DNA of 63,847 nt, the filler included, from Craspedostauros australis (lineage: Eukaryota), in the NCBI GenBank assembly GCA_030167865.1. It is 10 parts of 10 records of this genome, joined end to end, with 100 filler letters (N's around TTAATTAATTAA, not from the genome) between each part and the next. Parts side by side here need not be neighbours in the genome. Positions count along the whole stretch, not along the records: positions 36,794 to 41,992 come from JALAGF010006074.1; 9 more parts are not named here. One strand, written 5' to 3'. Within the stretch, counting starts at the first letter, position 1, and each line of letters opens with the position of its first letter. A program made the position numbers and the translations under genes. Positions 1 to 63,847 of this stretch are shown here, piece after piece. A model generated the notes under the pieces. It saw only the letters and a list, made by a program, of their open reading frames with translations. It did no database searches and was not told the origin of the DNA.

Positions 1-865
1 GATATCTCGTGTTATCTCCACCTTTGGTCTTTCTTCATCTCTGTCTGATCTTGTCTGGTCTTGGTCTCTGTTTGATCACATATGAGTTGATCCGTCTACG
101 TCGACGAGGTGCATGCATCACCTCTGACGATGTTGTTCTGGATCCTAAATGTTGTTGCCACGTGCTCGATGATGCACTCGGCATGGCTAGACAGGTCAGC
201 GTACCATGACTAAAACATAATCTCGATTCCGAGGATCACAATGACCGATCCTCTGACGTCATACGATGATGTCAGTGCCTACGTCAGATTCGATGACAGT
301 AGTGACTGAATCTCAATCGTGTATCAAGACTCACTCGACTATACTCTCAAAATCGAGTCGAATCAGAAAATATTGAATCACGTTCTAGTCATGGGAGATG
401 GGTACCTTAATTTCGCTCTAGATGTTGATAGTGTCAAGCAGCTCTTCGTCCGTTCGCAATGCCACGATGCGCCCTTGTCGGCAGTGATGAATGTGGATTT
501 CCGTTCTCAATCCTGTACTATTATCTAGTTGAACCAATTGAGTCGTATTGCCCATCAACGCTGCTCGTCATTGGCAGGGCCAAAACGCCCGGCGGAAGCT
601 GGAGGGCCTTGACTCAGGGCAATCTCTGGAGATGGCTGAGATCTACGAGCTGTGCGACGACCGCTCTCATGTTGGTCCATTGGAGAAACAAGTGGAGAAA
701 CAAGTGGAGTAGCAGCTCGAACTCTGGAGAGAGTCCAAGTACTGCTCTCTTTGTCTCTCTCTCTTTCGAAGTTGTTGCGCAAACCCGCAAATGCGTAATT
801 TTCGAAGCGGAAACAGCTCTTCTCAACGCATTGGGGCTCTGTCTGCGCGTATTCCTGCAAATACA

Positions 866-3800
866 CTAGCCTTGCTCTGGGTGGTCGTCGTCGTCCTGAT
901 ACGAATCGCTGGTCAGAATGGAGACATCGTCGTCGGTGAGGCCTTCCTGACTGCTCGCAGCACCAGCTGCTGCAAGATCCTCCAAGCTTGCGGGGCTTGC
1001 CTGGCTTGTCTTGGAACTGCTATGCAGCCTGCTGCCGCTCCCTCGGCTTCCCGCGACGGACGAGTATGGCTTGGAGGAAGCCGTGCCCTGCGCCCGCCGG
1101 AACGTTGACGGGTTGCTCAGCGATACGGCGGCGTTTTGCAGTGGGAGCAACGAGACGATTGCACTTTGTTGTGGGTGATCCTGTGCTTGGCGTCGGCGTT
1201 GGTCCTGCTGCTTCGTTCTCTTGTCTTGATGCGGTGACGCTTCTTTGTTCTTTGCTATGATGCTCTTGTCAATATACTTTCCGCGCCGACTCTCCAAATG
1301 ATCCAACTTCGCCTTGCCGCCCCAATTCGAGTACAATTCGTACGCGCGGGTGAAGTAACGGACGCTGGCGGTTTCGTTCACGCGCCGCTTGGTGGACAGC
1401 AAGTAATCGCCGGCCAGCTCATGGCATAGTGCGGCTTCATGGATGTGTTCTGTCCTCAACGACAGCGCGATTGCTGTGTCGTATGCCTCTTTGACGCGGT
1501 CTTCGTCGTTATTCTTCCTGCAGTTGACGGACATTTCTTCAGCCTCCAAGATGAGCCCACGGTGCAGGCAGTTGGATCCGTTGCGGATCGCCATGCGCTT
1601 GAGCTCAGTCCTGTGCTGTTTGAGCCTTGTCAGGTACTTCTTCTGCTTCGTCTGGCGATACTTTCCTGCCGCCATGATCCCTCCAGCAAATTCGGAAGAT
1701 GTCACCATCGTGTAGACTTCGTCCGGACCAACCTTTGCCAACATCCACGAAAACTTCTCGACAAGGTCGTACTTGAAGAAGTACGCGGCGATGATCATCC
1801 GCGCCCATGACCCTCCGATGACTGCGTACCGTTCCGTGGTGTTGATATCGATGTTAGAAAACTCTTCATACTCGTCCCAATCCAACGGTAGATCTCCCGT
1901 GAACTGCTTCAGCATCATCACGAACATGTCCGGGAAGCGACCCAACGTGTCCACCTTGAAGAGTTGCTTGTGGTTGATGATGTCGTCGCCGGTCTTGAGC
2001 AAAGGAGCGATTTCCTTGTTGTCGATGAAGGATGTTGCCAACGACGCGAACCAGCAGAGGATGGCGACCTCAAATTCGCCGGCCTCCAAGGCTGATGTGT
2101 ACGCATCCTTCAGCTGGGCGAGGCAGTGCTCGATGGGGCAACACCAAATCTCGACGAAGAACACGTTGAAGAAATTCATCCAACCGTAGAGGCTGGGATC
2201 CTTGAACTGTGTCCAAACTCCACGCGAAAGACGAACGTATCGCATGGCAATCTGCTGTTCTCCACGGAAGGCAGATATCATCCCAAGTCCGGCCAGACCG
2301 ATGGTGGTATCGGCGCAAATTCCATGTCGGATGGACAGCCGGACGATCTTGGTGCTGGCAATGATCATGCTCAGGATGTTCTTGGTCTTGAAGGAGCGGG
2401 TGACGACTTGCGACAGGAATCGCATTCCCTGCAGCATCTTGGCATTGGTGTTAATTGGGAGACCGAGCAGGTCGTTGTCCGGATGGGTCTGGAAGTACCG
2501 CGACAAGGCTAGGAGACCCACTCCAGCGTGGACGGCAAACCATCGCTTGGGGTAGACGCCTGACAAGCGCGCCCCCTGCTTGCTTAGCTTCATGGCATCG
2601 ACGTCACGCTGCTCGGCGCCCATGGCGGATGCCATGGAGTGGTACGACTGCAGCTTGTGATCGACGCACCGCGCGCGATCAAAGAGTCTTTCGCACAGCT
2701 TGTACCCCACGTCGTAATTGCCCAGGGCGAGCTCTGCGTCGATCCTGGCTTGGTGCAATGCGAGAGTCAAATCGTAGTCGTCCTCCCACATGCGGTCGGA
2801 CCCGCTGCGGCCTTTCCAGTGCCCGGCAAAAGCCGTGTTGGCGAGATCGAGATACTCGGATGCTGACCTGACAGCGGCCAAGCTCAGAGCCTTCCTGCCA
2901 ACGTCAAGGTTCATCGTCGTCATGAATGTGTAGTCGCTGGATGGGATGCTATTGAGGTGGTCAGCTGCGACGAAGAGCAGGCCGTGATCTTCCAGACACC
3001 CCAGCTTTTCCTTCTCTTGGCAGTACCTCCACAGGGTTCTGCCGATGCGGTATTTGAGCTTCTGCCGGTTGTTCGTGTTGCTGCCGTTGTGGTTGCTGGG
3101 GCGTCGACCGTTGCGTGCCTTCCCCAACCGATCTGTGCGGCCGTCGAGTGAACCAGGCTCGTCGGACACCGTTAGGGGAATGAGGCTCTGCGCTGCCTGT
3201 TTGATGCGATCATGTGCGAATCGGTAGGTGATATCTCCGATCGTGTTTTGAAGCAGGCCTTCCAGCACAGCCTTCTCGAGAAGTGCTTCTAATTTGGGCG
3301 TGCGATTCGACATGGATCTGACGGACTTGCGTTTGTCATCCTTGTGCCAGCCTCCCGATGTTGATTCGTTGTGGTTGCTAGGACCGCGACCGCTGTCACC
3401 GAAGACGAGGCCATTTTGTTTGGCGTAGACAGGGTGCTGCGACTCGCAATCCACAACTGCTTGAAGCACCTCGAGGTCGAAGTTGCTGCGGATGTAGGAA
3501 GCCAGGGTCAGCACGGTCCTGATCTTGGGATTGAGCAACCGCAGCCGGCTAGCAATGACATCGACAATGTTGACGCCCATCTCGAACCTGTGCGCTTCAT
3601 GGCCGATCGATGCGCCCACGATGGATGAGTGGCCATTGAATTCATCGAATGTGGCAGGAGCCGGCCATTTGCATTCCCATTTCGATTGCTGAGGATTGAA
3701 GAAGAGGACGTTGGCCCGGTGAAGGTCCTCCAGCAGCTGGATCGTGAAGAATGCATTTCCCTGCGTCTTCTTGTAAAGCTGCTGGGACACCTCTTGGATT

Positions 3801-5137
3801 CCTTGGCATATGTGATTGTCATTCGTGGCGGCAGACTCATCTTGGCTGCTGTTGAGGATCTCAGCCACCCATGTCGTCATCTGGTGCTGAGTGAGGTTGA
3901 CGAGATGGATGTTGCGATGGATGTCGCGTTCCTTCTTGCGAAAGCCATCCAGCAAGATCGCCACCGGCGCATCATGACTCAGCGGGATGACGTCGTTGGG
4001 GTCATCGCCATGCGGATTGGCCTCCTGCCGCACTGCTCCGATGAGGTAGAAGTACTTCAAGGCAGGATCTAGCAGCAGCGTGGACAGCAGGTCGATGGTG
4101 ACCTGCGACGCCCATTGAAGGTCATCCAAGAAGAGCACCAGCGGCCGCTGCTGGTTGGCAATCGCCTTGATGAAGGTGATGAACGTGTATTGCAGACGGT
4201 TCCAGGAGCTTTCTGCCGTGCCGTGTTGTCGTGACTGTCGCTGCTGGTGCGCGCGGTCGTAAGGTTCAGAAGACGACGAGGTCGAGAGTATCCCGGATGC
4301 ACTCTCGTTCCCATGGTGAGAACTCCCAACGCTTTCGTCCACAAGAATGGATAGTGCGGGCACCATGGATGTGATTGCCTTGGCATCGTCACCCAATGCC
4401 TGCTGCACAGACGTTCGCAATCGCTGCACCTCACTGAACGGTTCCGAGCGAAGTTGCGTCGCAAGGTGTTTCAGGGCCTGCGTGATGGCAGAGAACGGGT
4501 CACTTGCGCCGGTGCATTCGTCGTGCTTGCCTTCGATGAAATAGAACTTCTGTCCCAGGCGCCTGGGGGATACTGACGATGACAATGCCGGTGATGCACA
4601 AATGGAGGTTGGCAATCCCGATGCCAGATCGTCGACGCACTGCCTCACAAGGCACGATTTGCCAGTACCGCTTTGGCCCCAAATCATCACCATGGGGGTA
4701 GAGCCGCTGCTGTTGGGCATGTCCTCGAGGCAGCTGCTCTGCATGACATCTTGGAATGCCTCAACGATCTGCTTGCGCTCGTCCAGGCGTCCGAAGAACT
4801 TGAGCTTGGCAAAGTCGATAGAGGTCTTGTGGCCATGTCCAAGACCTTGACCCTGACTTTCCGTTGTCATACTGTTGGCAGATGCAACGGCGCTGCCTTT
4901 GTTGCTGTCGCTTTTGTGAACAGTCGGGTATTGCTCAACGGCGTTCATACCCGTGCTGACGCTGTCTGACTGCGCCGTCACTTGCTTGGTGGCGGTTGTC
5001 TTGCCGGCTGCCTCCACATCGCCACCTCTCGGGTTTGTGGACGACGAGCGTTGGTTGGGAGAACAAAGGTAACTGTCAAGATCGGTCGCCGTTGCCTCGG
5101 TTGTTGATGGTGCTGTTGCGATGGTCAGAGTATCCAT
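866..5137 (-). CDS. STAND-class P-loop ATPase (AAA_16 / COG3899-like) with C-terminal helical (TPR-like) region
   Basis: FFGRLDE, Walker A GQSGTGKS, GKHDE..DPFSAI, Walker B LVLFLDDLQWA, KTQGNAFF, YRFAHDRIKQAA, C-terminal HEAALCHELAG..AYELYSNWGGKAK. The ORF is open to 5398, but the first in-frame ATG after the C/A-rich leader is at 5137 (MDTLT). Confidence 0.85.
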   Translation of the reverse strand: MDTLTIATAPSTTEATATDLDSYLCSPNQRSSSTNPRGGDVEAAGKTTATKQVTAQSDSVSTGMNAVEQYPTVHKSDSNKGSAVASANSMTTESQGQGLGHGHKTSIDFAKLKFFGRLDERKQIVEAFQDVMQSSCLEDMPNSSGSTPMVMIWGQSGTGKSCLVRQCVDDLASGLPTSICASPALSSSVSPRRLGQKFYFIEGKHDECTGASDPFSAITQALKHLATQLRSEPFSEVQRLRTSVQQALGDDAKAITSMVPALSILVDESVGSSHHGNESASGILSTSSSSEPYDRAHQQRQSRQHGTAESSWNRLQYTFITFIKAIANQQRPLVLFLDDLQWASQVTIDLLSTLLLDPALKYFYLIGAVRQEANPHGDDPNDVIPLSHDAPVAILLDGFRKKERDIHRNIHLVNLTQHQMTTWVAEILNSSQDESAATNDNHICQGIQEVSQQLYKKTQGNAFFTIQLLEDLHRANVLFFNPQQSKWECKWPAPATFDEFNGHSSIVGASIGHEAHRFEMGVNIVDVIASRLRLLNPKIRTVLTLASYIRSNFDLEVLQAVVDCESQHPVYAKQNGLVFGDSGRGPSNHNESTSGGWHKDDKRKSVRSMSNRTPKLEALLEKAVLEGLLQNTIGDITYRFAHDRIKQAAQSLIPLTVSDEPGSLDGRTDRLGKARNGRRPSNHNGSNTNNRQKLKYRIGRTLWRYCQEKEKLGCLEDHGLLFVAADHLNSIPSSDYTFMTTMNLDVGRKALSLAAVRSASEYLDLANTAFAGHWKGRSGSDRMWEDDYDLTLALHQARIDAELALGNYDVGYKLCERLFDRARCVDHKLQSYHSMASAMGAEQRDVDAMKLSKQGARLSGVYPKRWFAVHAGVGLLALSRYFQTHPDNDLLGLPINTNAKMLQGMRFLSQVVTRSFKTKNILSMIIASTKIVRLSIRHGICADTTIGLAGLGMISAFRGEQQIAMRYVRLSRGVWTQFKDPSLYGWMNFFNVFFVEIWCCPIEHCLAQLKDAYTSALEAGEFEVAILCWFASLATSFIDNKEIAPLLKTGDDIINHKQLFKVDTLGRFPDMFVMMLKQFTGDLPLDWDEYEEFSNIDINTTERYAVIGGSWARMIIAAYFFKYDLVEKFSWMLAKVGPDEVYTMVTSSEFAGGIMAAGKYRQTKQKKYLTRLKQHRTELKRMAIRNGSNCLHRGLILEAEEMSVNCRKNNDEDRVKEAYDTAIALSLRTEHIHEAALCHELAGDYLLSTKRRVNETASVRYFTRAYELYSNWGGKAKLDHLESRRGKYIDKSIIAKNKEASPHQDKRTKQQDQRRRQAQDHPQQSAIVSLLPLQNAAVSLSNPSTFRRAQGTASSKPYSSVAGSRGSGSRLHSSSKTSQASPASLEDLAAAGAASSQEGLTDDDVSILTSDSYQDDDDHPEQG

Positions 5138-6765
5138 CTTGGTCGATGTTGTTGTGGCAATGTGGAATTGCGAGTGGAAGCTGAGATGGAGAAGGAAGTG
5201 CGGATTCTGAGGTGCGGGTTGCGATCGGGTGTGTGTGCGTACTCGTACAATTGTGAGACGAAGTGCGGAAGCTGTAAAAAATGGTCGCGATGTGCGTGCT
5301 TCTGGGAGTGGTCGTATTGGGATGCCTTCTCGCAGCCCGGGCAGAGGACCGTGGTGGCGAGGAACCATGGCCACGCAGACGGGGACCACCACTTCCATGC
5401 GCCTTCATCCTCGCCCTTCTGCATCCATCCCTACTGACAAAATCGGAGCTGTTGTTGTTGGCGCGAATGACATTTCTATTTTCCGTCTTGGTTGAAACAA
5501 AAATGCGGAGGCGGGCGCTCGCTTGTGGAAAACGTTGCACAGAGGGTGGCCGCGGCGGTGGCGATCTTTGTGGCGGTACCGCCTCTCTGCGTGTGTCTGT
5601 GTGTGTTGGCAAAAACATGGGAGCAGCGTCTTGGTGGTAGGCCTTGCAGCTCCCTCCTGTTGCCATTCCAGGGGTTCGTTCCGAACGTCAACTTGCGCCA
5701 AAGCGCAGAACGGCGGCCAGAACGAGAACGTTGGAGGTTAAAACTAAGGAGAGTAATCGGCGTCCGTGGACTATTGCACTGGAGGAGTTTTGAACCCCAT
5801 TGCCCGCAACAGTAGAGAGGTCGAGACAGCGCGCGTTCACCAGAATGCCCTGCAGAAAGGGCATGGGAATTGATTTGTGAATACAGAATCGTGTGATGAT
5901 AAGCGCACTTCAGAGAAGGGTCACGAAATCCGTCTGTTGTCAATCCGAATAGTACGGAATTCCGTTCCATGACCGTCCACCAGGCCATGCTTGTCTTCCG
6001 TACGAACCCATGTTTGCAACACATACGCAATGGTGGAGAAGGAGAGCGATGCTTGTCTTTCGTGGCCGGAGTACACGTTGATCGTGTGCTGGACTTGGCA
6101 GAAATGGTTGGCGATTCACCGGCCACCAAACAGAAACCTGATCCAACCCTTCTCGGGTGTGGTCTGCGCGTGAAGGGCCTTGCGAACACATCAACCTGTG
6201 GTCCCGCAAGTTCGCATTCGCGTACTCCGAACAGTTGATGGGTTGATCGTCGGCGGAGGTCACAACAGATAGATTGCGCCACAACGCGAATTACCTTGCT
6301 CGACGTTTTGATGGCTTTGGAGGCGAAGGGAAAACGGCGTTGTTTTGTAAATGCGACTTGGAAAGAATAGAAAGTGGGTCCATTGTTGCTATTTTCCAGA
6401 TTTTCCTGCAGTTCGTTGGAATCAGCCATTTCGCAGGTTCTGCTGTAGCTTTCCTCGTGTATTTGCGACTTCCCTTCGACTCGGGACAACCAGTCCATCA
6501 TCCATTGCGACTTCGTCCTTGGCTCGCATCCGCACTTCACGACGGTCCTCCCTGTAGCAACTAATAATACTCCAGCCTACCATACTGACAATGCAAGTTG
6601 CTTCTCTCTTCCTCCCCATGCATNNNNNNNNNNNNNNNNNNNNNNNNNNNNNNNNNNNNNNNNNNNNNNNNNNCCTGTAGCAACTAATAATACTCCAGCC
6701 TACCATACTGACAATGCAAGTTGCTTCTCTCTTCCTCCCCATGCATGCTGTGTACAGCTCTTTTT

Positions 6766-7585
6766 CTGTTGTTGTTGTACCATATAGACTATAATCCATA
6801 ACCATGTGCTGCAGCTGCTTTCGTACNGCCTCGTTTATTCCACATAAGNCATTTAGTGTGAACGGATAACGTTGGCAGGTCTTGCCTTGCNNTGTGGTTG
6901 CATACAATTGTGTATGCNNGTACATATACAATGTACANACANGAGACACGCGTGGCGGCNNCAGCTGCCCTTGCAGTGACTCCTGCCTGGCATGCTGGGC
7001 GTGTGGTCACGCTGGAGGATGTTGGGTGCAGATGGTGCATGGTGCAGCTATACTGGATGCTCTGGAGAAACTGTGGCCTCCGTATGCGGCTTGCCATGTG
7101 TCACAGCTAGCAGCCACTCTGCTCTCCTTGGCTGGGTTCCTGGTAGGTGCTGACCAAGCTTACACAGGGTGGGTATGCATAGATCNNNNNNNNNNNNNNN
7201 NNNNNNNNNNNNNNNNNNNNNNNNNNNNNNNNNNNNNNNNNNNNNNNNNNNNNNNNNNNNNNNNNNNNNNNNNNNNNNNNNNNNNNNNNNNNNNNNNNNN
7301 NNNNNNNNNNNNNNNNNNNNNNNNNNNNNNNNNNNNNNNNNNNNNNNNNNNNNNNNNNNNNNNNNNNNNNNNNACCCAGTAGGGTTGGGACCGTGCTTTC
7401 TCCACTCCACCAACCATGCAGTCCATATCAGGCCGTCCCAGCCCGCTCCTTGCCGAGACTCCTTGATGGCATCGGTTGATATGCAGTTGCTGCCTTCTGG
7501 CGTAGTGTTGGCTTGCTTCAGGATGCAGAGAGGTTTGACAAGATGCTCGGCCCAATCCCCACGGACCTTGATGGCCAGATGATGT
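6766..7585 (-). mobile_element. 5'-truncated, degenerate 3' end of a non-LTR retrotransposon related to the element at 28304-36693
   Basis: Minus strand reads ..TTPEG..GWDGLIWTAWLVEWR, versus ORF2 TTPPEV..GWVALIWGGWSTSWR. The 3' UTR motifs ATCCGTTC and GAATnAACGAGGC..AAAGC are shared with 36597-36662. A short (CAA)n tail lies at 6766-6778. Confidence 0.6.
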
Positions 7586-8403
7586 GCCAGCCTTGTTCGA
7601 TGCAGGAGTCCAAAACTACCTGGTATTATGCATGGTTGTTGTTCTTATGTCATACAAGCTGATTCTTCTTGTTCTTCCATGTGTTTGTCAACAACACAAT
7701 CATGATTGCATACAAAGTGCTTCATGCCACTGTTGCTTCTCCTCTTCCTTGTCCTTGTCCTTGTCTTTACCTTTCAAGACCAGGATCATTCCTCCAGACC
7801 ACCTTGGTTCATCCTGGGATACGTTCTCGGTTGGTGCAGCCAACTGCAGTTTGTTTGCAGCAATTACAGTGACAAATAGATTGAACAGTGCTTGTTGTTG
7901 TTGCTATTCTAAAGCATCGTAGTTTCTTGCATGTGGTTATTGTTTATTCCTACGGTTCCACCAGGGAATCCAACCAATCATCCATCTTGATAGAACGATA
8001 TAGAAAACGAGGGTAACTTACTGTACGCCGAAGGGTGATCAATCCGTGGTAGTGCAGTAGGTTGATGAGTTTGATTGCAAGAGTGTGTCTTAGTCTTTAG
8101 AGCTGTACGAATCCAAATGAGACTTTCAATTGGATTGTGAGCAGGTGATGAGCAGCATCCATTAGAGCTGGATCTGCATCATCTCTATTAGTAGTGGTAT
8201 AGTGGAGCGTTGAGTCTCCCACGTGCAATCATCGCGGTGCCGATGTTGCCATTCGAGAGAGGAGACATCAATTTCGTGATGGTCGGAGAGAGAGTTTGTT
8301 GTTCACTCTCTTCCGATCAATTTGGGGGACTTTGTTCATCCAACGGTTTGATCTGCTTGTCCATCCAGGACAGGTCATGTCACGCCCATAAGTGGCGTGG
8401 GAT

Positions 8404-8503
8404 NNNNNNNNNNNNNNNNNNNNNNNNNNNNNNNNNNNNNNNNNNNNTTAATTAATTAANNNNNNNNNNNNNNNNNNNNNNNNNNNNNNNNNNNNNNNNN
8501 NNN
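8404..8503. other. Artificial contig linker N44-TTAATTAATTAA-N44
   Basis: Six-frame stop spacer. The same 100-bp linker recurs at 10746-10845, 23075-23174, 28204-28303, 36694-36793, 41993-42092, 55496-55595, 58106-58205 and 60773-60872. Confidence 0.97.
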
Positions 8504-10745
8504 TCAGATTGACAATCACCTCATATCTCATCACGAGTTTTGGGTGTTCTTTGGATTGCTCCTTCTGGGCACTATCGAAGGCACATCTTGCCTGTGGGGC
8601 GACAGAGACACTGAAGGATTCAAACAGCCAATGGACGTCACCGACCACATGAAGAATTATCGGTTTCGTGCCATCCNNNNNNNNNNNNNNNNNNNNNNNN
8701 NNNNNNNNNNNNNNNNNNNNNNNNNNNNNNNNNNNNNNNNNNNNNNNNNNNNNNNNNNNNNNNNNNNNNNNNNNNNNNNNNNNNNNNNNNNNNNNNNNNN
8801 NNNNNNNNNNNNNNNNNNNNNNNNNNNNNNNNNNNNNNNNNNNNNNNNNNNNNNNNNNNNNNNNNNNNNNNNNNNNNNNGTCCGCCGCAAACCTGAGCCG
8901 CTGGGCGTGGAATTCAAGACCGTTGCCGATGGAGAGACAGGGATCATGCTGTTCTTGGAGATCCAATGGGGCAAGGAGGGAATGGAGGGTGCGGCCTTCC
9001 TTGACAGGGTGAAGGGTAAGAACGCTGCATGCACCCTTCGCATGGCAGCAGCAACCAACGTCTGCACCGATCCTTCGAAATCTCCGGATGATCCGCAGTT
9101 CAACCAGGGCAAGAGCATCTTCCTGGGAGACTCGTGGTTCGCGTCTGTGGAGGCCACCAAGGCGCTTGAAACAGAGCTGGGTGCGAAGTTCATNNNNNNN
9201 NNNNNNNNNNNNNNNNNNNNNNNNNNNNNNNNNNNNNNNNNNNNNNNNNNNNNNNNNNNNNNNNNNNNNNNNNNNNNNNNNNNNNNNNNNNNNNNNNNNN
9301 NNNNNNNNNNNNNNNNNNNNGGGTACAAGTACTGCAAGGCTAAGGTACTCTGCTTCGTCTTTTCCGCGGGAGCTGGGCATGCAGGCTGCGGGGCGCCGTA
9401 TTTGTCGAAGTGGATCTTGGACAATGGGCGCCCCATGACGAAGAAAGTGGATTGGCCAAGTGTCGCTTCGAAGTACTTTGAAAGCTGCAACAAGGTCGAC
9501 GTCCACAACCAGGCTCGACAGGACATCCTCGGTCTGGAGAGANNNNNNNNNNNNNNNNNNNNNNNNNNNNNNNNNNNNNNNNNNNNNNNNNNCAAAGCAC
9601 CCGACATTCCCGACAAGACACCCGACATTCCCGACAAAACTCCCGACATTCCCGACATTCCCGACAATGACACATGGCAGCATGATACTATCAATTTAGA
9701 CGTGATGACCAAATAAATATCAAACATCACTGAAACTGTCGTTCGTATTTAAGTCATGAGGTTTTGGGGTCATACTCGACATTTTGCCGCGTGTCCCTGG
9801 AGACCACAATGAAGGTGTGGCCATCCAGAAGCCAGCTGCTGATGGAAAGCAAGTGCAGCGGCCACAAGTACTACGCACTGGGGTACAAGTACTGCAAGGC
9901 TAAGGTACTCTGCTTCGTCTTTTCCGCGGGAGCTGGGCATGCAGGCTGCGGGGTGCCGTATTTGTCGAAGTGGATCTTGGACGATGGGTGCCCCATGACA
10001 AAGAAAGTGGATTGGCCGAGTGTCGCTTCGAAGTACTTCGAAAGCTGCAACAAGGTCGATGTCCACAACCAGGCTCGACAGGACATCCTCGGTCTGGAGA
10101 GAACTTGGCCCACACGCGACAGATACTTCAGGCTTGTCACGACTCTCTTTGGGATAACCGTTGTGGATGCATGGAGGGCATACCGATGCCACTTGGCGGG
10201 CAAGCACCNACACAAGAATGTGCCTCTCATGGATTTCGTGAACATGATGGTCAAAGACATGCTCCACAACAACGAAGCCCCTGATCCACCAAGCTCATTT
10301 GCCAGGATGAGAAGCAACCAGCCATCGGAAGTGCAATGCGGTGGCAATGGTGGCTCCTTGTCTTTGTTGACAACTGACAGTCCAGCCCATGCGACAACAC
10401 AGGTGGCCCGTGCGACGACACAGGTGGCTGAGTGGCCCCGAGCAGACTTGATCAATGGCCACCACTTGGTAAAGCACNNNNNNNNNNNNNNNNNNNNNNN
10501 NNNNNNNNNNNNNNNNNNNNNNNNNNNNNNNNNNNNNNNNNNNNNNNNNNNNNNNNNNNNNNNNNNNNNNNNNNNNNNNNNNNNNNNNNNNNNNNNNNNN
10601 NNNNNNNNNGGGTCTCCAGGCCAAACTGTTTGGTGCTGCGAAATGAAGGAGTACGACGGAATATTTCGACGATGTTTCGAAATCCATGCAGAGAAACATG
10701 CAGGATCAAGGTCGCGTAGTTCCACACACCCAGACACCATGACAG
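8504..10745 (+). mobile_element. piggyBac-like (DDE_Tnp_1_7/PGBD) transposase fragments, at least two overlapping copies
   Basis: RRKPEPLGVEFKTVAD, FLGDSWFASV, VDVHNQARQ..LERTW..RLVTTLFGITVVDAW and a C-terminal Cys/His motif (WCC..RRCFEIH). Segment 9321-9542 is nearly identical to 9881-10102. Confidence 0.8.
9593..9799. mobile_element. End of a hAT-like/MITE insertion with subterminal CCCGACA repeats
   Basis: Seven CCCGACA units at 9600-9667, an AT-rich middle, and a terminus ..GTGTCCCTG (CAGGG on the minus strand). The transposase frame resumes immediately after it (ETTMKVWP..GYKY). Confidence 0.5.
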
Positions 10746-10845
10746 NNNNNNNNNNNNNNNNNNNNNNNNNNNNNNNNNNNNNNNNNNNNTTAATTAATTA
10801 ANNNNNNNNNNNNNNNNNNNNNNNNNNNNNNNNNNNNNNNNNNNN

Positions 10846-13800
10846 TTTCCCGTGCGCCTGTACTGGTTCGCTGCCATCAATCCACCCAGCAGCGGCAGCG
10901 TGGTTTGGAAGGTGTAGCTGGGGTCGTCGGCCGCGTTCGCTATCATGGTGTGGTACACTGTCTCTGCATGTTCGTACTTTCCAAAGTAGACAGCAAGGTA
11001 CAGCCGTCCCCAATACGCGCCCCACCTGCGCAGCGGATCGCCTTGCTCGTACTGTTTGAGCTCCATCAACTCGTCCCAGTTGATATCGATCACACCAGCC
11101 ATGCGCTTGATGCCATTGGCGTGCTCCCGGATCAGCTGCGTGTGGGCGTTGATCTTGTACATCTTCATCTGATCGAAGATGGAGTTCACGATCGGCAGTA
11201 GATTCTCGAGGGGATATCCTTGCGTGTATGCGTACATCGTGCATGCGTTGTGGCACAGGATGCCGCCCTCGAAGTCGCCAGATGACATGCACGACTTGTA
11301 CGCGTACTGGAAGTCCGCAACCACTGCTTCTGGCGGTTGGGAGTAAGAATCGATGCACGCAGCGGACAGCTGGTAGATGCCTCCTAACGATTGGCCATTC
11401 GTATTTGCCCTGTGGATGATTTCTTTTGCCAGGTTCGAGTACCTACGAGCATTGGCATACTCGCCGAGCTTGTTGTGAAGCATGCCGAACATGACCAACG
11501 CAAAAGCGGATGCTCCACAGTTGCCGAGGGTCCTCGTGACATGTATCACTCGCACTATGCCCAGCAACAATGCCGTGGTGTCCTTGCAAAAGAATGCGCG
11601 AAGGATGATGCCACTCAGCAAATTGAGGCGTAGCAAGGATTGAGGATCGGTGGTGATGGGACATTGACGCAAGAATTCCTCGTCCGTCGTGCGGCCGAAA
11701 TAGGATCTTGCGGATATGAGCTGTCGAATCGAATGGAAGAAGAAGGCGCGCTTGGGGTAGATCCTGCACAGCTGGGCACTCCTCTTGATGAGGTCTAATG
11801 CCTTCACGTGCTCGTCTTGTCGGCCGAGTGCATGCGCCAACGAGAGATACGTTGGCAGCTTGTCTCCAACGGACTTGGCCCGTTCCAGCACTTCGTTGCA
11901 AAGCGACTGCCCCACGTCGAAGTTGCCCAGTGACAGCTCAACGCCCGATCGAGCGCGGATTAGGCGCAAAGTCAAGTCGTAGTGGACTCTCCATGGATCG
12001 CCACGCACCTTCCGCAGAGCGGTAGTGGCGGTGTGCAAGTACGTTGCGGCTGGGACCAAAGCGGCCATGTGCAGCGCGTGCTCGCCTGCCATGAGATTCT
12101 GTTGTGCGGAAAGTAGGTGATCCTTGGTGGGTGCGCAATTGAGATGCTCCGCCGCGATGAAGAGCAGACCAGCATCGTCGACGAAGGGTGTGTGTAGCGT
12201 GCTGGTGTCTGCACTATCGATGTCCTTGATGTGAGACGACGTCTTCGTGCACAGATCCCAGATACATCGACCAATGCGCAATCGCAGTTTGGTTCGGACT
12301 TCTCCGAACGGCACGATGTCGTGAGCGGCCTGCTGGATGCGATCGTGCGCAAAGCGGTAAGTCGTTTCTCCAATGGAATTGTGCAGCAGACCCTCCAGGA
12401 CGCCCTGCTCCAACCATTCTGAAAGCGGTCTGGCTGCAACCTCAGAAGAGTTTATGTGACTGCCGCCGCCACTGCTGCCGTTGTCGCTGTCGCCGCCCCC
12501 AACACCAACGATGCTACCGCTACCAATCTCATCGAGGATATCTCCGGCGCCGTGATTGTGCTGCTCTTCATAATCCAGAATGATCTGAAGGAGATTGGAA
12601 TCGAACGACGACCGGATGTACGATGCGATGATCAGCACCTTTTGCAATGGTCGCGGCAAGGCCTTCACCTTCGACATCACCAGATGGATGACATCCCTAG
12701 GAACGGCTTGTGAGAAAGTGGCACCATTCCCGCCGCTTTTCGTGGGGTCGTCGTTGAACTCCCATTGGAAGGAGATGCGACTGTAGACCAGAAGGTTGTT
12801 CCGCTCCATGTCCTGCAGCAGCTGTATGGCGTGGAATATATTGCCGTGTGTTTGCTTGTACAAGAAGTCGGTCACCTTCTCGATGTGGCTGTTGTCTTCG
12901 TTTTCGTTGGTATTGGCATTACAATTGCTATTGCTATTGCTATTGCTTTCTTGGTTCTTGTCGTTCCGGAGGAAGAGATGGGTCACCCACTCGTGCAGCT
13001 CTTGTCTTGTGAAGTCGCTGAGATGGATGTTGGTGTACGGAACGCCGCAGCTGCCGTTGCTTGCGTCGCTTGTGTTGTTGGCGGTACGCTTGTTGGCTTG
13101 GGCTGTGTCCTCCGTCTCGTCTTGCGAGTGCAAGCCTTGGATATCATTCAGAATCTTCATGAGGGGCAGGTCGGGATGCAATTCCAAAAGCTCGCCGGGA
13201 GAGTGCGGGTTGACATCCTGACGAATGGTGCCGATCAACAAGAAGTGGGGTTGGTGCAGCGTGGTCGACATCAAATCCATGGTCTCTTGCGATGCCCACT
13301 GTAAGTCGTCCAACACCATCACAAGTGGGCATTCCTTTGATGATATCGTTGTCAAGAATTGGGTGAACGTATACTGGAATCTGCTCCATGATGATGTATC
13401 GGAGGAAGGTTCCTGCAGAGCATCCTGCTGTTGGCTCGTGGAGATGGAAGCGGTGGCGTCATCAGCGTCGTTACTGTGGCTGTCGGTGTGGAAAAGGACG
13501 GAGAGCGCTGGAACGAAAGACATGAGAAGCACCTTTTGTTGCGGCATCATCTGGCTTGCGTTGATTGCAGATCGTAGCCGCTCCAGTTCCGACAACAACG
13601 AAGATTCATTGTTGTTGTTGCTGTTGCTGTTGTTGGACGTGGGGGCGGCATTCGCTTTGCCACCATCTCTGCCTGCGGTTGTGGCCAACGACAGTCCGTT
13701 GCACCAATCCGAAAAGGCTTGGACGATGGCGGAGAAGGGATCATTTTGCTGGTGCTCTTCAAACTTGCCTCGCAGCACATGAAGCTTGTGTTTGTGTTTG

Positions 13801-14450
13801 TGCTTCTGTTGCTCTTGCTGTTGCTGCTGGGTGATGGTATTATCGCCGATGTTGCTGGGGCTGTTGCTCGTTTGCGCGCCATGACGCAGCTGATGGCAGA
13901 ATGTATCCACGAGCTGGGACTTCCCTGTGCCGCTGGTCCCCCAGACAAAGACAGCTGGCAGAAACGGCGTATCCTCCTTCACAACATTGCGGGGTGTTGC
14001 GGTTGGTGGTCGCGATGTTGCTGTTGCCGTCGGTGTTGGCGTTGAAGGTGTTGGTGAGGGCAGTGCGCCGTGCGCTGTTGCTTCGACTTTCATCATGCGA
14101 TTGTAGACGCGATGCAAAATCCGCAGCTCTGTGTCTCTTCCGTAGAAAGACGACAGGCCGCCGTTGCCGTTGCCGTCGCCGTCGCCATCGTCATTGCCGT
14201 TGAGCAAGGTGAAAGGCACCTCCGTCTCCAGTTCCGTCTCGTTGTACCCATCGTCGTAGAAATCATCCCCAGAGCTGAGGACGGTGTCATGCAGGAAAGA
14301 CGATGGTCGTTTTCCTCCAGAGATTGACAGAGTGACCGAGGCATCGTCGATTGAGCAAGTGGATGTCCTAGCTGTCGCTGTCGACTTTGACGTGGATAGC
14401 TGGCTGTTTGCTTTCATGGTCTCTCTGATGCCTTCAGATATGGTTGCCAT
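10846..14450 (-). CDS. Second STAND-class AAA_16 ATPase paralog, 3'-truncated by contig end
   Basis: FYGRDTE, Walker A GTSGTGKS, GKFEE..DPFSAI, Walker B LVMVLDDLQWA, QTHGNIFH, YRFAHDRIQQAA. Collinear with the 866-5137 protein. Confidence 0.85.
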
Positions 14451-15939
14451 CTTGTCGGTCGCTCTTGGATAATTATAAGTATATATTATGATGCAGGTGG
14501 TGAGGCCGTTGATGCGGGGAAGCTGATGGTCCTGTTTTGATTACCGCCCACCCACTTGCCTTCTTCGTTTGCACTTACAGGTGATGGAATAGCTTTATGG
14601 GGACGTTGATCGTAGCCAGAGTTGCCAAAGTTGCATGCATGTCTGTTGATTGGGACGTGACACGGAGCCAAACGGCTTGTGATAGCGGCAGTGTTTGAGA
14701 TGGTTTTGGCAATTCCATGCTTTCCGGTTGCGATACATCAACAACGCTCTGCAGACGGGCCACAGAATCTGACAAGGCAAGGACTTGTCGATTGCCACGC
14801 CGATTTGTTGCGCCCGTCTGTTCGTAAAAGTGGATTTGTGAGCGCCTTGCGTCGCTTGGGACTGAGTCGCTGATCGGTGGCAGATGCGAATCTATCAAAT
14901 GACTCTGTGTTCACAGAGTCGCCAGCAAACTATTATGCCGCGCGTGGCAAAAGTTGAATGGGCTTTTCTTCAGTCAAATGTCGAGTCTTCTTTCAGAGCA
15001 CATTTAACCAACGAAGGGTCGTGGTGGCGCGCATGACCTGACACGACGGCGTTCCGATCGATGCCAACACAATTGAAGACAATATCTGTTCACATGGACG
15101 TGAGTAGCGAAGGACCATCGCGATTTCTTGGTTTTATTGAAAAACACATTGGTGCGTCCACCTCACTTCTTGGCTGGTGTGTTCGTGTCCTTGCGCCTCC
15201 ACCTCTATTCGTGTGATTGTTTGTTTGGTTTTGACCTGTCAGTTTACGAATCTGCCTGCTTGCGAATCTGATCCAAGGATGTTGGCGTCTAGTTTGTGCG
15301 GAACACGCTTGTTGAGATGAAGTGTTGCCGCCTTGTGGGTGTTGGTACGAGGTTTCTGGAGTAAAGATCCACGATGGAAGCGGGTTTGTCCATAGCAGAC
15401 GTACAGATGAGTCTCCATCCACGGTCTCTTTGATCAACTCTGGGCAACCTGCGTGGTCAGTGAAACACTGTACGCATGTTTTTTGCCTTGGAGTGCGGTG
15501 GTCGTGCAGTATTCGCTTATCGTACGGGATGAACAAAGGATGGAAGAGAAGTCCATCTCCAGAATTCATGGAAAGAGCCTGAGACTTTCGTGGTACGAGC
15601 TCCGTACGATGACGAAGCCAGATGGAACATTGGGCAAATTAATGTTGGTTCTAAACGTGTATATACGACTTCTTCGACCGTATCCAAGTGGCACGTTTGG
15701 AACATCACAGAACCAACTGCGCGAAAATACGTGAACACACACGCACCCACATGGTACCAATGTTTCTTTCCCATCCATCAATTCTTCAACAAGCCAATGC
15801 TGCATCCATCCACCCATCCATCCACCAGCAACGGCGAGCGTCATTTCACATCCTCCTTCGTCGCCATCAACCAATTCGTAAATTCGTCAACCTCCCACAA
15901 CCCGAGCCAAGCGACGAAGCGTCCGAGCGGCTGAGCAAC

Positions 15940-17358
15940 ATGGTCCAAATTCAACGCCTGTTGGCACCGGCCGCCTTGCCATCGGCAACCATTTCCGTCG
16001 TGAGCTACAACGTGCTGCTGCCCAACAGCGTCGATGGTTGGTGGAACTTCAAGATGTACATGCCACCGCTGACGCAGCAGCCGCATCAGCTCCCAAGCGG
16101 CGAGTTTGACGAAAACGGCAGCATCTTCCAATCCACCTGGGAATATCGCAAGGACCTTCTGCGCCAGCGCATCTCGACTCTGAATGCGGACGTCGTTTGC
16201 TTCCAGGAATGCTCGCCCAGATCCTTCGAAGATGACTTTGATTTCATGAAGGAGCTGGGATACAGCGATCACGAGCTGTTCAAGAAAGGGCGATTCCGAC
16301 CTGCGACGTTCTGGAAATCCGACAAGCTCGAGTTGGCATCGCCAGCGGTGCACAAGGACCGGACGTTGCTGACGGCATTGCGCGTGCGGTCCGAGACTGC
16401 GCAGCAATCCTCGTCAGCGCAGGACGCCAGCGCGTGGTACATCCTCAATTGCCATCTGCAGGCCGGAAAGCAAGCACCGAGGCGTGTGCGACAAATCAAC
16501 GAGGGCATCAAGGCCGTCATGACGTTGGCCAGGAAGCTGAAGCAGCCGTCGCCCGAAACGGACGTCAAGCTCATTGTCTGCGGCGACTTCAACGGCGGAC
16601 CGGAATGCGGCGCGGTGCGTTTCTTGGAAGATGGGTACATCGACGACACCTTCCGCGAGGATGGCGAGCCGGTGTCATCCAATCGAAAGAACCTGCCGTT
16701 GGCATCGCCCATGACAGATGTGGTCAGCATCGCCAATGTCATGGTCGATGACGACAGCAGCGGTTACGATGCGGCACAAGGAAGATCGCCACCCCCGACC
16801 ATGGTGGTCTCCGAGTTGATTTCCAATCTCATCGAGAAGGGCACGGAAGATGATCCGAAGCTCTGCCGAAGCATGCTGGATCGTTTGGGGAGGATATACG
16901 CACGTCTCGCCACGAGCGAGAGCGGTCAGATGTCCCTCGCGGATGTGGAAGGGTGGTTGACCAAGATCAACTTCGAATTGGGCAGAGGCGACGAGTACCG
17001 CGAGGCTGCTAAGCAGATGGGCTACGTCGATGATGGAGATCCGGATGCCTCACGTGACGAAAAGAAGAAGCGCGTGCGTCTGCCCGAATCCGGCGAATTG
17101 TCGTTGCAAGGCTTCATCGAGGTGTACCACAAGGAGGTGCGCGCCGGTAAATTCTGGGGCGTGGGACATGACATGGCCGTGCTGGGCGATCCCTTGCCGG
17201 ATGACGGCGTCTTCACGGCGCGTTACGATCGCATGTACTGCAGCGCTGCAGTGCAGACGACCGCGGTGATTGATACACCGTGCGAGAAATCCTGCCCAAA
17301 CGCAGAGGAACCGTCGGATCATCTGCCAGTGTCGGCGTCGTTCGTGGCTTCTACGTGA
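15940..17358 (+). CDS. Endonuclease/exonuclease/phosphatase (EEP; CCR4/nocturnin/PDE12-like) protein
   Basis: VVSYNVL, ADVVCFQE, ILNCHLQAG, IVCGDFN, YDRMY, PSDHLPV. The start is taken at MVQIQ; the frame is open further upstream. Confidence 0.85.
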   Translation: MVQIQRLLAPAALPSATISVVSYNVLLPNSVDGWWNFKMYMPPLTQQPHQLPSGEFDENGSIFQSTWEYRKDLLRQRISTLNADVVCFQECSPRSFEDDFDFMKELGYSDHELFKKGRFRPATFWKSDKLELASPAVHKDRTLLTALRVRSETAQQSSSAQDASAWYILNCHLQAGKQAPRRVRQINEGIKAVMTLARKLKQPSPETDVKLIVCGDFNGGPECGAVRFLEDGYIDDTFREDGEPVSSNRKNLPLASPMTDVVSIANVMVDDDSSGYDAAQGRSPPPTMVVSELISNLIEKGTEDDPKLCRSMLDRLGRIYARLATSESGQMSLADVEGWLTKINFELGRGDEYREAAKQMGYVDDGDPDASRDEKKKRVRLPESGELSLQGFIEVYHKEVRAGKFWGVGHDMAVLGDPLPDDGVFTARYDRMYCSAAVQTTAVIDTPCEKSCPNAEEPSDHLPVSASFVAST

Positions 17359-17520
17359 ACGTCGAGAGGAATGAATTGATGTCACTCTATCTTCTCGTTA
17401 ACTTACTGGCATACTGTTTTCTTGGTTTTGCACGAGCGCATCCGGTAGAACAATCTGAAATATACTTTTGCGAGGGGAAGTGACACTTGGCAACTGGATC
17501 GTCGCCCAGCAAGTGCATGG

Positions 17521-18639
17521 TCATGCCGCTCTCTGGAAGTATGAGGTGATAGCATTGCCGTTGGCGCTGACATTGGTATTGCTCGATTGTTGCGATGATT
17601 CGTTCGTGATACTCCGTGCTCGCGTGGTGGCTACATGCGGTCTCTTCAGGACAGCATCGCGTTGTTGGGCAAGAACGGATGAATGTTTGTATGAATGTGA
17701 CGCAGACAACCATCGGTAGAGATGCGACTTGGTCTTGCGTTGCCTGGCACTGGTCTCGCGACTGCGAAGTGCCGCTGCCATCCGGGCCTCGGCGCGTAGC
17801 CATTGTGGGAGGTCGCTCCAAATGGTTGCATCCGAGCCTTCGTAGCCTGCTGCTTCCGCCGTTGCTGTTTCTGCCGTCGTTGTGGTTGAGGAGATGGATG
17901 GATACTGTGAATAGGGGACCGATTGTTCCGTAGAAGTCGAGGCATTCTGATTGTGGGACTCCTGCTTCTGCTTCAGTATCTGCTCAGGTCCATCCATGGT
18001 TTCGGAACTATCGCCGCCGTCGTTGTGAGAGTCGATCTGTGAATCATGCGAGGCTTTTGATGAGTTCTTGGCACTGTCTGTGTGAGTGTCCGATCCTTGT
18101 ATCGAAACGCACTCGATATCATCGCTTCCATAGATATCCTCGCTGGAATCATCACTGCCGTCGTCGACTCGTCCTGGAGGGAGACGTTGGAGCTCCTCCA
18201 ACAAGTCCTGGCTCACACAGATCGGTGTACCTTGTGCGGATTTATGTTGTCGCCTATGCCTATCAGATGACGCCACTTCGATACTCTCGACAATGGAGGC
18301 CTCAGAGGGCTCCGGCCAATCATTGGAATTGGACAATTGGTGAACCGTTGGATCAGAGGCATCGTGGCTTGAACCTTGGGATGAAGCGGCGGTATTCCAT
18401 TCCATCATCGTCGGCAGTCTCCGCGAATTATCAGATTCGTCACCGTCACGGGTGCCATCACTATCACTATCACCATCAATTGCAATGTCATGTTGATCGC
18501 CGCCATTCCATGGAGTGTCGGACGGTTCCCTTCGGCTGCCGCAGAAGCTGTACTTGCTCTGGATTTTGGCAAGGATCCGATCGGTCATCTGTTCTGCCAA
18601 CCGCCGTCGCTTCGTTGGTGGACGTTGGACCAGCATCAT
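17521..18639 (-). CDS. Hypothetical acidic/Ser-rich disordered protein with NLS-like and possible UBM/PIP-like motifs
   Basis: 372-aa ATG ORF with PPTKRRR near the N-terminus, DATIWSDLPQWLRAE internally and terminal NAITSYFQR. Confidence 0.5.
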   Translation of the reverse strand: MMLVQRPPTKRRRLAEQMTDRILAKIQSKYSFCGSRREPSDTPWNGGDQHDIAIDGDSDSDGTRDGDESDNSRRLPTMMEWNTAASSQGSSHDASDPTVHQLSNSNDWPEPSEASIVESIEVASSDRHRRQHKSAQGTPICVSQDLLEELQRLPPGRVDDGSDDSSEDIYGSDDIECVSIQGSDTHTDSAKNSSKASHDSQIDSHNDGGDSSETMDGPEQILKQKQESHNQNASTSTEQSVPYSQYPSISSTTTTAETATAEAAGYEGSDATIWSDLPQWLRAEARMAAALRSRETSARQRKTKSHLYRWLSASHSYKHSSVLAQQRDAVLKRPHVATTRARSITNESSQQSSNTNVSANGNAITSYFQRAA

Positions 18640-21600
18640 GACGCCGTCATCAATGTTATCAACAAGATGCTTCTGCTAATGCTGCTGCAGATAGTGCTGC
18701 TGGAATTGAACCGCTGTTGATCGTCACGGGCAACAAAAAACCGTCGCAATCTTCCTATGCGCTTTCGATGCGCTTTTGATGTGATTGCTTGTTGTGACAT
18801 TGCGCCTTGTTGCATTGTTTTGTGTGGACGTTTCTTTTCTTGAATGTGATGTGATCAGTTGTTCATTCCGCGCCATTTTATTTGGGGGTTGAGTCCCTTG
18901 AATATGGGGTTCCCCTTAATATATCCCCCAGTTTTGTTGTCCCCGAATTGGCACGTTCGAGAGGAGATAGCTAACGACGGAGGCAAGAAAGGAGACAAGG
19001 TCCAACCCAACCGCCGAGTTCCGAAAGTGCGCCCAAATCGCAGGAAGCAACGGAGTCTTCGACCTCAGGGTCTACGCCAAGAGCGCCTGGTGCATCAAGA
19101 TCAGCTGCATGAGATCAGGCTTCATCGGCGAGTCGCGATTCCGCCCAAGCAGGTGCTCACATCGAATGTTGCGCGTTGGCAAAGCAGTTTCCTTCAACCT
19201 TGGAAACTACAACAGCACCGAAGAGTACGACGACTTCGGCCACGACAACGAATCGGAAGTCTTCCAGTTCGGTGGCGCAGTGCAGGGTCATCAGTACGAA
19301 GAGACCGAGGCTGAGGACATGTTCCCCATCGATGTAGAAACGCAAAAACAGTACGATACAAGTAACATGAAGCGATGCAAAACTCAGAACAATAGAAACA
19401 TCAACAAGGTCGATCAACGGCGTTCTCTGAGGAACTCTACTCTGTTTGATATAATACTTCATGAAGGAAAGAGAATGCTTTGGTGTTGGCAGGTGAAGGA
19501 TGATTCTGTGTAGTATTTATTGAACAATTCTGTTCTCTCTCTTTCTGGTCGTACTTGTGCTCGTAGTAGTCGTTGTAGCAGACAAGATCGAAAGATGTCC
19601 AAGCAGGATTACACGCTCGCTGCCGCTGCACTCAATTGCGCGACCAGAGCAAAATTGTAGAAGCAGCGTTGATTGTGGGAAGCAACATGAGCGCGACAGT
19701 CGGAGAAACTCCACGGATGTTGTTTCATGTCATGGAACATCGTGACATGCAGTATTTGCAAGTTGGAATTCAGTTGGTGCAGTTCTGTCTCTCCCCCTCC
19801 CCTCAGCGGAGAGCAATAGTAGAGTGAGCAGGGATGATACTCGTACGTACTGTCATGTCTCCGAAGGGAGTGAACGATGGGTGCGACAGCAACTGCAGCG
19901 TTTCTAATCCCTCTGCAATACCTCATGCGGCTTCGCCATTTGATGAACAGTGCGGGCTCTGCTATTATCGCATCACATCGTCGACAGAAGTGCGTGCCCT
20001 TTGTCTTCGATGCTGCTTTGCTCCTGTTCGCCGTGTGGTGGGAGACAGGACCACGAGTCGGTGGCAAAAGGAGATTGCCCATCGGAATTGTTGTTGGCAT
20101 TCGCTGCGTGCGGCCACGACACGAGACGACATGAGGTGACATGGCATGGCACGACACGACGTGACATCATGAAGGCAGCAGCATCGCCAACAGAAGAGAC
20201 GGCGGCTTGGTACAACATGCAAATGCCTGCTATACCTCCACCTCGCAATAGGTCCGACATCGAGGTGGCGGGGCAACGAAGAATGTGCGTAAGCAGACTT
20301 GCGAATCGCTTCAACCGCGAAATCGATGTCTTGGGAGGGCGAGTGCAACAAGAACACCAGCCATCGGATGCACGAAGATTGAGAAGCGAGGAGATGTGCG
20401 AAGTACAAGAAGCGCGGCAGTGGGGTGTCGCTCTCCATCTCGACCATTAGCAAAGCAGACAAAGCCAGAGGGGCATCACACTTGTGACATTTCGAGCATA
20501 CCTTGTATTCTGGTTGGAGTACACTGTTGTGCTACTGTCTTCTCTTTGTCGACTTGCATGAGCAGGTCGTACAGTATGGACAACCAAGCAAGAATGACTT
20601 GTGATTTTACCAGTTTTGGATACGAGAATGCAACAATAAAAACAATTTGAGCAGAGCGTGAGATTGTGGATCAGGTAGTCTTCTCCATTGAACCACACAT
20701 CCTTGTACTTGTAAATGAAGCATCGTATTGTATCATAGTACTCTCTGGAGTTGTGGTGTCATCGTTGTTGCTCACGTCAGCCCCTCACGTCCACGTTCAT
20801 CGTCATGAGAACGCGCCATGCGGTGCGAGAAGTTTTGGCAATTCGACACTCTTGTGCTTACGACGGTGTTCTTGCTTGGAGATTGTTCGCAAAATTGCTC
20901 AGGAGAGCACAGTTTTGATTTTGTGAGCAGGGCAGAGATGAGAGCTGTGAGTACTTATGATCGCACATGTCCCACGACATGTCATACTGACATTCACTGT
21001 TCTTTCGAAAATGTGACTCAGCCAATCAAACGGATGCTCAGGGATTGTATACAGGAATGGAGGTTGCATGCAGCATTTGGCAAGTCGTTTTTGTGTCGTC
21101 GTTGTATTGCTTGCTTGTCTGTGTCACAGTTTCTGCTTCAAGTCACACACTGTAACCATTCTCGACACGTTGTTTATGGAGGCAAGTTCTGGAAACGCGA
21201 AGTTGTTGAGCCTGTGATTGAAGCTGCGCAAAGTGGCTGAGAGTAAATTACTCGCGGAAGCGCGAAGAATAGAGCACTTCGTGTCCGTTCTGTGCTGCTT
21301 GGCGAAGCGACCAATCTGCGCTGTCGGCAGCAGTCGCCGGTGGTGGCGGCGCGGGGGGCAGTTCAAAATGCAATAATTGGCTCTATTTCATAGCGTTTAA
21401 GTCATAAATCGCTTGTTTCCGCCTAGTTCTTATCCTCGACGGAATAATATGGCATTTTNGTTNNTTTTTGGATAATTGGTGCTTTCCCCCCAAAATTCGC
21501 CCGAGTTGCTTTCGCTCTTCGTCATTGCTCCATTTCCCCACTTTACACTGTGTCGGTGTTTGCTGAGCGTGTTTTCGTCTCCGGTCCGCGCAAAACAAGG

Positions 21601-22804
21601 CTGCTGTCTTGGGCCAGCGCAGAGCACACAAAACTCACAACCCCAACACTCTCCACAGAGATCATTGCTCCACAGAGCACTTCGTTCCTGTTACAACCAC
21701 AACCACAACAATAACAACAACAACAGGTACACCAACATCACCACTGCAACAGTGTTTCGTCCATGGGTGGCTCCTGNNNNNNNNNNNNNNNNNNNNNNNN
21801 NNNNNNNNNNNNNNNNNNNNNNNNNNACAACAACAGGTACACCAACATCACCACTGCAACAGTGTTTCGTCCATGGGTGGCTCCTGTATGCGATGCAACT
21901 GGAATTCGTCTGTTCCAACAGTTCTTCCTGCACCAGCAATGATGTCCGGTGAATTAGTTGCTTGGTTGCCACTGTGCCACAGCAACAATGGAATGCTTGG
22001 CTNTAGTNCGTTGTATGCCTCAATTTGTGTTCGATACACNTTGTGTTCGCCCATCATGCAGATCGAACAAGGGGCTTCCTGTGGGTGGCTGCATTCCCTC
22101 CATGCACAAGACTGTCCATTTGCTTGCACTCCTTGTCCTGGTTTCCGGATGACCAGGACCGCCATGGTAGGATCGCAACCGAGGTGATTTTCTCCACACC
22201 TTTTCTCTCTGGATTTTGGTGTCCTTCTTTTGTTGTTGTCAGGCGTGTTGGTACAGCCGTTCGTTCCTTTGTTGACATGTCAATGACTATCCTTTATGTT
22301 GGGAATGAGGTTCATGTGCATGCTCGTATTGTCGGTTCTGTTGAGATCATCAACATACAGTGGGGCATTTTAGTGTCGACCTTCTAGGCAACGCAAAACA
22401 CTCCGAAGCTGGTGGGGATGTCATGCTCCTTTTTGTACACCTGCATTATCTACATGCCACCCTCAAGCAAGGTGTATTGCAGTGATTGGCTAAACATGCA
22501 TTGTTTTGTGGAACTATATCAAGGTTGTATTGATCATTCACACTGCATGGCTGTTGTAGGCTTTCTCTGGAGGTGCCTGTGTTGTTTTCCATTTTCCTTC
22601 TCACAGCATGGGTGCTCGCACATGCATACGCACTCTTCCACAACTCACTGACAGCCACAACAAACTCCATTGCGGGTATCACCACCAACGCAAATGACTA
22701 ACAACAACGCAGCTACTTGTGCAACACCAGATGAACGATACGAGATTGAGGTAGGGACTATGTGAGAAAATTATATTATGCACCAGACGGCTCACTCCCG
22801 TCCA

Positions 22805-22940
22805 GAGCTGCTGTCATCGCTGCTTGCACTGCCACTCGTCGGGCTGCTGCTGACGCTCCCACTTGTTGTGCTGCCACTCATGCCCTCGCTTGTTGTGCTG
22901 TCGTCCATGCCCTCGCTCGTTGTGCTGTTGCTCTCCTCGC
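22805..22940. repeat. Degenerate ~30-bp tandem repeat
   Basis: Units like TGCCCTCGCTTGTTGTGCTGTCGTCCA, reading STTSEGMxx on the minus strand. Confidence 0.55.
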
Positions 22941-23186
22941 TTCTGGCTTCTTCCTCCACCATTTCCTCCATATCCACCTCCCGTGAGGCAGCTGCTCCTG
23001 AGGGGGGCGCCAGTGATGCCACCCAATTCTCCATTTCCCTGATATCCGCCATGGTCTCCTGCAGGTCAAACAAANNNNNNNNNNNNNNNNNNNNNNNNNN
23101 NNNNNNNNNNNNNNNNNNTTAATTAATTAANNNNNNNNNNNNNNNNNNNNNNNNNNNNNNNNNNNNNNNNNNNNGCAAGGTCCCGC

Positions 23187-24026
23187 ATGCAGCTGGAGTC
23201 AGAGAAGTACTCCCTGAGCACAGCCGAAGGAAAAGTCCATGATGGTCTGTTGATGTTCAAGGTCCTGATGGAGAAGTCATTGGTCAACACCAACGCAACC
23301 ATCAGCATGCTGCGAAGCAACCTGGCCAACCTGCCAAGCAAGATCGGCGATCTCTCGGACAACATCACCGAACTCAACGAGTATGCAAAATTGCAACGCA
23401 ACGGATTGACGGCACGTGGACAAGTCACCCACGACCTGCTGATCTACCTCTTCGACGCCTACAAGCAGGTGAACGATGAGACCTTCCGCCGGTACATCGA
23501 AAGCAAGGAGGACCAGCACAACGAAGGGATCGCGATTGACGCCGACGAACTCATGGATCTGGTAGACAAGAAATACAAGACCATGGTGGAGCGCGGAACG
23601 TGGAAGGCCCAGACAGAGGACCAGAAACACATCGTGGCGCTGACGGCAGAACTCGAGAAGATGAAGAAAGCCAACAAGGGCGGCAACGGAAAGAAGGGCA
23701 AGGACAGCAAGGACGGCAAGGGCAAGAAGGGCAAGAAGGGCAAAGAGAAGGACGGAAAGAAAGGAGGATCTGGGGACACCCCATGGTTCTATCAACCACC
23801 GGCCAGCGGAGAGCCCAAGACCAAGCAGGATCCGAGTGGAAAAGATGTCCACTGGTGCCCCAACCACGGAACCAACGGCAAGTGGGTCCGGCACAAGCCA
23901 TCGGAGTGCAAGGCCCTCAAGGGAGGGGTCAATTCGGATGGGAAGCCTGACAAATCAGGAGGAGATGGTACTTCCAGCAACAAGCCAACGGTGGCCATGC
24001 CACATGTGGCCGAAGAGGAGTACTGA
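23187..24026 (+). CDS. gag: Gag C-terminal part (5'-truncated) with CHHC-type zinc knuckle
   Basis: Helical capsid-like region, K/G-rich linker, and WCPNHGTNGKWVRHKPSEC directly upstream of pol. Confidence 0.8.
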   Translation: MQLESEKYSLSTAEGKVHDGLLMFKVLMEKSLVNTNATISMLRSNLANLPSKIGDLSDNITELNEYAKLQRNGLTARGQVTHDLLIYLFDAYKQVNDETFRRYIESKEDQHNEGIAIDADELMDLVDKKYKTMVERGTWKAQTEDQKHIVALTAELEKMKKANKGGNGKKGKDSKDGKGKKGKKGKEKDGKKGGSGDTPWFYQPPASGEPKTKQDPSGKDVHWCPNHGTNGKWVRHKPSECKALKGGVNSDGKPDKSGGDGTSSNKPTVAMPHVAEEEY

Positions 24027-27000
24027 ATGATAGGCCGGAGGGTGTGGGCACAGTTGCTCACCCTCTGCAGGCCACTCATCATGGCGTTGCTGACTGCCAT
24101 CTGCGTTGCCGCCTTTGCGCACGGAGATGAGGAGTCAGGAATGGCTATGGTGGTGGTTGCTCTGGTCACGTGGACAGCTTGGCGCATCGCGCTAATCCAA
24201 GGACACCCACGCAAACACACCAGATGGCGACCAAACCACCACAAGTGCCGGCGATACTACGCGCACGGCAACGGAATCAGGCCACCCAGGATTGGACGAA
24301 AGTCCGGATGGCGCACAAGAACAATGCGACATCTCTGGGCAGCCGCAGACACGGAGACAGACGACACATTCGCAATGCCGCTCGCCCGGTTCGATTCAGA
24401 CTCGTTTCAGATGGCGGTTGACAACTGTGCATCCACGTCATTCACCAACAGCAAGGATGACTTCATCGGAGAACCTACGAAGATCGACAAGGTCGTGAAG
24501 GGAGTTGGGAGTCGGAAGGTGAACCTACAAGGAAAGGTAAGATGGAAGATCGAGGACGACCGCGGAAACCGGCACGTCATCGAGCTCGACAAGGTGATCT
24601 ATGAGCCCAGCCTTCCATTCCGACTGCTCTGCCCACAACACTGGGCGCAATGCAGCAAGGATCTTGATGGAACCGGATGTACCACCCTTGGCAACAGAAT
24701 GGAGATCTTCTGGGACCGTCGCAAGCACCGACGATCCATACCACTCACGTCATCCAACATCGGCATGATCAGATCGTCATCGGGTTACCATGGATTCAGG
24801 AAGTACTGCATGACAAATTCAGTGCAGGAAATCACTCCTACCGAACCAATGGACGCAGCTAATCTGGTCAGCGACGACGAGGAGTCAGTGGTAATGGACG
24901 ATGATGAAGGGAGCATCAACCAGAGTGAGCAAGCAGTCACCACCAGCGGAGCGGAGGACCAACTCAGCAAGGAGCCTACGCAGATCGACTTCAGGGACGT
25001 TCCCTACCGAGCACCCGTCGATACTACCTTGGAGTACAGCTCTACTCCAACAGCAGACATGCTCCGGCTGCACTACAAGCTTGGGCATGCATCCTTCAAC
25101 AAGATGAGGACCATGGCTTCCAAGGGAGAGATCCCTGCGAAGTTCCGGGACTGCCAACTGCCGGCATGCGCGTCATGTGAGTATGGCAAGGCAACCAGAC
25201 GGCCATGGCGGACCAAGGGAGGTAACCAGCAAGTGAGCAAGCTTGTGCCGATCAACAGGCCTGGCGACTGTGTGTCGGTGGATCAAATGGAGTCACCAAC
25301 ACAGGGGTTCATCGGGCAGATCAAAGGCAGACTGACCACCCAGAGGTACCGCGCAGCCACCATCTTCACTGACCATCACAGTCGATTCAGCTACGTGCAC
25401 CTTCAGAAAAGCACCAACGCCGAAGAAACCCTGCATGCCAAGCAAGCATTTGAGGCATACGCCAAGACCTACGGAGTAACGATTCGGCACTATCATGCCG
25501 ACAATGGTCGATTCGCAGAGAAAAAATTCCTCTCGCACGTCGATCGATCAGGCCAGACCATCACCTTTTGCGCCGCTTACGCTCACTTCCAAAACGGAGT
25601 GGCCGAGAAACGCATCAGGGATCTGCAGGAGGCAGCTCGAACAATGCTGCTGCACATGCACATCAGGTGGAAGGAGGCCGCATCCATCTCACTGTGGCCG
25701 TACGCTCTGCGCATGGCAAATGAGGTGATGAACGCAACCCCGAATCCAGTGATCAATCACATCACACCAATTGAACGATTCTCTGGGTCCGCAATCAAGC
25801 CCCAGCTGAAGCATTTCCATTCATTCGGATGCCCAACGTACGTCCTGAACCCTCGACTCGCCAATGGCCAATCGCAGCCAAAATGGATGTCGAAGGCAAG
25901 GATCGGGATCTACCTCGGACTCTCTCCTCGGCATGCAAGATCGGTAGCACTCATCCTCAACCCAAGGACAGGACTGGTGTCGCCGCAATTTCACGTCAAG
26001 TGCGACGATATGTTTGAGACAGTGGTGGGTACCACAGGCACCAATCATGGCCGGTGGAAGCAATTGGCAGGCATCAGCAAGCCTGGAGTGATCAAGCGCT
26101 CCAAGGGAGTGACCGCAACCGAAGGGTTACGCGGGTCCTCCGACACGGATGCGTCAACATTGCCAACAGCCCAGCATCCGAACGCAGACGACCCGGAAGG
26201 AGACGAAGAGTTCGAAGCAACGAAGGAGACAATGGGCGACGACATCAACATCGGAGAAGCTCCCAGCGACACAGCCACCACGGAGCCACCAGGCAGCAAT
26301 CAGCAAGAGCAGTCAGCCGGACTGCGTCGATCAAACAGGCACCGAACACCATCCAGAAAGGTAAGAGAGAATGGCGACACAGAAGTCGTCGCACTACCCA
26401 GCGCATTTGAGGTGGCGAACACATTCGAAAACGGAAAAGGATTCGACACGAACGAGACCTCAGATCCAATCGCATTCGCCGCGTCAGCAGACCCCGACAC
26501 CATGTACTATCATCAAGCAATGAAACAACCGGATCGGATGAAGTTCAAGGCGGCAATGCAAGCGGAACTCAACGCTCACCACGAGAATGGCCACTGGGAG
26601 GTCGTCCCGAGGTCAGAAGTGCCAGAGGGAACCAAGGTGGTCGCATCGGTGTGGTCCATGAAGCGGAAACGCCGAATCAAGACCAGAGAGGTGTACAAGT
26701 GGAAAGCGAGGCTCAACGTCCACGGAGGCCAGCAGGTCAAAGGAGTGAACTTCTGGGAGACATACGCCCCGGTCGTCACCTGGATGTCCATCAGACTCGT
26801 CCTCATCCTCTCAATCCTGCACAATTGGCACACAAGACAGATCGATTTCGTGCTCGCATATCCTCAGGCGGAAGTGGAGACAACTATCTACATGGAAGTG
26901 CCAGTCGGAGTGAGCATCGGAGATGGAGACACGAAGGACTATGTCCTGAAGCTGGTGAAGAACCTGTACGGCCAAAAGCAGGCCGGGCGAGTCTGGCACC

Positions 27001-28115
27001 AGCACCTGCACCGGGGATTGAGCGACATCGGATTCACACAGAGCAAAGTCGACGAATGCGTCTACTACCATGGAAAGACAATGTTTCTGGTGTATGTGGA
27101 CGACGGCATCCTTGCAGGACCCAGTGCAGAAGAGATTGACAAACTTCTCAATCAAATGCAACAGCGGTTCAATATCACCGACGAAGGGGGTCTCACGGAC
27201 TACCTGGGTGTGCACGTCACTCACCTGGAGGACGGACGCATCAAACTGTCGCAGCCCCATCTCATCGATCAGATCGTGAAGGACCTGAACTTTCGTCCAA
27301 ACACCAGACCCAGGGACACACCGGCAATGACGACAAAGATCCTGGATGCAGACGAGAATGGCGAGGAGCACAACGCAACCTGGAGCTACCGATCAGTCAT
27401 CGGAAAGCTCAACTTCCTGGAGAAATCCACTCGCGGGGAGATCGGGTACGCTGTGCATCAAGCAGCCAGATTCAGCGCCAATCCGAAGAAATCGCACTCA
27501 CAAGCGGTGAACCTCATCGGGCGGTACCTGATGGCAACCAGAGACGAAGGCATCATCCTGAATCCCAACGACAAGGCATTTGAATGCTTTGCCGACGCAG
27601 ACTTTGCGGGATTGTGGAACAGAGACACAGCAGCCGAAGACTCAGCCACAGCCAGATCAAGGACCGGATACCTGATTCGGTTTGCAGGATGTCCAATCAC
27701 ATGGGCATCGCGCTTGCAAACGGAGATCGCATTGAGCACAACCGAAGCCGAAGTGATCGCACTATCAACAGCGTTGCGCGACGTGATTCCAATGATGAAC
27801 CTGCTCAACGAAATGTGCGCCAAGGAGATTGTACCAGAGAAGTACAAGCCCAGGGTGTACTGCAATGCATTCGAGGACAACTCCGGCGCCTACGAGATCG
27901 CCAAGTTTCCAAAGATGCGACCCCGAACAAAGCACATCAACATCAAATACCACCATTTCCGATCGTACGTGGATCGCAAGCTCATCGAGATCTACGCCAT
28001 CGACACCGACGACCAGCTCGCAGACCTCTGGACGAAACCACTCGCAGACGACAAGTTCCACAAGTTCACGGAGCTCTCTATGGGATGGAAGTTCACACAA
28101 AGGGATCAAGGTTGA
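24027..28115 (+). CDS. pol: Pol polyprotein (protease-integrase-RT-RNase H)
   Basis: PR MAVDNCAS; INT HYKLGH..CASC, SVDQ, ADNG, NGVAE; RT WKARLNVHG, QIDFVLAY, LYGQKQAG, YVDD; RH FADADFAG, STTEAE, EDNSGA, RTKHI, LADLWTKPL. Confidence 0.95.
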   Translation: MIGRRVWAQLLTLCRPLIMALLTAICVAAFAHGDEESGMAMVVVALVTWTAWRIALIQGHPRKHTRWRPNHHKCRRYYAHGNGIRPPRIGRKSGWRTRTMRHLWAAADTETDDTFAMPLARFDSDSFQMAVDNCASTSFTNSKDDFIGEPTKIDKVVKGVGSRKVNLQGKVRWKIEDDRGNRHVIELDKVIYEPSLPFRLLCPQHWAQCSKDLDGTGCTTLGNRMEIFWDRRKHRRSIPLTSSNIGMIRSSSGYHGFRKYCMTNSVQEITPTEPMDAANLVSDDEESVVMDDDEGSINQSEQAVTTSGAEDQLSKEPTQIDFRDVPYRAPVDTTLEYSSTPTADMLRLHYKLGHASFNKMRTMASKGEIPAKFRDCQLPACASCEYGKATRRPWRTKGGNQQVSKLVPINRPGDCVSVDQMESPTQGFIGQIKGRLTTQRYRAATIFTDHHSRFSYVHLQKSTNAEETLHAKQAFEAYAKTYGVTIRHYHADNGRFAEKKFLSHVDRSGQTITFCAAYAHFQNGVAEKRIRDLQEAARTMLLHMHIRWKEAASISLWPYALRMANEVMNATPNPVINHITPIERFSGSAIKPQLKHFHSFGCPTYVLNPRLANGQSQPKWMSKARIGIYLGLSPRHARSVALILNPRTGLVSPQFHVKCDDMFETVVGTTGTNHGRWKQLAGISKPGVIKRSKGVTATEGLRGSSDTDASTLPTAQHPNADDPEGDEEFEATKETMGDDINIGEAPSDTATTEPPGSNQQEQSAGLRRSNRHRTPSRKVRENGDTEVVALPSAFEVANTFENGKGFDTNETSDPIAFAASADPDTMYYHQAMKQPDRMKFKAAMQAELNAHHENGHWEVVPRSEVPEGTKVVASVWSMKRKRRIKTREVYKWKARLNVHGGQQVKGVNFWETYAPVVTWMSIRLVLILSILHNWHTRQIDFVLAYPQAEVETTIYMEVPVGVSIGDGDTKDYVLKLVKNLYGQKQAGRVWHQHLHRGLSDIGFTQSKVDECVYYHGKTMFLVYVDDGILAGPSAEEIDKLLNQMQQRFNITDEGGLTDYLGVHVTHLEDGRIKLSQPHLIDQIVKDLNFRPNTRPRDTPAMTTKILDADENGEEHNATWSYRSVIGKLNFLEKSTRGEIGYAVHQAARFSANPKKSHSQAVNLIGRYLMATRDEGIILNPNDKAFECFADADFAGLWNRDTAAEDSATARSRTGYLIRFAGCPITWASRLQTEIALSTTEAEVIALSTALRDVIPMMNLLNEMCAKEIVPEKYKPRVYCNAFEDNSGAYEIAKFPKMRPRTKHINIKYHHFRSYVDRKLIEIYAIDTDDQLADLWTKPLADDKFHKFTELSMGWKFTQRDQG

Positions 28116-28389
28116 CAAGGGAGTGTGGGAATATTCCAATGACACGCATACTTTGTGACCTTGAGAGTGATCAAATTGTGTCGTGAATGAATTTTGTTCC
28201 TCANNNNNNNNNNNNNNNNNNNNNNNNNNNNNNNNNNNNNNNNNNNNTTAATTAATTAANNNNNNNNNNNNNNNNNNNNNNNNNNNNNNNNNNNNNNNNN
28301 NNNATAGTTTCGGAACTCCGACAAACCAAACCAAAGAAAAATAAAAACTAATTAATACCCTAACACAACACAAACAACAGCAAAGCAAA

Positions 28390-31002
28390 ATGACTTCGAA
28401 CGACGAACCCAACACGAGCAACCGCGAAGAGACGAAGGCAGAAGATGGCCCAACCTTGCCACCTCCCACCAAGGAACCTGACAAACCTGCGAACCCAAGA
28501 GAGGACGATACAGGCAACCATCATCGCGCCCGACGACAAGCAAAAAGAGCCATCCCTTACGATGGAGGAACCGAGGAGAACGACCCCGACGACGTGTCCA
28601 TCACCTACAAGCCAAGATCCAGCACGTTCAAGACCGCGGCCAACAAGACCGGCATCGACATCACGCCATTCGCACGAGCAACAGGAGACGGATCCATCGA
28701 CAGATCAGCAAAAGCAGCATGGAGAGCCAGAGCAATCTGGTATAACAAGGATGAGGCGACGGCCGACCGCGAAAACCCGACCATCAAACAGTGGGAGCAC
28801 TTCTTCAGAGATCTCGCAGACGGAAGGGTCACATCATTCGGGCCCATCACGCTGCCCAACAGAGACCCCACAAGAATGAGGCTCCTGCAATTCGTCATCA
28901 ACGTTGCATCCACCGATCCCCACGAGGTATTCAAAGTACATCTCAACGACGACGGCACGGTACGAACGGCAAGAGCAGTCAAAGTATGGAAGGCCGCGAA
29001 TCGACTCATGGGCTCCAACTACGATCTGGGAGCAGCACCTCTCGCAGACAACGACATCCACATCGACACAATGGAAGGCCTCACACTCCAGACGGAAGGC
29101 GCGGAAGCGAGCACAGCCAGGATGTCCACAAGCCAAGCATTTGCAGCCATGCCAATCGACACAACCACGGGATCCATCAGCACAGACAGCGAGTCGTACA
29201 CCAGCCGCCAGCCGTCCAAACGCACCAGATTCAAATCTCCGAAACAGACAACCGACATGCCACGAGTCAGCCAGAACAGCACGAACAACTCGCAATCTTC
29301 AGGGACGACAAGCAGCAACGATTCGTCAACTGACTCAGGCGTGACCAGACACAGAAGTGGCCCTCGGAACCCTGCCAACCGCAAGCCGTCCACAGACGAC
29401 AACTCCGTCAGCTCAGATGAGGAATCCAACACATCCCAGGCAAAGATAGCACCACCGCGACACGAGCACACCACCAGATTCACAATCAAACTCAACGTCG
29501 ACAGAACCGAAGACGACACCACAGCCGCAGTGCGAGAGCGCATCAAGCGATGGTTCCGGCAGGTCCGACGAATCGATCCTACAGCGGTGATCCTCCCATG
29601 GAGAGAGTCGGCCAACACAGGTCCCCACATCGCCCACTCAGGACAAATTCCAGAGAGAATGGAGGACCTCAGAACCTTCTTTCAAGGATTGCGAGCGCCA
29701 TCCGGGGCAACAGGAATCACGTACGCGAAAGTCCGCATCACCACCAGAGATGATCCCTTCGACATCACGGCAGACCGCAACGCGGAGCTCAACCCATACT
29801 ACTACAACGAGCATGAGGGATTGTACAAAGCCCAGCTCCAAGACGCAGAAGAGGTGAAAGAGATCGGCTTCCTACTATACTCTGGAGGATTCACAGACGT
29901 GGACAGCACAGTGGAAATCATAAACAGGAGCTTCCGACGAACAAACAGCGACATCAGAGTGGGCGGAAAGATGAAGAACATCATCCAGGTCAGCGACGAA
30001 ACCAGAGAAAAGTACAGAGAAGGCAAGCGACACTGGACAGTCCAACCTTGGAGAGCGGTGAAGCTGGAAGTCGAAAGATCACAAGCTTACGCTGCGGTCG
30101 AAGAAGTCGCAAACCTCTTTAACACACGAGCGGAGAGACCGGGAGCCACCAACTTCCGGTTCTTGCCCGACAAGAAGTTTGAGCAAATGTCCCGAAAGAA
30201 GAGCGAGTTCCGAGACGGCCTCATGGCAAAACACCAGGCCATACTTGCAGTGATTGAGTACTCGGACTCCGATGGAGTACTGCACCTGGACAAGAAAGTC
30301 AAAGGCAAGGACAACCGCTCCATCACTCTCCGTAAACTCATACTCCGAGAGACAACCAACGACGGCAAACGGATCTTCCACAGTGTGGACAGAGCCCGAG
30401 GCACCGACGACCAAGTCGTGGCGCACTCATTCCCCGAATACCTGGAACCAGCAAAGCATTTCATGAGCCTCCTGCCTGCAATCGCCCGACACAAAGTAGG
30501 CCCCAAAGCCGAAAAGTGGTTCAGTCCGGAGGTGTGGATTGCCAGCCTCAACATTGTGTACGACCCAGCGACCAACGACTACACGTCCCCTGACACGCAC
30601 AACCTGGAAGACATCGCCGATGAAGAGTTCCCCGCCAGTGTGATCATCACCAATATCCCCGATATGATGCCCACCACTCACAGGCCAGCGGCTCTTGACA
30701 ATCGAAGCCTGTTCAATCCCAACTCGACGATCGGCACCGCCAACAGGTCCATCGACTCAGCGTACACAGCTGCCCCCAATCTGACCACAGGAGACCAAAC
30801 AGACAGCGGATCCAACGCACCGAACACCCCCAACACAACCTCCCACACCACCGAAGGAATCCTGCGTACCGGCGCCAACACAAGATACAACCAGCCCCAG
30901 ACAAGGGAAGCACAACTACTGGCACAGGTGCAAGCACTCCGGCGAGAACTTGGCAAACCCGACGGCGACCCTCCGCAGCCCAATGGAGGCCAGTCACCAT
31001 GA
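28390..31002 (+). CDS. LINE ORF1 protein (870 aa)
   Basis: Intact long ORF with the same A/C-rich strand bias as ORF2. Its stop overlaps the ORF2 start (ATGA). Confidence 0.8.
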   Translation: MTSNDEPNTSNREETKAEDGPTLPPPTKEPDKPANPREDDTGNHHRARRQAKRAIPYDGGTEENDPDDVSITYKPRSSTFKTAANKTGIDITPFARATGDGSIDRSAKAAWRARAIWYNKDEATADRENPTIKQWEHFFRDLADGRVTSFGPITLPNRDPTRMRLLQFVINVASTDPHEVFKVHLNDDGTVRTARAVKVWKAANRLMGSNYDLGAAPLADNDIHIDTMEGLTLQTEGAEASTARMSTSQAFAAMPIDTTTGSISTDSESYTSRQPSKRTRFKSPKQTTDMPRVSQNSTNNSQSSGTTSSNDSSTDSGVTRHRSGPRNPANRKPSTDDNSVSSDEESNTSQAKIAPPRHEHTTRFTIKLNVDRTEDDTTAAVRERIKRWFRQVRRIDPTAVILPWRESANTGPHIAHSGQIPERMEDLRTFFQGLRAPSGATGITYAKVRITTRDDPFDITADRNAELNPYYYNEHEGLYKAQLQDAEEVKEIGFLLYSGGFTDVDSTVEIINRSFRRTNSDIRVGGKMKNIIQVSDETREKYREGKRHWTVQPWRAVKLEVERSQAYAAVEEVANLFNTRAERPGATNFRFLPDKKFEQMSRKKSEFRDGLMAKHQAILAVIEYSDSDGVLHLDKKVKGKDNRSITLRKLILRETTNDGKRIFHSVDRARGTDDQVVAHSFPEYLEPAKHFMSLLPAIARHKVGPKAEKWFSPEVWIASLNIVYDPATNDYTSPDTHNLEDIADEEFPASVIITNIPDMMPTTHRPAALDNRSLFNPNSTIGTANRSIDSAYTAAPNLTTGDQTDSGSNAPNTPNTTSHTTEGILRTGANTRYNQPQTREAQLLAQVQALRRELGKPDGDPPQPNGGQSP

Positions 31003-34000
31003 TAGGCAGCCACAGACGGGCACAGTCCAGCCCGGACACCGACGGACCCAACACGCCAGGGAATTCGAGTTCGGATGAATCGAATCTCCAACAACAACAC
31101 CTCGGCCAAACCACCAACCAAAAGGCCAACACCCAAATCAGGATCGCCACCCTGAACGTAGGAAGCCTACCAACCGACCCTACGGACCCCAAAAACGACG
31201 ACCTATGGCAAACCATACGCCAACACCACATTGACATACTGATGATGACGGAAGTGGGCATCAACTGGAGCAAGACCCCGTCGGACTCCACGCTTGCCCG
31301 CAGAGCTGACAGACAGCTACGCATGGCGAAGATTGCCACAGCACACTGTCACACAGACAGCGACAGCCCACGACAATGGGGCGGCACCGCCGTACTTTCC
31401 CACGGAAACATCGCAGGCCGAGTCCTCTCCAGCAGCAACGACCCCGGAAAGTGCGGCAGATGGGCAAGCGTACTACTCCAGGGACGACAGGGCATCAAAG
31501 TCCGAATCGCCTCAGTTTACGTCCCCACCAAGTCCACCCAAACCTCTGGAACCGTCTACAACCAACAAGCTGTCAAAGCCGCCCAGCGCCAATCGACACT
31601 GGACCCCATCGATCTGCTCATCGCCGACCTGCAAGCACAAATAGCACGATGGCAACAAGCAGGCGAGACAGTGATCATCGGAGGTGACGTCAACATGGAC
31701 GTGCGACGGTCCAAGATCACCAACATGCTGCTCGCCGAAGGCCTCCAAGAACACCACACCAACAACATACGACACCCGTATGCCACCATGATCAGAAACA
31801 GACGACGGACCCCCATCGACGGAATCTGGGCCACGAACGACGTCCAACCCAATCAAATGGGGCTGACACCGTACGGCAGCTGGGACCACCGCATGGTGTG
31901 GTTCGACATCAGCACGAACCACCTATTCGGGCACACCAAGCAGCCAACCCCACCGTTCCGAGGGAGACGACTCCAACTCAGCCAACCCACCACGGTCAGA
32001 AGATACGTGCAGGTATACGAAAGCCAAGCTAACTCGCTACATCTTCTGGAACGGGCGCAATCTCTGAACCAAGCAGTCAGCAATGACCAGATGACACCGC
32101 TGCAGATTCAGACACTCGAGAAAATCGACAACGACAGAACTCAGGCCATACTCCAAGCAGAACGCAAGTGCCGCAAGATCAAAGCTGGGAAGGTGCCCTT
32201 CTCACCGATAGTGTCCAAGCTGAGGTGGGAACATCAGTTCTGGACTCTCAGCATCAAGAGGAGACAAGGCCACAACATCAAAGGGCGCACAATCGACAAG
32301 GCGAAGAAGAAGGCCCACATCCAGCAACGCACGAAGCACATGACAACGGCAGAGATGCACCGGCACCGCAACGCGGCGTGGAAGGCATATCAACAAGAGA
32401 AGAAACACGCCACTGAACACCGGAGGTCATTCTTGGCCGACGACGAAGACGAGGTGGCCAACACCGGAGGCGACACAGCCAAATACCGAGCCCAGCTGCT
32501 ACAGCGAGAGGAGACCAAGGCAACATACCGAAGAATCCGGTGGTCCCTGCAGGCGGATGACTCCAATGCCCAAGTGTCCATGGTCATAGATGACGGCCCA
32601 GGGGGTGAGAACAATCTGCTAACCGCAGGCGAAGAAGTGGCCCGAGCGTGCTGCAAGACCAACATTGACAAGTACAGCCAGGCGTGGCAAGCGGAAGTCT
32701 GCCAGCGACCACTTAAGCGCAGCCTGGGGCGATTCGGATCCAGCCCAGCCGCCACCGCCATACTCAACGGCATCATCCCGTCGCAGATACGCAACAACAC
32801 CAGCGACACCCTTCACTCACTCCGGCGGCCCCAAAGAGCCACACCGTGGCCCCCCGACCTTCTACATATCAGCCAGGAAGACCATTCGCGAGGATGGGCA
32901 CGCATCAAGGAAAGCACGTCATCGGGTCCTTCCGGAATACACTTCGGGTGCTGGAAGGTCAACGCAACCATCCCCGCCCTGGCAACCATCGACTCCATAA
33001 TGAGAGCGATCCCGTACCGCACAGGATACAGCCTCAAACGATGGCAGCAGTGCATCGACATACAGCTCCGGAAAAAGCCAGGCAACTTGGCAGTGACCAA
33101 AACGAGGACCATCGGGCTCATGGAAGGCGACTTCAACATGAACAACCGACTCCTTGGCAAACAAGCCAGGTCGCATGCAGAATCCAATCTCACCCTGGCA
33201 ACGGAGCAGTTCGGCAGCCGCAAGGCGCACACAGCCCAAGAAGTGCTACTCAACACAGTCCTCATCGACGACATCGCAAGGATCACAGGCGCACACTATG
33301 CCATATGCTCCAACGACGCAAAAGGGTGCTACGACCGCATTGCCCACCCCATCTTCAGCCTAGCCCTTCAACGGCAGGGAGTGCCTACAGCACCCATCAC
33401 GAGCACTCTTCGCACCCTCCAGTCGATGACCCACCGCATCCGCACGTCAGCCGGAACATCAGTTTCGTCCTACTCCGGCAAGCAGCGCCACAACTACCTT
33501 CAAGGACTGGTCCAAGGGCTCGGATCCGCACCGACAGGGTGGCTGCTCATCAGCTCCGCCATTATTGATAGCATGAGAGCCAGAGGGTACGGCCTCAACC
33601 TCCCCGACCCCATCACTCGCGATGGCCATACCATCATGGGCACCGCGTACGTCGACGACACCAACATCATGCAAAGCCTGCCCCCCACAACACCCAACGA
33701 GCAAGCGCAATCCTTCCAGGCAGCCGTGGACCACTGGGACGGCCTCCTTACCGCCACTGGCGGGGCACTGGAGCCATCCAAGAGCTTCTGGCAGCTCATA
33801 CGGTTCAAGTGGCAGCGCACGAAGTGGGTCTACGACAACAAGATGCCCACCACGAACGTCTGCATGAACACTCCGACCGGAGAACGCACCCAACTAGCCC
33901 TCACCGGCCCCAGGTCGGCCTCCAAATACCTTGGCATGGTGTCCCGGAGAGACGGACGCCAGTCCGAACACACGCAATATCTGCTCCAGAAATCCCTCAC

Positions 34001-36545
34001 CTGGGCGGCACGCATCCGAGCGTCTCGCATCACCCGACAAGACACAGAGGTGGCTATCAAATCCGTACTTTGGCCATCGCTGCAATACTCGTCTCCGGCA
34101 ACCACAATGTCCACAGACCAATGGAACAAAGTGATGAGCACAGCACTCACGACCGCACTGCCGGCCATGGGAATCGCCCGCACCATTGCACGCCAGTACG
34201 TGTTCGGCCACAAAGACGCCATGGGAATGGGAGTACTGCACCTGTACACAGCCCAGGTGACGTCTCACTTGGAAATGGTTCTCAAGCACTTTGAACGCCC
34301 CACAGAAACAGGACGACTACTACGCACCTCACTGCATCATCTCGAGCTGTGGACGGGATTGCCGGGGCTACTTCAACAGCATGAGAAAGCGTGGGGAAAC
34401 TGGACCTGCTCCGGGTGGTGGCAAAACACATTCAAATCGGCGTCCAAGCTCGGCATCCAGATGACAGACCAATCCCACCCATCCAAAATCCCCCGGACCG
34501 GAGACAGCCCCATCATGAACCTCGCCATCACTTCCGGCCTCCATCGACAGACTCTGGCGCTCGCCAACGTTGCTCGACTACACCTGCGAGTGCTCTGGCT
34601 GTCAGACATCTCCACGGCCGACGGAAGTCAGATACGACCGACGATCCTACAACGCGAAAGGCTGCCATCGAGAGGCATCACCTGGCCCAGCGTTGGCAAG
34701 GTCACCAAGTCGGCGTGGGAGGCGTGGGAAGCGGTCCTATCAACAGTGGCGGCCCCAGACCAGCCAGGATGGCACCTACGGACCCAACTCGGGCCATGGC
34801 AAGGCGCGCCGGCAGGGCGTGACACCCAACTACCGGATGGCACCATCTCCCCCTTCGACCGACCGGCCCCAGCAGCGGCCACGGACCCTCGCCCGGCCCT
34901 CGTGGTTGACCGCGCTCTTCGCAGATCCGGCATGGCCATCACATCCAGCGGGAGAATCGACAGATCGCCAACGCCCGCCACCATACGAGAATGGCTGCAT
35001 CGGAAAGGCCCCGCAGCGGAGGCAATGCTCCCCGATATACACATCCGAGGCGATGTCCATGCAATAGTTCGGTCCATCGCAGCCGGCACCTGTGTGGCAT
35101 GCAGCGATGCCTCGGCCAAAGACCACAAAGGATCTGCCGCGGCTATCATCCAGAGCGGCCTGCAGGACGATGCGCACCAGATCGTGGCGACAGCCGCCGT
35201 TCCCGAGGGCTCTCACCCAACCGACTCCAACAGAGCGGAGCTTGCGGGGGTCCTCATATCCATTTGGCTCATCACCTCGGTAGCAGAGTGGTCCGACATC
35301 CAAGGTAGCGCCACCGTCGCCTNNNNNNNNNNNNNNNNNNNNNNNNNNNNNNNNNNNNNNNNNNNNNNNNNNNNNNNNNNNNNNNNNNNNNNNNNNNNNN
35401 NNNNNNNNNNNNNNNNNNNNNNNNNNNNNNNNNNNNNNNNNNNNNNNNNNNNNNNNNNNNNNNNNNNNNNNNNNNNNNNNNNNNNNNNNNNNNNNNNNNN
35501 CCTCGCCGACGGCTATGCAGGGTACCACTGGGATCGGTTCTATGCAAGCAGCTCCCGAGCCCCAGCAATGGTGGTGCCTACGGAAGGATGGACCCTAAGC
35601 ACCGCTGCCGGTCCCCTCACCGATCTCGACTACTGGACAGTCTCGTCTCTCATCGACGATGGCGGCATCAAAAAGAAGTGGTGCGAAAGATGGGGAGCCT
35701 CCAGCCCGACGAACGTAGATTGGGAGCCCATGCGCTCGGTCTCCCGGAGATGGAGCGGAGGCAAGCGGCGAACGTTGCTCAAGCTCATGACGGGCACCGG
35801 CGCCAGTGGCAAGAACATGCAGCGACGCCAGCAGGAGCAATCCGCAGAATGCCCCAGGTGCGGCAGGCCGGAAGACAACACACACATCCTCATGTGTCCC
35901 AGCGCTGCGAGCCAGTCCATTTGGGCCAAAGCCATCCTCAAAGTGCGGTCAATCGTGAGACCGCCCACCACCCCACCCGAAGTCGCCCAGCTAGTTTGCA
36001 CGGCAATCAAGCGCATCACATCTGGAGGCATTCCTCCCTCAGGCATAAGGACGTCGCCCACTCAGAACATCCAGGTGAGACAGGCCAACATCGGTTGGGT
36101 AGCTCTAATCTGGGGCGGCTGGTCCACCTCGTGGCGAGACCAGGCCCCTCCAATGGCTCCTCACCGGAGACGACGTGCTCCCAAGCTGCTCCGAGACTGG
36201 CAAGTGAGCATCACAAACCTCATGTGGCATACCGTCCTGCAACAGTGGCATGACCGCAACGAAACCAAGGCGGAGCAGACGTCGCAAGGCATGACGGCTC
36301 TCCTTCAACAACAGCTTCACCGCCTCCGTACAACACCCACCGACGCGATCCCAGCAGTGCTGCGACCGCTATGGTCCAACCCACCAGCAACAGCCCAAAT
36401 CGCCGCCCTAGTCCCGTGGGTCCAAGCGATGCAACAAGGACTCGGCCTCGCGGCACCGGACATCCCGACCGTACTCACCAACTGGATGAAAAACCAGCGA
36501 CGTCGCCACCGAGCACCAGCCACTCGCCCCTCGAACCCAGCCTGA
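30999..36545 (+). CDS. LINE ORF2: AP endonuclease, reverse transcriptase, RNase H, CCHC zinc finger
   Basis: APE ATLNVG, MMTEVG, IIGGDVN, PIDGIW, DHRMVW; RT SGPSG, SNDAKGCYDRI, QGLVQG, AYVDDT, KYLG; RNH CSDAS, SNRAEL, LAD; CPRC..EDNTHILMC. One N gap at 35323-35500. Confidence 0.93.
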   Translation: MIGSHRRAQSSPDTDGPNTPGNSSSDESNLQQQHLGQTTNQKANTQIRIATLNVGSLPTDPTDPKNDDLWQTIRQHHIDILMMTEVGINWSKTPSDSTLARRADRQLRMAKIATAHCHTDSDSPRQWGGTAVLSHGNIAGRVLSSSNDPGKCGRWASVLLQGRQGIKVRIASVYVPTKSTQTSGTVYNQQAVKAAQRQSTLDPIDLLIADLQAQIARWQQAGETVIIGGDVNMDVRRSKITNMLLAEGLQEHHTNNIRHPYATMIRNRRRTPIDGIWATNDVQPNQMGLTPYGSWDHRMVWFDISTNHLFGHTKQPTPPFRGRRLQLSQPTTVRRYVQVYESQANSLHLLERAQSLNQAVSNDQMTPLQIQTLEKIDNDRTQAILQAERKCRKIKAGKVPFSPIVSKLRWEHQFWTLSIKRRQGHNIKGRTIDKAKKKAHIQQRTKHMTTAEMHRHRNAAWKAYQQEKKHATEHRRSFLADDEDEVANTGGDTAKYRAQLLQREETKATYRRIRWSLQADDSNAQVSMVIDDGPGGENNLLTAGEEVARACCKTNIDKYSQAWQAEVCQRPLKRSLGRFGSSPAATAILNGIIPSQIRNNTSDTLHSLRRPQRATPWPPDLLHISQEDHSRGWARIKESTSSGPSGIHFGCWKVNATIPALATIDSIMRAIPYRTGYSLKRWQQCIDIQLRKKPGNLAVTKTRTIGLMEGDFNMNNRLLGKQARSHAESNLTLATEQFGSRKAHTAQEVLLNTVLIDDIARITGAHYAICSNDAKGCYDRIAHPIFSLALQRQGVPTAPITSTLRTLQSMTHRIRTSAGTSVSSYSGKQRHNYLQGLVQGLGSAPTGWLLISSAIIDSMRARGYGLNLPDPITRDGHTIMGTAYVDDTNIMQSLPPTTPNEQAQSFQAAVDHWDGLLTATGGALEPSKSFWQLIRFKWQRTKWVYDNKMPTTNVCMNTPTGERTQLALTGPRSASKYLGMVSRRDGRQSEHTQYLLQKSLTWAARIRASRITRQDTEVAIKSVLWPSLQYSSPATTMSTDQWNKVMSTALTTALPAMGIARTIARQYVFGHKDAMGMGVLHLYTAQVTSHLEMVLKHFERPTETGRLLRTSLHHLELWTGLPGLLQQHEKAWGNWTCSGWWQNTFKSASKLGIQMTDQSHPSKIPRTGDSPIMNLAITSGLHRQTLALANVARLHLRVLWLSDISTADGSQIRPTILQRERLPSRGITWPSVGKVTKSAWEAWEAVLSTVAAPDQPGWHLRTQLGPWQGAPAGRDTQLPDGTISPFDRPAPAAATDPRPALVVDRALRRSGMAITSSGRIDRSPTPATIREWLHRKGPAAEAMLPDIHIRGDVHAIVRSIAAGTCVACSDASAKDHKGSAAAIIQSGLQDDAHQIVATAAVPEGSHPTDSNRAELAGVLISIWLITSVAEWSDIQGSATVAXXXXXXXXXXXXXXXXXXXXXXXXXXXXXXXXXXXXXXXXXXXXXXXXXXXXXXXXXXXXLADGYAGYHWDRFYASSSRAPAMVVPTEGWTLSTAAGPLTDLDYWTVSSLIDDGGIKKKWCERWGASSPTNVDWEPMRSVSRRWSGGKRRTLLKLMTGTGASGKNMQRRQQEQSAECPRCGRPEDNTHILMCPSAASQSIWAKAILKVRSIVRPPTTPPEVAQLVCTAIKRITSGGIPPSGIRTSPTQNIQVRQANIGWVALIWGGWSTSWRDQAPPMAPHRRRRAPKLLRDWQVSITNLMWHTVLQQWHDRNETKAEQTSQGMTALLQQQLHRLRTTPTDAIPAVLRPLWSNPPATAQIAALVPWVQAMQQGLGLAAPDIPTVLTNWMKNQRRRHRAPATRPSNPA

Positions 36546-37701
36546 TGCTGACCCGACCTCAGAGCAGACGCCTCCACACACCGACACCTAGTGTCAATCC
36601 GTTCCCGCTGCGTGCATACACGTTGAATCAACGAGGCGGAATAAAAGCGCCCTCGGCGCATGACTTAACAGTTATAATCCGTGTGTTATATATNNNNNNN
36701 NNNNNNNNNNNNNNNNNNNNNNNNNNNNNNNNNNNNNTTAATTAATTAANNNNNNNNNNNNNNNNNNNNNNNNNNNNNNNNNNNNNNNNNNNNGACAACA
36801 GCTTTATTCGCACTTCGCTGATCCGTTTAACGGTGTTATGAATGTTGATGATACCATTCTTGTCGTGGATGGTGTTTGATTCTCTTTTCTTGGTGGAGCA
36901 AGGACAATCCAGCAGATCACAAGAAAGCATTCCCCACGCCAGAAATAATTGGTGCCACCTCTCCGTTTCCAAAGTCGCCCCACAAAATCAAAAAGGACAA
37001 CGATGAACTTCTCTTTTTCACCATCCAACAGCATGGCTGGACACCATCACCACAATCAACAGCCAACCCCTCCGTCCTCTTGCAACTATGTTCAACCTAC
37101 CAACGCAAATCGCCCAACATCAGGAGCGAAGATGATGCTCAGAGGCCTGAGAGCCCAAGCCGAGCCAACGAAGAACCTGCAGTTTGGGATTCGTCCCACA
37201 ACGATCAGCACTGCACCCTCTGCCGTCAACAGCACTCACAAGAAGGCGCTCAGCCCACCATTTTTGGGCCTCCCAGGCGGTCACTTCTTCGACATCAACC
37301 AGCGCCATCTTCATGAGCAAGACAGCAGCCACATCGAGCTCTCTTTTCGCGCAGCATTCGCCTCTATCGACAAGCTGGTCGATACGAGCAGCCTGATTGC
37401 ATTCTACCTCGATGGGTGCTTCTCTGGTGTCTGCTTCATCTGCGGTCATATCTTCTGGCTACTCGCATATGCAGCCTTCTTGCTGTTTGTGCACTTCATC
37501 ATCGTTGCGAAGACAGCAGGCTTCGTCATTTCCTTTGTGAGAGGAATCATCATCGTGCTCGCAAATGCTCTCTTTCGTGGTCGACTCGCACGCACTCACG
37601 CCTGTCACTAAGATACCAAAATGGAGCAGCAACCAATGACAAGCAGGACCAATACATTCTAGAATCCGTTGATAAAGTAGTCAGATCGAGTCTAGTTTAA
37701 C

Positions 37702-38232
37702 CTATCCTCTTGTTGTCATGCGTTCTGCCTTTTCTCGTTTCATTTGCAACTGGTTGTTGAACTTCTGCGCTTTCACTTGTTGATAGAGGTGCTGTTTGAA
37801 CTGCTTCAAATCAAATGCAGCGTACTCCTGTCGGCTTGCCTTGAGCTCGGCCGGTGTCATATGCAAATGTTTCAGTAGCTTTACATCCTCAACAAGCATG
37901 CGCTTGGCAAGGGACAAGTGCATGACAGGCTTCCCGTGAACGTCTCGTGGTTGCTGAGGATGCAGCTTGCGGTCGCGTTCGAGCGCACGCAACTCGATTG
38001 CAGACCGGTCGCGATGCTTGCTCAGCCGCTTCTCAAACGTCTTGAAGTACTTCGCAAACACGGCTTGCGTCATTCCTGGGACTCTGAATTGATGCAATGC
38101 ACNATAGTGCACCCACGCCTCGTCCACAGATACATCCTTCTCATGGAATATGCCGCCAATNTCGAANTCATTCTTGATCATTGCGCTTGCTGGATTGCTG
38201 CGCCAGGTGAACTTCGGCGTGTTGGATGCCAT
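37702..38232 (-). CDS. Small helical protein with two imperfect internal repeats (candidate Myb/trihelix-like transposase partner)
   Basis: 176-aa ATG ORF; WRSNPASAMIK...F versus MHLSLAKRMLVED...F repeats; basic and helical. The function is an inference. Confidence 0.55.
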   Translation of the reverse strand: MASNTPKFTWRSNPASAMIKNXFXIGGIFHEKDVSVDEAWVHYXALHQFRVPGMTQAVFAKYFKTFEKRLSKHRDRSAIELRALERDRKLHPQQPRDVHGKPVMHLSLAKRMLVEDVKLLKHLHMTPAELKASRQEYAAFDLKQFKQHLYQQVKAQKFNNQLQMKREKAERMTTRG

Positions 38233-38828
38233 CCTTGCTGCTTGCTGACGATGTGACTTGCGAAATTTCGAATGTGTGATGTTTCCCGATCATGTCCATC
38301 ATCTCTGTCCAACATCAGCGTCAGCACTCATACCAATCACAGCACGCATGCAACTTCTTGGTACCAGCGGTCCAACATGTGTTGCTGTGTTCGTCACTGC
38401 AAGTTCAAATACAACATATCTTCGAGTTGCGTCCTGTCATCCTCCGCTGTCATCATACCATCCAATCGCCAGCAATATCCCATTTCATTCTTGCCGCCTT
38501 TGCTCGAATCTGGATCTGCATGAAGCTGGATAGTGTCTCATGTGTTTCGCAGCACTTCAATTTTGATCTTGTGTGATAGTCTCGTCGACAGTATTGCACA
38601 TGAACAACATCGCACAGAAATCGCAATACTCAGGCTGGTGATTTGGTTTGGATGCCATGCAAAAGCGCGCAGCCATCCAAGGATCCTTCTTCCGTTCAAG
38701 TTCGGTGGGAAATAGGGTTCGAAGCCAGCATTGGTCCCACCATCAGCTTTTGATTTGATGGGCGAGCAAGCCACACTGGTAACTTGCATGAAGCCGAGGT
38801 GGAACCCAGCTGATGATGAGCTCCTTGC

Positions 38829-38955
38829 TCAACACAGAGCATCAACACAGAGCATCAACACAGAGCATCAACACAGAGCATCAACACAGAGCATCAACAC
38901 AGAGCATCAACACAGAGCATCAACACAGAGCATCAACACAGAGCATCAACACAGA
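38829..38955. repeat. 13-bp minisatellite (TCAACACAGAGCA), ~10 copies
   Basis: Perfect tandem array read directly. Confidence 0.95.
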
Positions 38956-39014
38956 AAACAGCGACGATTCGACTTGTGGCATCAGAACGAACAGGTATCA
39001 TCACATAATCTTGG

Positions 39015-40319
39015 ATGATGCAAACCATCGACAATACTAAAAATCAACGTAAGTCTTTGAGTCGGAGCGTCGCACTTGCTGTCGAACGTACAGGCAAAAT
39101 GAGAAAAGCAATCAGATTTGCCAGAGAGGTCTGTGATAAGAACACATCAGTGTTTGGTCTACCAGGAAGTCAACTTCGTGTCCAAAGCAGCCGTCAGTTC
39201 TCCTTATTGAAGAGGCGAACCATCACAAGCTACATGTCGTTCTTGGAGAAGACTCACATCCAGCCAGGTGAGGGGACCCTTGGCGAGCTCACGGATGACA
39301 GCAGCGATGACATCAGCGACCTTGTGGACAGCCTCACCGATGCACTTGACTCCATCTCGCTGCACTCATCTACTGCTTCTTCGTCTGCAGCTTCTTCATC
39401 AGCTGCTCTGTCAGCCAAAAACGCCACCCCCGCGCAAACACAGCAATCCAACGCCACCACGATGAATGTTAATACTCTTTCCACCCCATGCAAGACAGTG
39501 ATCATTGAAAGCAAGCAATCAGAGACACCACAGCGTGTTCAAGTTGCTGAGGCAGCCTTCGCTTCCCCAGTTCCAGCGTTCTCTTCGCCGGTTCCAATCT
39601 TCGCGTCACCTGTCTTGACCCCGCATGGACATCGGAACAAGCACATCGAGCAAGACCCGATGCTTGCTTCTTTGTTCAACAATGCTGATGATGGCACCAA
39701 GGCGAATCCGTACAAGATCCCTGTCAACCTCGACTTCCCTGAGCGCAATGGACGTTTCCTCATTGATCTTGTCAATGACATGGGTGTGAAGAGCAGAAAT
39801 TTCTCTGGGTATCACATCCGAGTCCCTTCTTCGATCCACGACTTCGACAAGTGGACTGCGACAGTCCCTGTCGACATGCCATTGGTCGCCAATCGTGCCC
39901 TCGTGATTCGCGGACCCAGCACTTACGGCTGGCATCGCAATCCGCACGACTTCTACTTAACCGACGAAGAAGCTGGGAGNGCAAGAATTGCGCTTGGATC
40001 CACCATGGCAAGCATCGAAGGATCGGAGCATCGGAAGTACTCCTACTGGCTTCTCATTTTCCCTGCTGGTGTTGCGTTCGACCACAACGTCTTCGAAAAA
40101 CTCACAGACAACGCCATCCGCACTCACATCTCTGTGCAAGAGGCTGACGAAACCGCAACTGAGCTTGGATGTGTCACTTATGGAGCATCGGCATACTGGA
40201 AAGTCGTGGTGCAAGGCGGTCGCTTGAATGCCAAGCCTGCTGCGAAGGGCATGAAGAATTATCTCGCCATGTTGAAGGCGAAGAAGACTGGCAGTGGAAA
40301 TGGCGACGGCGACGTCTAG
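39015..40319 (+). CDS. Hypothetical protein (434 aa)
   Basis: Intact ORF: basic N-terminal helices, an S/P-rich linker with three (F/A)xSPV repeats, and a globular C-terminal domain starting DGTKANPY..DFPERN. Confidence 0.65.
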   Translation: MMQTIDNTKNQRKSLSRSVALAVERTGKMRKAIRFAREVCDKNTSVFGLPGSQLRVQSSRQFSLLKRRTITSYMSFLEKTHIQPGEGTLGELTDDSSDDISDLVDSLTDALDSISLHSSTASSSAASSSAALSAKNATPAQTQQSNATTMNVNTLSTPCKTVIIESKQSETPQRVQVAEAAFASPVPAFSSPVPIFASPVLTPHGHRNKHIEQDPMLASLFNNADDGTKANPYKIPVNLDFPERNGRFLIDLVNDMGVKSRNFSGYHIRVPSSIHDFDKWTATVPVDMPLVANRALVIRGPSTYGWHRNPHDFYLTDEEAGXARIALGSTMASIEGSEHRKYSYWLLIFPAGVAFDHNVFEKLTDNAIRTHISVQEADETATELGCVTYGASAYWKVVVQGGRLNAKPAAKGMKNYLAMLKAKKTGSGNGDGDV

Positions 40320-40330
40320 GTAGTAGTTGG

Positions 40331-40395
40331 CACAGCACAGCACAGCACAACACAGCACAACACAGCACAACACAGCACAACACAGCACAACACAG
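40331..40395. repeat. (CACAG/CACAA)n microsatellite
   Basis: About 13 pentamer units read directly. Confidence 0.9.
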
Positions 40396-40545
40396 AACAA
40401 GAGCAGCTGCAATTGGAACTGCAGCATCAACGTAACAGGATAATGAGTGAACATGTGTAGTATTGTATTGATTGGTATGTTGCCTAGTTTAGTGTCCTAC
40501 TGATATGGTGGGGTTGGTGTTGNNNNNNGCTCTGCCTTGTGTCCA

Positions 40546-41030
40546 TCAGGCCATGCCCGGATTGCGAGGGATTTCATCAACACCAACGAAGCGATGATCC
40601 GCGTCATCGCCAAGCTGTACACGGATTTGCGAGGCTTGCTTCATCTTCCGAATAAGAATGTTTTGGAATCCTCCGATATCCCCAGTGTCAAGGATGTTGC
40701 ACTCGCACATCGCCATAGCAAGCTTGTCAACCAGCTTGTTGATATCAGCATGCTGTTGCAAGATCGCCTCGACTTTGTTCTCTGGGATCTTGCGGCGCTT
40801 GACGTTGTCCTTGNNNNNNNNNNNNNNNNNNNNNNNNNNNNNNNNNNNNNNNNNNNNNNNNNNCGCTTGACGTTGTCCTTGCTGATCGCGGTTGCCTTCA
40901 GATGCCCGTTGTCCAATTGCAAGATAACCGGAATGCGAGTCTTTGTTCGTGCCTTCTGGGTATTCACCCACCCAATAAGGCCTTTGTACTTGCCACCAAC
41001 GGCTGTGATTGGTTTTCCTTTCATTACCAT
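40546..41030 (-). CDS. Small hypothetical protein (~138 aa) with KOW-like N-terminus
   Basis: MVMKGKPITAVGGKYKGLIGWV. Collapsing the 18-bp duplication around the 50-N gap (40796-40813 = 40864-40881) gives one 417-nt ORF. Confidence 0.6.
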
Positions 41031-41488
41031 GTTGTTCTGGAAGAGATGAACTATGGCATCATCATCTGTGCCAACATGTTGACAACAGCAACAGTAACAG
41101 CAACGCGACCAGTCACGATGCTCGTGGTTGGCAACTCGCGAACACGGGGCCCAACGAGTAACAGTAACAGCGATTGAATTTGATTTCGCGGGTTTGAGAC
41201 ATGTCGCCAAAGGGGTTGGCTCGATTACTTCTCTGTGTACGAGTATGATCACATGTTGCTGTTTGCTTTCGTGCGCGCTGGCAATTTCGTGGCGTTCGGT
41301 TGTTTTGATCGATCGCATCGCCATCGGTTGTAGCGTTCATGGCACGCTGTTGATTCTTCAACCAGAAGTGCAAGTTGTACAACTACCGTCAGCATTAGCA
41401 TAAAGAGCAGCAAGAGGAACATCAGACTTCGCAACAACAGCAACAGCAACAGCAACGAAGACAATCATCGCGCGACGACTACAGCAGC

Positions 41489-41992
41489 ATGTTTTTGAGC
41501 CCAAACACTGTTCTCACGCTCGGGCTTCAGCTGGTGGGGATTGAACACACCGAACAAACATCAAACCGCACTCTTGTCAAACTCTTCCGACAACATTACG
41601 GTTCCAATCCGCTTGATGTTGCTGAGATCTGGTTTGACTTGTGTCATACGACGATCTCTGCAGCTGCGATTGGCACGAAAGAGCAAACAATGAAAGGGTT
41701 CACATTCTATATGATTGCTCTCTATTATCTGTGGCTCTATCCAAAGAACTCGGGCGTCATCGTTTCCCGTTTCGGTATCTGTGAGCGGTATGCCCGAGGC
41801 GAAGCAGTTTGGAACTGGATCAAACGCATCGCAGCATTGCGCGCAAAGAAGATCGTCTGGACCAAGTCGTTGGACCACCCCAATTCAGCCATTTTCGCAG
41901 TGACGGTTGATGGCACTGATTTCCGCACGTGGGAACCCAAGCACCCAACACTGCCAGTGGACCGAGCGCAGTTCTCTCACAAATTTAATCAT
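41489..41992 (+). CDS. PIF/Harbinger-ISL2EU-type (DDE_Tnp_4) transposase, N-terminal part, cut by contig end
   Basis: IALYYLWLYP helix-turn-helix-like region, first catalytic motif VTVDGTDF, FSHKFNH. Confidence 0.8.
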
Positions 41993-42092
41993 NNNNNNNN
42001 NNNNNNNNNNNNNNNNNNNNNNNNNNNNNNNNNNNNTTAATTAATTAANNNNNNNNNNNNNNNNNNNNNNNNNNNNNNNNNNNNNNNNNNNN

Positions 42093-42562
42093 TCTCGACC
42101 TAACCCACGTTTGGGAACAGATGGCAGTCATTGAAGGGAATCCTTGGATCCCTGGGTCATGGAAAAACAAGGGTCCCGATGACCACAGTCACCCAAACTG
42201 TTGCCCGCCAAAATCTTGGTGGCTGAACAAGACTGAGGTTGTGAGGGACCAGCACCCAACAGGATCGTGCAACAGCACCCTTTGCCTCATCACCCCTTGA
42301 CAAAAAGGATCCCCTCCCACAGTACTCAGGCTATGCGACCTGTACATCCAGTCACTTAGAGCAGCATGGGAGGCCCTCCCTGACAAGAAGAATCATAGCA
42401 ATAACTCTCATAATTCGCACGTTTCTTTACCCATCAATAGTACTCTCAATCAACTACTTGTGATCAGAAGACACTCGTTCAGACCTACTTGCCAATCAAG
42501 CCTCTGCACACAGCTAACAACAAAGCCAACAAAACCTCAGCCATTATGTTTGGGCTCTGTTA
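42093..42562 (+). repeat. 5' LTR (left end cut by contig start)
   Basis: About 5 mismatches seen over 470 bp versus 51675-52144; ends GCTCTGTTA. Confidence 0.9.
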
Positions 42563-42575
42563 GATTAACAGTTGC
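42563..42575 (+). promoter_or_regulatory. Putative primer-binding site complementary to the tRNA-Asn(GTT) anticodon arm
   Basis: GATTAACAGTTGC abuts the LTR; its reverse complement GCAACT-GTT-AATC resembles a tRNA anticodon stem-loop. Confidence 0.6.
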
Positions 42576-42874
42576 AAAAGATTGTCAAGCTCTTAGACCA
42601 TTGCAAAATGACTCTTTCCAACCATGTCAAACTCTCCAACCAGCCACCTCCCAAGAGGAAGCCAGGAGACCCGACCCAAGCCTTCAAGACCATCCCCAAG
42701 GACCTGAAGGATCCCAGCCTCTCTGCCATCCTCAATGGCACACCAAGTACCCCAACAGATGGATCCTCATTGCTCTCCTTCATGGAGATTGGGAAGGACT
42801 TCATCGAAGTCATCTTCCGACACCCCATCATTGTCAATGCATGGGACTGAAAGGAAAAGACCTACGACTCCAAA

Positions 42875-45426
42875 ATGGTGTGCCACATCCACAGGACTAC
42901 CTGGGATGCATTCACCAACCTCCAGGAAGAATTTGGGATCAGCATCGAAACTGCTACAATCTTCGACCTCTTCCAACCTAAGACCCTCGTGGAAGAGAAA
43001 ACCCTCTCCGACCTGGTGAGTATCATCCATGAAGGAACCCCAAGAATGGCCCCAGGATCAATCATGATCAACCTCGCTGATCCAGACAACGTCGCAAGAA
43101 ACATTGACATGGGACTTTTCATCTACCATATCGCCAAATGGGTAGGGTCCATCAAAGTCAATAAGGATTCTTCTCTGAAGCAAACCCTCGACAGGATGTT
43201 CATCGACACAGATACCACCAAGAAGACAATGAGAGACTTCGACCAATTCGAAAGGCATGACAAACACTACCACAATGACAAGTGGTTGACTGCCATTGTG
43301 GTATACAAGAAGCTACTTTCCAATGCCACAACACCCAGCACCTCTACTGGATCAGAGGCATCGACCCCAAGGGGAGGACAAGACAATGACAGCCACCCAG
43401 GGAACACCCCTTCTGGGTTCTCATTCCTGATCAACGGAGCCACCCCGGAACGTACCCTGATCAGCTTCCCCAACGAAACCCAACTATCCAGCATTGCCAA
43501 ACAGGGATCCCCAACTGTCTCCCCACCGGCCACTAGCACTCGGGCACCTACCCGACCAGTGAGAGTACTGGCCAAGGAACCGGCATTCACCAATACCTTG
43601 GTACCATCAATACTACTGGAACAGCTACCGACCGTGGACCTGAAGGAAGGAACAAATTGTTCCCCAACATGAACCCGGAAACGATCGGTAGATACGACCG
43701 TAACCTACATGGTACCAAGGCAGCAACCTTCGCTCCCAAAGAAACCACCAGGACCCCAAGAGGTGCAGGCACACCCAGGATGGACCGACCAGACGGCTAT
43801 GGGAACCGGCCACCACACAACTGAAACCCACAGGACTGCCACGGCACCATGGGCAACCCTACCCTGCGCGATACGAGCAACTACCGCAACGACGATGGAC
43901 GCGAACCCATGAACCGGAACCCGACCGCCAACCCAGGCACAAGCCATGGGACAGGCCACTCGTACCCAGAGAACCACGGACCACCAGGATACCAGGGATA
44001 CAAGGAAAATGGCACCATGGGTAACCCAACCCCACACGACATGGGCAACTTCCGCAACGACGACAGACATGAACAGATGACCCATGGCCCGACTACCAAC
44101 AGAGGCACCAACCACGGAACAGGACACCCGTACCCAGGGAACCACGAACCACCAGGTAACCAGGGATACTACGGCAACGGCCCCTATGGCTACCCTCCCC
44201 ACGTAGAGAACCACTATGCGCACGGTCCACCGCACTTTGCCTTCCAATATCCCCACACAGGAGGATTTCCACCTATCGGTATCCCCGTCCCCATGGAACA
44301 CTTTCCCCATGGAAATGGAGGATTTCCCTCAGCCCAAGGAGCATTCGTTACCATCGGAAATCCCCTTCCTGGATACCCACCAGGACCAGCAGGGCATGGC
44401 CAGCATCCAGAGAACCCTCACGGGTGTCAATAAGACGAAGTGTGTGAATCAATGTTGTTCGCTAATATGATGAAAGATTGCATTGATTAGGTGTGGAGTT
44501 GCGGTCTGAACCCCTGCTGGTGTCTTGCTATGCTCTAGAAGAAAAGTGGGCGCGAGGTGCGCGCTTTGCGTACGCAGGGTAGGCGAGTCATGAGCGGGAC
44601 TAGAATCAATAACGGGAACCTCGGGGAACCCGACCCACGCACCATGGGCCCCGGTAATCAACGCGGACAACACGCGACCGGATATGCACCCCATCGAGGA
44701 CCCACCCACGATGAGCCACCACCAGCCCAAGCCAAGTTGATGAAACGTCGTCCCATCCCAGACTCCATCGATTTTACCAGCGACGCGGCATCCTTCCAGA
44801 TGGTGAAACACAAAATCCATGCCCACCTCCTTGGGAACGACATGTCCTACCTCATCAATCACCAGTTCCGCAGCCAGTGCCTTTCCAAAGGAATCCACTC
44901 GATCAGGGAATACATCAACCCGGTCACAGGGGCACCAACGACTACTTCTCCAGAACAGGTCGCAAGCAACATCAGGACCCTATTCGCGGGACTGTACTCC
45001 ATCATTGCTGGCAGCCCCGCACATGATCTAGCCACAAGAGGACTGCTCACTGAAGATGGTTTCATATTCTGGAACAAACTGCTGAATACCTACAAACACA
45101 ACTGGATCAGAGGCATGGAGGTCGACTCCCTCATGAAGAGAGTCCAAGAATTCAACCCTGGAAGACAGGACATGGGATCCTACGTCAAGGAAATCCAGGA
45201 CATCTTCGCCAACATGAACTTCCTGGCTACCAACCCTGACCAGCGAGTATCTGACACACAACAACGCCGCAAGCTCCTCAATTGTCTCATTGGCTGCGAT
45301 GACATCAATGTCCACACTATGGTGAGAAGCATTGAGCATAGCCCCGACATGCAGTCAATGGGCGCCACCTGCATGTACCTCATCTCCGAATCCGCCAGGG
45401 ACACTGCAGTCGCCAACAACCAATGA
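42875..45426 (+). pseudogene. Disrupted gag-like region with G/H/P/N-rich repeats
   Basis: ORF pieces 42875-43672, 43849-44433 and 44557-45426; the last two join in frame once the 44425-44611 insert is removed. Confidence 0.6.
44425..44611. mobile_element. 187-bp solo-LTR-like insertion with 5-bp TSD ACGGG
   Basis: ACGGG at 44420-44424 and 44612-44616; ends TG..TA; abrupt composition shift; removal restores ENPHG-NLGEP. Confidence 0.8.
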
Positions 45427-45504
45427 GGCACAAGATCCGGTAAGCGGAGGATCTACAAGGCAAACACCAAGACCGGCCGTGACCACAACGAAACCAACAC
45501 AGAG

Positions 45505-48500
45505 ATGCTAATCAACGCTATCTCTAAAAAGCTTCAAGAGGACCTCGCCTTCATCTCGCAGGAGGTATTCGACGGGCTACCCAAGAAGATATGCCAAGTC
45601 ATCATGAAGCTCTGTAGTTCACTCCGATGGGCCAGACACGGAAATAATCGGAATGGTTCCGGGTTCACCCGTGTCGAAGGGAAGAAAGAACAGGACAACA
45701 ACCCTCCGTCCGCTGACAAGAAGATCTCTGAGAAAGGGGAGGGCACCGCAGCCCACAAGCAGTACGGCGTCATTGCACAAGCCAACCTGGCCAAGTACAC
45801 CTCAGGGTTTGAAGATCAACCCGACAATCAGGATGATGACGAATCCGACCTATCTTCGATCGACGCGACGGAACTGGCCAAGTTCCTGGTCGACTATGGT
45901 GGATACGACGACGAGGGCGACGATCGACTCATGAAAATAATCACGATGAGCGACTCGTCTGACACGAAGGACACCACTGACCTACCCGCCGACTGGCCAC
46001 GCCAATCGGTACCGGAGCAATTAGTCCACCTCGCGGCATTCTCGCCACAGGCATACGCGGTATGCGACGGCAGCGCGCAGTGCTGCGTCATTGGGAACCA
46101 AGACAAAGTCTGGAAAATTGACTATGTCTATCCACACCAGACATACAACATCATTGGCGCCATGGCAAACACAATGAGGAAAAACAACCTCGCAGTGGTA
46201 GACACGAGCGTCAAGGTCAGAACCAAGGAAGCTGTCTGGTACCCCACAAGGGCGGATGACCAGGATCCCACCGGCAAAACGGCGCAAGGACACAGCCAAA
46301 ACAACTCACCCACTGACATGAAAGAACAAAGCCAATGGAACGACACAGCACACCGGAATCCTGGACACAGGGGAGACATGGCGCGCAGGACCTGTCACCC
46401 AATCCCAAACACTAACCAAGCGGACAGCCAAGGCACCCATGACACGCGTCGCCGAGAAAGCCAAATCGTGAACGACCCGCGATACGCCAGACGAGGAAGA
46501 CTCTGGCCCAGGGTCTTCGTATCTTCCATGTTCGTCGGGACCACCATCATACCAACGCATGGATGACGGCCCCAAAAGAAAGGGGAGGGAATAAGAGGAC
46601 CAAGCAAAAAAACGATCCGTTTTGTCCGCAGGCACCAGGAGAGGCATCCCATGGAAGAACATCATCCATGGAACAATCAGATCCATAGTCCAGACCATCA
46701 CAGCGAATCCAGTCGCGACAGGCGTGAACACCAAACCACCGCAAAGGGTACCCACCCTAACAAACCACCCAGGGAACCCGAGACAGAACCCACCAGGATG
46801 CAACACGAACATCCCATGGGACACGACATCCATCTCTTTCGCCTGCAACCTCATGGCATCAGAGGTCAACCAACTCGCGTACCTGGCTCAATGCGACCAG
46901 TACACCGAAAGAGACAACTTCATCCTCGACGGAAGGAACCTCAACTGGAACGCAAAGGGAATCACACACCACCACTACGAGACACGAGAGGACGGAACCA
47001 CTGAAGCAATCCTGGAGATCCTATGGATGAACGGGATGCGATCATGGTGCAGGATGGGAGACCTAAGGGCCCAACAACCAGACATCATCATCGAATACAC
47101 CGAACAGAACCACCTACAGGACCAGAAGGGCTTCAAATGGGTGGAACCCCACAGAGCAAGGAACCAACACATGTGATCAATGCTAGCCACAAGACTGGCA
47201 AACCATCATCCAGGAAACAAGTACAAGTTCGGCACCCTTGTCCCCAACAGCCTGAGACACGCCATGGCTATCAACAGACTCAACGGGAACGAACTTTTGG
47301 AGCAAGGCCATCAACAAGGAACTGGACCAGATCAAGCGGTTGGGAACCTTCAGACAACCAAGACCGAACGAAACACTCGATGGATACACCAAGATCCCAT
47401 ACCACATCGTTTACGATGTGAAGTTCGACCTACGTCGAAAGGCAAGACTGGTGGCAAACGGAAACAAGACATCCCCACCAACAGAAGACGTATACTCAGG
47501 GGTGGTAGCATCAGACACCATCCGAATCGCCTTCGCCATTGCAGCAGCCAACGGACTGAGAGCATACGCCGGCGACGTAGGGAACGCGTTCCTATACGCA
47601 GACACCCTCGAGAAATGCTACATTCGAGCAGGCCCTGAATTTGGCAACCTCGAAGGCAAACCCCTCATCATCCAAAAGGGACTCTACGGCCTAAGGACAT
47701 CAAATGCGAGGTTCCACGAACATTTCGCCGACACCCTCCGAACCATGGGATTCCTACCCTCCAAGGCCGACAACGACATCTACACCAGAGAAGCCGACGA
47801 CCACTACGAGATGATCACCACATACGTGGATGACGTACTGGTTTTCAGTAAGGACCCCATCCCAATCATCGACGACCTCAAGAAACGGTACACCATGAAG
47901 CAATGCGGTGACCCAGAATACTACCTTGGCGGAAACATTGTCGACCTTCCCAAGAACTGGAAGGACAGGGGAGTCAACATCGGACTCTCGGCCCAGACAT
48001 ACATCGGAAACGTCATCAAACGAGTGGAGCAACTAGTAGGGAAAACAATCCCGAAGGCATCCACTCCCATGGTAGAGGCCTGTCACCCAGAAAGCGACAC
48101 CTCGGACTTCACAAGCACTGAAGACGCCAGGACCTACCAATCAATACTGGGTTGCCTCAATTGGGTCGTGGCCCTCGGGAGGTTGGACATCCAATACGCC
48201 ACGACGACGATGGCACGGTTCGCCATGGCACCAAGGGAGGGGCACCTCCTGACCATCCAACGCATCATTGGGTACCTCAAGGGTCGAGAAAGGGGAGCCA
48301 TCCTTTGCAACCCCAACCCAGTGGACCACACAGACATTGACACTACTCTCTCAAGCCACTGGAGAGAATTCTACCCAACTGTCATGGAAGTCATCCCTAC
48401 TTCGGTACCGACACCAAAAGGAAAACCGGTTCAGATCACGTACTATGTGGATGCCAACCACAGGCATGACCAGATCACAAGGAAATTCATGACAGGCATG

Positions 48501-49112
48501 GTGTGAATGATCAACAATACCATCGTCAAGACCATTTGCAAACAGCAGAACACAGTGGAAACATCCACCTACGGATCCGAATTGGTGGCTGCCAGAATCG
48601 CCACCGAAGCGGTCACCGGACCACGCTACATGCTCAGGAACCTCGGGGTACCCATCGACGGACCAGCAATCATGCTCGGAGACCACAAGGCAGTGGTACT
48701 CAACACCACAGTTCCATCATCAATCTTGAAGAAGAAACACTGCTCCCTGGCATTCCACCAGATCCGCGAATGCACTGCTGCTGGGATCAGCATGTTTGCC
48801 CACATTGCGTCAACCGAGAATATCGCCAACATACTCACCAAGCCGCTCTCCAAGACCCCCTTCCACCACATCACATCAAGAACAGTATTCAGGAACTCGA
48901 TCCATGAGTCAGGGTACCACAGCAAAATCATATCCCCTGCAATCACACAAGCCAGGGCAACCAGAGCAGAGGACGATCCTGACCCAACACCCACGCAGAC
49001 ACCAACACGACCACACCACGAGAACGAACGCACCGACAGAATGAACATAAATGTCATCCGGTACCAACAAACATCCATGAGATTCAGCCCAACACCGAAA
49101 CCATCCGGCTGA
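45505..49112 (+). pseudogene. pol: Disrupted pol: protease, chromo-like domain, RT, RNase H; integrase core not found
   Basis: PR AVCDGSAQCC; EILWMNGMRSW..FKWV; KYKFG..VP; RKARLVANG, GDVGNAFL, LYGLRTS, YVDD; YVDANH, ETSTYGSE, LKKKH, ILTKPL. Several stops and frameshifts. Confidence 0.88.
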
Positions 49113-49533
49113 CCAGGACCCAACGAGAACCGACCCCCCTCGAAATGACACGGAGGAGAGCGCCGAGACCCATCAAGCCTACCATGAATGCACTGGCCAC
49201 ACCCAACCGACAACGCACACGAAATTCCAATGTCTCATGCGACATGGTGGACACATGTATCATGACTCAGAATTGTGAACAAACTGAAACCCCGATCGAC
49301 AATTTCTTGCACGCGCGCGTTGGCACACCGCCTTCAAACCTCACGGATGAATTCAGCCCACTGTCGAGTATCAATCCTTCCACGACATCAGGTAGAAAAA
49401 AGCTGCATTCTATCCGAGGGACATGATGGAGACAGCACCGAGCATGCCTGCCGGCCAATCACATGTTGCCACATCGACATTGTACTGAAAGAAGCCACGA
49501 AGCACCACCAACCCAGCTGCCAACGAAGGAGTC

Positions 49534-51492
49534 ATGGAGACTTCCCACCACACAGGCCTGGCACACCGTGTCATCATCACACCGGAACACGAAAACTTCA
49601 GATGTGACATGTTGATCACTGACCTCCAAGAAGACTTGGCACAGAACGCAGCTTCGGCCTCTTTCGCGTTTCGCAGCGTGAACATGCCATCTCCGTGGAC
49701 ACAAAGCTGCCACATCAACAACATCAGACACAATTTCAGCAGCACCCAAAGAAAAGCATCCACCATGACGTTCCCAAAGCACACGCCATTCTATGGCAAC
49801 AACCGTTGTCCAGTTCCAGGATCCAGGGTGCTATACCCCGCAGGAAAGAAGGGCTGTTTCCAAGGAGTCGTCGTTGGATACAGTGGCCGCAGAGTGTGGA
49901 TCTACTGCACCAAGAGCTGGGGAAGCGCCAAGGTCGACGCCCTCACTTACGTGGAAAGCCAATCCATCTTCCCACTCACTCTCTCCGAATACCTCGACAG
50001 TAACCTTGTAGCCACCGAGGTCCTCAGCATTGCCATAGCCGATGGCCATTGCTTCTACCCCCCAGAGGATGGCGCATGGGCAGAGCCACTTGACCCACAA
50101 CGCACTACCAACCGGAAGCCCTCTATCTGCCACTTTTTCCAGGTAAGACAGAACCGAATCCCAGCCATCATGGCACGAGCAGGAATAGCACGCAAGGTCC
50201 GACGACAGGGTGACACCCTCGCCACCAATCTTGCACGAGAGAAGAAGGCACTCGATGGAGCACCTCTTCCACCTGACGCCAATGATGCCATGGTCACCGG
50301 ACTCCCCAACCTTGAGGAGAAGAGGCCTCAGCTCAAAGAAGGAGAAACGCCAAATGGCAGCTTTGTGGATGAGATCCCCGAAGGTTACTTCAACCAGAAA
50401 CCCACTGCCAGGGAAGCCAGACACCGTGGAACCGACACTGACACAGAACACGATGAAGACCAGGGCCCACCAGAACCAGAAGGCGTGATCAGCGTGGAAG
50501 CAGCGATCACAGACGGGACAGTGATTAGCCACCCCGTCCAACCCAGGCCCCCTGTCAGGCGATCCCCGCGAGCACCAACCAAGTCCAAGATCTTGACGGC
50601 CACAAGAGATGGGCGAGGATACATTAACAAGGTCCAAGCATTCCCTCTACCTCTTCCACCCCAACATGAGGATGATCCGTCAAATCTGGAACATGGAGAC
50701 AGCGATGACTCGGAGTCCCTCTACCGACCAGAGGAGAACACCACCAGCCGAACCCATGTCCATTACCACCAAGGGACCAAGGCTTATGACAAGCAAGGCA
50801 CGCATGTCGGAAAAAGAGGAATCTTCGATGGCTCGGACAATTCGACCGCTATCCTGACCGATCCAAAGGTATCGGAGCGGATCATCATCAATCGCACTCG
50901 CTCCAGGAAGACTGCAAGTGGATCCACCAGGACCAAAACGCCAACTCCAACTGCAGATCAGGATGATCATAAAGATAACCCGACCCTGCCCAAGGAGAGT
51001 CCCAAAGACTCGATAACAACACCATCCGCTGACCAAGACGGAAAGGGAGACGACACACCCTTGAGCACCAATTCTCCCAGCCCTCGAAATGCTCCACCGC
51101 CCAAACCATCAACTCCGGAAACAGAGGAAACCAGCAATCCGCGAAAAAGGCCACAGGTGGAACAACAGCTGATGGAGACCTACCCGTCGTCTAGACCACT
51201 CAGATCAGGATACATCATGGCGAGCGCTCGAAGACCAGTGAGGGGCCAACCCAGGATGCATCAACCAGTGCTAAACCCCACCGCTCACATCATGGCAGTC
51301 CTCCGCTCGGACCCCAATTCGGACCAGATCATCCACGATCTCGCTACGGTCCTCTTCCGTGGGGGCATGACCCACATCAACGCGCTCCATCAGATCAGCA
51401 TCACCTTCAAGCTGAATGAAGAGCTGGAACGGTTGGGAACCAGGGGTTTTCAAGACCAGGCAAACCGTGATGCCAATGAATTCCACGAATGA
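49534..51492 (+). CDS. Extra sense ORF between pol and 3' LTR (unknown function)
   Basis: 652-aa open frame (alternative start MTFPK at ~49766) ending about 90 bp before the PPT. Confidence 0.7.
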   Translation: METSHHTGLAHRVIITPEHENFRCDMLITDLQEDLAQNAASASFAFRSVNMPSPWTQSCHINNIRHNFSSTQRKASTMTFPKHTPFYGNNRCPVPGSRVLYPAGKKGCFQGVVVGYSGRRVWIYCTKSWGSAKVDALTYVESQSIFPLTLSEYLDSNLVATEVLSIAIADGHCFYPPEDGAWAEPLDPQRTTNRKPSICHFFQVRQNRIPAIMARAGIARKVRRQGDTLATNLAREKKALDGAPLPPDANDAMVTGLPNLEEKRPQLKEGETPNGSFVDEIPEGYFNQKPTAREARHRGTDTDTEHDEDQGPPEPEGVISVEAAITDGTVISHPVQPRPPVRRSPRAPTKSKILTATRDGRGYINKVQAFPLPLPPQHEDDPSNLEHGDSDDSESLYRPEENTTSRTHVHYHQGTKAYDKQGTHVGKRGIFDGSDNSTAILTDPKVSERIIINRTRSRKTASGSTRTKTPTPTADQDDHKDNPTLPKESPKDSITTPSADQDGKGDDTPLSTNSPSPRNAPPPKPSTPETEETSNPRKRPQVEQQLMETYPSSRPLRSGYIMASARRPVRGQPRMHQPVLNPTAHIMAVLRSDPNSDQIIHDLATVLFRGGMTHINALHQISITFKLNEELERLGTRGFQDQANRDANEFHE

Positions 51493-51590
51493 AGCCCAGC
51501 TACCGCCATCTTGGGTGGCAGAACAACCCATGATACAGTTAGCTTTCTTGCTTTCAGTCAACTCACGTTTCAACATGAGATGAAGGGGAG

Positions 51591-52144
51591 TAATAGAGCT
51601 AAACTAGCAACCAACTTAGTGAAGGAAAATACAAGTACCCTGACTCAATACCATTCCAGTTGGTCCACCCCACGTCTCGACCTAACCCACGTTTGGGAAC
51701 AGATGGCAGTCATTGAAGGGAATCCTTGGATCCCTGGGTCATGGAAAAACAAGGGTCCCGATGACCACAGTCACCCAAACTGTTGCCCGCCAAAATCTTG
51801 GTGGCTGAACAAGACTGAGGTTGTGAGGGACCAGCACCCAACAGGATCGTGCAACAGCACCCTTTGCCTCATCACCCCTTGACAAAAAGGATCCCCTCCC
51901 ACAGTACTCAGGCTATGCGACCTGTACATCCAGTCACTTAGAGCAGCATGGGAGGCCCTCCCTGACAAGAAGAATCATAGCAATAACTCTCATAATTCGC
52001 ACGTTTCTTTACCCATCATTAGTACTCCCAATCAACTACTTGTGATCAGAAGACACTCGTTCAGACCTACTTGCCAATCAAGCCTCTGCACACAGCTAAC
52101 ACCAAAGCCAACAAAACCTCAGCCATTATGTTTGGGCTCTATTC
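51591..52144 (+). repeat. 3' LTR (554 bp)
   Basis: Starts TAATAGAGC right after the PPT and ends GCTCTATTC (terminal inverted repeat). Confidence 0.85.
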
Positions 52145-53395
52145 TCCTCACCTGGGGAACCTGGCAAGTATGACCCTGGTGCCCACATACTTCTCCCGTT
52201 CAACGATCCGGCTGACCTCTCCCTCAACTTTGAAGTCTACGAACACATGAGCGAGCTCAAAGATGACCTTACCAGGATGTGCCGGTTTGTCATTGATAGC
52301 TACGTCCAACACAGGATTGGCAATCCAAGCTTTCCACGTGCCTGGCCTCCAGGAGTTGGCATTGGCCTTGACCCCAACATTAACTCTGGAGGTGGCAGTA
52401 TAGAGGGCACTGCAGCCGGAGGAGCAACGACCATGATCAGCGTTGATGATGGCGATGAGTTTTTGGCACAAACAACCAGGAGCATCATGTGGACGAGGCT
52501 GACATCTTCAAGTCACACAGCAGATTCATCTTCACATTGTCTCATAACGTCCTCATCATCGTTCGTGCTGATACTAGTCAGCTCATTGGCGAGATTGGCA
52601 TGTTAGAGATCGGCAGCGACGAGTGGAAGACAATGGTGGAAAGTTCGACCCAAATTGACAGGAGCATCCTCCTCTCAGACAGCACCATTGGTGTCATCAT
52701 GAGCATAAGTGGGCGCAGCCAGGGCCGCAGCGATTCGCTGGCCATTGGAAGCAACCAAGCAACACGCGTGAAGCTCTTCAGTCTGGACAAGCTGTACTCT
52801 ACCACGGATTTCACCGACGTAGATAAGAGCAGTATTCTCACACCCATCGGTGACAAGTACTTGAACGGGAAACTCCTGGCGGGGTACACCATTGACTCAC
52901 AAGCTGTGATCGTTGCCGCGTCGGGGCTACACTGTTGGGATGGCCTGATTGGGCATATCGAAGATCTTTGCTACCTTCATGACGACAACGAAGACTTCAA
53001 GGAAAATGCCAATGAGTCTGCACCAGCGTTGATCGACAGCTACGCCACCCAGCTCCTCAGCGAACTCGAGGTAGCACCTGGAGTACTGCCCGACATCATT
53101 AAACTCGAAGTTCCGACTAAATCGGCATCCAACGAGGCGAGTTCCATCAATGCGGCATTCCTCGTCAACTGCATGGTGGGCATTTTCACATTTGACATGG
53201 GCCCCAGCAAGCAGCAAGCGGCCTAAGCGTCAAAACGTTGGTGCAGTTCCTCCAGACGGGCAACATTGTCCCGTATGCCACGAAAGACTCTCTTATTCTA
53301 TCGAGCATGGTAGTTGGGACAGACTAGCTCCGGGACTGACTCGGGACTTGACTGTCCATTCCGCGTACACGGTACTCGGTACCCAAGACCGATAC

Positions 53396-53760
53396 TGTGA
53401 TGAAAGGCTACCACACACACGATGTGTAGTTGAACTGCAATCCTTGCGTTGCTCGCCCTCCAGCTCATGCACCCCTGCCACCTGTCCACCTCGTCACTCT
53501 GCCGAACATGCATCTGTCTTGAAGCATATCCATGTGAATGGATCAGCTACTGCTCTACGGGTGATGATACTGGAAGACTGTATGTGTGCAGGATCACCAC
53601 GGCATGCTGCTGCGCAACAAAGAACGGCTGAAGTACGACAGCACGAACCCCACCTTTTTACTCGATCGTCCTATCAATAGTAAGCTTAACACATAAAACA
53701 AGCAATCAGAAACAATCTTCACAGCTTACTTCCAAGTTTACTACAGTTACACCATCGTCT
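53396..53760. mobile_element. 365-bp solo-LTR-like insertion with 5-bp TSD GATAC
   Basis: GATAC at 53391-53395 and 53761-53765; starts TGTGATG, ends CATCGTCT; AT-rich right half. Confidence 0.6.
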
Positions 53761-54555
53761 GATACAGCTTTGTTCTCAACATCAAACGGCGTCAAAGCCG
53801 GTTGAAGGACAGATCATCCTCCTGACAACGTGTAGAAGACACGGAATACTAACTATGGTTGAAGAATACTTTCCGATGCACCGACATACGAAGGACGCGA
53901 CCATCCTCTGCCAATACAACATTCAGGATGGCAACGTTGTGCCGGAAAAGTACGGATCGGCTCTAGGCACCATCCCGAACAAGCACTGGATTGACAACGT
54001 CGATGGACAACTCCGGGTTGTCACAGAACGTTCCCATCGACATATTCCAACGGTCGGCTTCACCGATACCCCCCGCAACAGTCATCGATGAGATGTTCAT
54101 CCTCGAGGATGACGACAGCGATGGCAAGATCCTGGACGTCGTCGGTGAGGTCAAGTTCGGCAAGCGAGACGAAAGTACGTGGCCGTCTCTTTTGTTTCTG
54201 CGGTATGCTGCACGGTGTTGACTACTTCTCGCTTGTTGCATGTTGATATCTTTGATTTGGCTCAAAATCCAATTCGATTCGATTCGTTGCTGCCATGTGC
54301 AGCCTCTACGCTCTGGGCACAAGCCGACGTGCCCCTAAACGTTCGGATGGAGCTCAGTTCTAACCCAGCCCTTCTGCAAACATTACATACCGTGCTTCAA
54401 CATGCTGTCCACGCGACTCCAATCCCTCATATGTTTCCCAACTGCTCTCTCTCCTCCATAGCTATCAAAGGTTTGGTCTTCCAAAAGGATAAAGCCTACG
54501 CAGTTACCTTCCTGAACATTGATCCGTTCTACGTGTTCGATTTGACAATCTCAAC

Positions 54556-55008
54556 TGTTGTTTCCCAGCAGTGGACTCGCCTGGTTTGGACGAGGACGCT
54601 GCTTGGCTCTGGTGACAACTAGTGACTTAGGAATGCATTGTAACTGTGCTGCTAATTGTGAGTGTAATTGTGAGTGTAATTGTGAGTGTAATTGTGTATG
54701 GAGGTTGCTTCATTGAGTTGCTTGGCGTTCGCGTTGCTATCTGAAGTTTCTCCTCTTTTGGTTTGAATGTATCGTGCATCCGTATCATTGGTGGACTGGA
54801 CTGTTTGAACCAATCATGCCTCTCCTCCAGGATCCGATTTGAAGTAGTATACTGTGCGGGCGGTAGAGCTATGCTTCTGGGAGCCTTCTCAGTCTCGGAT
54901 ACGGTCGTGTCACATGTCTGATTCTCGGATACCGTCGAGTCGAGCGATTCGTGTCTTGGATACCAATCGAGTCCCGCATGTGATTCTCGGATACCATATT
55001 ATCCCACA
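54556..55008. mobile_element. 453-bp solo LTR (TG..CA)
   Basis: Flanked by TCAAC/CCAAC; removal restores DLTI(S/P)TSPTIVGSLDVPGFS; internal (TAATTGTGAGTG) repeat at ~54653-54696. Confidence 0.85.
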
Positions 55009-55595
55009 CCAACTAGCCCAACCATCGTGGGTTCGTTGGACGTTCCCGGCTTTTCCGACTTCCTCATCCCCATCAATGATGCCTCAACAATCGTGCTTGG
55101 CATCGGCAGTCATATGACCCAGGTGAGCGAGTGGACCAACCTTTGGTAAAGTAGAGTGGCACTTTTTCTTCGATTTCAACACAACCAAGCATACAAACCA
55201 ACTCATTATAGTGTCCATAGCAACAGGAAAATTACCCAGAGCCTTGAAGTCCGTAGTTTAGGTTTTATGGACCTGTCAATGTGCNNNNNNNNNNNNNNNN
55301 NNNNNNNNNNNNNNNNNNNNNNNNNNNNNNNNNNNNNNNNNNNNNNNNNNNGTGTTCTTGGTTTTGGCGAATTTGTTCACATTTTGAATTAATTAGTCCT
55401 TATTTTGTTCATCCATTTTCGCCGCCAGTCTCCGTCTCATCCTCGTGCGAATCGCATCCCTCACTTCTTGCGGGACCATCTCTTCGTTCTCCGCGNNNNN
55501 NNNNNNNNNNNNNNNNNNNNNNNNNNNNNNNNNNNNNNNTTAATTAATTAANNNNNNNNNNNNNNNNNNNNNNNNNNNNNNNNNNNNNNNNNNNN

Positions 55596-58105
55596 GGAAG
55601 ATTATCGGCGAGATGCCGGTATGTCGCGACTGCGCGGTCGCGAACGCAAGAGTGAAGAACATTCCGAAGGCAACCATTCTGAGAGCGACTCGCCGCGGCG
55701 AACGGCTCTTCATTGACATTAGTTACACTAAACACATAAGCTTCGGAGATAAACGCTACTGGACCCTGATCGTGGACGACTGCACTGATCACTGCTGGAG
55801 TTTCTTTCTCAAGAACAAAAGTGATCAACCAGGATACATCAAACGATTCATCCAGACGATCAAGTCACAGACTGGTGANNNNNNNNNNNNNNNNNNAGGT
55901 GACAACAGCGGAGAGAACAAATCCACGCAGGATATTCTCATCGATGCAGGCCTCAACGTGAAATTCGAATACACGGCATCGAACACGCCGCAACAGAACA
56001 AAAGAGTAGAACGCAAGTTCGCGTACCTCTACACCAAGATCCGTTCTATGCGCAACGGAGCACAGCTCGACGAAGAGTTTAGGCATGGCCTGTGGGCAGC
56101 AGCTGCTAGCACTGCCACCGCCATCGCCAATATCACTGTAGCAAAGAACCAGAAGGAGTCACCGCATCGACAGTTCTTCGGTAACGATCCACCATATGCG
56201 GATACACTCCGCACTTTCGGAGAGGTAGGTGTTGTGAAGACTACCTACGGCNNNNNNNNNNNNNNNNNNNNNNNNNNNNNNNNNNNNNNNNNNNNNNNNN
56301 NGTCACCACATCGACAATTCTTCGGCAACGATCCACCATATGCGGATGCACTCCGCACATTTGGAGAGGTAGGTGTTGTGAAGACTGCCTATGGCGGGAT
56401 CACCGCCAAACTCAAGAACAGAGGAGAAGAGATGGTGTTCATCGGATATGCACACCAACATGCATCAGGGGTCTACAACATGTACAGACCATNNNNNNNN
56501 NNNNNNNNNNNNNNNNNNNNNNNNNNNNNNNNNNNNNNNNNNTACGGACAGTTCCGTGGCTGGGCACCAGCACCGAACATATCCAATGAAACAGGAACAA
56601 CGGACGCAGACGGCTTCACAACCATCGGACGGAAGGGAGCAACGCCAAGAACGGCAACGAGTCAAACATCAGAAGCGAAGAGAGTATCTTTCGCTGACAG
56701 TAATAGATACTACATCCTATCAGACAGCGATGATGAGGATAATGAGGACGAGGAAGTAGTGACCCAACTAATCCAGAATGACGAGGAAGATCGAAGCGAA
56801 TCCAATCATGAGGATGACGAAATCCTACCCTCTGGCGACGAAGCCGATGACGAGACAGGTGTCACCCCTCNNNNNNNNNNNNNNNNNNNNNNNNNNNNNN
56901 NNNNNNNNNNNNNNNNNNNNAAGTTCGCGTACCTCTACACCAAGATCCGCTCCATGCTCAACGGAGCACAGCTCGACGAAGAGTATAGGCATGGCCTGTG
57001 GGCAACAGCTGCTAGCACTGCCACCGCCATCGCCAACATCACCGTAGCGAAGAACCAGAAGGAGTCACCACATCGACAATTCTTCGGCAATGATCCACCA
57101 TACGCGGATGCACTCCGCACATTTGGAGAGGTAGGTGTTGTGAAGACCACCTACGGCGGGATCACCGCCAAACTCAAGAACAGAGGAGAAGAGATGGTGT
57201 TCATCGGATATGCACACCAACANGCATCAGGNGTCTACAACATGTACAGACCATCGACCAAGTCACTCATCTGTTCACGAGACATCAAGTGGCTCAACCA
57301 ATCATACGGACAGTTCCGTGGCTGGGCACCAGCACCGAACATATCCAATGAAACAGAAACAACGGACGCAGACGGCTTCACAACCATCGGACGGAAGGGA
57401 GCAACGCCAAGGACGGCAACGCGTCAAATATCAGAAGCGAAGAGAGTATCTTTCGCTGACAGCAATAGATACTACATCCTATCAGACAGCGATGATGAGG
57501 ATGATGAGGACGACGGAGTAATGACTCAACTAATCCAGAATGACGAGGAAGATCGGAGCGAATCCAATCATGAGGATGACGAAATCCTACCCTCCGGCGA
57601 CGAAGCCGATGACGAGACAGGTGTCACCCCTCCGAATACACCAGCGAGATCTACACATGACACACCATCCAGATCTCCACCAAGCAAACCAAACAAGCGT
57701 GACGTAGCTAGAAAGGAGAGGATCCGACGTCACGAAGCACGAGGCAGGAAGGGAGAAGCTAATCCCAAGTCAACTGCAGGGAAGAGCATTCCCAGAGCTC
57801 TGCGCGAGCTCGCAGACTTCAACGAACGAGGTCGAAAGGAAGAAGGCTANGNGAGNGATCCATCATCCAACGAGGAGAGTGACGAACTCAGCGACGAGAT
57901 GATCGACGACTCCAACAACGAAACTACAGATGATGAAGAAATTGAAGACAAAGATGAAGAGATCGAGATCACTCATCATAGCACAACAGGACTATACGGA
58001 ATGAATGCAATCATTACCGAGTCACCAGCGATCGACATCGGACTGTCGATGCAGGACGAGAACAAGGATCCAGAGAAGCACATCGAACCTACAACGTTCG
58101 ACGGA
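55596..58105 (+). mobile_element. Classical Ty1/Copia integrase-region fragments (collapsed multi-copy assembly)
   Basis: CRDC, RLFIDI, IVDDCT, DNSGEN, TPQQNKRVER, LRTFG, KLKNRGEEMVFIGY, SRDIKW, EPTTF; segments repeat across 50-N gaps. Confidence 0.85.
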
Positions 58106-58267
58106 NNNNNNNNNNNNNNNNNNNNNNNNNNNNNNNNNNNNNNNNNNNNTTAATTAATTAANNNNNNNNNNNNNNNNNNNNNNNNNNNNNNNNNNNNNNN
58201 NNNNNCGTATCACGACTCATCCCCCACAAAACTCCACAACTAGTGTTATCGCGGTGACGCACAGCCA

Positions 58268-60772
58268 TCACAAAATGTCCGTCTCATCATCCAACACAGC
58301 CTCACTTTCTGTGTTGGCCTTCATTGTGTGAGCATCACACCACCTCTGATTCTCCAATTGCTCTTCTTCTCTCTGCAACTCCTCTTCTCTCTGCTCTTCC
58401 TCTGTTTTCGCTGGTGCATTGTGGATTGCCACAATTGCNGATGCTGCTGTTGCTTTGTTTGTTGTGTTGGTTTCTGTCTTGGTGAGCACAGCCTCCTGGT
58501 TTTGTTTGCGTTGCTTGGCACTGTACGCTGCAAACAGCGACGCTTTCACGCGCATGGGATTTGCATGCAGTTGTACGTACCAGTCAGTTTTGGTTCGTTC
58601 GTTGCCCATCAATTGCTCGTGTGCTTCGTGTTCGGACAGTCTGTTTTTCGGGTCCTTCGCGGACGCTGCGCAGATGTCCTTCAATTTGTCCGCGATGTGG
58701 TCTGGTAGTTTGGCGTTGGTCCGTGTTGTTTTGCTCGCCCAGCCTGGCACTGCGAGTGGTGGGTGTTCGGTTTCTGCGGTCTGGTCTTGTAGTACTGTGG
58801 TGTGATTGGATGGTAGATGTTGTTGTCCATCTTGGAGGGCTTTGCCGATCGTGAACGCCTTGCTCTCTGTTGCTGTACGCCCCATTTTGCGTGTCTTGTC
58901 CGTCTTCCTGAATGATTCGGACGTAGTTGCCGGCTTGACGGACGTGAATGTTTTGTCCGCGATGACGCCCGACTCGTTGATGATCCACCCTTCCCATTCA
59001 TCGCTCTTGACCACGACGTCTTCGGTGATTCCAGATGCAGCCACCAACCGCACCTGGTCATCATTGTACTTCACCTCGTGAGTCATACGTACCTGTTGTC
59101 CAGATGCGCGGAATCGTCGTTTTGGTGCGCCTGGAAGCGTCGTGATGTTGCCTTCGAGGGTCTCTGCGTTGACAAGCACCGTTGTCGTACCTGCGATGTT
59201 ACCGGCTTGGAGCGCGAGGAAGACTTGGAACGGGATCTTGATGTCCTTGCCACATTGCACGTATTTTCGCAGTACACGTGTGATGTACGCGAAGTGGGTG
59301 TCCAGCATGCTCTTACCGGTTTGGGCCTCTGTGTAGATCCACGCGATGATTTTAGCTGCTTTTCGTGTCGCAAGGTTCTTGTTGAGTACCGATGTGATGA
59401 GCGCGATGTGCTCGTGACTGGCAAAGCAACACACGTTGTCGCTCTGTAGGATGATTTCAGTCACGGATGGGTGAATGTCTTTGACCTTTTGTTGCACAAT
59501 GTCAAGTAGTCCGCCAACTTGAAGAGTGTCTTGAGTCGGTCTTCCGCCGACCACAATGTCGATGAACCGATAAGTAAAAATGTCATTGCGACACGTGATG
59601 ACCATTGCCCCAAGCAGTGACATTCCCTTCTTCCCCCAATATTCTTGTTGGGCTTTGCCTTGGCCTGTCGGTAGAATTTTTTGCTTATGGTCGAGTACCA
59701 CATAGGCTCTTTCAGGCTTGTCATTGAGTGTGGTTTGATAAAATTTGATTTGTTGGAATTGAACTTTCGCACGCACTTTGTGAGCCATGTATTTAACGAT
59801 TTCATTGGCAAATCCTGGCGCCGCCGCAAGCATTGATTGCAATTCGTCTTTGTGTTCTGCGAGTTCGTTGTCCTTAAGCATTTTGACAAAAGGGACAAAA
59901 CGATCATTCACAAATCGCATTGCTGCACCACAACAGTTGCATACTTTACGTGGTTGTTCGTTTGTTGTGACCACAGGAGTGTCATTCGTGGCGGTGGGAG
60001 TGTCGTTTGTGACAGAGGTGGTTTTCTTGCGCTTGTGCTTGTTGGTGCGTGGTTTGCGTTGATTGGTTGATGTGGTTGTTGCCTTCTTCTTCTCCTTTTT
60101 GGTGGTGAGAGCGAACGCGGCCGAGTGCATTGGATCGTCACACTGAAGCTGCATGTGGGANNNNNNNNNNNNNNNNNNNNNNNNNNNNNNNNNNNNNNNN
60201 NNNNNNNNNNNNNNNNNNNNNNNNNNNNNNNNNNNNNNNNNNNNNNNNNNNNNATGCTGTGCGATGACGTCACTGGGATCATCATTGTCGTGGTAGCTTT
60301 CGTCATTGGCATCCACAGCATCATCGTTTTCCTCCTCTCCGTCTGCTTCATACTTAGCCTTGAGTAGCTCTACTAGGCGCGAAATTGCCTGTTTCAGTTT
60401 CTCCGTCGCCATCCAGAAGTAGCTTTCGAAGGAAGAGAGGCCTGTCTTGATCTTGCTTTTGCGTGTGAGTAGGTTAGTAATGGTGGTGAAGGCGGGCCTT
60501 CCCACTGGGTTGTTAGTCGTTGACGAGTACATGCCGAATAAGTCTCGGATGGTGGTGCTTCCACGATCGAACACCGGGACATTTTCAAATTGGACACCAC
60601 CATACTTTACCGTGTGACTCAACCCTGCCTTGTACGTAGTCATGTTCATGAGGAAGGACACCACACCAGAGAGATTGCAGGCACCCATACGGTACTGAAG
60701 AACTCGCGCAGGTACGATTTCGCCGTGACTCAACTTGTCGAAGTAGCGACGCAAGGTGCTTGCCTGGCTTTG
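58268..60772 (-). CDS. Sola3-like DDD transposase, 5'-truncated
   Basis: VVLDHKQKILP..QQEYWGKKGMS, ILQSDNVCCF, TEAQTGKSMLDTHF and an upstream CNCC motif; the family is recalled from motif pattern, not searched. Confidence 0.6.
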   Translation of the reverse strand, partial: QSQASTLRRYFDKLSHGEIVPARVLQYRMGACNLSGVVSFLMNMTTYKAGLSHTVKYGGVQFENVPVFDRGSTTIRDLFGMYSSTTNNPVGRPAFTTITNLLTRKSKIKTGLSSFESYFWMATEKLKQAISRLVELLKAKYEADGEEENDDAVDANDESYHDNDDPSDVIAQHXXXXXXXXXXXXXXXXXXXXXXXXXXXXXXXSHMQLQCDDPMHSAAFALTTKKEKKKATTTSTNQRKPRTNKHKRKKTTSVTNDTPTATNDTPVVTTNEQPRKVCNCCGAAMRFVNDRFVPFVKMLKDNELAEHKDELQSMLAAAPGFANEIVKYMAHKVRAKVQFQQIKFYQTTLNDKPERAYVVLDHKQKILPTGQGKAQQEYWGKKGMSLLGAMVITCRNDIFTYRFIDIVVGGRPTQDTLQVGGLLDIVQQKVKDIHPSVTEIILQSDNVCCFASHEHIALITSVLNKNLATRKAAKIIAWIYTEAQTGKSMLDTHFAYITRVLRKYVQCGKDIKIPFQVFLALQAGNIAGTTTVLVNAETLEGNITTLPGAPKRRFRASGQQVRMTHEVKYNDDQVRLVAASGITEDVVVKSDEWEGWIINESGVIADKTFTSVKPATTSESFRKTDKTRKMGRTATESKAFTIGKALQDGQQHLPSNHTTVLQDQTAETEHPPLAVPGWASKTTRTNAKLPDHIADKLKDICAASAKDPKNRLSEHEAHEQLMGNERTKTDWYVQLHANPMRVKASLFAAYSAKQRKQNQEAVLTKTETNTTNKATAAXAIVAIHNAPAKTEEEQREEELQREEEQLENQRWCDAHTMKANTESEAVLDDETDIL

Positions 60773-60872
60773 NNNNNNNNNNNNNNNNNNNNNNNNNNNN
60801 NNNNNNNNNNNNNNNNTTAATTAATTAANNNNNNNNNNNNNNNNNNNNNNNNNNNNNNNNNNNNNNNNNNNN

Positions 60873-63847
60873 AGAGTCCACTTGCTCGATGCTCTTGCAT
60901 GCGCAGCACCATTGTCCTGATGCCATTCATCCGTCTCTATGGCTGTATGCTCTGCGCTACGCCTCTGAGATCCGAAGGAACGCTGCTCGAGAGGGAGGTA
61001 TATCGCCACTCCAGCGATTTGTACAGATCAAGGTCCAACCCTTGATGCAACACTTTCACACATTTGGATGCCCTGTATACATCCTCAAGGCTGCACTGCA
61101 ACAAAGATCCCAGGTTCCCAAGTGGAGCAGCCGCGCCAACATTGCCATCTTCCTTGGCATGTCAGCTGAACATGCGAGCAGCGTACCTATCGCTCAAGAT
61201 CGACACAGGGTACATTTCGCCACAGTTCCATCTGAACTTCGACAACAGGTTCCAAACAGTCAAGACCAACCCGCTAATGCGTCCTGGCGCATCACAGTGG
61301 CAGCGTCTCACGCACATTGACGAACCAGCCAAGCTCTCACAGCAGATGCGCTCCAAACGCATCACACGTGCTGTTCAGCACCAGCTTTCCGCAAGCACAC
61401 GTCCTCCTGGGACCACACATGCTGCACCTGACGCCAAGCCATTCCAGCTTGACATGCAGCACAAGTTGCAAAGCCTTCCGAGGCACAACCTTCCGAGGTC
61501 CAGCCCTCCGGGGCACAGCCTTCCGAGGCAACGTCTTCCAAGACAGCCAGCAAGCTCACCTTCAGAGGGAGCTACACCTACGCACGCCATCGCCACGCAG
61601 AACGCATCACGATCCGCTCCATCCGCAACAGAACGTGCAGACACCAACCAGCTTACACTCCAACTCCAATCATACCACACGCACACAGCTCGATCCTTCC
61701 ATGCATCCAACATCCTCAACATGAACTCCGGTGATCTGCACCCCATGTCATTCGCAGCAACGCTCGCAGATGATGACACCATGTACTGGGGGCAAATGCA
61801 GAAGCAGAACGACTGCGACAAATTCATCAAGGCAATGCACAAGGAGATCGAAGACCACCAGTCCAGACAGCATTGGGAGGTCGTGCAACGCAATCAAGTG
61901 CCAAAAGGGCACAAGATCCTGAAAGCCGTCTGGTCATTCAAACGCAAACGCAGACTTGCAACCGGCGAAATCTACAAGTGGAAAGCACGGCTATGCATGC
62001 ATGGAGGAGAGCAACAACATGGTGTCAACTACTGGGAAACATTCGCTCCAGTTGTCCAATGGTCCACCATCCAGACATTCCTCACTATGGCCGTCCAACG
62101 GCGCTGGCACACTCGCCAAATCGACTTCGTTCTGGCGTTCCCGCAAGCAGATGTGGAATGCGACATCTTCATGCAAGTACCTCAGGGGTGCAACGTGGAC
62201 GGAGACAGCAGGTCTCACGTTCTCAAGCTCAAGNNNNNNNNNNNNNNNNNNNNNNNNNNNNNNNNNNNNNNNNNNNNNNNNNNNNNNNNNNNNNNNNCTG
62301 ATGCAGCATGGATTCCGGCAAAGCCAAGTCGACGAATGTCTTCTCTACAAAGGCAACACATCCATTCTGCTGTACGTTGACAACGCCATCATCATTGGCC
62401 CACACAAACACGAGATCGATGACATCATCGAGCGCCTCAAGGCACGGTTTACGCTAACCGACGAAGGCAACATGAGTGAGTATCTGGGCGTTCACATCCA
62501 ACGCACTGACGACACCATCACACTCACACAACCGCAACTCATAGACCGAATCATATGAGCAGCCAAGATCGATCCTAATGCACCAGGACGAACCTATTCG
62601 ACGCCAGCCGTCAAACCGCTCCTACACAAAGACACCGGTGGCCCTGCTGCCACTCGACGATTCGATTATCGATTGGTTGTGGGGATGCTCAACTTCCTCA
62701 CACGATCGACGAGGCCTGACATCTGCTTCACAGTCCATCAATGCGCACGCTTCATGGCTCATCCAATGAAGTCACACAAAGATGCCATCGAATGGATTGT
62801 ACAATACCTCACTCACACATGGGATATGGAACTCCGCATCTCACCTACCCGATGACTCCATTCACTGCTATGCTGATGCAGACTTCGCAGGAGGCTTCAC
62901 ACAAGCCAACAACGACCCCAACATGGCAAAAAATCGTACCGGATACGTCGTCCTGTATGCAGGATTCCCCATCATATGGAACTCCAAGCTGCAAACAGAA
63001 GTCACACTCAGCACCACAGAAGCCAAGTACGTGGCTCTCAGCCAAGCTCTATGAGAGGTTATACCCATCATACACCTCATCAACAAAATGAAGCAGCACA
63101 TATCGTCATTTGACACTTCTCTGCCAACAGTTCACTGCACAGCATTTGAGGACAACTCCGGTGCCCTCGAACTCGCCAACGCACCCAGAATGCGTCCTCG
63201 TACCAANNNNNNNNNNNNNNNNNNNNNNNNNNNNNNNNNNNNNNNNNNNNNNNNNNAGCCAACAACGACCCCAACACGGCAAAAAGTCGCACTGGATACG
63301 TCGTCCTGTACGCAGGATTCCCCATCATATGGAACTCCAAGCTGCAGACAGAAGTTACGCTCAGCACCACCGACGCCGAGTATGTAGCTCTCAGCCAAGC
63401 TTTACGAGAGGTTATACCCATGATACACCTCATCAACGAAATGAAGCAACACATATCGTCATTCGACACTTNGCCACCAACAGTTCACTGCACAGCATTT
63501 GAGGACAACTCCGGTGCCCTCGAACTCGCCAACGCACCCAGAATGCGTCCTCGTACCAAGCACATCAATGTCAAATACCATCACTTCCGTGAAGCTGTCA
63601 GTAAAGGGCTCATCACCATCAAAAAGGTCGACACGTTGGACCAGATGGCTGACATATTCACCAAGCCCTTGGCACACCCACTATTTGAATCTCTGCGATT
63701 GCGATTATTGGGATGGTAAGCGCGGTCCGCCCGTGCCACCGACAAGAGGGAGTGTGCAGATTAAGTGCCAATTCCCGAATCTGGCCGAATCCGAACAATG
63801 AGTGTCGATGGACAGACGATACCGCACAAACCACGCGTAGGATCCAC
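60873..63847 (+). mobile_element. Degenerate CoDi-I-like Copia pol (INT C-term, RT, RH) with PPT and start of 3' LTR
   Basis: LWLYALR, FHTFGCP, WKARLCMHG, QIDFVLAFPQA, YADADFAG, RTKHINVKYH, MADIFTKPL; frameshifts; PPT AAGAGGGAG at 63744-63752 then TG. Confidence 0.9.

Follow-up and report, generated by a model that had tools for sequence, protein, structure and literature searches.

The question raised by this locus of Craspedostauros australis is whether a transposase gene and the compact open reading frames (ORFs) beside it form one four-gene Harbinger-type transposon, as had been proposed in an initial annotation, or whether the mobile unit, if there is any, is smaller. In its present state, it comprises a transposase gene that is incomplete and lies on a leftover contig. 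The window, i.e., the whole stretch of DNA that was analyzed (63.8 kb), consists of 10 small contigs with 9 artificial linkers of the form 44N-TTAATTAATTAA-44N between them. The following parts, reading frames, and repeats are referred to throughout:

36694-36793 and 41993-42092, no strand: artificial linkers bounding the 5,199-bp contig
36794-41992, no strand: contig bearing the finding (JALAGF010006074.1), 5,199 bp, GC 0.50, 60 N
37003-37611, plus strand: ORF E, 202 aa, 90 bp from the ORF A stop; overlooked in the initial annotation
37702-38232, minus strand: ORF A, 176 aa with 3 X from single-N calls; an orphan with coding-like codon usage
38829-38955, no strand: tandem array of the 13-bp unit TCAACACAGAGCA, 9.8 copies, 100% matches, 60 bp 5′ of the ORF B ATG
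39015-40319, plus strand: ORF B, 434 aa with 1 X; intact
40330-40400, no strand: tandem array of the 10-bp unit CACAGCACAA, 7 copies, beginning 11 bp past the ORF B stop
40546-41030, minus strand: ORF C, 138 aa after collapse of a gap, from the Met at 41030; strand uncertain
41489-41992, plus strand: ORF D, 168 aa, running into N at the contig end

The Contig and Its Surroundings

All four ORFs of the initial annotation do lie on one contig, as had been stated there, but this contig comprises just positions 36794 to 41992. Since it is bounded by linkers on both sides, both of its ends are assembly ends, and the retroelement ORFs to either side are no physical neighbors of it. A retroelement domain was found on at least six of the remaining nine contigs of the window, consistent with a bin of unplaced repeats. 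The practical lesson of this locus chiefly concerns assembly, as the neighboring “context” in the window is artificial. Comparison of the contig with the rest of the window yielded a (CAACAG)n microsatellite as the sole match, and Rfam and tRNA scans of its 5,199 bp gave no match.

Two internal gaps are present in the contig, both within or adjoining ORF C only, and single-N calls (n = 4) are located inside ORFs A and B. These calls and the gaps, one of which contains an unmerged overlap of 18 bases, as well as the place of the contig within a concatenation of leftover contigs, would be in line with an assembly artifact, either chimeric or arising from collapse into a consensus of low quality, in which the ORFs are not truly adjacent. 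Nevertheless, ORFs B and D align to their relatives without a break at a join, the gaps are confined to C or its edge, and base composition is uniform along the contig, so that such an artifact appears scarcely probable.

Arrangement of the Open Reading Frames

Along the contig, the ORFs follow each other in the order E (+), A (−), B (+), C (−), and D (+), with 90 bp (E/A) and 226 bp (B/C) between the convergent pairs and 782 bp (A/B) and 458 bp (C/D) between the divergent pairs. Of the four alternating ORFs described initially, the coordinates of A, B, and D and the orientation −, +, −, + were found as given, whereas the frame of ORF C is not open in the sequence as assembled. The satellite spacers that had been reported between the ORFs are indeed there, namely as the 13-bp and 10-bp tandem arrays. 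Since the fifth ORF, E, lies 90 bp from the ORF A stop, the earlier left limit at 37702 is arbitrary and was chosen by eye.

Dinucleotide shuffling of the contig (500 shuffles) never produced five or more ORFs of at least 138 aa (mean 0.92 ORFs per shuffle). At least one ORF of at least 138, 176, or 202 aa occurred in 316, 108, and 43 of the 500 shuffles, respectively, and single ORFs of the size of A, C, and E are thus not beyond chance. For A, C (in its 138-aa form), and E, codon usage speaks for coding on the strands listed above. Strict strand alternation across five genes has, by simple arithmetic, a chance of 1 in 16, and ordinary compact gene spacing fits the layout equally well.

These data bear directly on the possibility that A, B, C, and D, and perhaps E, make up one large multi-ORF transposon of the PIF/Harbinger superfamily (PHIS) with two or three accessory proteins. 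All ORFs are packed tightly and apparently without introns on a single 5.2-kb contig, which is unplaced and found among repeat contigs, the codon usage of A, C, and E is coding-like, and PHIS elements encoding three proteins but no Myb domain do exist (PHISTA; available text of PMC12730594). A compact genome, however, also yields close spacing and alternating strands, the latter with the chance given above, and the left limit can hardly count as an element boundary with ORF E merely 90 bp away. Moreover, neither termini nor a second copy were found in the window, and ORF A and the analyzed piece of C are without detectable relatives, compared to 26 for D and 284 for B. Taken together, we regard a transposon of this size as decidedly unlikely.

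ORF D as the Probable 5′ Part of a Transposase Gene

ORF D corresponds to residues 1-168 of a family of ~300-aa transposases (DDE_Tnp_4, PHIS). Out of 290 word candidates, 26 were relatives at E ≤ 1e-3, sharing 44-57% identity with ORF D over 93-100% of the fragment. These relatives are 295-377 aa long each, and PF13359 (DDE_Tnp_4) is present in 22 of the 26; in a Pfam rescan, three of four relatives scored above the cut-off, with the DDE domain alone being seen. The fragment itself had no Pfam match at E ≤ 1, because just ~28 domain residues precede the contig end, and its DDE_Tnp_4 label comes from the full-length relatives and not from the fragment. The DDE_Tnp_4 transposase of the initial annotation can therefore be upheld as the N-terminal half of a PHIS enzyme, recognized via its relatives, but not as a Pfam assignment of the fragment.

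The first catalytic Asp of ORF D is D141 (VDGTDF), and the contig stops just beyond it. Both D141 and G142 are invariant in the alignment of the D family, which has a mean column identity of 47% and 12 invariant columns, with ORF D keeping all 12 of the latter that fall within it, among them the first catalytic Asp. The second Asp (DRGY) and the Glu (HETFNGR), conserved in at least 90% of the D relatives, fall past position 41992 in ORF D. ORF D begins at the usual Met of the family and is cut by the assembly and not by mutation. A PDB sequence search with the D profile revealed nothing significant, and a search with the D-family alignment against a prokaryote genome collection gave 18 pattern matches, none of which was confirmed. 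Judged by its full-length relatives, the fragment of a PHIS transposase is real; the four-gene unit is hypothetical.

A further reading has to be weighed against this background, namely that D is a domesticated host gene similar to HARBI1/ALP1 and that the contig represents ordinary chromosomal sequence, dense in genes, on which nothing is mobile. Members of the D family vary little in length and are well conserved, and the longest contig carrying each of the 26 relatives measures mostly 1.1-2.4 kb and less than 3.2 kb in 20 of the 26 cases, resembling single-gene transcripts. Terminal inverted repeats (TIRs) and further copies were not seen in the window, and co-domestication of Harbinger genes is described as recurrent in the available text of two studies (PMC9710019, PMC9392472). 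On the other hand, at least 90% of the family retains the catalytic D, D, and E, the contig is unplaced among repeats, and the many diverged members, at 44-57% identity, are no less compatible with an element that spreads. The catalytic residues, however, are kept by HARBI1 as well. Overall, we consider domestication of D unlikely.

ORF B Belongs to a Large Family

The model of the ORF B protein consists of an N-terminal six-helix domain (residues ~5-114), a disordered linker (117-207), and a C-terminal alpha/beta domain (~209-426), with a pLDDT of 92.6 for the N-terminal domain and of about 90 for the blocks of the C-terminal one. An exhaustive search for its family yielded 284 representatives at E ≤ 1e-3, a count that includes the spurious match P0105, 128 at E ≤ 1e-10, and 3 at E ≤ 1e-30. 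P0105, a CUB-repeat protein of 1,996 aa, was rejected as a relative of B. Members of the B family were met in environmental sequence collections.

ORF B was assigned to no Pfam family, and 35 aligned members of its family contained no known motif at E ≤ 0.01. Searches of the PDB and of viral models with the structure modeled for ORF B gave 0 matches at E ≤ 1e-3 each; the same applies to the N-terminal domain model against the PDB (best E 4.2), which resembled neither Myb nor any other solved fold. A PDB sequence search with the B profile yielded nothing significant, Atlas look-alikes for residues 1-321 included no usable match, and of 28 pattern matches obtained with ORF B alone in the prokaryote genome collection none was confirmed.

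Identity of ORF B to its relatives is 19-27%, with the relatives sharing a mean of 29% among themselves, compared to the considerably higher values for ORF D. Of 43 columns common to at least 80% of the relatives, B keeps 29, the fewest among the 35 sequences, and the 14 columns lost include a Cys and an Asn present in 34/34 relatives. ORF B is an intact yet unusually divergent member of a large uncharacterized two-domain family, and B and D are not equally well preserved, as D retains the conserved residues of its family. A complex prediction for D (168 aa) and B (434 aa) scored 0.00 in both runs, with alignments unused and the fold of the partner uncertain, and speaks neither for nor against binding of the two.

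ORFs A, C, and E

ORF A has no Pfam family, and none of its 55 word candidates reached E ≤ 1e-3 in a word-indexed search. A 132-aa piece of it had no usable Atlas match and a best E of 0.39 in the PDB. ORF E, with an N-terminus enriched in His, Gln, and Pro and a hydrophobic stretch at the C-terminal end, has no Pfam family either. The codon log-odds for sense vs. antisense were +0.32 per codon for A and +0.36 per codon for E. Most likely, A and E are ordinary neighboring orphan genes of a gene-dense genome.

ORF C spans a 50-N gap (40814-40863), and the bases flanking it (40796-40813 and 40864-40881) are an identical stretch of 18. As assembled, the gap interrupts the frame of ~138 aa claimed initially, which is obtained only if the overlap is collapsed; the minus-strand ORF then comprises 236 aa (start 41324) or 138 aa, and the plus strand is also open, with a 171-aa ORF across the same junction. 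Codon log-odds are +0.19 per codon for ORF C and −0.06 for the 41031-41324 extension, and the plus-strand frame over ORF C also scores 0.30. An 88-aa piece of C had no relatives in the word-indexed search, and a PDB sequence search with a 55-aa piece revealed nothing significant. A weak KOW-like motif near the N-terminus of C (KOW5_SPT5, E 0.022, 14.7 bits vs. a cut-off of 27) was considered and is unsupported.

The word-indexed search used for A and the piece of C would also miss relatives of 25-30% identity and is a weak negative; A and C may yet be conserved partners. When 176 collected proteins were compared with the window, matches occurred at the B and D loci only, and none of the other frames examined (A, E, pieces of C, and antisense ORFs) matched these proteins at E ≤ 10.

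Partner Domain, Termini, and Copies

That no neighboring ORF is Myb/SANT-like was borne out by the Pfam scans, in which A, B, C, E, or their pieces gave no match to Myb, SANT, or MADF at E ≤ 1 to 10, and by the negative fold search with the N-terminal domain of B. The initial annotation was also correct in stating that the termini are not visible. The right end of the element is absent from the contig, in which no plausible TIR pair was found, the inverted repeats present being just 14-26 nt long with 72-93% complementarity. Likewise, no target site duplication (TSD) is visible within the window, in which the termini are not seen, and none of the five ORFs has a second copy in its 63.8 kb. With no TIR, TSD, or second copy seen in the window, mobility itself is hypothetical.

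Proposed Explanation

The explanation we favor, to which we give about an even chance, is that the 5′ half of a PHIS transposase gene lies at the end of a small contig that is unplaced and associated with repeats and that the mobile unit, if any, is smaller than four genes. Such a unit, if still mobile, would consist of just the transposase, possibly together with C, or would be a two-protein element of the Pangu/Harbinger2 type. In the two-protein case, the role of the motif-less second protein would fall to ORF B, which is located 1.17 kb upstream of D in the same orientation, and ORF C would be inside the element by position only. The basic, confidently folded helical N-terminal domain of B might in this case recognize the element ends or the transposase and thereby replace a Myb-like protein. 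By analogy with DDE_Tnp_4 enzymes, the full ~300-aa D protein would bind short TIRs via its N-terminal region, and its D-D-E active site would cut and paste the element, leaving a target duplication of ~3 bp.

For a two-ORF element, an ORF such as C, with coding-like codon usage and on the opposite strand between B and D, would be unusual, and the unequal preservation of B and D likewise speaks against it. With respect to mobility as such, a domesticated host gene would be equally compatible with the uniform length of ~300 aa and the high conservation seen in the D family.

A more far-reaching version of the explanation is that B and its several hundred relatives represent an unrecognized PHIS partner in a heterokont/diatom lineage, replacing the Myb-like factor, with C, and perhaps A, lying inside the element. 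We regard this as rather improbable. If B does travel with the D family, a function would be found for a large, confidently folded, and unannotated protein family; it would be a non-Myb addition to the short list of proteins guiding Harbinger-type transposases and would have a bearing on how such elements find their ends and on their later domestication.

Comparison With Known Systems

Several groups of PHIS elements can be compared with the locus, and according to the available text of PMC4482050 they differ in their TSDs, i.e., TWA for PIF/Harbinger, ANT for Pangu, CWG for NuwaI, AT for ISL2EU, and none for Spy. Canonical PIF/Harbinger and Nuwa elements have a DDE_Tnp_4-type transposase as well. 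However, their defining Myb/SANT-like ORF is absent from all five ORFs, and their TWA or CWG duplication is not visible on the contig, from which the termini are missing. ISL2EU elements are characterized by a second ORF with a YqaJ exonuclease domain and by a THAP or HTH domain on the transposase; YqaJ and THAP domains had no match in any ORF here.

As far as described in the available text of PMC12730594, PHISTA elements of rust fungi encode three proteins, none of them with a Myb/SANT domain, and HarbingerS elements of oomycetes have captured a SET methyltransferase gene. The extra genes of both are recognizable enzymes (TET/JBP and SET, respectively), and both elements were described with termini (PMC12730594). 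Here, in contrast, the extra ORFs are without known domain and the contig is without termini.

HARBI1-NAIF1 is a domesticated Harbinger pair. ALP1-ALP2 and HDP1-HDP2 are, in the available text of PMC5339849 and PMC4890758, pairs of the same kind, each made up of a transposase-derived protein and a partner. As in the D family, the transposase-derived proteins of all three pairs are conserved and of the ~300-aa class. Their partners, though, are Myb-like, single-copy, and syntenic, and none of the five ORFs is Myb-like.

The locus can also be compared with Pangu, a PHIS group (Han et al., 2015; PMC4482050) that equals Harbinger2 in Repbase (equivalence from the available text of PMC12730594). 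With a motif-less second ORF in this group and three-protein PHISTA elements already published (PMC4482050 and PMC12730594, available text), the earlier suggestion of an undescribed lineage is weakened. As far as given in the available text of PMC4482050, Pangu elements encode a DDE transposase without other domain and a second ORF without known motif, autonomous elements average ~3.5 kb, and families occur in a brown alga, an oomycete, and a red alga. In 24 of the 31 Pangu rows available from Table S3 of this study, the second ORF has 170-592 aa and no named domain, including one of 415 aa in a brown alga and several of 413-458 aa in a red alga; some families in these rows combine a DDE_Tnp_4 transposase of 268-487 aa with a second ORF of 230-555 aa. 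The Pangu ANT duplication and TIRs of 11-40 bp (PMC4482050, available text) are not visible here, where the right end is missing, and unlike in Pangu there is the extra ORF C between the two genes. The D-family proteins carry the DDE domain alone and ORF B is motif-less; a joint B-D element is a candidate. Harbinger second ORFs evolve faster than their transposases, and the fast-evolving partner recruits a well-conserved transposase, according to the available text of PMC9179366; the far greater divergence of B than of D follows the same pattern. In addition, the distance from ORF B through a full-length D would span ~3.5 kb, which is the average of autonomous Pangu elements (PMC4482050, available text).

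Contig 6 and its open reading frames

Reading of positions 36500-43000 revealed a linker (44 N, TTAATTAATTAA, 44 N) on either side of the contig under study, contig 6, and a scan of the whole window identified nine such linkers, which divide it into ten separate contigs of 2.2-13.4 kb. These contigs are unrelated and neighborhood arguments across the joins are unsafe.

Artificial joins in the window
8404-8503
10746-10845
23075-23174
28204-28303
36694-36793 (left of contig 6)
41993-42092 (right of contig 6)
55496-55595
58106-58205
60773-60872

Contig 6 comprises positions 36794-41992 (5,199 bp, GC 0.50). Both the long reverse-transcriptase ORF on its left side and, on its right side, the ORF at 42875-43672 are located on other contigs and thus provide no evidence of physical linkage. 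ORF calling with the standard code and ATG starts yielded five ORFs on contig 6.

Features of contig 6
37003-37611, plus strand: ORF E, 202 aa, overlooked in the initial annotation
37702-38232, minus strand: ORF A, 176 aa with 3 X, orphan
38829-38955: tandem array, 13 bp x 9.8, 60 bp upstream of the ATG of ORF B
39015-40319, plus strand: ORF B, 434 aa with 1 X, two-domain protein
40330-40400: tandem array, 10 bp x 7, 11 bp downstream of the stop of ORF B
40546-41030, minus strand: ORF C, 138 aa once its 50-N gap is collapsed
41489-41992, plus strand: ORF D, 168 aa, transposase half cut by the contig end

Five or more ORFs of at least 138 aa were present in none of 500 dinucleotide shuffles of contig 6. 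Single ORFs of such lengths are unremarkable by this measure: of the 500 shuffles, 316 contained one or more ORFs of ≥138 aa, 108 of ≥176 aa and 43 of ≥202 aa. A codon model trained on B and D (sense versus antisense, log2 odds per codon) assigned +0.32 to ORF A, +0.36 to ORF E and +0.19 to the 138-aa form of ORF C, as compared to +0.22 to +0.40 for controls with Pfam domains, +0.23 and +0.28 for B and D when cross-tested, and -0.06 for the stretch 41031-41324. A simple in-frame score favored the stated frames as well, but under ORF C the plus-strand frame scored equal to the minus-strand one, so that C is assigned to its strand chiefly by the comparison of sense with antisense.

ORF D is the first half of a transposase

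A search with D for longer proteins returned 26 relatives at E ≤ 1e-3 among 290 candidates, all of them 295-377 aa in length and sharing 44-57% identity with D across 93-100% of its residues. PF13359 (DDE_Tnp_4) was found in 22 of these 26; when four relatives were rescanned, three lay above the Pfam cut-off (34-42 bits versus 24.8) and one just under it (22 bits). The D fragment alone gave no Pfam match. In an alignment of 27 sequences, D begins at the family methionine, continues without gaps up to the column "KFNH" and carries all 12 invariant columns, including D141-G142 in VDGTDF, the start of the Pfam domain. The other two catalytic residues, the Asp in DRGY and the Glu in HETFNGR, are kept in at least 90% of the relatives and fall past the contig end. 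Judged from these relatives, the family methionine, the retained invariant columns and the position of the remainder of the triad, D is identified as the intact 5′ half of a PIF/Harbinger-superfamily (PHIS)-type transposase gene, truncated by the assembly, and the initial annotation was right in calling a transposase here.

ORF B belongs to a divergent two-domain family

In an exhaustive search with B, 284 representatives passed E ≤ 1e-3, of which 128 reached ≤1e-10 and three ≤1e-30; they are mostly of 350-470 aa and match over both ends. One of the 284, P0105, is a CUB-repeat protein and was discarded as a spurious match. The alignment of 35 members shows two conserved domains joined by a low-complexity linker, namely an N-terminal one (about 80 aa) that includes the basic stretch GS..RR..QKKF..K, and a C-terminal one (about 190 aa) that carries the motifs PERN, HIR, GPS, C..T..AH, YWLLVFP and LDN.IFS. 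No Pfam family is common to the 35 members, and the B profile matched nothing among PDB sequences at E ≤ 1. Both domains are predicted with confidence (pLDDT 75.7 overall, 92.6 for the six-helix N-terminal domain alone); Foldseek searches with the B models gave no hit at E ≤ 1e-3, either against the PDB or against viral models.

With a mean identity of 23.5% to the other members, as compared to 29.3% among those, the B protein of the window is by sequence an outlier of its family. Of 43 columns conserved in at least 80% of the relatives it keeps 29, while the relatives keep 30-43. Replaced residues cluster at 313-361 (39951-40100; Y313F, H314Y, C320A, T323A, H327L, N357H, S361E), at positions that almost every relative conserves, and C320 and N357 are present in 34/34 relatives. 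Through these changes B could have lost a metal or active site, while the ORF is otherwise intact; being open for 434 codons, it is not simply decaying.

The gap in ORF C, and searches with A, C, and E

The 50-N gap at 40814-40863 is flanked by 18 identical bases on either side (span 40796-40881), which implies that its sides overlap and were left unmerged. The true sequence is thus probably shorter by 68 bases, altering the reading frame across ORF C. Merging the overlap produces a minus-strand frame of 236 aa, or of 138 aa counted from the Met at 41030, reproducing the length of about 138 aa proposed initially; an open plus-strand frame (171 aa) crosses the junction as well. Two (CAACAG)n microsatellites lie at 41082-41105, in the upstream extension of C, and at 41434-41457, in the C-D spacer, and the repeat recurs on another contig at 13611-13635.

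None of A, C, and E has a significant Pfam match; for E, the comparison covered Pfam and a local protein set. ORF A had no significant match among 55 word candidates and no Atlas match, and an 88-aa piece of C had no candidate in the word-indexed search, these being weak negatives as such searches are blind to relatives at 25-30% identity.

Other contigs of the window

Pfam scans detected retroelement domains in at least six of the nine other contigs.

Features of the other contigs
24027-28112, plus strand: copia-type retroelement ORF, RVT_2
47256-48503, plus strand: copia-type retroelement ORF, RVT_2
55598-58105, plus strand: copia-type retroelement ORF, SH3_retrovirus
61046-62377, plus strand: copia-type retroelement ORF, RVT_2
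15655-17355, plus strand: non-LTR retrotransposon ORF, Exo_endo_phos alone
30699-36542, plus strand: non-LTR retrotransposon ORF, Exo_endo_phos and RVT_1, broken by a 178-N gap (35323-35500)
869-5404, minus strand: 1,512-aa ORF, AAA_16 ATPase domain
10849-14540, minus strand: 1,230-aa ORF, AAA_16 and TPR_12

The copia-type ORFs (RVT_2, gag_pre-integrs, SH3_retrovirus) occupy four further contigs. The large AAA_16 ORFs, on two different leftover contigs, one of which is also among the six with retroelement domains, look like STAND-type NTPase paralogues. Open frames of 295-885 aa at 28345-30999, 44539-46563, 49489-51489, and 58271-60772 had no Pfam match at E ≤ 1e-5 and are probably diverged gag/pol parts of retroelements or unknown genes. 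Altogether, the window has the look of a collection of leftover contigs that are unplaced and rich in repeats.

One element or neighboring genes

The initial annotation had combined ORFs A, B, C, and D into a candidate four-gene Harbinger-type transposon. The underlying observation is largely real after correction for the assembly, with C open only once the gap is merged; ORF E had been overlooked. Within the window, further copies were found for none of the five ORFs, and contig 6 had no sequence in common with other contigs except the microsatellite. No convincing inverted repeats were found on contig 6, which does not contain the right end of an element, and no related loci in the prokaryote genome collection. 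The ORF spacing (90 and 226 bp between convergent neighbors, 782 and 458 bp between divergent ones) is compatible with any compact genome. The four-gene transposon is a candidate reading with modest odds.

B might prove to be the partner protein of transposase D. It is located on the same strand 1.17 kb upstream of D, is motif-less, has a length usual for second ORFs of algal Pangu elements (a PHIS group) and is far more divergent than the transposase; however, C is placed between the two, and B has lost residues conserved in its family, which D has not.

Comparison with described elements

In canonical Harbinger elements, a DDE transposase is accompanied by a Myb/SANT-like protein, which is responsible for binding to the ends and for import of the transposase, whereas ISL2EU elements carry a YqaJ exonuclease and Spy elements one ORF (PMC9179366). 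PHISTA families encode three proteins, none of them Myb-like (PMC12730594). Six PHIS groups were defined by target duplications (Han et al., 2015; PMC4482050). Among these, Pangu, averaging about 3.5 kb, combines a transposase without other domains with a second ORF without known motif; in Table S3, as read here, 24 of 31 rows among those listed have a motif-less second ORF of 170-592 aa, including families in Ectocarpus, Phytophthora, and Chondrus (PMC4482050). Pangu equals Repbase Harbinger2, and the SET-carrying HarbingerS of Phytophthora is related to it; a Harbinger4_TP family with 3-bp duplications is also named (PMC12730594).

As for diatoms, the PMC4482050 files name Phaeodactylum and Thalassiosira only among the genomes screened. 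Harbinger-like elements in T. pseudonana as well as two uncharacterized transposase-bearing elements in P. tricornutum were reported (PMC2806351). Text searches of the literature turned up no account of the B family, nor one of the gene arrangement of contig 6. Even with B established as the partner, contig 6 would amount to another member of the known PHIS architectures or, at the very most, to a variant of one.

Follow-up and report, generated by a model that had tools for sequence, protein, structure and literature searches.

The locus considered in this work raises a simple question: how might minus-strand synthesis begin in an LTR retrotransposon whose 5' LTR is followed by no TGG-type primer binding site (PBS)? 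Primer choice ties a retrotransposon to one host RNA, and tRNA-derived small RNAs can silence elements via the same site. The element lies within a window of 63,847 nucleotides of Craspedostauros australis sequence (the window being the whole stretch of DNA analysed), and a first-pass annotation had proposed that it is primed by one half of a tRNA-Asn through a short site abutting the 5' LTR. Here we bring together the structure of the element, a survey of related loci and a comparison with tRNA genes, and conclude that this site is, with a probability of roughly 0.8, a PBS for the anticodon arm of a half tRNA-Asn(GUU), a reading that is drawn from sequence comparison.

The element and the site beside its 5' LTR

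The window is a chain of contigs in which nine N/TTAATTAATTAA/N linkers (at 8448, 10790, 23119, 28248, 36738, 42037, 55540, 58150 and 60817) join separate contigs; TTAATTAATTAA presents a stop codon in all six frames, and features that appear to cross a linker point are artefacts. As a whole the window is repeat-rich, unplaced sequence. It holds a second copia polyprotein frame at 24027-28115 (+), apparently intact (gag_pre-integrs, SH3_retrovirus and RVT_2), on a contig (23175-28203) that starts inside gag and carries no LTR or PBS, together with a LINE-like frame at 30699-35322 (+; Exo_endo_phos and RVT_1), a third RVT_2 fragment at 61046-62233 (+) and two large AAA_16 frames on the minus strand (866-5404 and 10846-14540), one of them with TPR. 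No further copies of the element studied here were found within the window.

The candidate for half-tRNA priming sits in the contig at 42093-55284, which opens within an LTR. The two LTR copies, compared over 42093-42561 and 51675-52143, lie in direct orientation and are 99.1% identical over 469 nt; because the contig begins inside the 5' copy, at 42093, the target-site duplication is unreadable. The end of the LTR falls at 42561 or 42562, depending on how one reads an A at 42562 that stands against a C at the matching 3' LTR position (52144), and its terminal inverted repeat (TIR) is formed by TAATAGAGC and GCTCTATT, with A as the next base in the 5' copy and C in the 3' copy. Two direct LTRs and a polypurine tract before the 3' LTR (Table 1) are accompanied by a reverse transcriptase (RT) of the Ty1/copia type, RVT_2 being recognised on 47256-48506 (Pfam PF07727, E 4.8e-25; score 89 bits, cutoff 31.6). 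Judged on these features, the element is a Ty1/copia-type LTR retrotransposon.

Table 1. Features of the candidate element, and related loci that carry a second type of site
Feature	Position	Strand	Remarks
5' LTR	42093..42562	+	ends ...GGGCTCTGTTA; contig start removes first ~84 bp
Putative PBS, GATTAACAGTTGCA	42563..42576	+	complement corresponds to anticodon-arm positions 27-40 of a tRNA-Asn(GUU)
T deviating from consensus	42573..42573	+	lineage consensus C; opposite tRNA position 30
Leader and open frames, frame shifting	42607..44433	+	between PBS and gag-like region
Gag-protease region, one frame	44539..46566	+	in-frame stop 45424-45426
Integrase-position segment (upstream of RT in relatives' polyproteins)	46865..47290	+	frame differs from those of protease and RT
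Reverse transcriptase (RVT_2) and RNase H	47256..48896	+	in-frame stop 48504-48506
Extra 667-residue open frame	49489..51492	+	between RNase H and polypurine tract
Polypurine tract, GAAGGGGAG	51582..51590	+	directly before 3' LTR; TAATAGAGC comes next
3' LTR	51591..52144	+	554 bp; begins TAATAGAGC, ends GCTCTATTC
GTTTATCAGACCCA loci: L003, L004, L006, L008, L017, L020, L026, L032, L034, L051, L054, L060, L068, L069, L077	e.g. L006:6182-6195		

The coding region is recognisable to differing degrees along its length. RT and RNase H share 51-53% identity with the polyproteins of relatives over ~540 residues (tblastn). The segment at the position of the integrase gave weak tblastn matches, at 23-27% identity over 46820-47464 (with P0008, P0010, P0015 and P0021), and no match to a Pfam integrase on 46595-47176; one relative, P0088, has PF00665 together with RVT_2. 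The gag-protease region returned no Pfam match and contains, in yet another frame, a protease-like match to the polyprotein of a relative at 46060-46242 (tblastn, P0010), and two scanned frames of the leader (42851-43672 and 43825-44433) matched no family. A direct duplication of ~185 nt (43843-44026 and 44011-44195, +; 77% identical) precedes the gag-like region, in a frame rich in Gly, Pro, His and Asn. The 667-residue frame, also without a Pfam match, is either an extra ORF or an insertion, RT and RNase H being C-terminal in the polyproteins of relatives. With two frame changes and two in-frame stops, the window copy is dead.

The LTR terminates in ...GCTCTGTTA and is followed by GATTAACAG. 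As first described, the 13-mer GATTAACAGTTGC (42563-42575, +; reverse complement GCAACTGTTAATC) adjoins the LTR, the alignment of the two LTRs stopping at 42561, and the reported lack of a TGG-type PBS is borne out by the 70 bases that follow (42563-42632, read by eye), in which no TGG was seen. Comparison with relatives extends the site by one base, to 42576. The window contains no other site of the Asn, Ile, Lys or iMet type, and the 13-mer occurs in it once at up to one mismatch, for a chance expectation of 0.09 and with at least one match in 9 of 100 shuffles; a single 13-mer in the window, taken alone, is not significant.

Conservation of the site and the deviating base of the window copy

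A protein search with the RT of the window element returned 890 hits among 7909 candidates, and the 120 matches listed are 44-59% identical to it and all carry RVT_2. Scanning metagenomes with an alignment of this RT and 15 of the hits gave 532 related stretches; the analysis uses the best 80 of these (L001-L080), whose RTs are 35-58% identical to that of the window. Across these best 80, AGATTAACAG, a ten-base core that includes the last A of the LTR, was found in 15 loci, on the RT strand in all 15 and on the opposite strand in none; when each locus was shuffled (200 trials), it turned up in 0.79 loci on average and never in more than 4. The same core is among the ten most widely shared 10-mers of the 80 loci, beside a motif coding for YVDD and the polypurine tract, and thirteen of its 15 loci extend it to the full 11-base core GATTAACAGTC.

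The placement of the site is equally consistent. In all 15 loci the preceding sequence reads ...TA, ...CA or ...AA, i.e. an LTR end, and in L005 and L072, where the LTR could be delimited independently by polypurine tract and TIR, the site begins at the next base. Conservation across family copies had been proposed as a check on the first reading, and a site conserved at the junction of LTR and internal sequence is what the relatives show. Relative to RT, five loci have the site 3.9-5.5 kb upstream, and ten, which are permuted or tandem assemblies, have it 0.8-1.8 kb downstream. Variation outside the 11-base core takes the forms GTCTC(G), GTCGC(A), GTCAC, GTCGT and GTCTT and is confined to positions pairing with the variable stem, as would be expected if the stems of the hosts differ.

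Many of the 80 loci (e.g. L003, L034, L061 and L071) have identical contig ends of 89-123 nt, which identifies them as LTR elements assembled as circular permutations with one LTR copy; circular one-LTR assemblies of this kind would escape standard two-LTR finders. The polypurine motif GAAAGGGGAG is present in 15 related loci, partly inside coding sequence, and stands directly before a TIR-defined LTR start in L005, L006, L008 and L051; a scan of all loci for LTR ends by polypurine tract and TIR was very noisy, and its stricter version left a handful of clean cases. Neither the Asn motif nor the Ile motif described below occurs exactly in 51 of the 80 loci, most of which are short contigs. Five of these 51 were read by eye: three have variant sites of the half-tRNA type (L003, L055, the latter an Asn-type site with a 1-base insertion, and L059), L040 has a site of the TGG type and L067 is ambiguous.

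The relatives also refine the definition of the site, in that the core of the 13-mer is conserved across the lineage while one of its bases is not and its length falls one base short. The window reads GATTAACAGTT where 13 loci have ATTAACAGTC, C being present at the equivalent of 42573 in 13 of the 15 relatives, and the 14-mers of L052, L072 and L080 equal the GATTAACAGTTGCA of the window except for C in place of T at this position (position 11). The T at 42573 would form a G-U pair if tRNA position 30 is G, as it is in viral tRNA-Asn arms; for all 13 bases to match perfectly, the tRNA stem would have to contain an unlikely A30/C40 mismatch. The T could plausibly have arisen by deamination, the changed C standing in a CpG in the GTCGC form.

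This deviation raises the first of the alternatives to be weighed, namely that the window copy or its immediate family lost priming through the C-to-T change and never mobilised with this PBS, leaving a relic. The T at 42573, against C in 13 relatives, and the disrupted reading frames of the window copy both point in that direction. However, the LTR divergence of 0.85% corresponds to ~0.06 changes expected in 14 bases since insertion, so that the T may predate insertion and a T-bearing copy may itself have transposed, and a G-U pair is tolerated in an RNA duplex. We therefore regard loss of priming as unlikely, while giving it real weight; it concerns the window copy only, and not the identity of the site.

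The identity of the partner RNA

The complement of the site core, GA-CUGUUAA-UC, has the form of a 7-base anticodon loop, with U before and A after a GUU triplet and two flanking bases on each side. Two patterns, the complements of the two extended forms met most often, were compared with tRNA genes on phage and giant-virus contigs, a comparison that bears on sequence identity and not on presence in the host: of 116 viral-contig loci with GAGACTGTTAATCTC, 70 have it inside the anticodon arm of an ARAGORN tRNA-Asn(gtt), as do 110 of 119 with GCGACTGTTAATCGC, the other 46 and 9 loci, respectively, being without a tRNA call. Over both patterns all 180 ARAGORN tRNA genes are Asn(gtt), with no other isotype. 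The complements of whole 14-base sites also occur among 184 such tRNA-Asn genes, TGCGACTGTTAATC (the GTCGCA form) in 54 and CGAGACTGTTAATC (the GTCTCG form) in 6. ARAGORN found no tRNA genes in the window or in the 80 loci.

The C that pairs with the first base of the PBS is found at positions 39-42 of the genes, corresponding to canonical position 40. The LTR-adjoining site is thus complementary to the anticodon loop and stem, starting opposite position 39/40, and the anticodon-GTT register proposed in the first-pass annotation is recovered, the PBS beginning opposite the second base past the loop. Because the PBS starts there, the primer must be a 3'-truncated tRNA. The exact complements of extended PBS forms in real tRNA-Asn(GUU) genes of viral contigs likewise argue for the original choice of tRNA, and we consider the site to be, most probably, a PBS for the anticodon arm of a half tRNA-Asn(GUU).

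A different RNA with a similar arm could in principle occupy the same site, whether tRNA-Lys, an organellar tRNA-Asn or a tRNA-derived repeat. The arms of tRNA-Lys differ at only one or two loop bases, one related locus (L059) carries the Lys-type GATTAAAAGTCTGG at the same place, and passages of PMC5445492 report that the fungal copia element FunCo1 has a site complementary to an internal region of tRNA-Lys. Against this stands the C opposite anticodon position 34, which is shared by the window and all 15 loci and fits the G or queuosine of GUU but not the C or U of Lys, together with the uniform Asn(gtt) assignment of the 180 tRNA genes described above. Such a substitute for tRNA-Asn is accordingly quite improbable.

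We propose that the site serves as the minus-strand PBS of this Ty1/copia-type element and that the primer would be a 3'-truncated tRNA-Asn(GUU), the 5' part of a molecule cut two bases past the anticodon loop, so as to end at canonical position 40 or possibly 41. Through its terminal 11-14 bases (positions 27-40, comprising the stem strand, the CUGUUAA loop and UC) this fragment would pair with GATTAACAGT(C/T)GCA on the element RNA, and reverse transcriptase would then extend the tRNA fragment into U5 and R. Cleavage of the tRNA, and priming itself, are suggested by analogy with Drosophila copia and Ty5.

Priming could alternatively proceed from the element's own RNA, through a hairpin of the kind reported for the fungal GalEa copia elements, whose conserved hairpin site is noted in passages of PMC5445492, or through self-priming of the Tf1 type. 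The window does contain a 6-bp inverted repeat across the LTR end (CTGTTA-GAT-TAACAG), L061 has the same LTR end, and the same passages of PMC5445492 place GalEa and the diatom CoDi elements in one copia branch. In 13 of the 15 loci, however, the last six bases of the LTR are not the complement of TAACAG (e.g. CTCATTA, TCTCTTA, CTTCATA and TTTAACA), and the longest complement of the site within the LTR measures 7 nt in the window and 5 nt in both L005 and L072, lengths reached in 100, 494 and 488 of 500 shuffles, respectively. A conserved hairpin of the GalEa type was rejected on the first ground, the inverted repeat being confined to the window and L061 and absent from the 13 other loci, and Tf1-type self-priming on the second, there being no significant complement of the site in the LTRs of the window, L005 or L072. 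The LTRs vary among families, to the point of being unrelated, while the site remains constant, which argues for a shared cellular partner and makes priming from within the element very improbable.

Least credible of all is a functionless chance resemblance to the complement of an anticodon arm, for even if the 13-mer was picked singly and after the fact, with the shuffle matches in the window already noted, and the window copy has decayed, the core recurs far beyond its shuffled maximum, invariably at the junction and in the orientation of RT, in 15 loci that are not near-identical copies (RT end branches of 0.07-0.87 substitutions per site, in several clades).

Primer types across relatives and known systems

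The site read here as complementary to tRNA-Asn is one of several types among the relatives. In 14 of the 80 loci, and in L003 with an insertion (Table 1), the LTR end is followed by GTTTATCAGACCCA, whose complement has the loop CU-GAU-AA, forms stem pairs and corresponds to a C in the site opposite position 34. By the logic of the loop and the precedent of the plant Bianca lineage, GTTTATCAGACCCA reads as a site for the anticodon arm of tRNA-Ile, and by analogy its C opposite position 34 would be compatible with a G there or with inosine produced by editing of the Ile anticodon. Among viral contigs the Ile pattern fell within tRNA-Ile(gat) in 2 of 120 cases for the G34 form and in 0 of 120 for the A34 form, counts that are uninformative for assignment. 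In L059 (319-332), a TIR-defined LTR end is followed by GATTAAAAGTCTGG, the complement of which falls, in 43 of 119 viral-contig loci, inside a gene for tRNA-Lys(ttt) and never inside one of another isotype; this site reads as Lys(UUU)-type, which would make it a third half-tRNA primer type of this copia lineage. Sites of the Asn, Ile and Lys types share a start opposite one and the same stem position.

The distribution of these types over a quick IQ-TREE tree of RT, in which 39 rows are without a PBS call, suggests that they have exchanged more than once. In a clade of 26 rows, 12 loci are of the Asn type and none of the Ile type, a second clade, with 36 rows, includes four of the Asn type (the window, L005, L050 and L057) and eight of the Ile type, and a small clade holds three of the Ile type, so that the window sits among mostly Ile-type relatives. 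Parsimony places four changes of site type on the tree, of which at least two are forced by strongly supported branches. Inside an otherwise Asn-type clade, L040 (3217-3240) has LTRs of 1656 bp followed by the TGG-type site TTGGGTTTGGTCGGGG..., from which it follows that primer type also switches between half and full tRNA.

A broader and more tentative reading, which we regard as a serious possibility while leaning somewhat against it, is that 3'-truncated tRNAs are the only primers of a large copia lineage from marine and freshwater protists, so far undescribed in this regard, which has switched repeatedly among Asn(GUU), Ile and Lys(UUU) with the primer end always at position 40. If this were so, a single cut in the anticodon stem, independent of tRNA identity and made by host or element, would be implied, and the origin of such tRNA halves would be testable in a diatom.

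Priming by half of the initiator tRNA is established, with Drosophila copia and yeast Ty5 as the reference cases (Kikuchi 1986 and Ke 1999, as cited in passages of PMC10886601). The element described here resembles these in belonging to the Ty1/copia superfamily, in lacking a TGG site, in having a PBS that adjoins the LTR and in the start of that PBS opposite the second base after the anticodon loop; it differs in its partner, which is initiator tRNA-Met there and would be tRNA-Asn(GUU) here. In plants both half tRNA-Met and half tRNA-Ile have been reported, the Bianca lineage using half tRNA-Ile with A34-to-I editing (Neumann 2019, passages of PMC6317226). This would be the same class of mechanism, and the sister GTTTATCAGACCCA loci share with Bianca a C opposite position 34, whereas the window element differs from it in its tRNA, as do the hosts, plants in one case and protist or environmental in the other. 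Sites complementary to an internal region of a tRNA other than iMet are further known for fungal copia elements, both for FunCo1, mentioned above, and for Candida albicans Tca2/gamma, where a site internal to tRNA-Arg-UCU is described alongside iMet sites in Candida (passages of PMC4139406); in both cases the tRNAs differ from the one proposed here and the hosts are fungi.

A further precedent comes from rust fungi, for which passages of a recent study describe Copia and Helenus elements with PBSs directed at the anticodon loops of tRNAs for Tyr, Ile, Asp and iMet (Kojima 2024, PMC10886601). The same passages indicate that tRNA-Asn-GTT was chosen once in the fungal Helenus, the tRNA being given as Asp in one sentence and as Asn-GTT in another. 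The Helenus and Puccinia Copia elements are thus alike in having anticodon-loop PBSs for several tRNAs and repeated switches of primer type, and differ in that the Asn case in the rust fungus is non-autonomous, as against an autonomous-type copia with at least 15 environmental lineages here. The diatom CoDi copia elements (Maumus 2009, PMC2806351) possibly belong to the same broad group as the window element, a comparison based on the Atlas neighbour cluster of the window RT; that cluster is eukaryotic, with a phylum recorded for just 2 members and Bacillariophyta the most frequent. The main text of PMC2806351, searched by term, mentions neither primer binding nor tRNA nor a polypurine tract.

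The first-pass annotation had also named no earlier description of such priming for diatom elements. In a literature search whose scope lay outside subscription journals and Repbase reports, we indeed found no description of an Asn-type site for copia elements of diatoms, marine protists or other protists; searching by sequence string returned no retrotransposon paper, and one supplementary text file of PMC4247016 has no tRNA-Asn entry. Anticodon-arm PBSs for tRNAs other than iMet are nevertheless in print (PMC6317226, PMC5445492 and PMC4139406), and the novelty of tRNA-Asn as such had been overstated, since it is named for Helenus in PMC10886601. Half-tRNA priming is a known class of mechanism, for which this tRNA had already been named once in fungi, and novelty is modest; what is added here is the breadth of the site and the repeated switching of primers in environmental relatives.

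The known picture of copia replication is left unchanged by these findings. If the site is indeed a half tRNA-Asn PBS, the host tRNA-Asn(GUU) would be expected to carry an arm complementary to GATTAACAGTCGCA, in which position 30 is G and position 40 is C. And if a widespread copia lineage of protists depends on fragments of tRNA-Asn, tRNA-Ile and tRNA-Lys that share one fixed end position, an LTR end followed by GATTAACAGTC would provide a simple marker for annotation of a PBS that is missed by standard LTR tools seeking only tRNA 3' ends, and there would be a specific tRNA cleavage event to seek in the small-RNA data of diatoms.
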